From positions 516,688,958-516,752,957 of the forward strand of contig NC_133617.1 in NCBI RefSeq assembly GCF_048593235.1: a stretch of DNA of 64,000 nucleotides, read 5' to 3'. The notes under the pieces are model-generated. The model was not told where the DNA came from. It made no database searches and saw nothing but the letters and a program-made list of their open reading frames with translations. The position numbers were made by a program, and so were the translations under genes. Source of the stretch: Sminthopsis crassicaudata. Lineage: Eukaryota. This document shows, in pieces, positions 1 to 64,000 of this stretch; the stretch's first letter is position 1, and each line of letters begins with the position of its first letter.

Positions 1-270
1 GCAACCTCTTTTGCTTGAGAAAGTTTTAGGCAATCCTGAGGATATGTAGAATAAAATATTCTATAAATCAAACATTTACTAATAATAAATCATAAAGAAA
101 TTTATTTTAAAACAATACTTTGGTATATATACACATATATGTACTTTTACCATTTGTTAAAGATGAAAGCAAAATTTCTTACTAATGAGATGAATGTGTT
201 TGTTTATTTTTACATAAAGAATTAAACCTTGGTGGAATATTTGATACCTCTTACTGTGGTAAAATTTTTT

Positions 271-695
271 TGGTTCATTTATTTTTAATACACATTGTTT
301 TATGAATTATGTTAGGAGAGAAAAATCAGAGCAAAAGGGAAAAACCATGGAAAAGATTAAAAAGAAAAAAGAAGTAAACATAGCATGTGTTGATTTACAT
401 TCAGTATTCTCAGTTCTTTCTCTGGTTGCTTATGGTATTTTCTGTCCAAAGTCTATTGGGACTGCTTTGGATCACTGAGCTACTAAGAAGAATCCAACTT
501 TTCATAGTTGCTCATCACACATTCTCGCTGCTTGTTTTGCTCAGCATCAGTTCATGTAAATCTTTTCAGGTCTTTCTATAATTAGCTTATTCATCATTTT
601 TTATAGAACAATAATATTTTTACCTTCGTGTACCACAACTTGTTCAACCAGTCCCTAATTGATGGGCATCCACTTCTTTTCCAATTCTTTGCCAC
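271..695 (-). mobile_element. Old L1 3' fragment
   Basis: Reverse complement of the L1 ORF2 end and 3'UTR (catcagttcatgtaaatc, ttgatgggcatccac). Confidence 0.8.
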
Positions 696-774
696 GTGGC
701 CAAATATTTTGCAACCCCCACGTTCAGTTGCATGACCCCATAAGGGATTACAACCCATAGTTTAAGGAGTTTTG

Positions 775-1290
775 ACAGAAAATAGAAAAATCTTTAAATC
801 TTAGTAAAACAGAAATCAAAGAAGGTATATAGAAGGAAATATATCACAGAATGAAGAAATTCTCTCAATGAGAATGAGTTAATTCAGTTCAACTAAAAAA
901 AAAGTCCCTTAGATCTCACCTGAAGGAAAATTTCCTATTGTCTTTACCAAGTTGGGAATAAGAACATATAGGAATCTGTCAGCTCCTCTCATGTCTTGCT
1001 AGGATCTTTTCCTTCAGTAAAATCTGAAGTAGGGCTGGCCTCTTTTATGCTCTCTCTCAAAGCTAAAAGCCAGGTGTATTCCAAAGGGACTTGAGGATTG
1101 AAGCCTTGATATTTGACCAGTTGCAAAGGATAACTGGTTCTGAAAAGTCTTAAAGGAGGATTCCCCTTTGAAAAGTCTAGGAAAGGAGACTGGCAAAGTC
1201 CGAGCTCTCTTACCCCTGGTCTACTCAGCCTATCCCTATATATAGGACAGAACATTCATAGCCACCAATAATGAGACTCCAAAACAATGG
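775..1290. mobile_element. LTR-like element (family 2), partial copy
   Basis: Similar to the reverse complement of ~44000-44470. Confidence 0.55.
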
Positions 1291-1627
1291 ACTTTGGGAC
1301 AAAATTTACATTAAGTATAAAATAATAATAAGCATTTTTGGAACACATTTTTTATTTAATATAAACATTAAATAAGAATATTCCAGTGAAACTTTCCAGT
1401 CCCCCACCCCCACCACAGGGATATAGCCAGGTCAATAAAAATAATAACCTTCATGGAAATAAAAAGTTCATTAAATGCAATGAGCTGTCCTTTCTAAATT
1501 CCAATTTATTTAATATTCCCTACAATGAAGGGCCTAATAAATTCAGCCTTCCCTGTTTCATACATTTCTTTGCCTGGAATTTTCTCCTCCTCATCTTCCA
1601 AAAGAAGTTTTTCCCCATATACCATAA

Positions 1628-2375
1628 TGCTAGAGATGAAGTCCTAGATAGCTAGGTGGGGTTGGCAGAAGAGCTTTGAAGGAATTGTCCCCCTGGGGGC
1701 AGGCAGGGAAAAGGCTCTGATAGAGATCAGTTTAGTTTAGTAGTCCCACCTTCTGTGAAGTTTTCCTGTGGGTGGCCCCACCTTGCTGTATCCAGCCAAG
1801 AAATCCAAGTTATATCTGTCAAGCCCCCTGAGGCCCACCTTTGAGCACAGCTATGTCCTGTCAGAAATCCCAATCATGTCCCTGAGATTAAATTTCTTTT
1901 ACAAATCTGATTTTGGCCCACGGCATCTTTGCAGAATTCTTTTGGATCATTGACATTTTATCTCATAATGTCTTTTCCCTCACCCCTCCCATATCACAAG
2001 GTTTCTCTCCTAACCCCACCAAACCTTACCATGTGTTTCCTCTCAGATTCCACTTCTCCTTCTAGCTAACCTTTTTAGAGTTCTTAATCTCTTTTAGGAT
2101 TTAGCCTGCCAGCTAAGGGCCTACTCCAACCTCATAAGGCTTCCTTTCTCCTGACTAATTGCAAATTCTATTAGAGAACTTGTCTTTTCCATTATTAATT
2201 ATTAAAACCCTTTCCTTGCTATGTGTTCTCCCATTCTTTCATAGTTACCATTCCTGATTTCTACACTATCTCTTCATTTTTTCTGTAACCTCTTCTCCTA
2301 AATAAACCTACTTTTGCCAAAGAGAATGGCCACTGTGAATTTTTCACATGACTAAACCCCAACATTTGGTGCCTA
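1628..2375 (+). mobile_element. Solo LTR (family 1)
   Basis: Starts with TG, has AATAAA near 2298 and ends near aaca at 2364. Strongly similar to the reverse complement of 27112-28130 (gtgggtggccccaccttgct; ttttaggatttagcctgcca; cctaaataaacctac). Confidence 0.75.
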
Positions 2376-4097
2376 CCATCAGCTGTGTCTATATCAGCTA
2401 CATCAACTAGTACTTTCCTTTCACTGATTATCTTCAGTCTATCTTGTATATATCTTAATTGTACATGGCTTTTTATATATCTCATATCTTACTTATACAT
2501 GACTATTTTCAAGTTGCCATCGAAAACTTAAATAATTTGACCAGTGGGAATGAATTAAACATATTACCATTTTTTGTCTCTATACCCTAGACATAATGGG
2601 ACCTTTTGATATGACTCACCTTCCATATATATTAATACTTTTCTATTTATATGGCCAGTGTTTAGAATTGTACTTTGGTACATGGTATATTTTTTTTCAT
2701 TCACTTATTCCTGGTCTCCATGACTAAGGGTCATTTATGAACTTTAAAGCCTTAATACCTTGCAACCTAATCTGCCTCTTAGGATCCAAAGCTTAGACCA
2801 GAGAAACTTTGGCTTATGATATCCAGACAACCTTTGCCTGACTCAGGCAGTTCTCTAGAACTAAAGATTGCTGAGATATTAAACTGCATTAACAAAAGAA
2901 CTTCAGTAGGAATTCCCTATAGCCAAGAAATCCCAGGTTCACATTTACATAATAATGTTTCAGAGTAATCTCTAAAACTAAACATTTCACAGAAGATACC
3001 AACCTGTACTGGTAGTTTGGGAATTCCCTATACCAATTAAGTAACAGGTACAATCCAAATCCTTATTTTTACTTACATAATATTTTAAGATTTGCAAATC
3101 ACTTTACATACATATGTAGGGTTGAGCCTTACAACTTGATGAGTTGTAGACTATGGATATCATTGTCAGTATTTTACAGATAAGGAAACTGAAACTTTAG
3201 TAGATTAAGTGACCTGGTCATGGTTATATACTGTAGCTAGTATGAGGTAGATTTTAATCCTAGGTCTTCCTGATTCTAACACTATCTATATATCCTGTGG
3301 GTCTCTGGGAGATTGAAAACACTGGATTATATTCACTAAAGATTATAAAACACAAAATTATTGCATACTTTTGTGAAAATAATTTTTAACCACTAAATTA
3401 TTGGCTAGTCTATAATATTGTGCACTAAAAAGCATCTTAAGGCACTTTAGTAACTTGTTTTTTAAATCATAGACTTTCCCTCAAATATGAAATGGCAAAA
3501 CTATTTGGAACTCATTTCTTTAGATAAGAAAGAGGGAAATTCTGGACAGTTTTAAAAGAGGGGAAAAACTTATTTGCCTGCTTTCCTTTCTTAACAGCTC
3601 ATAAAAAACAGACTTAAAGGACCCTGTCATCCATTTTACATTATACAGAACTTCGGGCTGTATATATTAGGCCTGCCTGTTAGCAAGTTTCAATCAAGTA
3701 CCAAGATAGCCCTGTTCCTTAAATCTATATAGAGATGAGTTCAGACCATGTGCTATGATAAAATGATATCACATTGCCCTCTTTACTAAGTCAAACTTCC
3801 CTGGTGTCAGGATGGAATGCTTCCTTACATGGGGCAACAGAGTGGGTCATTCTTTCCTGCTCTCCTTTTATTTTCTGATAATGATCCATAAACAGAAATG
3901 GAGTTGGGGCCATGATTCACATGATTGTAGTTATATCCTCCACATAAATTAGCTTAGGCTTAAAATAAACCTCATAAAATTTGCTTCTCTCATTTCCTCT
4001 CTTTTCAGCTTTCAAAGGCATGTCTAAGAGGGAATTCTAAGAGCTAGTAGTGAACTAGAACATCCTTATGCCAGAGCTTCTTTAATTACACTACTTT

Positions 4098-4340
4098 TTT
4101 TGTTGTTCAATTGCTTCAGTTGTGTCCAATTCTTTATGACCGCCTTAGGGATTTTCTTGGCAAAGATACTGCATTGATTTGCCATTTCTTTCTCTAGCTC
4201 ATTTTACAGATGAGGAAACTGAGGTAAACAGGATTAAATGACAGGGTTAAGACAACTACTAAGTATCTGAGATTAGTTTTTAATTCAGGACTTCCTGACC
4301 ACACCTACTGCTCTATCCACTATACCACCTCACTGCCCTT
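4098..4340 (-). mobile_element. MAR1-like SINE (CORE with RTE tail)
   Basis: gattttcttggcaaagatact...gccatttctttctctagctcattttacagatgaggaaactgagg. Similar copies at ~12795-13035(+), 17390-17625(-), 21200-21450(+), 23455-23650(-), 37970-38135(+), 53035-53280(-), 57165-57395(-). Confidence 0.8.
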
Positions 4341-4471
4341 TATGAAAACCACATCCATGCAATTATTAGAAGCTCTTTTTTTCTTTCCTTCCTTCCTTGC
4401 ATTCTTTCATCCTTCTTTTATTCCTTTCTTCTTACTTTCTTCCTTTCTTCTTCCTTCCTTCCTTACTGCTC

Positions 4472-4708
4472 NNNNNNNNNNNNNNNNNNNNNNNNNNNNN
4501 NNNNNNNNNNNNNNNNNNNNNNNNNNNNNNNNNNNNNNNNNNNNNNNNNNNNNNNNNNNNNNNNNNNNNNNNNNNNNNNNNNNNNNNNNNNNNNNNNNNN
4601 NNNNNNNNNNNNNNNNNNNNNNNNNNNNNNNNNNNNNNNNNNNNNNNNNNNNNNNNNNNNNNNNNNNNNNNNNNNNNNNNNNNNNNNNNNNNNNNNNNNN
4701 NNNNNNNN
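4472..4708. other. Assembly gap inside a CT-rich simple repeat
   Basis: N run; other gaps at 18233-18445, 22055-22233 and 36197-36460. Confidence 1.
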
Positions 4709-5509
4709 CTTCCTTTGTTCTTTCTTTTCTTCCTTCTTTCCTTCTTTCTCTTCCTTACAATCTAGTTGCATTGACTAGGAGTGCAGAGAATCAATGGGAT
4801 CATAAATTTAAAGTTGAAAGTGACCCAAAGAGCATCTAGTCCAACTTCTTCATTTTATGAATGAAAAAACTAAGACTTGCAGAGATTAAGCAACTTGCCC
4901 AAGATCTTACAGTTCATAAATATCAGAGCTAGGTTTTGAATCTGAGTTCTCTAACTTCAAATCAAATCAAGTATACACAATGTTATGTTTAACATACATT
5001 GATCACACACATATGTGTGTCTATACACAGACACATACATACATACTTGGTTCAAGTCACAACTCTATCATTTGCTAACTGCATGTACATAGAAGCACAT
5101 AAATGCATATGTACATGTATATGCATATACAGGTATATATGTCTATATTATATACACATTTGTATATAGATAAATATTGTGGACATCTACATATATATAG
5201 CATACTTTCTAGATACTCTCCCAAGATAACACTGGCAGTAGTGGTTTAGGTATCTCAGAGGGTGGCTGACACAAACCCCCTGTGATGTACTTCCTATTAA
5301 CCATAACTCAGGAAACACAATTAAATATTAGAAAAAACATTTTCTAAGATGACATAGTAATTGCAAAATTTCCCACTACCTCTTTCATTAATCAGAGCTT
5401 CACCTTCCCACCAATACACACAGCATACATAGGAGTACTGGGCTCAAACACAGAGCATAATGGTAGTGAGGAACATATGTAGGGAACAAATGTATCTAAA
5501 GCAACTCAC

Positions 5510-5774
5510 AATTGTGATATTGCAGGGTTCCCTTCTTTTTTATTGGAGTTCTTACAAAATGTCCCTTGGTTGTCGCATCTCTGCTAGTCTGCCTGCTCAG
5601 CTGGACCCCTAAATTATTTCTTAGGTTGACTTTTAATTGCCAGCAAAAACTCTTTCTTGAGTCCACAACTGGCTCTATTTTCTGCTGCCAGACATTCTGC
5701 ACTTTGAAATTGTTTTTGGCCTCTTGTGACTGCCTCTCTGTATCATATCTGTCTGAACTGTGTCTCTTCTTCTC
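5510..5774 (-). CDS. Candidate coding exon of an unidentified gene (EKKRHSSDRYDTERQ...GTLQYHN, phase 0 to 1)
   Basis: 88 stop-free codons between acceptor tatatttAG and a consensus donor GTGAGT. Confidence 0.5.
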
Positions 5775-6129
5775 CTAAATATAGTGTGTCCTATTAGCCA
5801 GTTGTTCTATTTCAAAAGAGCATATTTGCTTGGGGGCAGAAGGTGAGGAGAGAGAAAATCTCTCCTCCTAGAGCAATTGCTCCTGGCTTGAACTCACCCA
5901 AACTGCCAAATTTTCTCCAGGATTTAGATGATGAAAGCCTCTGGAGTGCAGCCTATTTTGAGCCCAGCCAATCACATTGCTACTCCTAATTCACTCAGAG
6001 AAAGGTGCTTATTCTTTATAAAGCAATCATCTCATTAACTCTGAACTCTAACCTTCCTTTTTTCTGTGTGAATTATGGGGAATGAGACCAAATACATTCT
6101 TTTATATATAAAATTATAATATGAATATG

Positions 6130-6540
6130 ATAAGTACATAACAGAAATACTAAGAGCAGGAAAACAAAATGAAAAAATGAAAATTTTCTACACAGAAAAT
6201 AGGAAAACAAGATAGAAGACATGATGCTTAATGAGAACACTGAAGGATGAAAAAACGTATCAATGAGGTTGAGAAGACAAGATGGAAGAAGAAATTTCAG
6301 GAACAAGGAATAATGAAATACAAAAAACATGAGAAACACTTGTAATATAGTAAATAGTCAAATTTGACAAAAGCAGTAGGACAAGGCTGGAAAGGTTGGA
6401 GCTAAATTGTAAAAGATCTTAAATGACAGACAAAGGTATTTGGAGTTTGTTCAGTGGACACCTAAGTAGACTTGTAATATGGGCAGACCTATATTTGATG
6501 AAGATTAATCACATAGTGACATTTAGGATGGTTTGGAGGT
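6130..6540 (-). mobile_element. L2 fragment
   Basis: Purine-rich antisense L2 pattern (ggctggaaaggttggagc...aaatgacagacaaagg). Confidence 0.5.
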
Positions 6541-7156
6541 AAGTAAAGACATCTGTTTGTGAGGAACCTGAGTCCCAGAAAGAAAAATGACTTGAAATAA
6601 CTCAGATAGAGCCTGAGGCAAAAGCCAAGTCTAGAACCCAGCTTTCATGATTCCAAGTGTGTAGTGACTCTAAATTTCAGATCTCCGGACTCCAACCAAG
6701 CCCAGCATTCTTTCCACTACATTTCATTGGCTCCGCAAGGTGCAGCATGCCAATGTTTTGTGGTCTGTGGGCTGCTGTTATGCGTAAGCACTGCCTTGGC
6801 TCACACTTTCACAATGCCCTACATGTGCTAATAATGGGACCTAGGCACCTTCCAATTGTTATAATTATTATGGTTTGTACCATTTGTAGAGGATTATCAT
6901 TATCAATCTAAAGCTGGAAGGCACCTCCTCGGCCACCTACTTCAATCTCCCCTTTTATAAGTGAGAAACCAAAGGTCAAATGAGTAACGGGCACAAAGTC
7001 ACACAGATATCATGGCAGCAGAATTTGAATACAAGTCTGATTTCAAAGCCAATGTTTTTTTCCACTCATTGGCCACTTGCCCATAGATCACAATGAGTTT
7101 ATTATTCAGAGATACTATGTAACTGTGGAAAGAGCCAATTCCTTTTAGTTTCTTAC

Positions 7157-7439
7157 AGGTCCTGCTTTTTCTGGTCTCTATTGGACATGTTGCTGCCAAA
7201 TCCTTCTTTGCTAAACAGATAGAAAATAGTGGATGTGTAGACTCTACCAGACGTGACACTAATGGCCACAACTTTGTTCAGTTCATAGTCTCTGCCAGAT
7301 GCTGTTCTTCTGGGCATGTACTTTCTACTGTATGCTACCAGGCATGGCCCTACTGGGCAACTAGCACTGCTGAGTTTCTCTCTGTTTTTAACTTCTGACT
7401 GACTGAATTCTCTGGCTATAAGGCTAATCTTTGCATGCT
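7157..7439 (-). CDS. Candidate coding exon (EHAKISLIAREF...NRDQKKQD, phase 1 to 2)
   Basis: The open frame ends exactly at donor GTAAGA; acceptor ttttttaattgaaAG is weak. Confidence 0.42.
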
Positions 7440-8119
7440 CTTTCAATTAAAAAACTAGGAGACTTTAAAAATAGTTCTTTTTTAAAAAGTAGTTGCTATT
7501 GCCTCAACCCCCAAAATATCTTTTTATAGAAAGAAAAAACAAAAAACAAATCCTGAGTTGTTGTTTTTTTTTCTTTCCCCCTTTCAGAGTGACCTCTCTT
7601 GTTTCCTCAGTGTCCAGGCTACAAAGAACTCTCAGACATTTCATTTCTGTAGCAGGAGATTCTCAGCCCAGGTGCCAGCCTTTTTAGAACAAAGAGCAGG
7701 CACTCCTAGCTAAGTAGCTAATTCTTTGAGGCTCAAGTCTATTCTTAGTCCTCAAAATCCTGGTTCCTGAGCTTAGAGTCTCCATGGGCAACCTCATCCT
7801 AGCTCTTGGTGGGCATTCTATGTCACTCTTGGTTTTAATCTCTGAAGGCTAGTGCAAAAGCCATGTAAGGACATTTGTTCAGTAAATATCAAACAACTTT
7901 ATTTGCCTGATAAAACCGCTTATCATGGGGGAGGGGTTTCCTCAAGTTATTCAGTTCCAAACTCACATCCTACCATATAGATGAGTGGCTCAAAAATAGC
8001 CTCAGAGACAAAACGAAGCTCAAGATGACAAATCATTGTCTAATGTCTCTGACTTTTCTGTGCAAATGATGGCCAGAAAACCTTAAAAAGATTTTAAGCT
8101 ACTCTTAACATTCCTAAAC

Positions 8120-8780
8120 TGACCATGTTACTACCCAGCTCAAAAAATTGTAATGATCCCTATTGCTCCTAGAATAAACCATGCATTTTATTGTTTGCCA
8201 TTTCAAGCCCTTGGAATTCTCACTTTGACTTATCTTTCCGTACTTATTTCACATTACTTCTCTTTGCATATTCTATATTGCAGCCAAACTGAGCTATTTA
8301 CTGAATTATCATCTTCATGAAATGTCACTTTTCTTCAAGTCTTTGCCTTGACAAATGTTCTAACTGTCCCTCTTGACATCCTTTGCTTTTTTCAATGCTC
8401 AGCTCATTTAAATGAGGCCTTTCACAATGCTCCCAATTGTTAATACTCTTATCCTATCCCCCCAAATTATTTTGTATTTAATTTGTATATCTTTCATATT
8501 TACTTATCTGTGTATTAGCTGTCTCCACCCCATCTTTAAAATGTAAACTTAGGGTCAAGAACTGATTCCATATCAATTTTTGCATCCCAAACACCTACCC
8601 TGGCACCTAGCTGCTTAATAAATGGTTGTTGAAAAGAAATAAATTATCTTTTCATGTGTACATGTTGAGACTTCCCAAATAGATTAAAGGGCAGGGATAT
8701 TAACTTGCACTTCTTTGTATTTATATAGCACCTAATTTGATTTTTTAAAAAGCAAGTACTCAATAAATATTGGGTAATGA
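8120..8780 (+). mobile_element. L2 3' fragments
   Basis: Pyrimidine-rich L2 body ending cctggcacctagctgcttaataaatggttgttgaa. Confidence 0.75.
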
Positions 8781-9003
8781 AACATATAGTATCTGCCAAA
8801 CTTTTTTCATATCATAAATAAATTGAATTATCCACTTAAATTCAGTAGATTCTGAGATGAATGGGGCTCTGTTTCTTTCCTATTATGATAGTGGACAAAA
8901 GTTATTTTTAGATACTATATGAGACATAATTCTCTCATATACTTGTTTGTTTTTCATATTTAAATATTTTCCTTATAATTAGTCACATGGGAAATGTTTC
9001 CCA

Positions 9004-9571
9004 TGTAAGTCTGAGTTTTAGGATTTTGTTTTTATTTTTTTTATTAATGAGATGGACGTTACATGATCGTATAATAGGGGCCAGAAGTAGTATCACAAAA
9101 ACTACTGGCTCTTGAGGGTTGGTTCTGATTAAAATAACATTAGTTGTTAACCCATATCCCCACCTCACTGTTTGAAAAGGGAAAGCAGCTCTGACCCTAC
9201 AGATAAAGACATAAATAAACTTCATTAGGATAGAGTCAAAACCCCAGGGACTCACTTCCAAGATAAAATGCTCAATTATCTTAGGTTGTTTCCTTTAAAC
9301 AGAGATCAAGAAGACAGGGGTCAAAGGGAGAGGGAAAGATTCTGCTTATCTGAAATATAACTGAAATTGGAATGATGTAATATGAGTATATATGATTCAG
9401 GAAAGGCTGAGATTCAGAACTGACTACCTGTGATTACTGGACTGGGTGGTGCAGGGGCAGACCTATTTCAAGAGCACCCTGTACCGCACCTTGAGTTAGT
9501 CTATTTCTAGTAATAAACTTTTCCCTCTGACATCTGATCGACTCCAGGACATCAAAATCTGAAACATAACA
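9004..9571 (+). mobile_element. Solo LTR (third family)
   Basis: TGTAAG start, TATA-like tatatatg near 9388, AATAAA at 9512-9517, ends ...ataaca. No TSD recognised. Confidence 0.55.
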
Positions 9572-9639
9572 GAGTCCAGAGGATCTGAATGAATTTCTTT
9601 GCTATGAAGTATACTGAGGTAGGTAGACACCAAAAGATT

Positions 9640-9862
9640 CTAGGAGCTCTTAACATTTTTGTGTCATGGACCCCTTTGGCATTCTGGCGAAGCCTATTGA
9701 CCCCTTTAGGACAAAATTTTAAATACATTTTTTTTAAAAAAAACAAAGGATTACAAAATAATCAATTATACTGCAATCTAATGCAATTTACTACGAGCAA
9801 ACAAAACCCACCAAAATTCAATGATGCTGTCTTAAGGACCCCTAAGTTATAAATCAAGGCTA
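9640..9862 (+). mobile_element. hAT-Charlie-like non-autonomous DNA transposon
   Basis: ctcttaacattttt gtgtcatggacccctttggcattctggcgaagcctattgacccct ... ggacccctaagttataaatc resembles Charlie MITE termini. Confidence 0.7.
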
Positions 9863-10214
9863 GATATATAAATTCCTGCAAAATTTTATGCAAGTTACAG
9901 TTGTCAGAAAGATGGAAAGGTTTTAGAGGGTTCTGGTTATTAAACTCAGAAAATAAGTAACTAATTGATTTCTAGGAATATTGTTTCAACCTAGTACCAA
10001 GACTTTGACCCCTACCTGGGAGGAACTGATGACCCCAACAATATAGGTTAAACACTATAACTTGAGAAGCCTGGATGTGAAATATGTTTGTATCAAGAAA
10101 GTAGAATGTGTGACTAAGCTTAATTCCCATAATCATAGCTGGTCCCAGTAACAACATATTTTGATTGAAGACCTACTATTGGAAAGTACTGCACTAGAAA
10201 TAGAACCTGCTCTC

Positions 10215-10458
10215 TAAGGCAGCTAAGTGCCTAGCGTAGAGTCAGGAAAACCTGAGTTCAAATGTTATTTCAAACACTTAATAGCTGTGTGAACCTGGGC
10301 AAGTCACTTAAACCTGTTTGCCTCAATTTCCTTATCTGCAAAATGAAGATAATAATAGCACCTGTCTCCCATAGTTGTCATAAGAATCAGATAAGATAAT
10401 AATTATAAGGTGCTTAGCACAGTGCCTGGCACATAGTAAATACCCTACAAATGTTAGT

Positions 10459-10460
<2 letters not shown>
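10215..10460 (+). mobile_element. MIR-like CORE-SINE with L2-type tail
   Basis: ctgggcaagtcacttaaacc...gcctcaatttccttatctgcaaaatg. Other MIR-like copies at ~3095-3290, 4770-4960, 12160-12350, 33905-34165, 48860-49015, 55490-55730, 58000-58125, 61810-62060, 63105-63335. Confidence 0.8.
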
Positions 10461-10490
<30 letters not shown>

Positions 10491-10988
10491 TAGTTTTTAT
10501 TTATATATAATGTTAGTTAATGTTATTGTAAATCAGCTATTATTATATTACACTCTAACAGAAGGTAAACATCTATATGCAAATAATTGTGATACAAGAG
10601 AGAGAACATCTATATACAAATAACTGATGTAGGAAACAGTGAGATGAGTACAAAAGAAATGTCTTTTCTACAAGAAATTTAAAGAAGGAGAGATAATCTG
10701 AAGGTTGGGATAATAACCTTCCTTGAAGGTTGAAAGAAAGGTTTCAGGAAACAAGTGAAGCCCAAGTTGGCAAGATTGTGAAACAGGCAAATTTTTTTCT
10801 TTATGACATCTAGTCTCCCCCCTTTCCATTCCCATTCCTTCTACTACAGATGTTTAATACTCCTCTAAATAGTAAATCCTATTATCAGAAAAGGCTACCA
10901 GAGCAATCATTTACATTCTATTATGAACTTTATTCATCACTTTACCTATCCCAGAGAGATTTCTACTTTTTCTTTATTTATACATATC

Positions 10989-11031
<43 letters not shown>

Positions 11032-11587
11032 TTTTATCTAATTATAAATCAAAATCTTTATCCTCTGTTAAAATAATATTTGGTACCAGCTAAGTAGTAA
11101 AAAGGAAAGATATATTTTGAGCCAGAGATATCTTCCCTGAAATAATGCCATATAGGCAGCCTAGTATCCTCACAAAATGGCACGCTATATTTCTAAGAGT
11201 CAAATTTCTACATCTTTCCCTTAATATTCTCTTCCTCAATATTCTAGGAATTCAAAGGGGCCATGTGTCTATTGCTACCAGCTCAAGCCTGGAATGGAAG
11301 TTTTCCCCATTTGAGAGACTGGGCTAGTGACTAGCACTAAGTTCCACTTAACTATTTTATATAACTTTACAAAGGAACATTTGTTTCAAAAATATTGCAA
11401 GAAGATATATACAAATCATTTCTTCCCAACATATTAAGGTCATAATGTTCTCTACACCACTTTGGTCTTGGCTGAGGGGCATGGAATATGAGTTCCCACA
11501 TAGCATTGATCTCATCAAGTTTACATGGAAAGGTGGCATTGATGTCAGATCAATTTTTCTTCTGGGCTGAGGTCCTGAAGATCACAC

Positions 11588-11706
11588 CCAAAGATTAATT
11601 CTTGAAGAACTGATGCTGGGGTAGCTGTAACATCTAGTCTGGCTGCCATCTCCAGATTCCTGTAATTCATGTTCTTGATCCAAATCAGAAACTCTATTGC
11701 CTATAC
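11588..11706 (-). CDS. Candidate coding exon (IGNRVSDLDQEHELQES...RINLW)
   Basis: Strong acceptor cttttcttttctAG; only phase 1 is open; donor GTGTGA at the in-frame stop. Confidence 0.4.
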
Positions 11707-13397
11707 CTAGAAAAGAAAAGAACATACATGTCAAAGAGGTCCCATTTATTCGCATTCACATAGTTTCATAATGGGAAAGCTCCATGGCCTTTCCCCTTAA
11801 AACCTGGTTTTCTTAGTACAAGCCATCACCATCAGATTACAGGTGAAGGCAATGAGACAAAAAATGCCAAAGGGGTGGCCAAAGCTGACTAATCCTTTTT
11901 GAAGAGACAAATAATTCTGGTTATCCAGTCAATGAATACATGGCAAACCAGCTGGAGGCAGTTAGAGAATATCTATATATTCTCCAATCTTTCCAAGGCA
12001 CTTCCCTTATATATCATTAGAATCATTTTAGAAGCATTACAATTGTTTTCTATATGGTGACACTATCTTAAATAAGATGATGGGCCTGAATGTGTACCAG
12101 TCCATCATTCACATAATAGTCTTGCCTACAATTAATCAATTTATATATGATCATCAGATTATGGATTAAGAGTTGGAAGGAACATTAAAAGTCATCAAGT
12201 ACAATCCCTCTCATTTTAGAGATGAGGCCACTGAGGCTGGAGGAAGTAAAGTGACCAGCTAGTTCAGAGCTAGTAAGGTGCTGAGATAGGTTTTAAACCT
12301 AGTTCTTCTGGTGCTGAAGTCCACACTCTTTCCACCCTACCACCTTGGTTCTTCACTGTAACCCAATGCTTCCTAAAAATAATAAAATTTTAAAAATTAA
12401 ATTAGATCAACGTATAAAATAGAATGAGATCTAATGAACTTCGTCTTTATCTGAGTTTACCAAAGGATGATTGAATACATGGTTATGTATGTAGACACAA
12501 AATAGCTTGGTATAGAAATATAGCAAACTTCATGGGGGAAGAGATTAGGAATAATAAGAAGGGAGTAAGGGATTTAAAGAGGAGAGAGAAAAGATTTTAA
12601 ATGAAAAGGAAGAAAGCATAAAAACCAGTGATTAGAGGCTAAGATGAATGAAGAGAGGAGATGCAAAAGAATGTCAGTAGGCCATATGAATTGTAGATTA
12701 TTGCTGTTGATCACATTTCTTCTTTGTTAATCACACATCATTCCCTTCTTCTTTGCAAAGAGAAGGAAAAATAGGAGGATATTATAGAGGGATATAGGAG
12801 ATGTATGTGGTAAAATGGATAGAATGCTGACCCTAGGGTCGAGAGGACTTAAGTTCAAAAACGAGCTCAGGCACTATGTACTTGGGCAAGTCACTTAATT
12901 CTGTTCATTTTAGTTTCCTCATGTGTAAAATGAGCTGGAGAAGGAAATGGAAAACCACTCCAGTATCTTTGTCAAGAAAACCCAAATAGGGTTACAAAGA
13001 ATTGGTCAAACTAATTGATGAAACAACAATAGAGGGAAATACACATTGAATGTACTCCAACTCAAACTTAATGCATTATCTCACCCATAAGATGAAAAAG
13101 GATTAGAGAATGAGTACAATAATGTAGAAGTCAGACTCTTAATTCAATGATGATATCCTCAAGGAATCATATGTGTACTAAGGGAAATTGTTTCTTATTC
13201 ATATACTTTAATCATACTCCTTTTATTCCAAAATGATTCCTTCCATTGACAGAGCTTATAATATCAAGTATTGTCACAAGTGGAGATAAAGTTGAGATAT
13301 AGCATATTATTAGAAGGTCATGTTAGTGAGAATAGTTGGCATAGTTTCTAGCGTTTAGTTCTTGACCTCTCTTCTTAGCTTATTGTCTTCCTCTCAC

Positions 13398-13759
13398 CTT
13401 TTGAACACATTTTGTCCCTGGGGTGAATAGGCTAAACCCTGAAGCACAAACGTCCTATAATACAAAGATAGGAAACTTGTACGACTGAGTACTTCCTGGT
13501 CCTGGTAGCTCTTTTCTTCCCTTGAAGAGTCTCCATCAAGTGGAATGGAATAGCCCATGAATGACACTCCCTTGCTTATAGGATGGTGTCTCGACTGGTT
13601 CACTCCTAGGCTTTGTTGGCAAGTAAATTCCTCCTCAGGACTGACTTTTCCCTGGATTTGGCTACAGATTCTACTATTGATTCCAGGGACTTCTGTTGAC
13701 TTTTCTGACCTTTCAAAACTCACAGGACTGTTACCTGATCTGTTCCACTGTCAGATACT
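13398..13759 (-). CDS. Candidate coding exon (…SFERSEKSTEVPG…QGQNVFK)
   Basis: About 120 stop-free codons ending exactly at donor GTGAGA; the 5' boundary is ambiguous (strong acceptor at ~13777 is followed by in-frame stops). Confidence 0.45.
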
Positions 13760-15789
13760 CATTCACTTAAAATCAGAAAAGGATTGACATGAAGGATAAA
13801 ATCAGAAAAAGAAAGATATTTTCATAGACCTATAATGAGTGGAGTGGGAGATGAGACAGTCAAAGCCAATTATTGTTTGCTTGCCTTCTCCTTCCAGACC
13901 TCCTTCTTCTCACTCTTCTCCAGACGATTTAAATAATTCTTACTTTGCATTATTACTAGAATGGAAAGGTAGGGGTGATTTGAGGGTTGTAAGGGTAAGA
14001 TGACTACAGGGATATTTTGGCAAATATTTAACAATTGGGGAAGAATAGAGGGGTGTGGTGAAGATGTGTGCATAACACAGTTAAGTTTAATCTCTATTAA
14101 AATTTTCTCATCACTTTCTCAAGTATACAAATATAGTCAATAAACAAAACAATAAATCAAACCCCAATTTGTAGCATTTAACTATTTCCTAAATGCAAAT
14201 GCTCACACTCAAAATTTAACAATCGGCTTTCATAATTTGGTATGAACCAGTACAAGCCAGTTCCAGCATGGTCCCATATGTGTCTTTTTTTTTATTCCAT
14301 GTGAGTTCAGTTCTGGCATTGTCATTAGTCATTCTGGCTCCAATTAGAAAACTCCTAGTCACTACACAGCACCAGGCCTTTCATAAGAAGCTGGCTTCCC
14401 AACATTCCATGTGTTTAACTGGCAGCAGACATAAAATATCGTGCATATTCTCTGTAGTCAGAAAGAAAGAGTAAATCCAAGTATGTTCTAAGGATTAGGT
14501 TCTCATTAGTCACTTTCCTATTATACCTTGATCCTCAGTTTTCTTTATTCTAAAAAGTCAAGTGATTATGGAAAAGAGAATATTATGGATAAAACAGAAA
14601 AGCCCTAAAATTTTGTGAATTGCTTGATTTTCTGGGTCTTTGATTTAGTTTCCCATTTGCTACATTTTTCTTCCTATTTTAAAGAGCAAGGACTTTGATT
14701 TGTTTTAATTTTAAAGCTGTAGTACACTTCTTTCATTTTATACTTGAATTATATAAATCCAAATGAATCAGAAATATATTGATTATATTCCATATTAAAA
14801 ATATATGATTTATAATTAAGGTGAAAGATCTTGGAAAAATGGATAATAGATCCAGAAGAAACCTTCACAGTTATGTTGAGTAAACTGAGGCCCACATACA
14901 GAAAATGGTTTATCCAAAGTAATAGACTTTAGAGGTGTAATTTGAACCCAGGGCCTTTGACTACAGAATCAGTCCTCTTTCTGTTGTCCCATGTCATCTT
15001 TCCCTAGTTTATCTAGTAAAATTATCATTTTGCTAAGCCCCAGATAAAGCTGGTGTTTACCATGCCTATTGGAAATACAAGGAGAGTAACTCTTTAATAT
15101 GGACAGGCTTATTCAATCATTTTATATCCCCCCTGAGATGGAACCCAGATGTAAAAGAATTTTTTGATTAGACAAAATTTTCTGATGTTTTTTAAACTTC
15201 AACAAGTGTCAAAATAGTTAAAGTTCAATTTGTTTATAGTTTGCAGTCAGGGCCAGGGTGTCAGAGAGACCTGCTCTGATACAGGATGACACTAAGAATC
15301 CCATTTTTTCTTGAATGGCATTTTCCTTTGTGTTTAACAGTGATTTATTTTACTATAATTACATGCTGCATTCAATCAAACTTGGTTAGATACTTTTTTG
15401 CCTGTGCTCTGGAAAATATTTGAGGCAAGAGGGCATTCACTGGGCTCATTTAACACTAGGCAAGTTGTAACAAAACCAGCCTTATTCTCTAAGAAATTGC
15501 ATGTTTTTTCCTTGTCTCTCTCTACACAGAAGTGACTTCAGCAATCCCATATGGCCCTCCCATTTCTTTTCCTGTATTTAGGGTTGTACAGGCTTTTTGT
15601 CACTCTTCTTTAGTGGTGTGCATATACTGTAGTAATGCATTTTTTTCCCATCAACTAGTTGCTAACAATGAGCCACCTGAGCTCTGGAAATCTCTTTTTT
15701 GCCTGTGGTTGTAGGAAAACGCTTAAAGGATTTAAAGATGTCAGACACCATCTAGGTGTTCTTTTTTTTTTTTTTTTTCTGCACTGAAT

Positions 15790-16172
15790 TGGAAAGGGGA
15801 GAAATAGGAAAAGAAAAGAGGGAAAGGGAAAGAGTTAGGAAAGAGAGAAAGGAAAGAGTAGGGAGAGGGACAGAGGTAGAGGAGAAAGGAAAAGAAAGAA
15901 AGGAGAGGAGGAGAAAGGAAAAGGAGAGAAGCAAAAGAGATAGAAGAGAGGGAGAGAGAAAGAATAGATGGATAAGAGAAAATGAGGTAGAGGAGTGAGG
16001 AGAAGAGGAGAAGAGGAGGGAAAAGATATAGGAGAGAGAAAGGAGAGGAGAGGGAGAAGAGAAGGAGGGAGAAGAGAGGGAGAGAGGGAAAGGAAAGAGG
16101 AGTTAAAGAGAGAAGGGAGGCACAGGGAGAGGGACTTAATGGGGGAGAAGAGGAGGGAGGGAAACAGAGAAG
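15790..16172. repeat. ~380-bp polypurine (GA-rich) low-complexity tract
   Basis: Almost only A and G on the plus strand; preceded by a T run. Confidence 0.9.
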
Positions 16173-16179
16173 CTGAGTA

Positions 16180-16750
16180 GCGTGCTGGCAAGCAGGCAGG
16201 CAGAGCTAGAGTTCAGAAATTATACTCTGTGTGTGGTCTGAGGCTATTTCTCATTTCACGAAATACATGCTTCATTCCTGGCTCAGGCTAAACTTGCACG
16301 TCACTGAATGAGTCCCTTATCCACTTTCCAAAACACTGAGGAGATTTGAAAGCGCTCTGTGGGTGGACTGTTACTATCAGCAAAAGCAAATAAGCCAACT
16401 TATTTGGCTAAGCATTTTTTAATACTTAAACATAATACCCTTAAGCAACACTTGAACAGTTGTGGCCAGCAAGGGAAAAAAAACGGAACAAAAAATCCCC
16501 CAGAACCTCCCTCATGTTGTTTAAGGTGTGATGACTTTTCCTTTTAAAGGCAGAGATATTCAGTCCCTGGTGTGTTGAAGGCACTGTCTGACAGTGGCAA
16601 GAGGCAGGAAAAAAAAGACAAAAAACTGGAAATGAAGAGACAGTACCTGAATGGTAAAGAATCTCCTGGGAGGTCTTTGACTGCAGTTTGAAAAGGAATT
16701 CAACCCCTGCTCTTTCTGTAATCAGAATCATTTAGTACAAACTAAATAAT
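16180..16750 (+). promoter_or_regulatory. Promoter/5'UTR-like unique sequence after the GA tract
   Basis: Repeat-free; CRE-like CACGTCA (16297-16303); AP-1-like TGAGTCC (16309-16315); possible ATG mini-exon 16632-16653 with donor GTAAAG. Confidence 0.25.
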
Positions 16751-19559
16751 AATTTTCCTCTCCTTTCAAAAAGGGGGGGAACAGGGGGCATCCAGTCACT
16801 ACTTGTGTAAAAAGAAAACATTCTAAGGAATCAAAACAGTAAAAGTGCTAAGTTGAAAAACCATGGGTCTCTAAAGTCAGGGAAGCAGGTACAACAAATA
16901 TTGTTCCTGTGTGCTGGGTCTCAGCCCTGACTACAAGCCATAGTTTACTTATTGCCAACAAAATAACCAGATTTTATTGGGGATATTAACAGACCAAAGC
17001 AGGACCACTGGGTGGGTAAAAACCTGCATGGACAGGATGGCACCAGACAGCCTCACCCACTAACTGGAAGTGGTTTTCTGTTTTATGGAGCAAGAAGGAA
17101 TTGTAAAGTTTGCAGTTTTTAACTCAACAGAGTAAACCAAATCAACCCCATCTAAGATTGAACTCTGCAGACAATCTATATAATACAGGCCCTACTAGAC
17201 AGATTAAGACTTGCTTCCTTCTTATTTTTTTTTTTTTCTTGAGGAAGATAATATTCACTCTGAGGCAACTAAAGCTTATCTAGCTTTGAAGGTATGGAAA
17301 TATCTTCTTGAAAGAAAACCAGGACACATGGGCAATCAGTATTTCTTTTAAGCAAGGTGAATAGAAAGGGAGGGGACTTTTTCTTTTTTTGTGGTTTAGT
17401 CATTTCAGTCATATCCAACTCTCTTCATCCATCCCCTTTTTGGGATTTTCTTGGCAAAAGCACTGGAATGGTTTGCCATTTCCTTCTCTAGCTCATTTTG
17501 CAGATAAGGACACAGAAGTAAACAGAGTAAAGTGACTTGTCCAGGGTCATGTAGCTAGTAAATATCTGAAGACAGATTTAAACTCACAGGCTTGCTGATT
17601 TCAGGTCCAGCACTCTATCTGATGTCTGACCTTTCTAGTTTTTTCATTAGAATTCTTTCTCATGGGTATGACAAGGAGTGCTCCTTGTTCTAAGATGAAA
17701 TGTTGTCAGATAAACAGTACACTACTCTTGATCACTTAGTTACCCACTCATCCTTCAGAAGAGAGCTTTTATAACACAAAACCTTCTTCTCCATCAGCCT
17801 CAAACTGTTATTCTATCTCTTTCTGGTGTTCTCTGGAACACTGATCATATGATCAAACGAGGAAGCCCTTTGTTCCATCTAGCTTCAAGTAGTCCACATC
17901 TGGAGAGAAGGATCTTCAGAGTATAGCCTACAACATGCTATCTACAACATGTAACCCAGTGGTAAGAGGGAAGACAAATATTTATAAACTTGTCTTTTCA
18001 GCCAATGATTGCAGAAATGGTTGTAGACCCTTTAGTAAGATTAATGTTTTCAATCTTCATGGATCAACAAAGATTGTCACAAGTCCCTAGACTTGGAAGC
18101 TTGGTAAAACTAGAACTGAGACAGTGGCCTTTCTGAATCACTGCTGATATCATGTGGGTCATGATATACTGGATGGGAACTATCAATTAAGGAGATAAAA
18201 GTAAACAATACATAGTTGGTAATCAACATTAANNNNNNNNNNNNNNNNNNNNNNNNNNNNNNNNNNNNNNNNNNNNNNNNNNNNNNNNNNNNNNNNNNNN
18301 NNNNNNNNNNNNNNNNNNNNNNNNNNNNNNNNNNNNNNNNNNNNNNNNNNNNNNNNNNNNNNNNNNNNNNNNNNNNNNNNNNNNNNNNNNNNNNNNNNNN
18401 NNNNNNNNNNNNNNNNNNNNNNNNNNNNNNNNNNNNNNNNNNNNNAAAAAAAAGAACCAGTGATTATTTTTGATTATGGCACTTCACATCACAGGAACTA
18501 ACTCATTGCAGCCACAATACTATCAGAGTAGACCTTGTCATAACTGTGAGGGGCAACATGGAATGGTCACTAAATGACTATTTAGACATTAGGAAGACCA
18601 GAGTTGAAGTCCTGCCTCATACAAAAACTAGCCGGGTGATCATGAGCAAGTTGCTTAATTTCTAAGGGTCCCTCTATGTCTATAAATCAGCCCCAGCCTT
18701 GTCATTCTTCTTTGGAAACTGGGTGAATGTCTGCTAGACTGTTTTTGCCTTGTCCCTCTTTAGCACTCCCAGTCTGTGTGTATTAATCTTTAAACTCTGA
18801 GCCAGGGCAACTCCAGGAGTTAGTTAGGTCTTTTCTGGTGTCTAGCCATCAGCTGGCAGACAAATCAGGCCTAGCTCAGTGACTCAGTCCAGATGAACCT
18901 TTCCCAAAGCTGGACAGGCCCAAACTCACTCTGCTCACACAATGATTGCCAGTTTTAAAATTCCAGTTAAAGAAGAAAAAAAATAACTTCCACTCCTGGA
19001 GCTGCCACATAAAACAAAGATCCTAGGGAAATGCCTCACTGGAGAAATTCCTATGATGGTTACCTGAGCCTGAGCTCATGTATTGGAGCATAATATTTAG
19101 GGCAGGAAGAGGGAAAAAAATAAAAAGCAGACAAGCATTGGAATGAGAGAGTTCCTGGATTTTAGGCTTGGCATATTTCTGAACATTAGAGGTAGTTTTG
19201 CAGCCCAAGAATGTTTCCGATTAATATCACAGTCCTTCAGACGAATGGAATGTAAACCACATACCAATTATTGGAATCCCAGAAAGGAAACTCCCTTTTC
19301 CATCTGTCTATCCATCCAGTTGCCTGCCTACCCGAACACCCACCTACTCAGTGTCTTCTAAGACTTTCTCTCTTGAAGAGAGGAAAGGAAAAAATCTTGC
19401 TACTAGTATAGGTGTTCCTTGCTATTGATAATAGATGCTCCTATTTATGTTTTTTCCTCTTTCTTCCACTACCATTTATTCTTAAATGAATTCATTTAAG
19501 AAATATGCATTAGCATACAAAGACAAAAGTGAAATTATCTCTTCCCTTTGGATCCACAA

Positions 19560-21965
19560 TGTATACAGATAAGTAAATACAAGATAATTTGAGGATGGAA
19601 AGAGTATTAACAACTAGTGAGATTAGAGAAATAAGCTTCCCAGAGAAGAGAATTCCTCAGATGAATCTTAAAAAATTAGAATGCTAAGAGGTGTCAATAA
19701 GGTGAGAATGCATTTCAGGAATGTGGGACTTACTGAAGATTGCATTGCAAAATGGTGCCAAGTTATCCAAACTCAAAGATTGGTTATCTGTCTTCAATAT
19801 ATTAATGCCCAGATTTGGCTTTTGATGTGAGTGCCTACATAGGAGTATGAGAAAGGGAAAGGGACACAAGGTTACTCTAAGATTTAAAATCTAGACCTCT
19901 GGAAAAATAATGATAATCTCAAAAGAAATAAAGGAATTTGAAGGAGATAATGAGTTTAGAGAGAAATATAAATGTTAATTTTGACATGCTGAGTTTGAGA
20001 TGCTGAAGGACATAGAGGCTGAGATACCCAGTAGGAATCTGGTGACACCAGATGAGCTCAGAACAAAGAGATGGATATTTAGGTTGGGAATCATTCTGTT
20101 ACCACAGGATGATAACATTGGGTTCTGAAAAAGAAAACCACCCAAATGAGATGTGTCAATAAGAGAAGAGTACTCAAAAAAATCTTTATAGGACCCATTA
20201 AAGCGCAGGAGATTGATGCTGAAACCAGGAAAAGAGCCTAAAAAGTAATCAAAATGGAGGGGAATTAGGAAGATGTGTCACAGAAGCTAAGGGAGGAGTG
20301 AGTAGACACCAGTAGTGTCAAAAGCTTCAAAGAGGTTAAGGAGGAAGAGAAGTAAGAAAAAGCTAATAGATTAGCCACTGAGTGAGTTTTAATAATCTGG
20401 AGAGAGAAATTTCAATAACATTGAGAGATCAAAGGTCTAATTTTAAAGGGGCTGAGAATTGAGTGGGTGGTGAAGAAAAGGAAAAATCAAGAGGTCACGA
20501 TTCTTTCTAGGATCTTGGAAGTGAAAACAAGGAGAGATACAGGTTAAAAGCTTGAGATAATAGCAGAATCAAGTGAAATGATTTTTTTTTAAGGCTCTAG
20601 GATATTTCCTGCATATGTAAACAGTGAGGAAAGGAGACAATGACTGATGAAAGAGAGGGAGGTCTTATTATATATGGTTGGGATTAGAAACAAGGGAAAA
20701 AGGAAAGGGATTAAGCAGGAAATGTTTCCCTTTTCTGGGAAGAAGGAAGGAAGGAGAGAGGGAGGGGGGACATAATCTTTTATTAAATATCTACCATATG
20801 CCCAGCATTGTGTTAAATGTTTTACAAATATTATCTTAATTCTCACAACCACCCTGAGAAGTTGGTGTTATTATTTTTCTCATTTTATAGTTGAGAAAAC
20901 AAGCAGCAGAGGTTGTGATTTGCTTTGTGTCACAAAACTAGTATCTGAAACCACATTTGAATTCAGGTACTTCTAGAAATGAAAGGACCCACTTGACTTT
21001 TGAGGTGTGGAGTAGGAGATAAGGGAACTCACAACACATGATTGTGGTTTTCTCAGTGAAGTAAGGAGCAGGTTTATCTGATGACATGGGTGGTAGAAAA
21101 GACATAAATTTAAGGAGTGAGAAAATTTTGAAATGCTACTTCAGTGTATTTGATAAAGTTTCCAATGGATAATAATAAATCATTTCCATTCAATAGTGTA
21201 GCTAGTTGGCATAGCAGATAAAGTGCCTGTCCTGGAAGTAGAAAGACTCATCTTCCCAAGTCCAAATCTAGCTTCAAAATATGTATTGTTTGACCCTGGG
21301 CAAGTCATCTAACTCCATTTGCCTCAGTCTCCTCATCTATAAAATAAGCTGAAGAAATAAATAGCAAACTATTTCAGTAACTTTGCCAAGAAAACCCCAA
21401 ATGGAATCATGAAGAGTAGGACATAAATGAAATGACTGAACAATAACATTCAGTGGAGAGGTCCTGGTTAAGATTAGATAGCACAAATTTGTAATAGAGA
21501 CAGTTCGTGGGAAAAAGGGGGAGCATTTGTATATTTGAACTGCCAGATTGGTATATTTGTATATATTGAACAACCACAAAGTCAATATCAAAGAGAAGAA
21601 AATGAGGATTGAGTGAATAGAAATGGTGAGACTGAGTGAATAGAAACGAATGGTGAGACTAGAAATTTGGTGGAGGAAAAAGAATAGGTTCAGGAAGAGT
21701 GGTGATGCAAAGGGAGAGATTGAAGAATAGGGGATTATGATTAGAAAGGGATTTGTGGGGGTAGTGTGGTTTGGGATGATAATGAGATCTAAACTATCAC
21801 TCTCTGTAGCTAATGGGCAATTTGAGTTACGGGTGTTGAGGCTGATTAACTGGGAAGCCAACTGTGTTCAAAATGATATCAGCATGTACATTAAAGTCTT
21901 CAAGGATGAAGACAGACTTAGGAATGGAGAGGGAAATTATGAGTAAGATGCTAAATGTCTTTGCT
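19560..21965 (-). mobile_element. Fragmented L2 interrupted by SINEs (~20770-20975, ~21200-21450)
   Basis: Purine-rich antisense L2 pattern throughout. Confidence 0.65.
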
Positions 21966-21967
21966 AG

Positions 21968-22490
21968 AGCAATGGTTCTCAAAGTGTGGTCTGTGAACCT
22001 CTGCAGTACCTTTCAGGAGATCCATTGGGTCAAAACTATTTTTATATTAATACANNNNNNNNNNNNNNNNNNNNNNNNNNNNNNNNNNNNNNNNNNNNNN
22101 NNNNNNNNNNNNNNNNNNNNNNNNNNNNNNNNNNNNNNNNNNNNNNNNNNNNNNNNNNNNNNNNNNNNNNNNNNNNNNNNNNNNNNNNNNNNNNNNNNNN
22201 NNNNNNNNNNNNNNNNNNNNNNNNNNNNNNNNNTTTAAAATCATGCCACTTTTTCAACTAAAGTTTTTTTTAAAAAAATAGTTATTTGTCAAAAATTTGC
22301 TATTTATGTTAACATAATAGATTTGTTTTTACTTTAGTGAATTAATAAATATTTAAACAGTGTTTCCTTTTCATTTCTTAAAGAGTAAATATTGGGGGAA
22401 AAAAACCCATGTAAGCAAAAGCTTTTGGGTTTCTTAAATAAAAATTATGTAGTGCAAATACACACTGGGACCAAAAAGTTTGAAAATCTT
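21968..22490 (+). mobile_element. Charlie1-like hAT DNA transposon spanning an N gap
   Basis: caatggttctcaaagtgtggtc...ggtcaaaactattttt and terminal gaccaaaaagtttgaaaa. Confidence 0.75.
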
Positions 22491-24599
22491 TATAGTAGAT
22501 AATATCCATGTCCCTTCTATTATGGGTTTGCTAATTCCTCTGCTGAGATGACTTCCTTGTTTTCCTCCCTTTTCTATGAACTTCTGATAGCGATGGAAAA
22601 AGACTACTTATCTTTCTCACTTTATATAGATAAGCTTCCTGAAGATGTGTTAAAATGAATTTATGATATGAATTTTAAATTGAATTAGGGGATGTGAACT
22701 TTAAAAAATGATTTTTCTATTTGTACAAGAATATAGAGAAAGTATAGAGAAAGTATAGGAAAAATAAATGAAAGGAAGTCAAATGAAATTTTTTCTTTTT
22801 TACTATGGGGAGAAAGCAAGGAGAATAGACGGGGGAAAAAAAGGAAAACAAGGAAATAATGAAAACATAATGACTGGCTAATGTCAATCTTTCCTTTCTT
22901 CATGGTTATTTGACACCAGGAAATAGGAAGGATTTCAGAAATGTAGAGAAATAACGAAGTATCCTTTCACAAACTTAGAGAAATTTTTAGACTTGTGCAA
23001 TGTTTGAAAACTGCTCTCCATCATTTCTGCATTCTCATCATGTTTTCTAATACTCTGCTGTCCTCTAGAGGGACAAATTATAAATAAGTGACAACCAAAT
23101 AGGAAATTGTTGGGGAATTTCTCACTTTTTCACTCTGTCTCCATCTATCCCTACTTCTTTTCTCCCTTTCTCAATTCTGTGTCTTGTGCTCCCCTGTCTC
23201 TTTACTCTAGTCCTACCCCCACTTTCTCTGGGTGAAATTCTTGTTTAAATTTCCAGGTTTGACAGAATGAGAGCAATTGAATTTCCATAGTTTATAATCA
23301 TCTAGGATCTTTTACAAATCAAGAAAGTGAGGTAGAGAGAAATGAAGTGGCTTTACCAAGGCTACCCCAATTAGTGACTGTCAGGACTAAAACAGAATTC
23401 TTGATTCAATTCTTTTTCAATTCAATGCTTTTTCTTCTACAGTCAACTAATGATCTTTGTGGTTATTGTAGTTCAATCATTTCAGGTTTGCCATTTCTTT
23501 CTTTAGCTCACCTTACAGATGAGGAAATTGAGGCAAAAAGGGTTAAGTGACTTGCCTAGAGTCACACAGCTAGTATTTGGGGTCTCATTTTAACCCAGGA
23601 AGTTGTCTTTCTAACTCCAGTCCCACCATTCTATCCCCTGTGCCACATAGTCACTGACAATCTAGTCATTTATATATGGGGCAACTGTATTTGCTATGCC
23701 AGTTTTTGAAAATTTGTTCTTCACATTCAGAGATTTACTACCAACAAGGAGACATTAAGAATCAATTAGTTATCTGTTAATTTCTAGCTAGTATTTATTT
23801 GGCAGTTAAATGAGAAATGATTTTTAACTTATCATAGTGATTTCTTTGGTGAATTCCTCTAATTCAGTAGTCTCTAAATATTTTTTCATTGTGTCCCTTG
23901 CCCATAAAAACAAACAATTGCTAGCCCATAATGTACTCCAATATATATATTTATTTATATCCCGATATGCATATTTATTTATATGACATACTTATACTTA
24001 TTTAGATTATGACACAAATAAAAAGGAAAATTTAAGAGATAATAGATAATATTAAAATAATAAAAATAAAAGATAATACAAAGATAAAAAATATTTAAAT
24101 TAAAAAAATTTGTTTAGCAGTATAAAATGCCTTTTTTTCTTCTTGAGATCAATGTGATTAAACATGTTTCATAATTTCTGAATAGTTATATATGTTTGGG
24201 GGATAAGGTGTGCTTATAAATAAAAAGGAAATGACTTTTTTGTCACTTTTTAAAAACTAGAACAGTACAACAATTAAGTGATAGGTCATAAATAATCAGG
24301 GAACATATCTGTTTATCAGCAAGTTATAGTTATTTGTATATAGTTATACTATAGTTATGTAATTATATTGTAAACAATGCAAAGAATAAATAAAAGTAAA
24401 TTGTAATTGGATCCAACTCAACAGAAAGTTTTCCATGTATATTCTTTTCTCTTTACATAGTTCTGTTTAATGATGTTGTACAATGGAATCATTGCATAAT
24501 TTTTTATTCATTTTTGTATGCTTTAAATTTTTTAATATGTGTTTAGTTCTATTTTGGAATATCATAAGGTATATCAAGAAAAACAGTTTGGCTGACCTT

Positions 24600-25025
24600 A
24601 GAGTTCAGAAAAAAACCCTAGCACAATAGGGCTAGAAAGGTAGGCATGTAAAAAAGAAGAATTTATACTTGATCGTGGAGATAATAGAAAACCATTACAG
24701 TTTATTGAGTAGGAGAGTTCAGTTAAATGTGTATTTTAGGAAAAAATCATTTTGACAGCTATTTGGAGAAAAGATTGGAATGGAGAGAGGCACCGAGGCA
24801 GGGAGACCAAATAAGAGTCCGGGTGAAAGGTAATTAAGTCTGAAGTAAGGTGGCTAGATGAATGCAGAAAGAAGTGGAAAGAAAGAGACATATGCAAGAC
24901 ACAGAAATGACTTTTGTCAGCTAGCCACTTGGTAACTGAGTGGGTGAAAATGAAATGAGAATGTTATTGAAGTTGTGAACCTAAGATGGTGCCCTTGAGA
25001 GAAACAGGGAAGTTTGGGAGATGCC

Positions 25026-25082
<57 letters not shown>

Positions 25083-25100
25083 GGGAAGGTAATGTAGTTC
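24600..25100 (-). mobile_element. L2 fragment containing a 51-nt poly(T)
   Basis: Antisense L2 pattern; T run at 25029-25079. Confidence 0.6.
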
Positions 25101-26483
25101 CACAGATAATCTTCCTTCTACTCTACCATGCTTCTCTCTTTTATGTTATTAGCAAACCTAACTATGACAACAACAAAAGATGAGTTTTTGTGGCAGGTAG
25201 CGATTTGAAATCTTTTGAAAACACTACATAACTATCCTAATGCAATTTAGGCCAGTGTATTCTTATATTCATAGTTAGCCCCACCTCAGCTCTCTCACTT
25301 AATTCAAAATATTCATATTGATGGGAATTAATTCAATGAATTAGTCCAGGTCTTTCAAATGATTTTGGATTTTGTTAAATGTACTTTAAAGTGTTCTAGG
25401 ATTAAATGTACATTCAGTGTTAGGTTCAAATAGGAATGCTGAAAATCTTACATCTATAAGACATGACTCTTCTCTTGCTCTGAAGATCAACCTTCAGGAC
25501 ACTAATAAACACTTTTAGTGAACCTGTCACCTATCTTTGCTTGATGTTGACACAGTTAAAATTCTCTCAATGGTATAATCTGCCTTAGAATTATATGCAT
25601 GTGAAATTCCTTCTAAGCATCTAAGGCTTCTCAAGTCAATGTTTTTTTAAAAAAAATAATATAAATGTATAGCAGGATTCTATATTTCCTTGATTATTTA
25701 GTCAATTATGTGACTGTGAAAATGTACACTGCCCAAATGGATGATTAATAAGTGAATTGGATTGGTTTGAATTGGATTGGTCTGCTATAAAAAAATTATC
25801 TATGAAAGACAAAATGTTCCTTCTCAATTTTGAATAAAGAATACTCTTGATGTGTGAAAAGGCTCTTCTCATAATGATTTTTATGGTAATGAAAAAGAAG
25901 TCACATGGGTTGATAGTTACTTCTCATCTATCTTCTCAGATTTTTGGTTTTTTTGTTGGGTATTGTTTGGTATATCAGTATTAACTATTATCTTTTTTCA
26001 TCCTTTGTTATATTTCCTTCTTTATCCTATAAAAGTCAGCCCCTAAAACTTGATGCCTTTAAAATTGGGTTGTTTTGTGGATGTTTCTACTGGTCTGGTT
26101 GAAATACTTTTCTTGACTTCATCTTTAGAAGGTAATAAAGTGGTAGAGTCCAAATGGCAACAGCTGCACTATCATTGATGATTAAAACAGATCAGTACAG
26201 AGAGAATGGATTTTTATAGATCTGGTCCATTCCTGTCTATTTATAAATATTTACAAATATTCCAAGCATCATCTAGTTTATTTGGGTCTTATGGTAAACT
26301 CTCAATAGATTTATTGACATTTTAAGTGTTTTTTGCTATTTTTTAAGGCAATATTGCTATCACCTACCACAACATTATGTAAAGACCTTGTACTTCAAAC
26401 TCATGTATCCTAGGCTTCCATATCTGGCAAAAAGATCCATTGTTTGTTAGCTGATGTGATTTTAGAGTTCTTTTAAACTCCCT

Positions 26484-26486
<3 letters not shown>

Positions 26487-26538
<52 letters not shown>
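26487..26538. repeat. (TG)n microsatellite
   Basis: Direct reading; another (TG)n at ~37900-37960 and (TA)n at ~10460-10488, ~10980-11030 and ~47710-47750. Confidence 0.95.
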
Positions 26539-26540
<2 letters not shown>

Positions 26541-27111
26541 TTTTAAGTGGATTTGCATTTACCAAAGGTAACCACTTATTTAAACAGGTTGGATTGGAGT
26601 AATGTTCATCATACATGGTGTCTCCTTATCTTTATTCTTTCTCTTAATTTAGTACTGTTTTGAATCCTTGGATGAAGCAGTTTATCTGAATGTACACAAA
26701 CAGCCAATACTGAAATAACTATAGCAAAACTAATCAATTGGTATCTAAGATAAAATCAATTTTATATTTTTAGGATGCTATTTATCATCTTCCAATGTCT
26801 ATCTTCTTTTGATGCTCTTTTTAAAGAACATATTCATAATGTATAGATATGAAGATTTTAAGACAATTTATAAGATTCTGGTCTCTTTATTTTATTAGTC
26901 TCAAGCCATGTTTTTCAACAAATTCTGTTGTTTTCTCCTGTGCCCACTTTCATGTCGAACTTAGTGCATATCACAGTATATGTTGACTTAGTGTGGAGAT
27001 GCTTTTCAAATTTTTCATAAACTTTTCTACTTTTAAAATTCCTACCAAAATAAGCCCCTAAAACCCAATATTGATGATGTATTCAGGGTAGCAATTCCTA
27101 CTTCTAAATGA

Positions 27112-28130
27112 TGTGTTTGGGGTTTAGCACCAAATATTGGAGTTTATGAAGAATTCACAATGGCCATTCTCTTTTGTATACTAAAGCTTTTTATGTTCAA
27201 AACATATGCACAGATAATTTTCAACATTCACCCTTGCAAAACTCTGTGTTCCATATTTTTCTCTGCCTTTCCCTCACCTACTCCCCTAGGTGGCAAGTAA
27301 TCCAATAGTTCCACAATTATGCTTACACAAGAAAAAAATCAGATCAAAAAGAAAAAAATGAGAAAGAAAACAAAATGCAAGCAAACAACAATAAAAAATG
27401 AAAATACTATATTGTGATCCACTCTCAGGCTCCACAGTCCTCTCTCTGGGTGTAGATGGCTCTCTTTATTACAAGATCATTGGAACTGGAATGGCCATTC
27501 TCTTTGACAAAAGGTAGGTTTATTTAGGATTAAAGATTACAAACAAAATGAAGAGATACAGTAGACACCAGGAATGGTAAATATGAAACAGAATATAAAT
27601 TGGCAAGGAAAGGGATTTTTAATAATCTCATTGGAAAAGAAAATTCCCTAGTAAAACTCACAATTAACTAGGAGAAAGAAAACACTCCATCACGTGGGAG
27701 TATGCCACTGATTGGCAGGCTAAATCCTAAAAGGGATTTAGCATCCTAAAAAAAATTAGCTATAAGGAGAAAGACACCATGAGGCATGATGAGGGAATGA
27801 GAAGACAGACACCACATGGCACAGGGGTAGGGGGAAGGCAAAACATAGTGGCAGACTGACTCAAAAGAGGGTTCAGTAAACATGACATGAGCCATGGACA
27901 GATTTATAGAGGAAATTTAACTTTAGGCATTTGGGAAACTTGGATTTCTGACTGGACATAGCAAGGTGGGGCTACCCACAACCTCCACAGAAGGTTGAAC
28001 TGATTTCCATCAGTGCCTTTCCCTGCTTGCCTCAAGGAGTAATTTTATGAACACTTCAAGCTCTCTCTGTCAACCCCATCTAGTTACTCAGGACCTCATC
28101 ATTGATATAGAAGTTGCAATTATTCCCATT
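27112..28130 (-). mobile_element. Solo LTR (family 1) interrupted by an L1 fragment
   Basis: Reverse-complement match to 1628-2375. Confidence 0.75.
27175..27489 (-). mobile_element. 5'-truncated L1 3'UTR with 16-bp TSD
   Basis: AATGGCCATTCTCTTT at 27159-27174 and 27490-27505; reads AAAGAG... in L1 orientation, fitting the L1 endonuclease site. Confidence 0.9.
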
Positions 28131-28189
28131 CTGGCTTTTGTATTTCATTCATCATTTATAATGGGAAGTCCAGTGGCCAAATATCTCAT

Positions 28190-29170
28190 GAAATTATTCT
28201 TTTCATCTTCTCCATGATTTTCCCTTCACCCAATATGCTCTAGTTTGTCATTGTTCTTTCTTAAATGTGGTAACTAAAATCAAACAGAATACTCCAGTTG
28301 TTGATCCAGGATGGTATTCAGGTGAATTATAACTTCCTTTGATCTGGACATTATGCTTTTCTTAATGTAGCTTAGAATTTCAGTAGCCTTTTGTATTTCA
28401 ATAAAGCTCATGATCTTGTTCACATTAATCTTTTGTTGCATAGCTAAGACTCCACATCCTGTTTTTGGCTAATGGGTTTAGCCCATCATTCTAGTCTTGA
28501 AATGATTTTGGATTCTGATTCTGTCATCCATCATGTCAGCTATTTTCCACAACTTTATGTAATCTGTAGACTTGTTAAGTACTCCATTTATGGCTTTTCC
28601 CAAGTCACTGACCAAAAGATAAAACAAAATGGGGCCAAGGATAAACTCTGTGGCACTCCACTTTTTCCAGTTTGTCATAAAATCACTCATCCCCACTTTT
28701 TTTGGCCATTCAATCAAATCCATATGATTATACCATCGTTGCATGTTCCACAGTTCTCTATCTTATTCATAAGGATGTCATGAAAGACTTCGTCACATTC
28801 CTTGCTAAAATCCAGACATACCAGACTCGTGACATTCTCCCAATTGTAATCCTGTCAAAAAAGAAATCAGTTTAGTCTGCTATGACTTGTTCTTGATGAA
28901 CTCATGCTGGCTTATAGTAGTCACCACTTCTTCTTAGTACTTATAAACCATCCTTTTAATAATGTCAAGATTTGAATTTTGACAGAAATCCAAGTCAAGC
29001 TCAACTGCTCATAGTTTAAAGAATCAAACCCAATTTACTTTTTGAAAATCAGGAAAACACTTGTCCAATTCTAGCCAGAATCATTTCTCCCATAATGTCC
29101 AATTTGTTATCAGTGATATTTCAGTCATCACTTCCACAAATTCTTTCTGTGCGCTAGTAATTTTAAATCA
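28190..29170 (-). mobile_element. CR1/L3 LINE RT fragment
   Basis: ILGPILFYLLVSDLGKAINGVLNKSTDYIKL...DDRIRIQN and LEYSV...KLEH resemble CR1 ORF2. Confidence 0.88.
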
Positions 29171-30028
29171 TTACAACAGCTATGTGCTATCTCAACATCT
29201 CCTAAATTTTCATAATTTTAATTTTCTGATATTGGTACTGGCATCACTTTATACTTGTGACTACTTTTTGCTCATTTTTCAATGTGAACATTTTACACCT
29301 TGGAAATCAGCAAATGTTATAAATTAGTGTATGATGTATCATTTTATTGATTGTCTAGATTTGAGAAGGTAATAAAACAAGTAATTATGTAGATTTAACT
29401 TAAAAGTTTTCATGTGTATATGTTTTAAGAGAACTGGTTGTTGAATTTTGACTAAGACACCTTGGATTGTAATCCATCCCAGAACTCTTCTTTACAGTTT
29501 TATATAACCAAAATTAAAAATATAGGTACCACAATATTTAGAATCTATCTATATATTAAAATAAATAAGATAGATGTCCATTGGACCTGACTACAAGATT
29601 GCTTTACCCACCCTTCTTTCTCTCCTCAATTTTTTCTATCACTCAATCAGTTAAAAGCATTTATTAAGTGTCTACTATATGCCAGTTACTTTACTCTATT
29701 TTGGGAAATCAATAAAGACAAAAGGTATCCCCTGTTTTCAAGGAGATCAGAGTTTAAGGGGGGAGATCAGTTTTCTGTTCAGGAAACATATCCAACAATA
29801 GTTCTTAAAACTTCCACTTACCTCTTGATCATACTTTGCTAATATCAAAGATAGCATCACTACTTTTGTATTTGTGGGGATTTACTGCTTCCATGTTTTC
29901 ATCTAATGGTTCAAGTTTGCAATGTTGGTTAATTCCTTTCATTTCTTTCCCCATCCTCTCTTTTCTTTAAATATCATTCTCCCTCCTTATGCAGCATATT
30001 TGTGATGCATTAAGGTAAGGACACTTAC

Positions 30029-30130
30029 TGTATATTCAGTTTTATGGAACTTCTGGATCCAATCAGTGTTACCGAAGATTGTATCACAATCTCTGGTAGC
30101 TTTTTACAAGTTTCCTTATGCTTATTATGC
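30029..30130 (-). CDS. Candidate exon (HNKHKETCKKLPEIVIQSSVTLIGSRSSIKLNI, phase 2 to 2)
   Basis: AG acceptor, open frame and a perfect donor GTAAGT. Confidence 0.4.
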
Positions 30131-30711
30131 CTTTTTAAAAAACTGCCTTTGGCAGAAAAAGTTTGAAAAGATTGCCTCAGCTGAAATTAAAATAGCTACT
30201 ATTTATTGGCTAAATAAATAATGTATAGAGCATTTTTAGGGACTCCAATGGCAGCTTATTTTTAGTGTGTCTTAATTATTGTTTGCAGTTTGGACATACA
30301 GAGTTAATTTTGTCAATATTCTCAATCCCTTTTCCTCACCATTTATATAATTTCAAAATTTTAATAATCTGCTCCCATAATCTGTTTTTAAAATTCTTTA
30401 TTCTGGCTAAATATACTCAGAGTCTTTATTTTTGTTGGACACAGATGAGGCAGTAGATAATGATAAGAAAAGCTAACATTTTTGGAAAAGGCTCATGGCA
30501 GAAAAAGATGAACCATTGTATTTCATAAATAGTTACACAGCAATTTACATTATATCACATCAGAAGCTAAATGTCTTGTGGCATGCCCAACATCTTAAAC
30601 TTTAAAGGAACAAATTTCTTTTTTTCAAAAATAGTCATTCATCTTGAAAACTGAATACTAATCTTAGAATGTCTGGGAATAGGGAACAACCACCTAACAG
30701 TTCACTGTCAC

Positions 30712-30799
30712 CTGCTTAAGTTACATGTTGGCTGTTTGGTACTGATCCAACAATAACCAAGTTCCAAAGACTCTCTGATTACAATATTCAGGAGTTGGT
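30712..30799 (-). CDS. Candidate exon (QLLNIVIRESLELGYCWISTKQPTCNLS, phase 1 to 2)
   Basis: First AG after a long pyrimidine tract; donor CAG|GTGACA; phase-compatible with its neighbours. Confidence 0.35.
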
Positions 30800-31254
30800 C
30801 TGGGGTTAGGCAATGATAATGATATCATGATCATTTGAGATAATGGGGGAGGGGACAGAGTAGAAGTAAGAGGTAGGAGGAGAGGCAAGAATAGTCTGAA
30901 TCATCTGTATACATTTATCATTTTTAAACACAATTTGGATGAATAATTTAACTTTTTCTCCTTTACCAAAATGTTTATACTAAAATACTGAAAGTAATAA
31001 AACAGAATAATCTTAGTTTAACTGCCTTAAATTTCTACTGCCAATCCATGGGATGAGGAACCAAAGATAAACAAAGAGGGGGAAAAAAAGGAGACAAATG
31101 GGAAAATGAATGACTCCCATTGAGTATGTATCAGTATGTGTCCTCTAGTTTTCTTTATTTAGGACTACTTTCTTTTTATTTTACCTGGTGGTGGTTGTCT
31201 GACCTCTCAACTCTTTAACAAATAACTATTGATTCTTTAGTTAATATTAGTACA

Positions 31255-33365
31255 GTACATATTCAATATTGTATTAAAAATGTTAGCTTTGGCAATAAGA
31301 GAAGAAAAATAGATTAAAGGAATTAAAATAGGAACCAAATTATCACTTTTTGCAAATGATCTGATGGTATACATAGAGAATCTAGAAAATCAACTAAAAA
31401 CTATTAGAAATAATTTAAAACTTTAGCAAAGTTTCAGGATACAAAATAAATCCACATAAATAATCATATTTTTAAATATTACCAATAAAGTCCAAAAGTA
31501 AGAGATACAAAGAGAAATCCCATTTAAATCAACTGTCAATAGTATAAAATATTTGGGAATCTATCTGCCAAAGGAAAGTCAGGACCTATAATGAACACAA
31601 CTACAAAATACTTTTCATACAGATGAAGTCATATCTAAACAATTGGAAAATATCAATTGAATATGTCAAGCTAATATAATAAAGATGACAATACTACCTA
31701 AACTAATCTGTTTATTTAGTGCTACACCAATCAAACTCCCAAGAAATTATTTTACAGAGCTTGAAAAAATAACAACAAAATTCTTCTGGAAGAACAAAAG
31801 GTCAAGAATTTCAAGGGAATTAATGAAAAAAATGCAAATAAAGTGGCCTAGCTATACCAGATCTAAAAATAAGTAAAACTATTTATTTATTATAAAGCAG
31901 CAGTCATTAAAACCATTTGGTACTGGCTAAGAAATAGAGTAGTTGATCAATGGAATAGCTTAGGTTCACAGGACAAAATAGTTAATAACTATAGTAATTT
32001 AGTGTTTGACAAACCCAAAGACCCCAGCTTTTGGGATAAGAATTCACTATTTGACAAAAACTGCTGAAAAAATTAGAAACTAGTATGGTAGAAACTAGGC
32101 ATTGACCCACACCTAACACTACATACCAAGATAAGGTCAAAATGAGTTCATGATCTAGACATAAAGAATGATATTATAAATAAATTAGAAGAACATAGGA
32201 TAATTTACCTCTCAGATCTGTGGAGGAGGAAGAAATTTGTGACCAAAGAAGAAATGGAGATCATTATTGATCACAAAATAGATAATTTTTATTATATTGA
32301 GTTAAAAAGTTTTTGTACAAACAAAACTAATGCAAACAAGATTAGAAGGAAAGCAATAAACTGGGAAAACATTTTTAAATTCAAAGGTTCTGATAAAGAC
32401 TTCATTTATAAAATATATAGAGCACTGACTCAAATTTATAAGAATTCAAGCCATTCTCCAACTGATAAATGGTCAAAGGAAATGAACAGACAATTTTAAG
32501 ATGAAGAAATTGAAACTATTTCTAGTCATATCAAAAGGTACTCCAAATCACTATTGCTCAGAGAAATGCAAATTAAGACAACTCTGATATACCACTACAT
32601 ACACACCTCTTAGATTGACTAAGATGACAGAAAAAGATAATGACAAATGTTGGAGGGGATGTGGGAAAACTGGAACTGTGAATGGATCCAACTATTCTGG
32701 AGAACAATTTGGAACTGTGTCCAACGGGCTATCAAACTGTGCATACCTTTTGTTCCAGCAGTGTTTCTACTGGGCTTATATCCCAAAGAGATCTTAAAGG
32801 AGGGGAAGGGACCCACATGTATAAAAATGTTTATGGCAGCCCTTTTTTGTAGTGGCAAGAAACTGGAACCTGAGTGGCTGCCCATCTGTTGGGGAATGTC
32901 TGAATAAATTGTGGTATATAAATGTAATGAAATATTATCATTCTGTAAGAAATGACCAGCAGGATGATTTCAGAAAGGCCTGGAGAGACTTACATGAACT
33001 TTTGCTAACTGAAATGAGCAGAACCAGATCATTATGCACAGCAACAACAAGATTATATGATGATTAATTCTAGTGGACGTGGCTTTCTTCAACAATGAGA
33101 TGATTGAAGCCTGTTCTAATTGTTTAGTGATGAAGAGAGCCATCTACACTCAGAGAGAAGACTATGGGAACTGAGTTTGGATCACAATATAGCATTTTCA
33201 TTTTTTTGTTGTTGTTGTTTGCTTGCATTTTATTTTGCTTCCCATCTTTTTTTTTTCTTCTTCTTCTGGTTTGATTTGATTTTTCTTGTGCAGCAAGATA
33301 ATTGTATAAATATGTATGCATATTTTGGATTTAACATATATTTAACATTAAAAATTTTTAAAAAA
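31255..33365 (+). mobile_element. L1 ORF2 3' half and 3'UTR, decayed
   Basis: ORF fragments [27 protein letters not shown] and KSFCTNKTNANKIRRKAINWENIF; multiple stops and frameshifts. Confidence 0.95.
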
Positions 33366-34557
33366 AATATATTAGTATAGGTACAGTAGAAGCTTATGTC
33401 ATAGAGGACCTGGATTCAAATTCAGATTTGCCACACTCTGGGCTATAGTTTTCTTATCTATAAAATGAAGTTGTCATATTAAATGACCTCTATATGTTCT
33501 TTCAGTTTTGTCTCTTCAATGCTATGTCTGTTTTCCAGTTGAAGGAGAATGGTCCAGTGTTTAAAGGACTAAGTGAAGGAGTGAGGATTCTATTTCTGGT
33601 TCTGACATTGACTTAGGTTGTAGAAACCCAGTATCTCTGTCTCTTGTGCTTATAAAGTTAGCTTATTTTTATAAAAATTTTAATTTTTCTAGCTCCAAGA
33701 AAACACAAATTGAAAACTACATTGGATTCTTCTCCAGCATATTTTCTTTTAAACAATGCAGCCAAAAATAAAACAAAACAAAAAGCCACAGTAAGCTCCT
33801 CCCATGAATTATAAAAGAACATGAGATTTCTGATCTATTTTGGAACGATTAAGAAGTTTAGATGTTTAAGACTAAAATAGTTCATATTTTATTACTTATT
33901 CAAATTAATGATATCTGTTAGCATTTATATATCACTTTTAGGTTTGCAAAGCGTTGTACAAATATCTGATTTTATCCTTATAACAACCCTGGTGGTAGGT
34001 GCTATTTTAATTCTCAAGTATTGAAGAAAAAACTAAGGCAGATAGAAATGAAGTGACTTGTCCAGAGTCAAACTGCTGATAAATGTCTGAAATCATATCT
34101 GAATTCAGATCTTTCAGACTTGAATTCTAGCACTCCATCCACTAAGATATCTACCTGCCTATTGCATTTTCACCTAACATGGAGTAGGGAGAGAGGTACA
34201 GTAAACATAAAGAAATATAGCCCTGGAATCTAGACCCAAACTCTGATTAAATTAAGGGATCACTGAATAAATCACCTCTTACTACAGATAGTACTAAAAG
34301 TTTCAATCACATATAATAATATTTTACCAGCTAAGACTATGTGCTTAAAATGTTATGGGTCACTGATGATTCAACATATCTTTGGTTGAACACCTATAAT
34401 TTCTGTTATGATAGTTGATATGGTAAATTATCTGCCTGAATATAAAAGAAACCTGTACTGTTCATGTACTGTTGGCCAAGAAAAATTGTGAAAGATTTTT
34501 CTTGTCTTTATGACAACATTTTTTGTCATGTTTATAGTAAAAAAAAAAAAAGTAAAA

Positions 34558-34600
34558 ATGATGATGATAATGATGATAATGATGAGGATGCTAATGATAG
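34558..34600. repeat. Imperfect (GAT)n repeat
   Basis: atgatgataatgatgataatgatgaggatgctaatgat. Confidence 0.8.
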
Positions 34601-35558
34601 TTCAGCCAATCAATTAAATGAGACATATTATGGGAAACTATTTGGAATATATAGATAACAGGTAGTTTTCTCTATTTATTTTTTTAAAAAGTAAATTCCA
34701 AGCTTTATGTGATACAGAGACAATCAAAGATTCTGAACTCACAAAGATGAGATCTGACTCTGAGGCCTGACCCCCAGAAATTAATTTTCTTTCTTTGGCT
34801 TGTTGTCTTTACATGGAACTAATCCTGAATTACTACCATCAAAGAGAAAATAAATATGGTTTGTATCTGGGTTTATAAGATCTCAGATTTCTACACAGAC
34901 TTTTACCTAAAGTGCAATATGGCTATTGGCATGGGACAATCTTTATTATATCCCATAGAAAACAAATTATGTGGAGAACTTAGGGGAGCCCTTGAATAGG
35001 GAGAGAATTTATGTACTCAAATAGTCCATCAGCTCCCCAGAAAGGAAAACATTTGAGGTTACTATGACAGCAACTTTTGTTATTTTGAGAAATCCTTTCT
35101 TCCAGTAAAATCCAACAATATCTCCCCAACAGTCAGTTTCATTCTGTTGTATATTTCCCCTAGAATGTACTTTGAGGACTACAAAACTACCTCCTTCTGT
35201 AAATTCTGATTATATGTAGCTTTGGTATTGCTCTCTAATTATTAACTAATTAACTGTGTAAGAACTATTTGAACAATAAATTTCATGATGTATCAGGAAA
35301 TTCCTCTTTAGAAAGTCTAGTGTCTGAATTTTTAAACTCAGGAACTTCAAATTTAGGATTATTCACAAGACAACTCCCAAGTTTATACTATTCAGGAATA
35401 TAAAGCTAGATTCCAGAATAATTCTGCCTGGGGAATTAACAATCCTTCCTCCTCTACTCAAGTTCACCTTTTCCCACTTCAGTCTTTATCTTTAGTGAAA
35501 ATGCTAAATGTTCAATAAAACTGTCCTTGAACTCCCTTTTCAGAACATGTATAAGCAC

Positions 35559-35651
35559 CTGTCCAACTCTGCCATAAGCTTCTGCTATATGTTATACTGC
35601 TTCTTAGGTGAGAGGGAGGAGGAAGAATTATTCTCCCCTGATCCTTGTTCA
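35559..35651 (-). CDS. Candidate exon (NKDQGRIILPPPSHLRSSITYSRSLWQSWT, phase 1 to 1)
   Basis: Acceptor gtgcctttttttctaaAG; donor CAG|GTGCTT; open frame. Confidence 0.33.
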
Positions 35652-36019
35652 CTTTAGAAAAAAAGGCACAAATATACTGAAATATACAAATACAGGATTG
35701 GCATATATATGCTTTCATTGTTTAGAGAAACAAGAAGTAATATTTACAGCATAATTATTCATTTAGAGAGAATTTGCTGATAAATATTGGAGAATAGGTT
35801 AGAGAATGGTATTAGAGAGTGCTATTATTTCTCTGACCCTTCCTTAGAACTAGCCACCAGAACCTACAAAAACAGTTTTGGAAGCCATGTCATTGCTGAT
35901 TCATAGTGAGTTTTCAGTATGCTAAAAGCTCCAGATTCTTTTCAGAAAAATAAAAACAAAGACAACTGCTTTCTATGTCTCCCCCCCCCATCTTGTATTT
36001 GTTGAACTGATTGTTTGTA

Positions 36020-36873
36020 TTGCCATACCTTATTTTATTGCACTTAGTTTTATTACTGCACTTTGTAGATTTTGATTTTTAAAAAATTTTTATATTTTTT
36101 TTGGTTGTGTTTTCTTTTTGGTTGTTTTTACAAAATGAATGTTTGTGGCAACCCTGTTTCAAGCAAATCTACTGGAACCATTTTCCCCTCAACTCTNNNN
36201 NNNNNNNNNNNNNNNNNNNNNNNNNNNNNNNNNNNNNNNNNNNNNNNNNNNNNNNNNNNNNNNNNNNNNNNNNNNNNNNNNNNNNNNNNNNNNNNNNNNN
36301 NNNNNNNNNNNNNNNNNNNNNNNNNNNNNNNNNNNNNNNNNNNNNNNNNNNNNNNNNNNNNNNNNNNNNNNNNNNNNNNNNNNNNNNNNNNNNNNNNNNN
36401 NNNNNNNNNNNNNNNNNNNNNNNNNNNNNNNNNNNNNNNNNNNNNNNNNNNNNNNNNNNNTTTAAGTAAAAGGGAGAATAAATTGCTATTAAATTATTTG
36501 TTGTCTTATTTTTAAAATTTGCAAAATAAGAAAAAGAAAAAAAGAAGAAATTGCCACAACCACTCCAACCTTCAGCTATTGCCACCCTGATCAGCAGTCA
36601 TCAAACACTGAAGTAGGACTCTCGGCTAGAAAAAAGAGCATGATTCACTGAAGGCTCAGATGATGGTTAGCATTTTTTAGCAATAGAGTATATTTTGATT
36701 ATGCACATTTTTTAGATATGATACTCTTACACACTTAATAAACTACAGTATAATGTAAACATAAATTTGATATGCATTGAGAAGCCAAAAAAATTATGTG
36801 ACTCACTTCAATGCAACATTCACTTTATTGCAATGGTCCAGAACCTAACTCCCATATCTCCATAGTATGCCTG
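36020..36873 (+). mobile_element. Tigger1-like TcMar DNA transposon, internally deleted, spanning an N gap
   Basis: 5' catacct-tattttattgcact...gtttgtggcaaccctg; 3' gaaattgccacaaccactccaaccttcag...gaaggctcagatgatggttagc...gtatgcctg followed by TA. Confidence 0.9.
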
Positions 36874-37064
36874 TACACAAACAAAAATTTTTATTATTTA
36901 TCTTGTTGTATTTCATCTTATTAGATTCAACCCAAGGCTATAGCCCAGGAGCTGTCCACTTGCTTTTGAAGATCCTACAAGTGAAGAAGGATTTTCATAT
37001 TCCTTAAAGCTTTTTTATATTTAAAAATATTTTTAAAAACCCTTCTTAGTTTGTGGGCTGTACA

Positions 37065-37800
37065 TAGAGGTAGTACATGGATTTGGCCTTCATGCTATCA
37101 TAATTTGCCAAAGCCTTTTTATCAATATCCTTTTGGAACTCAAATATGTTATCCAGTAGTCTGGCTGCTGCTTCCAGATTTATGTCATCTGTGAATATGA
37201 CAAGTATACCATCTATGATTTTATCCAAATCATTAACAAAAAATATTAAACAGGACAAAGCCAAGTAAAAATCCCTTGGTACTCCATTGGAAACCTCCTG
37301 CCACTCTGACGCCAAAGCATCATACATATCCCAGCTTAGCAAAATGTCTGGCATAGAGCAGATGCTTAATCATTGTATCACCTGATTGACTATTCTTAGA
37401 GTGCAGTAATTCAACTGGTTTTGAAGCCATCTGATTATCTGTTTATATTAGTATCTAATCCATATCTCTCCATCTTTACTACAGGAATAGTGATATTTCA
37501 TTAAAAGTTATATTCAAATCTAGGTGTATTATATCCACACTATCCCTTTATTCTATTTTTAGCAACACTGTGCAAAAAAAGAAAATGAAAACATTCTTTC
37601 AGGACTTATTCTTAATGAATTCATGTCAGTTCTTTGTAATCTCCACTCCCCTTCCTAGGTGCCAAGCATCTCTTTAACAATCCTGGTTAAAATTTTCTCA
37701 GGAATAGAAGCTAAACTCAGTGTCCAATAGTTGGTAGGCTCTTTTCCTTCCCTTTTGAAATATTTTTAACATTGCCTTTAACAATCTTATGTTTTTCTTC
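37065..37800 (-). mobile_element. CR1/L3 LINE RT fragment, with an L2 tail inserted at ~37325-37392
   Basis: EWQEVSNGVP...IFFVNDLDKIIDGILVIFTDDINL. Confidence 0.85.
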
Positions 37801-37895
37801 TTTTCCATGATCTTTCAAATATTATGCACAGCCACTTAGCAATCAGATCTGAGCTCTTTTAGTACCAAATGCAAATGATCTCTTAATTATGTGTG

Positions 37896-37950
<55 letters not shown>

Positions 37951-38949
37951 TGTGTGTGTATACGTATGGCATATGGCAGCCAGATGAAGTACTGGCCCTG
38001 GATTCAGGAAATCTTGATTTCAAATTCACCTTCAGATATTTACCACCTGTGTGACTCTGAGCAAGTCACTTAATCCTGTTTGTCTCATTTTCTCATCCTC
38101 TTAAAATGAGCTAGAGAAAGAAATGCAAACTATGCCAGTATGTCTGTGTGTATATATACATAATAAATATGTATACACACATATATTTTACACATACACA
38201 TACATACACACACAAGTATGAGGCAGTGTGAAAGTGATCATAAAAGTTTCTATTTTGTTAGAAATAAAACTATTACTTTGAAGGAAAGAAAAAATCTCTG
38301 ATTTAAAAGGATAATAAGGTGCTGGGAACTGGTATAGGGAAGGTAGAGGCTAGTGAGGATTTATAGCATCCAAGAAATAAGAAAAAAAGCAGGTCTCTTT
38401 GGAAGGGACTGCCTAAGCCCTACTGCAGCTGGGTATTTCTGGGATGGGTATTTGTTTAGCTTTCAGTGATTGAATGTACAAGGAGTTTGTGGGACATGAG
38501 GAAGCAAAAGAGTATTTTCATAGATTTGGAGCAGGAAGAAATCCAAGAGGTCATTAAGCAGAACTTCCTTCATTTTATAGATGAGGAATCTGTGTCCCAA
38601 TGAAGTTAATTGGCTTCACAGGACCATCCAGTATCAGAGGATTTGAATACAGGTCTTCCTGATAGAAATAACATTCTTATCTACTATAACAATTTAAAGA
38701 AGCAAATAAATAGTACATTTATCCCTACCATATTGTGAATATTAGAGGCATGGTGTCCCCATGATCTGGAAAATCCATTTAAAATTTTTTGGTCCTCTCT
38801 TTCTACCAAGAAAGAAGTCTCATTTTTTTCTTCTTTTTCTTTTATGAGTATTCTATTGTATTGTAAAAAAGGTAAAAAAATTATTGTACACACCTTATTG
38901 TAAAATTTGGGTTAAGTATTAAGTTATAGACTCAATGTAACAATAATAA

Positions 38950-40590
38950 TAAAATTATTATATTTTTGGAAGAACAAAATGTCAAGAATTTCAAAGGAAT
39001 TAATGAAAAAAAGTAAATGAAGGTGGCCTAAGCTGTATCAGATCTAAAATTATATTATAAAGCAGTAGTTATCAAAACCATTTGGTACTGGCTAAGAAAT
39101 AGAGTACTCAATCAGTGGAATAGGCTATGTTCACAGGTCAAAATAGTCAATGACTATAGTAATCTAGTGTTTGATAAACCCAAAGTCTCAAGCTTTTAGG
39201 ATAAGAAGTCACTATTTGACAAAAACTGTTGGGAAAATTGGAAATTAGTGTGGCTAAAACTCGGCATTGACCCACATCTGACACCCTATACCAAGATAAG
39301 GTCAAAATTGGTTCAAGATTTATACATAAAGAGTGATATTAAAAGCAAATTAGAAAAACAAAGGATAGTTTGCCTCTCAGATCTGTGGAGAAGAAAAAAT
39401 TTGTGACCAAAAAAGAACTGGAGTACATTATTTAATACAAAATGGATAATTTTTATTATATTAAGTTAAAAAGTTTTTGTACAATCAAACAAAACTAATG
39501 CAAACAAGACTGGAAGGGAAGCAATAAACTGGGGAAATTTTTTACATTCTAGGTTTCTGATCAAGGCCTCATTTCTAAAATATATGTAGAATTGACTCAA
39601 GTTTATAAGAATTCAAGCCAATGTCCAATTGATAAGTGGTCAAAGGATATGAACAAACAATTTTCAGATGAAAAAAATTGAAACTATTTATAGTCATATA
39701 AAAAGGTACTTTAAATCACTATTGATCAGAGAAATGCAAATTAAGACAATTCTGAGATACCACTACACATTTCTCAGATTGGCTAGGATGACAGGAAAAG
39801 ATAATGATAAATGTTGGAGGGGATGCGGGAATACTGAGACACCAATACATTGTTGATGAAGTTGTGAACTTATACAACCATTTTAGAGAACCATCTGGAA
39901 CTCTACCCAAAGGGCTATCACATGTGCATACCCTTTGATCCAGCAATGTTTCTATTGGATTTGTATACCAATGAGAATATAAAGGAGGAAAAGGGACTCA
40001 CGTGTGTAAAAATGTTTGTGGTAACCCTTTTTGTAGTGACAAGAAACTTGAAACTGAGTGAATGCCCATCAGAATATGTCTAAATACATTATGGTATATT
40101 ATTGTTCTATTAGAAAGGATCAGCAGGATGATATCAGAGAAGCCTGCAGAGACTTACATAAACTGATACTGAGGGAAGTGAGCAGAACCAGAAGGTCATT
40201 GTACATGGCAATAGCAAGATTATCCAATGATCAATTCTGACAGACATGACTCTTTTCAACAATGAGATGATTCAAGCCAATTCCAATGGTCTTGTGATGG
40301 AGGGGGCCAAACCAAAGAGAGGACTATGGGAACTAAGTGTGGATCACAGCATAGTATTTTCACTCTTTCTGTTGTTGTTTGCTTGCATTTTGTTTTTCTC
40401 ATTTTTTTTCTTTTTGATCTGATTTTTCTTGTGTAGCATGAAAATTGTAGAAGAATCGCACATATTTAACATATATTGGATTACTTGCTGTCTAGGGGAG
40501 GAGGGAAGGTGAAGGAAGAGGAAAAATTTGGAAATCTTAAAAGTTATCCATGCATATGTTTTGAAAATAAAAAACTTTAATAAAAAAAGA
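38950..40590 (+). mobile_element. L1 ORF2 C-terminus and 3'UTR, decayed
   Basis: KSLLIREMQIKTILRYHYT...KCWRGCG; G-rich 3'UTR and A-tail. Confidence 0.95.
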
Positions 40591-41099
40591 ATAGATGTAT
40601 GAGAGAGATTGTAGAACTTAAATAAAATTGGTCAGGTAAAATGAGAGCGAAAGGCAATACTGGAAAAAAAAATTTAGATTTGAGTGGGTCATTTTATATA
40701 ATCTTTGTCCAAGAACTCAAAAGAATGAAGATGTTACATGCTGTGTTTATTAGTAGCTAATATGGAAGAGGGTATCAGAATAAATGGTTCCCCATTAAAA
40801 AAATTTTGTTCTGATGTGTGGAAAGGTAGTTGGGAATAAGTAGACAATCTTTCTGATACAATTCAGGGATCATATAAACACACAGTAATTTATACCTTTC
40901 CTATCCTCAAGATGTCTCTCTCTCTCTTTTTTTTTTTTTTTTTTTTTTTTACAATGTGGCCCTACTGCTTCCTTTTTTTCCCCAGAAGAATATATATCTT
41001 TGATTTATGTTTTTCACCAATTCAACTTTTAGGATGTATTTCTAAAAATGATAAAAACTTCAAGTCAGGGGATAGTTAAGTTTTACAGTCTAAGGCTTA

Positions 41100-41760
41100 A
41101 TTAATAGGATCTGCATAGAAAAACCCAATATCATTAATTAGCAAAGCTTGTTAATATTAACTGTTACCACAAACAGTAGTAGAAACTTCAACAAATCTCA
41201 ATCTCCACTTTCCACAGTGAAAAAAGTCTTTCTCTAGGGCTATTCCTGAGTTTAATTTCCTTGAGAAGCTTGATCTTACAGGTTTTTTTTCTTCATCAGA
41301 ATGGATCAATTTGGCAACCAGGTGAACTATTTGGTTATGTGTTGGAAATTTTTATTTTTTTCTGATGAAATTGTCAGTCATCATTAATGTACGACTTTTT
41401 TGCTATCAATTTCCGGAAATAATGAAGAATGCCTTCATTGGAACCAAGTTCTAAAAGCTTGTTAATGCTTGCTGGTACTTTTCTTTGAATGCATTGAGCA
41501 CAGCATTGTATGACAAAATATCTGCTGCCATTCTAGGCCAACAATATCTGTTCCTTAGCAATTTCAGGGTTCTCTCTGGACCCATCTGTCCAAAGTCATC
41601 ATAGAGTGATATTATATTGGGTAGCACCAACTCCTTTTAGAATGTGTAAGAATCACAGTCTGGTGCAGAATTCCATAGCATAGCTCCAATTTCTGCCATT
41701 GACAACAAAAGGGAAACATTTTGTAAATGGAACTTGAATCCTTTTATAAATCACCCCCTT
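41100..41760 (-). pseudogene. Gypsy integrase zinc-binding and core domains (decayed)
   Basis: WQKLELCYGILH; ELVLPNIISLYDDFGQMGPERTLKLLRNRYCWPRMAADILSY / QCCAQCIQRK; LEL...TLMMTDNFIR; LIHSDE...KLLKEI. Confidence 0.88.
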
Positions 41761-41818
41761 GCCTCTTAACTCGTATCATTTCTCACAATTCATTGTCAGT
41801 AAAGAACTCTCATCTCAG

Positions 41819-42201
41819 CCAAATCGGTTCCAATAGAGCAGTAATGAACTGAACCAGCTACACCCAGCGAAAGAACTCTGGGAGATGACTATGAACCACT
41901 ACATAGAATTTCCAATCCCTCTAATTTTGTCCATCTGCATTTTGGATTTCCTTCACAGGTTAATTGTACACTATTTCAAAGTCCAATTCTTTTTGTTCAG
42001 CAAAACAATTGTTTGGTCATGTATACATATATTGTATTTAATTTATACTCTAACATATTTGACATGTATTGGTCGACCTGCCATCTGGGGGGGGGGAGAG
42101 GAAGGAGGGGGAAAATTGGAACAAATGGTTTGGCAATTGTCAATGCTGTAAAATTACCCATGCAAATATCTGGTAAATAAAAACTATTATATATATAAAA
42201 A
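41819..42201 (+). mobile_element. 5'-truncated young L1 (3'UTR only) with 18-bp TSD
   Basis: AAAGAACTCTCATCTCAG at 41801-41818 and 42202-42219; G-rich tract, AATAAA and A-tail. Confidence 0.93.
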
Positions 42202-42399
42202 AAAGAACTCTCATCTCAGTTATTCAAAAGCAACAGAGGTAGAGAGAGTTCGATGAAACAGAGTTCAAGTTTGCTGTTGGCATCCTGTCAGTTGGAAGTC
42301 TTTAGTTCTTTGCTACATTCCCTCTTGATTGTGTTTCAGATATCTAGAGATTGTATAAACATAGAGTAACTTTAACTATTTCCTTAATTATTATTATAT

Positions 42400-42665
42400 C
42401 TTCAATATCATAAGGCATTTTTGTCTTCTCTGACCAGCAGTATATGCTGAATTTATAATAGAATTCCTGCCTATCTCTAGCAAATAGTATCTAATTTAGC
42501 ACTGATCACAATATATGTTGATGGATCCTCCTCGGTCCATTTGGAAGTTTATTCCATATAGTCTCTGACCTTTTCAGTGACAAGCCACTTCAAAACCAAG
42601 GACTTGGATTTATGTATGGAGAGTCAAGAAGTTATCTTCTGGCAAATGTAATTGGTTTCTGATGA
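42400..42665 (-). pseudogene. Gypsy RNase H domain (decayed)
   Basis: KPITFARR / IHKSKSLVLKWLVTEKVRDYM / DPSTYIVISAKLDT / YYKFSIY resembles RPVAFASR...AHKLEFLALKWAVTEKFHDYLYG...NPLTYILTSAKLDAT...YNFSIQY. Confidence 0.9.
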
Positions 42666-42674
42666 ACGTCACTT

Positions 42675-43470
42675 TCTTGACACTCATCATAATCATATTT
42701 TCTTATAGAACATTAATATTCCATGATGTGGTCTACATCTTGTTTAGTCATTTTCCAATTAATGAAGAGATATTTTGCTTCCAGTTCTTTATTGAAACAA
42801 AAAATGAGAAACAAAGTTATTTTTAATTGTTTTTATTAAAGCTTCTTATTTTCAAAACATATGCATAGATACTTTTCAATATTCAGCCTTACAAAACCTT
42901 GTGTTCCAAATTTTCCCTCCCAGGAATCCAATATATGTTAAACATGTACAGTCCTTCTATACATATTTCCACAATTATCATGTTGACAAGAAAAATCAGA
43001 TCAAAAAGGAAAAATTGAGAAAAAGCAAAATGCAAACAAACAACAACAAAAAGACTGAAAATACTATGTTGCAATCCATATTCATCCTTTCTCTGGGTGC
43101 AGATGGCTCTCTTCATTCCAAGACCGTTGGAACTGGCCCAAATCATCTCATTGTTGAAAAAAACCACATCCATCAGAATTGATCATTTGTGTTGCTGTTT
43201 CTATGTAGAATGTTTTCAATGGTTCTGCTCAGTTCACTTATGTCAGTTCATATAAGTCTCTCTAGACCTTTTTGAAGTCATCCTCCTGATCATTTCTTAT
43301 AGAACAATAATTTTCTATAACATTCATATACCATAACTTATTCAGCCATTCTCCAACTGATGGGCATCCACTCAGTTTCCAGTTTTTTGCCACTACAATA
43401 AGGGCTGCCACAAACATTTTTGTACATGTAGTCCCTTCTCCTCTTTTATGCTCTCTTTGGGATTCAAAGA
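42675..43470 (-). mobile_element. L1 3' fragments (older piece ~42675-42790, younger piece ~42816-43470) interrupting the Gypsy pol
   Basis: Reverse complement of the marsupial L1 ORF2 end and 3'UTR; similar to 32800-33300. Confidence 0.85.
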
Positions 43471-43850
43471 AACATCATTCTTAATAAATTTACAATAACT
43501 GCCAAATATGGGAAAGTGCTAACATATCAGATTCTATGTATATGACTAATTCAAGAATATTTCTATCTTCTCTGGGTCAGGGTTCATGGCTTGCTGAGAT
43601 TTACCTCCTTAACTGAGGCTCTACAAAAGACTCTACAAATTGACAGCTTGTCAATTGACAGCTTTATAGCAGTTTTCTTTAGCATAGCTAACACTTTCAC
43701 ATTCTCTTTTTATGTTTTTCTAATATTTCCCCAAAGACAGTGAGGTCATTTACAAACACTGACACTTTCAGATATTGTATCCCTCTATCCACTTTTCCAA
43801 GGAGCCATTGTAAAGTGGCAGGTGCTTATGAAATACCTTCAGATACATAC
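43470..43850 (-). pseudogene. Gypsy RT catalytic and C-terminal segment (YxDD decayed to FVND at 43745-43756)
   Basis: EGIS*APATLQWLLGKV...VFVNDLTVFGEILEKHKKRM / VKVLAMLKKTAIKLSIDK / FCRASVK / PDPEKIE...FGSYCKFIKN. Confidence 0.9.
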
Positions 43851-43856
43851 ATGTGG

Positions 43857-43995
43857 CTAGATAGATAGATATATAAATGGATAGACAGATGATAGAGAGA
43901 TATGATAGATATGTTTATGCATATGTATGTATACATATATATATGCATACATATTCACAAGTATTTCTCTGTATGTATATGTATGTATATATGTA
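43857..43995. repeat. (TAGA)n/(TATG)n compound microsatellite
   Basis: Direct reading. Confidence 0.85.
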
Positions 43996-44758
43996 TGAAT
44001 CTACCCATTGGAATGGGGCTTTCTAATTGTAGATCAATTTTCTATATTTATATAAGGACTCAGATAAGTTGGGAAAAGTAAGAAAGAGAAGAGTACTTCA
44101 GTTCTCTCCAAGTTTTGAGTATGTTTAGACTTTCTTTGAGTTGTTAAGTCTCTGGTCTAGTTTTTAGCTTTGAATAAGAAGATTGAGAAAACCAAACCTA
44201 CTTCAGGTCACAGAAAGAAAAGATTCTAAGAAGGCATGAGAGGAGCTAGAAATCTCCATCATATCCCTATCGCCAACTTGCTACATTAGAAATTTTGGGG
44301 AACTTTCCCTTGGCTAAGAATTAAGATTCTCTCTTTCTTGATTGAGCTGAGTTATTTCCCTCTCAATGAGAAAGAGAGCTCTTTCAATTTATATTATATG
44401 GTGTATAGTTTTCTGTGCATAGTATTTCTGTTTTCTGTTTTGCTACCAATTTGGATAAATGGTTTTTCTTGGCTAAGTGCTTTGTGTGTTCATTTTGGCA
44501 CTGATATTGAAAGGAAGGGGAGTAATCTCAGATATAGAATTTGTGGTCCTGCTTCTTCCAATAATAATCAGAAGTTAGCTTGAACCTGAAAATCTAATTC
44601 CCTAGACTAGCAATATTTAAGGGAAAAGACAGATATAATTCTTGCCAGTATTCCATAGCAGAGAAAAGAATGAACCCCTGGCTAATTCCCTGTTCTAACA
44701 TCCCTCTGCAACATGTGGAAGCATGGTTCTTTCTACATGTGGGGTCTTGTCACCTACA
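43996..44758. mobile_element. LTR-like element (family 2) inserted into the Gypsy RT
   Basis: TG...CA ends. Its reverse complement matches ~775-1290 (e.g. agctcctctcatg...ctgaagtagg...caaagctaaaa). Gypsy RT codons resume on both sides. Confidence 0.6.
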
Positions 44759-44777
44759 CACACACATATGTATGTAG

Positions 44778-44909
44778 GTAGTTAAATTGATAAAATTTAC
44801 TATGCAGATAAAAGAAGTATTTTCTTTGTTTTCATCAATTATAGAAATTTGATGGTATTCACTTCACAAATCTAATATTAGAACCACTGGCTACCTAACA
44901 GACAATCCA
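44778..44909 (-). pseudogene. Gypsy RT middle segment (decayed)
   Basis: LDCLLGSQWF, a frameshift, then ILDL*SEYHQISIIDENKENTSFICIVNF resembles LDCLSGSQWFSVLDLRSGYYQI...DKEKTAFICPLGFYQF. Confidence 0.9.
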
Positions 44910-44916
44910 GGTCATC

Positions 44917-45033
44917 CCCCATTAACACTGTAAAGTCCTTTAGGATAGGGAATTTTTTATATTTTTTTTACCTTTAGCACTTAGCACAGTGCCTGGCTCA
45001 TAATAGATGCTTAATAAATGTTTTTTGTTGATT
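44917..45033 (+). mobile_element. L2 3'-end fragment inserted into the Gypsy RT
   Basis: L2 tail 'cacttagcacagtgcctggctcataatagatgcttaataaatgttttttgttgattg'. GGTCATC occurs on both sides (44910-44916, 45034-45040). Confidence 0.8.
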
Positions 45034-45040
45034 GGTCATC

Positions 45041-45375
45041 TCTCTTAGCATGATGTATTGGTTTTCCTTTAGTGTTCTTGTTCAAAGACTGATATTCAAC
45101 TCACATTTTTCAAGATTTCCATTTTTCTATAACATCAATGAAGGTCATGCAGAGAATCCAATCAGTTAGCAGTTCTTTGAGATGGCCTTGACTTTCCTGA
45201 TCAACTCCTCTTGAAGATTAATTCCAAAACCTCTCTTTTATTTTCATCATATTTTATATTTTTGAATAACCAAAGCAGTATCCTGAGTCATAACCTTGCT
45301 ATATTTTAATCTATAATTCCCCAACTCTTGTATATGTCTTTCCAATAATTCTATAATGTCCCTGATTTTTATACT
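45041..45375 (-). pseudogene. Gypsy RT N-terminal segment (decayed)
   Basis: QESQGHLKELLTD...FIDVIEKWKS*KM*VEYQSLNKNTKGKPIHHAKRDD resembles the Gypsy pattern RQHLxELL...PIVVVRKKNGSIRMCVDYRTLNKRT...PRIDD. Confidence 0.8.
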
Positions 45376-45384
45376 TTGCATACA

Positions 45385-45581
45385 CTTTTTTTTTAATTGT
45401 ATTTTATTTTATTTTGTTTGTTTTTATTTTATTTTATTTTATTTTTTTCTGAGGCTGGGGTTAAGTGACTTGCCCAGGGTCACACAGCTAGGAAGTGTTA
45501 AGTGTTTGAGACCAGATTTGAACTCTGGTCCTCCTGAATTCAAGGCTGGTTTTCTATCCATCGCGCCACCTAGCTGCCCCT
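45385..45581 (-). mobile_element. WSINE1-like CORE-SINE with (AAAAT)n tail
   Basis: Reverse complement of ggggcagctaggtggcgcgatggataga...cttaaccccagcctca; ATACACTTTT on both flanks. Confidence 0.9.
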
Positions 45582-47713
45582 GAATACACTTTTAAAAATT
45601 GGAAGATTTATAAACTTCTACTTTCTCAACATGACATGTATTTCAAGCAAATTAGAGCACATTTCAATAGAATGACCTATTATAATAATACTCAATAAAT
45701 GAAATATGCTTACTTAAGTACTAAGCATGCAATTACAACCACATAATAAAACATGCAAGTGACACCCAACAAACATTAAATCAAACATATAAATAAATAG
45801 CAATGCAATAATAAGAGCAGTTTCATCCATAAACCAACAATTAATAAAGAATTATGCATGACATTATATAAATCAAGTCACTTTACATATATACACACTT
45901 ATTAAAATACATATGCAATACTACAAATAGGATCACTGAGAGTGGCTTTATATTTATATTTTTTATTAATGCAGCAGCAGATAGAAGCTCAAGGAGAAAA
46001 AGAAATGACATAAAATATGATTAATATGACTGATGTGTTTTCAAAGGGTTTAAAATATTTTTAAAAAATTAAACAAAGCCAAATTAAAACATTAAATGAA
46101 TTATTTATTGAAGCAATTCAGGATTGAGCAAATATATAAACTCTTTTAAATTAGAAAATCCCCCCCCAATTTAAGGAAGTAAAGGAAAGAAAACTGTTTT
46201 GCAAAGTAGAGTGTACTCAGTGTTAGTGCTTCACTAGCCTTTATAATATGAAACAAGCCTGTACAAAAGAAAATAAAGCTCTTAGATAAAGCTCCTACAT
46301 TTTACCATCTGGAGTATTGAGGTTGTGGAGCTGTTTTAGTTGGGTAATGTTACTCTACCAATCACATATGCTCAGTTGGAGGCTTTCAGCTTGGCTATGA
46401 CACTTACTATATAGAAATACATGCACTTCCCAATTTTTTTAGAAGGTTAAGTTCAGAAACAGCAGCAGAAGTAAGCTGGGCTGCCAAGTGCTCTAAATCC
46501 TAGAAAATAGGCATAAGCATCTGCTTTCCTGCTGCCAGTGTGACATGTCATGCAACTCATTATGGGTACCTCTCTGGGTCCCAAATAATTTTTATGATGG
46601 TTCAGAAGCACTAAGCAGTTCTCAATAACTCTGAGTTGCTGTCTCTAACATCCAGCTCAATTCCTCCTGAATACCACTTTTCCAAGGTTCCTAGAAAAAG
46701 CATCTCTGTTTTCTTCACTAAACTGTGAGTAATAATCCAGCAGGGCCAGAATCACTGACAAATATATTTTAAGGTATATAAATAAAATCTAAACTGAAAG
46801 TAGAAAGAGAGATTGTGGACTATGGGTCTAGTCCTTAAAGAATAATAAATATTTTCTGTTTGGTGCTTAACTCAAGTGAAGATTTGGTGAACTGGTTTTC
46901 AGAAATGTTTAATGAATGGAAGGGCCTTTCCTCTCTACTTCAGAGCATGCACAGATATCCTTTAACTGTTTACTTTGGAGTGATGAAATACTTTTTAATT
47001 GACAACTGATCCAGAACTAAGGGTGAGAAGGAAAAAGAACTGTTATGGGATTCAAAGTATAATAGGGACTTTAGGTCCTCTCTCTCTTGACTGGTTACTT
47101 GAATCTTATGTTTCTGTCATATTTATTCTTTTCTGCTCTTAAGTGAATGAACATCAGAGATGGAATGAATTGAAAGTTCAAATGAGCCACCAGAGGTACC
47201 AGTCTTCCTTGAATACCCGATATATCTCATTTCAACAGATAACAGATAAAGAACAAAGAAGGGAGGTAAAAGGAGTCCATGGAACCTAGGAGAAGAAACC
47301 TAGGTTTCTTCCATATTAAATATATGGTTAGGAACTATAGACCACTGGTTCTCTCGTTCTCTCTTCTTGCTCTTGTTCTTGAACTAGAAACCTCTTTTTT
47401 CTGGAAATTCCCCAGATTCCCCCACCCTAGCTATGTTGTATACAACATTTGTCTTAATTTGGCTATTTTCATTAGCTCCTTCCTGGAAAACAATGCCAGG
47501 GTCAAAGATAACCTTCTTTGGGCTTGGACAGGTAGATTGGAAAGGAAAGATATTTGCCTAAATCCAAAGGTAGCTCTTCTAAATCCCTTTCTCTTGAGTT
47601 GTTAACTCTGAGAACTATATCTAAGATACAGTTACACCCACTAAAATAATCCTTGAGCAAACATTTGCTCATAAACCTCAAAACTATATCCAAAATGGAC
47701 ATGCCATATATAC

Positions 47714-47752
<39 letters not shown>

Positions 47753-49051
47753 AAGGTACTATTGAAAAAGTGACATGTGAGTTAAACAAAGGAAAAAAAT
47801 CTGATCAATATCTATTTTTAAAAACTAATTTATCAGCCCAAATTAGCACTCGAGAAAAGATAGCATCTTGTAGTCCTGGAAAAACTTGACTGATAATTAT
47901 TTTCCATAAATTCTTATATAGTTCATCTCTATTTTTTCCTTCAATTTCCAAAATAAGTAGTTATCACATTATGCTGGACAAACATACTTCTTTTCTTCTT
48001 TCTTCTTGTTTGAATAAAGATAATTCTTTATGTAGTTTCCATTTGCATTATTCATGGGATTTAGTATAGATCATTGGGACTTCAGAAAGGGCTTAGGTTG
48101 GCTGTTTCAAAAGCAAATCAGATCTACACTGATTTACTCAACTGTTATTTTAATAGAGTTTTGAATGAGTTGGAGTTTTCATCTCTTCATAAAAATATTT
48201 GAACACAGCTGTTACTCTCCATCCTGCCACCCATATGCTTATACTTTTAAACATGATTTGAACTTAAAGCAATTTCCATATATAAAAATTCTTTAGCAAA
48301 GTCCCATTTCCAACAACAATATTCTCATGTGTATCTTCTACTTTTTATATTTTTATTATTAATTAACTTATTAAATTGCAGTTTCCTGATGTTCTTGCTT
48401 TGTACTATTTGGAAATAGTACCCCGCCCTTTGGCTTAAAGGTATCCCAGCTTGGCACAATACAGTAAAAATTTAGGCTGAATATCTAATATGTATTTCAA
48501 GGAATATATTTTACTTGATTATGACAGCATATAGAGTTTTCTCTGCCAAATACACAGTGCCTTTATTAGAATTTTCAAATGGTACTCAATTCCCTTAAGA
48601 CATTTTCTATGTATCTTATGATACTTGTTTCCAAAATCTATATCATACTTCTAGTATAAACTTGATAGTTGTTGGATAATTGAATCCTAAAAGCAATAAG
48701 AAAATTGAAAAAATAAAGGAGAAAGGAACAATAGGAGGAATAAAGGGAAGAAAAAACAGAAGAGGAAGAAAAGTATGTCCCTGGATTTATTTTTTGCTTT
48801 CTAGACATATCAATTAACTCTATATCCTAACTAGGAGAACTAGATTTTTCAACTTTCACATCTACCACAAAAAGATCATAGGGCTTAGAGAAAACCTAGA
48901 TCACTACCATCATTTTTATAGATGAGAAAACTGAGGTCTATGCCTAGGAAGGTAAAATGACTTCTCCAAGTTCTAATAGTTAACTAATAGAGTTCCAAGT
49001 CATGTTCTTTCTCAGTCCACAGTCATTTTATGCATTTTTAAAAAAATAATA

Positions 49052-49793
49052 ACTTTTTATTTTCAAAATGCATGCAAAGATAGTTTTCAATATTCATCCT
49101 TGTAAAACTCCATGTTCCAAATTTTTCTTCCTTCCTCTCTTCTCTTCACCTCTTCCCCTAGACAGCAAGTACTTCAATATATGTTAAACATGTGCAATTC
49201 TTCTATACATATTTCCACAATTATCATGTTGACAAGAAAAATCAGATCAAAGAGGAAAAAATTGGAAAAAAAACCAAAATGCATGGAAACAACAACAAAA
49301 AGACTGAAAATACTATCTATATTCGTCCTTTCTCTGGGTACAAATAGCTCTCTTCATCACAAGACCATTGGAACTGGCCCAAATCATCTCATTGTTGAAA
49401 AGAGCCATGTCCATTAGAATTGATCATTTGTGTTGCTGTTGCTATGTAGAATGTTCTCATTGGTTCTGCTCACTTCATTTAGTATCAGTTCATATAAATC
49501 TCTCCAGACCTTTCTGAAGTCATTCTGCTGATCATTTCTTATAGGACAGTAATATTCTATCATCTTCATATACCCCAACTTATTCAGCCATTCCCCAACT
49601 GTTGGCATCCACTCAGTTTCCAGTTCCTTGCCACTACAAAAAGGGATGCTACATTTTTGCACATATGGGTCCTTTCCCCTCTTTATGATCTCTTTGAGAT
49701 ACAGACTCAGTACAGACACTGCAGGATCAAAGACTATGCACAACTTGATAGTCCTTTGAGCATAGTTCCAATTTGCTCTCCGGAATAGTTGAA
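49052..49793 (-). mobile_element. L1 3' fragment
   Basis: ORF fragment CIVFDPAVSVLSLYLKEII...WRDLYELILNEVSRT plus 3'UTR. Confidence 0.92.
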
Positions 49794-50104
49794 ATCTAGG
49801 TCAACTAATGCTGGTCCAACACAAACTTCAACAACTCCCCGGAGGTACCAGAAGTATGTGATTTGGCAAGGTAGAAATGTAATAAATGCATTAGAAAAAT
49901 AATTTAGGTAAAAACTCCAAATACCACAGTACTTTCTAGTGTTTGAAGTAGAGAAGTATTCTGAAAAAACCCATAAAATTTTAGAATTAGAATTTACCTC
50001 AGCAGCCATCTAATCTGATCTACACTCAAAAATGTTATAGCTACTACAATATTCCTGATAAAGAAGTAATCTAGTCTCTGTTTAATGACTTTTGAGTAAA
50101 AGAC

Positions 50105-51845
50105 TTAGATGACTTGATTCAAAGTGAAAATGAGCAGAACCAAGGGAGCATTTGTACATAGTAACAGCAATACTGTACAGTTATTAACTATGAATGATAT
50201 AGCTATTCTCAACAATTCAATGATCTAAGACCATTTCAAAGGACAAATGTTATCCACACCTAGAGAAAGAACTGGTAGAATCAGAATCCAGATGAAAGTA
50301 TACTGTTTTCCCTTTCTTTATATTTTTGTGAGTTTTTTCCTTTTGATCTTTCTTCTTTCACAACTAATATGGAAATATGTTTTACATGATTACATATATG
50401 TAACCTATATCAAATTGCTTTACCATTTTAGGAAGAGGGAGAAAAGAGCATAAGGTTTTGCAAAAGTGAATGCTGAGTTAGTATGGCAGAAATTAGATAT
50501 GGACCCACACTTAACACCATATACCAAGATAAAATCAAAATGGGTCCATGATTTAGGCATAAAGAATGAGATCATAAATAGATTAGAGGAACAGGGAATA
50601 GTCTACCTCTCAGACCTGTGGAGGAAGAAGGAATTTATGACCAGAGGAGAATTAGAGATCATTATTGATCACAAAATAGAAGATTTTGATTACATCAAAC
50701 TAAAAAGTTTCTGTACAAATAATACTAATGCAAACAAGATTAGAAGGGAAGTAACAAATTGGGAAAATATTTTTAAAAGCAAAGGTTCTGACAAAGGTCT
50801 CATTTCCAAAATATATAGAGAACTGACCCTGATTTATAGGAAACCAAACCATTCTCCAATTGATAAATGGTCAAGGGATATGAACAGACAGTTCTTAGAT
50901 GATGAAATTGAAACTATTTCCACTCATATGAAAGAGTGTTCCAAATCACTACTGATCAGAGAAATGCAAATTAAGACAACTCTGAGATACCACTACACAC
51001 CTGTCAGATTGGCTAAGATGATAGGAACAAATAATGATGAATGTTGGAGGGGATATGGGAAAACTGGGACACTGATACATTGTTGGTGGAGTTGTGAAAG
51101 AATCCAGCCATTCTGGAGAGCAATTTGGAACTATGCCCAAAAAGTTGTCAAACTGTGCATACCCTTTGACCCAGCATTGCTGTTATTGGGATTATATCCC
51201 AAAGAAATACTAAAGAGGGGAAAGGGACCTGTATGTGCCAAAATGTTTGTGGCAACTCTTTTCGTTGTAGCTAGAAACTGGAAGTTGAATGGATGTCCAT
51301 CAATTGGAGAATGGTTGGGTAAATTGTGGTATATGAAGGTTATGGAATATTATTGCTCTGTAAGAAAGGAGGAATACAGAGAGGCTTGGAGAGACTTAAA
51401 TCAACTGTTGCTGAGTGAAATGAGCAGAACCAGAAGATCACTATACACTTCAACAACAATACTGTATGAGGATGTATTCTGATGGAAGTGGATATCTTCA
51501 ACATAAAGAAGATCCAACTCACTTCCAGTTGATCAATGATAGACAGAAATAACTATACCCAGAGAAGGAACACTGGGAAGCGAATGTAAATTGTTAGTGC
51601 TACTGTCTATCTACCCAGGTTACTTATACCTTCGGAAGCTAATAATTAATGTGCAACAAGAAAATGGTATTTACACACATATATTGTATCTAGGTTATAT
51701 TGTAACACATGTAAAATGTATGGGATTACCTGCCATGGGGGGGAGGGAGTGGAGGGAGGGAGGGGATAATTTGGAAAAATGAATAAAAAAAAAAGTGAAT
51801 GCTGAGAACTATCTTTACATGCATTTGGAAAATAAAATGCTGTCA
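50105..51845 (+). mobile_element. Older L1 3' end hosting a nested young L1
   Basis: agtgaaaatgagcagaacc...; its 3'UTR resumes after 51806 (aactatctttacatgcatttggaaaataaaa). Confidence 0.8.
50478..51790 (+). mobile_element. Young 5'-truncated L1 with uninterrupted ORF2 C-terminal frame
   Basis: ORF 50466-51482 (338 aa) contains the L1 ORF2 cysteine-rich end (CWRGYGKTGTLIHCWWSC). 16-bp TSD AAAAGTGAATGCTGAG at 50462-50477 and 51791-51806. Confidence 0.96.

Positions 51846-64000: not shown

Follow-up and report, generated by a model that had tools for sequence, protein, structure and literature searches.

To our knowledge, mammals have lost all active Gypsy elements, and what is left of these consists of scarce, fragmentary relics together with a few dozen domesticated genes. 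Fragmented mammalian Metaviridae fossils have been published (PMC3670739, PMC9004415, PMC5753468). The PNMA gene family is related to Gypsy12_DR, and tblastn with Gypsy12_DR gag gave 14 matches in opossum and 20 in tammar, mostly remnants (Iwasaki 2013, PMC3789554). The PNMA progenitor has been assigned to the Barthez clade, while the RTL/SIRH genes derive from chromoviruses (Kokosar and Kordis 2013, PMC3670739, Table 1). The gag-derived ORF of PNMA2 corresponds to MamGyp-int, and RepeatMasker labels the PNMA2 coding exon as MamGyp-int (10.1101/2023.02.09.527862).

Here we describe a decayed Gypsy pol in the marsupial Sminthopsis crassicaudata. It lies in a 64,000-nucleotide stretch of contig NC_133617.1 (the window, in which all positions below are counted), whose minus strand carries, from ∼44946 to 41292, separate blocks in the order reverse transcriptase (RT), RNase H, integrase. 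Six-frame translation of the window gave 3489 stop-free pieces, all of which were searched with two Gypsy gag-pol protein profiles, the first made from 70 Gypsy gag-pol proteins and the second from 40 closer relatives. The five pieces ranked highest by the first profile all lay on the minus strand between 44863 and 41454, with ascending profile positions. With the second profile the top seven were all pol blocks, on one strand and in profile order: 44967–44881, 44863–44753, 43825–43700 (E 9e-7), 43709–43587, 42623–42552, 42548–42480 and 41636–41454 (E 2.4e-8), the profile positions rising from 911 to 1474 from RT through RNase H to integrase. When 121 proteins were compared with the whole window by tblastn, the best E-value was 4.7e-13 in integrase and 6.2e-7 in RNase H, and RT reached 3.9e-7 and 4.6e-6; outside the pol blocks, ∼370 Gypsy queries gave zero matches in the window at E<1e-3. 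Nine of ten pieces run against Pfam were without a match, most being too short individually; Integrase_H2C2 (PF17921) matched the 61-residue piece at 41454–41636 with 32 bits (E 1.4e-7), its cut-off being 25.5. Membership of Gypsy pol is indicated by the Gypsy-type RT motifs, by an RNase H of the RT_RNaseH type between RT and integrase, and by the Gypsy-type H2C2 zinc finger of the integrase (PF17921).

All blocks lie on the minus strand. A possible N-terminal RT block at 45043–45200, with SGxxRPSQ and KDGxLRxCVDYRxLN-like motifs, is weak: it is collinear with the other blocks, with tblastn E-values of 15–17 and no match to either Gypsy profile. The RT block at 44792–44946, in which LDxLxGSxWF and LDLxSGYHQI...KTAF can be read, was matched by tblastn at E 1.4e-6 to 4.6e-6 (identity 48–59%); it matches profile positions 911–923 and 930–953 and is interrupted by one stop and one frameshift. 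GxxAPATFQ, the catalytic box, KLSxxKCxF and DPEK follow in an RT block at 43549–43846 (profile E 9e-7 for 43825–43700 and 0.037 for 43709–43587; tblastn E 1e-8), which has two stops and two frameshifts and in which the catalytic box has mutated to FVND, as compared with YxDD in the relatives. The RNase H block at 42480–42683, corresponding to HKLEFLALKWxVTEKFxDYLxG...TDxxPLTYxxxSAKLDA in relatives, was matched by 119 of the 121 tblastn queries and covers profile positions 1195–1216 and 1225–1241, with three stops; its first ∼40 bases may instead belong to an L1 fragment. The N-terminal half of integrase, at 41292–41800, comprises the pre-zinc-finger region, the H2C2 zinc finger and the first part of the catalytic core (PF17921; tblastn E 4.7e-13 and 2.8e-11), and a phmmer search with its zinc-finger piece against 1.84 billion proteins gave 20 matches at E<=1e-3, the best at 1.1e-16. 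This block contains four stops and small deletions, its core is alignable only to the second Asp (IHSDE), and in the zinc finger both His (now Y and Q) and the Cys pair are mutated.

With inserts removed, RNase H and the zinc finger are ∼452 nt apart, against 501 nt in the reference, so that the spacing has been kept. The alignable remnant nevertheless amounts to ∼290 codons (289–293 residues placed on the reference pol), or 38% of the RT-to-integrase span, and ∼100 codons are gone between the RT thumb and RNase H. No part of the window was matched to gag or protease by the profiles or by tblastn, the C-terminal part of integrase is absent, and nothing significant was found below 41292. A direct-repeat search of 36000–50000 and blastn of 40000–46500 against the window returned only L1, SINE and simple repeats; neither LTRs nor a target-site duplication belonging to the element came to light. 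After so much decay their absence is to be expected and is no argument against a Gypsy origin.

Four inserts split the blocks. Within RT, a MIR-like SINE fragment occupies 44950–45040, of which 44980–45022 matches 10413–10455 (81%) and 37335–37376 (76%). It is flanked by an imperfect duplication of 35–39 bp (local alignment score of the flanks 24; 300 shuffles scored 12.5 on average and never above 21); because the flanks are duplicated, the RT motif K(D/E)xY..R.DD can be read on either side. A 945-bp insertion of unclassified repeat DNA, which begins and ends with microsatellites, occupies 43847–44791 and is flanked by reference residues 972 and 978, between which the references carry just 5 residues; inside it, 44162–44371 has an inverted copy at 863–1068 (68% identity) and tandem repeats lie at 43858–43954. 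L1 3′ end sequence on the minus strand at 42684–43469 consists of two pieces (42830–43468 and ∼42684–42830, the latter an older fragment of the ORF2 C terminus); it is 81% identical to 49053–49703 and 72–76% identical to three further L1 copies, and its translation contains the L1 ORF2 C-terminal motif NWKLSGCPSVGEWLNKLWYMNVIENYCSIRND. A young L1 3′ UTR fragment ending in poly(A) lies on the plus strand at 41819–42201, matches the L1 tails at 53752–54073 and 51677–51781, and is bounded by a perfect 18-bp target-site duplication (41801–41818 and 42202–42219), an 18-mer that occurs exactly twice in the window.

These results bear out much of an initial annotation, made from the sequence alone, that had proposed a Ty3/Gypsy pol obscured by nested inserts as well as by stops and frameshifts. 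The dead pol is there, its RT, RNase H and integrase blocks all on the minus strand and in order. The motifs it had named were located: LDCLLGSQWF at 44910–44881, APATLQ from 43825, LKWLVTEK within 42623–42552 and YDDFGQMGPERT within 41636–41454. Its insert at 41819–42201, flanked by the 18-bp duplication, is exact, and those at 42675–43470 (the L1 3′ end sequence) and 44917–45033 (which includes the MIR-like fragment) were well placed; an insert does exist where 43857–44770 had been given, with bounds that are really about 43847–44791. The description of the pol as near-complete does not hold, given the 289–293 placeable residues and the codons lost between RT thumb and RNase H. Nor are its outer limits supported: the 5′ stretch 45375–45043 gave insignificant matches only (E 15–17), and the 3′ limit of 40760 lies beyond the last significant match, at 41292.

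The lineage of the fossil was assessed by summing collinear tblastn scores against members of three Gypsy lineages. Elements of the PNMA-gag lineage scored a median of 170 bits (maximum 238, n=117), as compared with 85 bits (maximum 142, n=116) and 41 bits (maximum 89, n=120) in the two control lineages. In Pfam searches the best references, P0246 and P0242, carry PNMA_N, PNMA, RVT_1, RT_RNaseH, Integrase_H2C2 and rve domains. A FastTree phylogeny grouped the fossil with the PNMA-gag lineage with support of 1.0, and of 0.91 with the fossil row aligned via a reference from the other lineage, and identity over the fossil columns was 40% to the PNMA-gag lineage versus 34% to the other. Its place inside the PNMA-gag lineage received support of just 0.68, and its very long terminal branch (2.1–2.6 substitutions per site) invites long-branch artefacts. 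The capsid domain that defines the lineage is absent from this copy, the gag search of the window having been empty. From these comparisons we consider it highly probable that this non-functional, partly deleted pol belongs to, or is sister of, the vertebrate PNMA_N/PNMA-gag lineage (Barthez/Gypsy12_DR-like).

The strongest competing view, and still an improbable one, is that the fossil is a Gypsy pol of a clade outside the sample (chromovirus/Sushi, Gmr1, Mag, Cigr2, Osvaldo or an unnamed one), to which PNMA-gag elements are merely the nearest of three. The restriction of the comparison to three lineages, the lack of gag in the fossil, and the failure of the zinc-finger piece to rank the PNMA-gag lineage first in an unbiased search all favour it. 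Against it stand the PNMA-gag score, twice that of the next lineage, the tree support of 0.91–1.0, and the degree of decay itself: the fossil agrees with the majority residue of the lineage at 42% of columns, a figure that the estimated decay would have about halved from an original ∼80%, close to the 83% of the lineage's own living members. As to Sushi-like elements in particular, the PNMA-gag relatives found here, in a comparison of three Gypsy lineages, together with the published clade assignment imply that the lineage is not Sushi-like, because the nearest lineage, PNMA-gag, is Barthez, whereas RTL/SIRH derive from chromoviruses (PMC3670739, Table 1).

It is far less probable that the blocks are a pol fragment of an endogenous retrovirus (ERV). 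The significant protein matches with RT and RNase H were all Gypsy-type pol with RT_RNaseH or RT_RNaseH_2, the RNase H block aligns straight to the Gypsy RT_RNaseH region, and the zinc-finger piece matches PF17921, with no family of retroviral integrases appearing even when E was relaxed to 10; PDB searches, which were uninformative, returned no retroviral chain. These findings outweigh the two general points in favour of an ERV, which are that ERV pol has the same RT–RNase H–integrase order and that ERVs are common among mammalian LTR-element fossils, vastly more so than Gypsy relics.

Equally hard to credit is exaptation or domestication, with part of pol kept by selection as an exon or a regulatory element, as in GIN1, KRBA2 or the conserved Gypsy fossils of Frith (2022). 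Some ancient human Gypsy fossils have been exapted (PMC9004415), and two related species still share 9% of the 31-mers of 41200–41800; this level of sharing, however, corresponds to ∼7% divergence and looks neutral for close relatives. Every block carries stops and frameshifts, the catalytic and zinc residues are lost, and four younger insertions have been tolerated inside the fossil. No sequencing run recorded as RNA contains the fossil, and no Rfam family matched. A domesticated Gypsy-derived gene of the GIN1, KRBA2, PNMA or RTL kind is rejected, there being no maintained ORF and ∼10 stops in ∼300 aligned codons. Chance motif matches in AT-rich DNA, for which the shortness of most single pieces and the nine of ten lacking a Pfam match might be cited, are refuted by the profile ranking (whole-window E for single pieces down to 2.4e-8 and 9e-7; seven top pieces of 3489 on one strand, in profile order) and by the scope of the tblastn searches, in which hundreds of queries gave no comparable match elsewhere in the window, leaving this origin a negligible probability.

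The extent of decay gives an indication of age. There are ∼10 stops in ∼303 codons, plus several frameshifts, and no stop-free piece in the blocks exceeds 61–64 codons. In simulation, the match to majority residues and the stop count both fit d ∼0.3 substitutions per site, an estimate that suggests a Mesozoic age for the element. We envisage that the element would have been copied into the germ line in the Mesozoic by its own reverse transcriptase and integrase, and would then have decayed neutrally by ∼0.3 substitutions per site, losing gag, protease, the RT–RNase H junction, the C-terminal half of integrase and recognizable LTRs, and later receiving a MIR-like SINE, the unclassified repeat and at least three L1 fragments. 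It has no function today. The age estimate is compatible with insertion before or after the marsupial/eutherian split; we think it unlikely that the element was inserted in the marsupial lineage after that split. If it were, the fossil would provide direct evidence at the level of pol that the PNMA-progenitor (Barthez) metavirus transposed in early marsupials, as has been proposed from gag data alone (Iwasaki et al., 2013, PMC3789554), and the family might also be missing from the eutherian-based MamGyp consensus library.

The fossil is genuine and, as a further copy of a kind already described, fairly ordinary. Its nearest relatives are Gypsy elements of fish and amphibians, as the initial annotation had anticipated; the suggestion made there of a poorly described lineage does not stand, the progenitor of the PNMA family being well studied and its remnants published for opossum and tammar (PMC3789554). 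There is no sign of function, and what it offers to repeat annotation and palaeovirology is a data point. A marsupial relic with RT, RNase H and integrase could help to date the end of PNMA-progenitor transposition and to test for separate activity in marsupials and eutherians, and could anchor trees that have so far rested on gag alone.

The PNMA-type (Barthez, Gypsy12_DR-like) Metaviridae of fish, amphibians, reptiles and rays have RT, RNase H and integrase motifs as in the fossil and in the same order. Examples are P0246, P0242 (Astyanax), P0035 (Rana temporaria) and Xenopus and Ascaphus proteins, with 40–43% identity over ∼290 residues despite the decay. Living elements of this type have an intact gag-pol of ∼1950–2000 residues with PNMA_N and PNMA, whereas the fossil retains ∼290 codons and no intact catalytic site. 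Sushi-ichi-like chromoviruses, the progenitors of PEG10/RTL/SIRH, are also Metaviridae with therian fossils and domesticated genes, but form a different clade (PMC3670739, Table 1), and the chromodomain that defines them lies in the C-terminal part of integrase, which the fossil lacks. MamGyp-int, MamGypLTR and MamGypsy2-I of Repbase/Dfam, which we liken to the fossil by their description only, are likewise highly decayed Gypsy internal sequence in mammals (PMC5753468). On the literature, the fossil would equate to Repbase MamGyp-int. Since the MamGyp families are defined mainly from eutherian genomes, it might belong to a marsupial-side relative of them. PNMA-MS1/M-PNMA and the other Gypsy12_DR-like remnants of marsupials share both retrotransposon lineage and host group with the fossil (PMC3789554, PMC3670739); their sequences derive from gag, with an expressed gene among them, whereas the present fossil is pol-derived and dead.

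Translation of the minus strand of 40300–45700 into stop-free pieces recovered the motifs quoted in the initial annotation, distributed across three minus-strand frames. They comprise the reverse transcriptase (RT) motifs MGDDLDCLLGSQWF (44922–44881), SEYHQISIIDENKENTSF (44863 onward) and APATLQWLLGKV...VFVNDLTVFG (43825–43700), together with KLSIDKLSIC (43709–43587), LVLKWLVTEKVRDYME (42623–42552) and LYDDFGQMGPERTLKLLRNRYCWPRM (41636–41454). Open reading frames in the fossil stretch reach at most 97 codons, the longer among them being L1 sequence. Because the pieces are only 24–42 residues long, nine of ten gave no match when compared individually with Pfam; five more likewise yielded nothing useful. 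The 61-residue piece at 41454–41636 matched Integrase_H2C2 at 32 bits (curated cut-off 25.5; E = 1.4e-7), and in a phmmer search of 1.84 billion representative proteins it found 20 proteins at E ≤ 1e-3 (best 1.1e-16). Most of these carry repeated H2C2 domains, the only usable pol references being P0018 and P0019, two Gypsy polyproteins with RVT_1, RT_RNaseH_2, RT_RNaseH, Integrase_H2C2 and rve. PDB sequence searches with two pieces gave chance matches only, to PPR and designed TPR proteins.

When P0019 and 120 of its relatives (121 tblastn queries) were run against the whole window, which is AT-rich (GC 29–41%) and dense in marsupial-type L1 and tRNA/MIR-type SINE sequence, matches were confined to the minus strand of the fossil region, the best E-values being 4.7e-13 (integrase), 6.2e-7 (RNase H, matched by 119 of the 121 queries) and, in RT, 3.9e-7 and 4.6e-6. 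Against 3489 six-frame pieces from the whole window, a profile built from 70 Gypsy proteins ranked five minus-strand fossil pieces highest, in ascending profile order. The top seven places for a profile of 40 closer relatives also went to fossil pieces (positions 911–923, 930–953, 966–1007, 1008–1034, 1195–1216, 1225–1241 and 1421–1455), an eighth (1456–1474) ranking slightly lower. No match at E < 1e-3 was obtained outside the fossil region in the window with ∼370 Gypsy queries. The top-ranked, collinear profile matches, the Integrase_H2C2 match above its cut-off and the tblastn E-values demonstrate that the Gypsy pol blocks are genuine. One further integrase-core-like match, at 63756–63649 (minus strand; residues 1544–1579 of P0246, a Gypsy reference), contains two stops, has an E-value of 0.66 without support from profiles or pieces, and is probably due to chance. 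An open frame of 342 codons at 50454–51479 (plus strand), RT-like at first, proved to be the C-terminal part of L1 ORF2; it matched no Pfam family, reads …IQIKTTLRYHYTPVRLAKM…CWRGYGKTGTLIHCWWSCE…, and is a comparatively young L1 3′ portion.

The tblastn alignments give the following anatomy for the element, in 5′ to 3′ order along the minus strand. A possible RT start at 45200–45043 (E = 15–17, below significance) is followed by a MIR-like fragment (∼45040–44950) and by an RT block that aligns to the references (44946–44792). A foreign insert of 945 bp (44791–43847), where the references have five residues, separates this from a second RT block (43846–43549) whose catalytic box reads FVND instead of YxDD. 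L1 3′ end sequence (43469–42684), 81% identical to the copy at 49053–49703, then precedes the RNase H block (42683–42480), and about 100 codons are absent between the RT thumb and RNase H. An unrecognizable linker comes next, and then a 383 bp L1 3′ UTR fragment (42201–41819). The integrase block (41800–41292) comprises the zinc finger, which has lost its cysteine pair and has Y and Q in place of its histidines, and the catalytic core as far as the second aspartate (IHSDE). Once the L1 fragment is removed, RNase H and the zinc finger lie ∼452 nt apart, as compared with 501 nt in the reference; this preserved spacing indicates that the blocks are parts of one original gene.

Profiles and relaxed tblastn detected nothing significant for gag, protease or the C-terminal part of integrase, and an LTR search found no LTRs of the element. 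Since only 289–293 residues could be assigned to positions in a reference pol with ∼780 residues from RT to integrase, and since these other parts were not detected, the description of the pol as near-complete was an overstatement. Its proposed outer limits, 45375 and 40760, also lack support, as 45200–45043 matches only at E = 15–17 and nothing is significant below 41292.

The L1 fragment at 41819–42201 is a textbook nested insertion, as had been proposed: it has a poly(A) end and is enclosed by a perfect 18 bp target-site duplication, AAAGAACTCTCATCTCAG (plus strand), at 41801–41818 and 42202–42219, so that it can be excised exactly in silico. An imperfect duplication of 35–39 bp (CTAAAGGA…GATGAC; 45035–45090 and 44895–44952) encloses the MIR-like insert, and the same RT motif is therefore encoded on either side. 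Its local score is 24, as compared with a maximum of 21 among shuffles, and it is unusually long for a SINE target-site duplication. The 945 bp insert within RT has (TAGA)n and AT/GT-rich microsatellites at its borders. Because 44162–44371 within it recurs in inverted orientation at 863–1068 (68% identity), the insert is some kind of repeat, possibly a solo LTR.

Elsewhere in the window, tRNA-derived SINE copies with a MIR-like core (GGGGCAGCTAGGTGGCGC…), 77–86% alike, lie at 45388–45580, 57691–57886, 62401–62511, 57269–57362 and 10242–10314; the first has an A-rich tail and adjoins the 5′ limit originally drawn for the fossil. L1 3′ ends in both orientations, 72–81% alike, occur at 39960–40595, 27170–27489, 32780–33342 and 49053–49703, the first forming the downstream boundary of the fossil region. 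N runs occupy 4472–4708, 18233–18445, 22055–22233 and 36197–36460, and seven of the ten mechanically listed ORFs of at least 110 aa overlap them and are artefacts.

The best RT match in the P0019 reference set was P0035, a Rana temporaria protein, and a second set was seeded with its pol region. The lineage obtained is vertebrate (teleosts, sturgeon, a ray, and frogs of the genera Xenopus, Ascaphus, Spea and Hyperolius), and in many members the gag contains the Pfam domains PNMA (PF14893) and PNMA_N (PF20846). An hmmscan of P0246 and P0242, the best two references, confirmed both domains, with E-values of 7e-48 and 5e-46 for PNMA and 1.7e-7 and 3.8e-16 for PNMA_N. Summed collinear tblastn scores had a median of 170 bits (maximum 238) for 117 queries of this PNMA-gag lineage, 85 bits (maximum 142) for 116 of the P0019 lineage (molluscs and others), and 41 bits (maximum 89) for 120 of the P0018 lineage, many of which have zf-MYND.

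For phylogeny, fossil residues were entered columnwise and unmended from the tblastn alignments into a 60-sequence pol alignment, with stops and breaks as gaps and no mended frame or consensus. FastTree (LG+gamma) grouped the fossil with the PNMA-gag lineage with support of 1.0. When the fossil row was aligned through a reference from another lineage, in order to avoid alignment bias, it was sister to the entire PNMA-gag lineage (support 0.91). Within the lineage its position is supported at just 0.68. The branch leading to the fossil is very long (2.1–2.6 substitutions per site). The suggested likeness to fish and amphibian Gypsy elements is thus borne out by both chain scores and tree; as the literature derives PNMA from the Barthez clade and RTL from chromoviruses (PMC3670739), the fossil would be unlike the Sushi-derived genes. 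We conclude that it is very probably the genuine, dead and partial pol of a PNMA-type (Barthez) Gypsy retrotransposon, split by younger insertions.

The fossil carries the majority residue at 42% of its columns, as compared with 83% for lineage members, and contains ∼10 stops in ∼303 codons. Both values fit ∼0.3 substitutions per site under a simple AT-biased neutral simulation, a lower bound because the alignable blocks are only the best preserved. Generic mammalian neutral rates are 1–2.2e-9 per site per year, from which the fossil would be roughly 140–300 million years old, Mesozoic or older, an estimate that does not set it before or after the therian split. Compared with other copies, the nested L1 pieces diverge by 19–28% and are therefore much younger. 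Two related organisms retain 9% of the 31-mers of 41200–41800, indicating an orthologous copy ∼7% divergent, which would show only that the fossil predates a shallow split. No sequencing run recorded as RNA contains the fossil stretch, Rfam gave no match in 36000–52000, and the element appears to show no sign of function.

Gypsy was present in the genomes that Chalopin et al. (2015; PMC4350176) analysed from monotremes, marsupials and placentals, and over 80 pre-amniote Gypsy protein fossils are known in human (Frith, 2022; PMC9004415). The Gypsy traces listed for human by Kojima (2018; PMC5753468) are MamGyp-int, the MamGypLTR families, LTR85/88/104 and X1–X4_LR. Metaviridae fossils in mammals were described as only rare and highly fragmented by Kokosar and Kordis (2013; PMC3670739), whose Table 1 derives the PNMA family from the Barthez clade, PEG10/RTL from chromoviruses and GIN1/KRBA2/SCAND3 from Gmr1. 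PNMA is related to Gypsy12_DR, whose gag gave 14 tblastn matches in opossum and 20 in tammar, mostly remnants, and retrotransposition later than the marsupial/eutherian split has been argued (Iwasaki et al., 2013; PMC3789554). The PNMA2 ORF corresponds to the gag of MamGyp-int (10.1101/2023.02.09.527862), and reptiles, amphibians and fish still harbour active metaviruses with a PNMA-type RBD-CA-NC gag (Henriques et al., 2024; PMC11011659). The lineage, which the initial annotation had supposed to be poorly described, is therefore well described (PMC3670739, PMC3789554, PMC11011659), and the fossil is a new copy of a kind already known.
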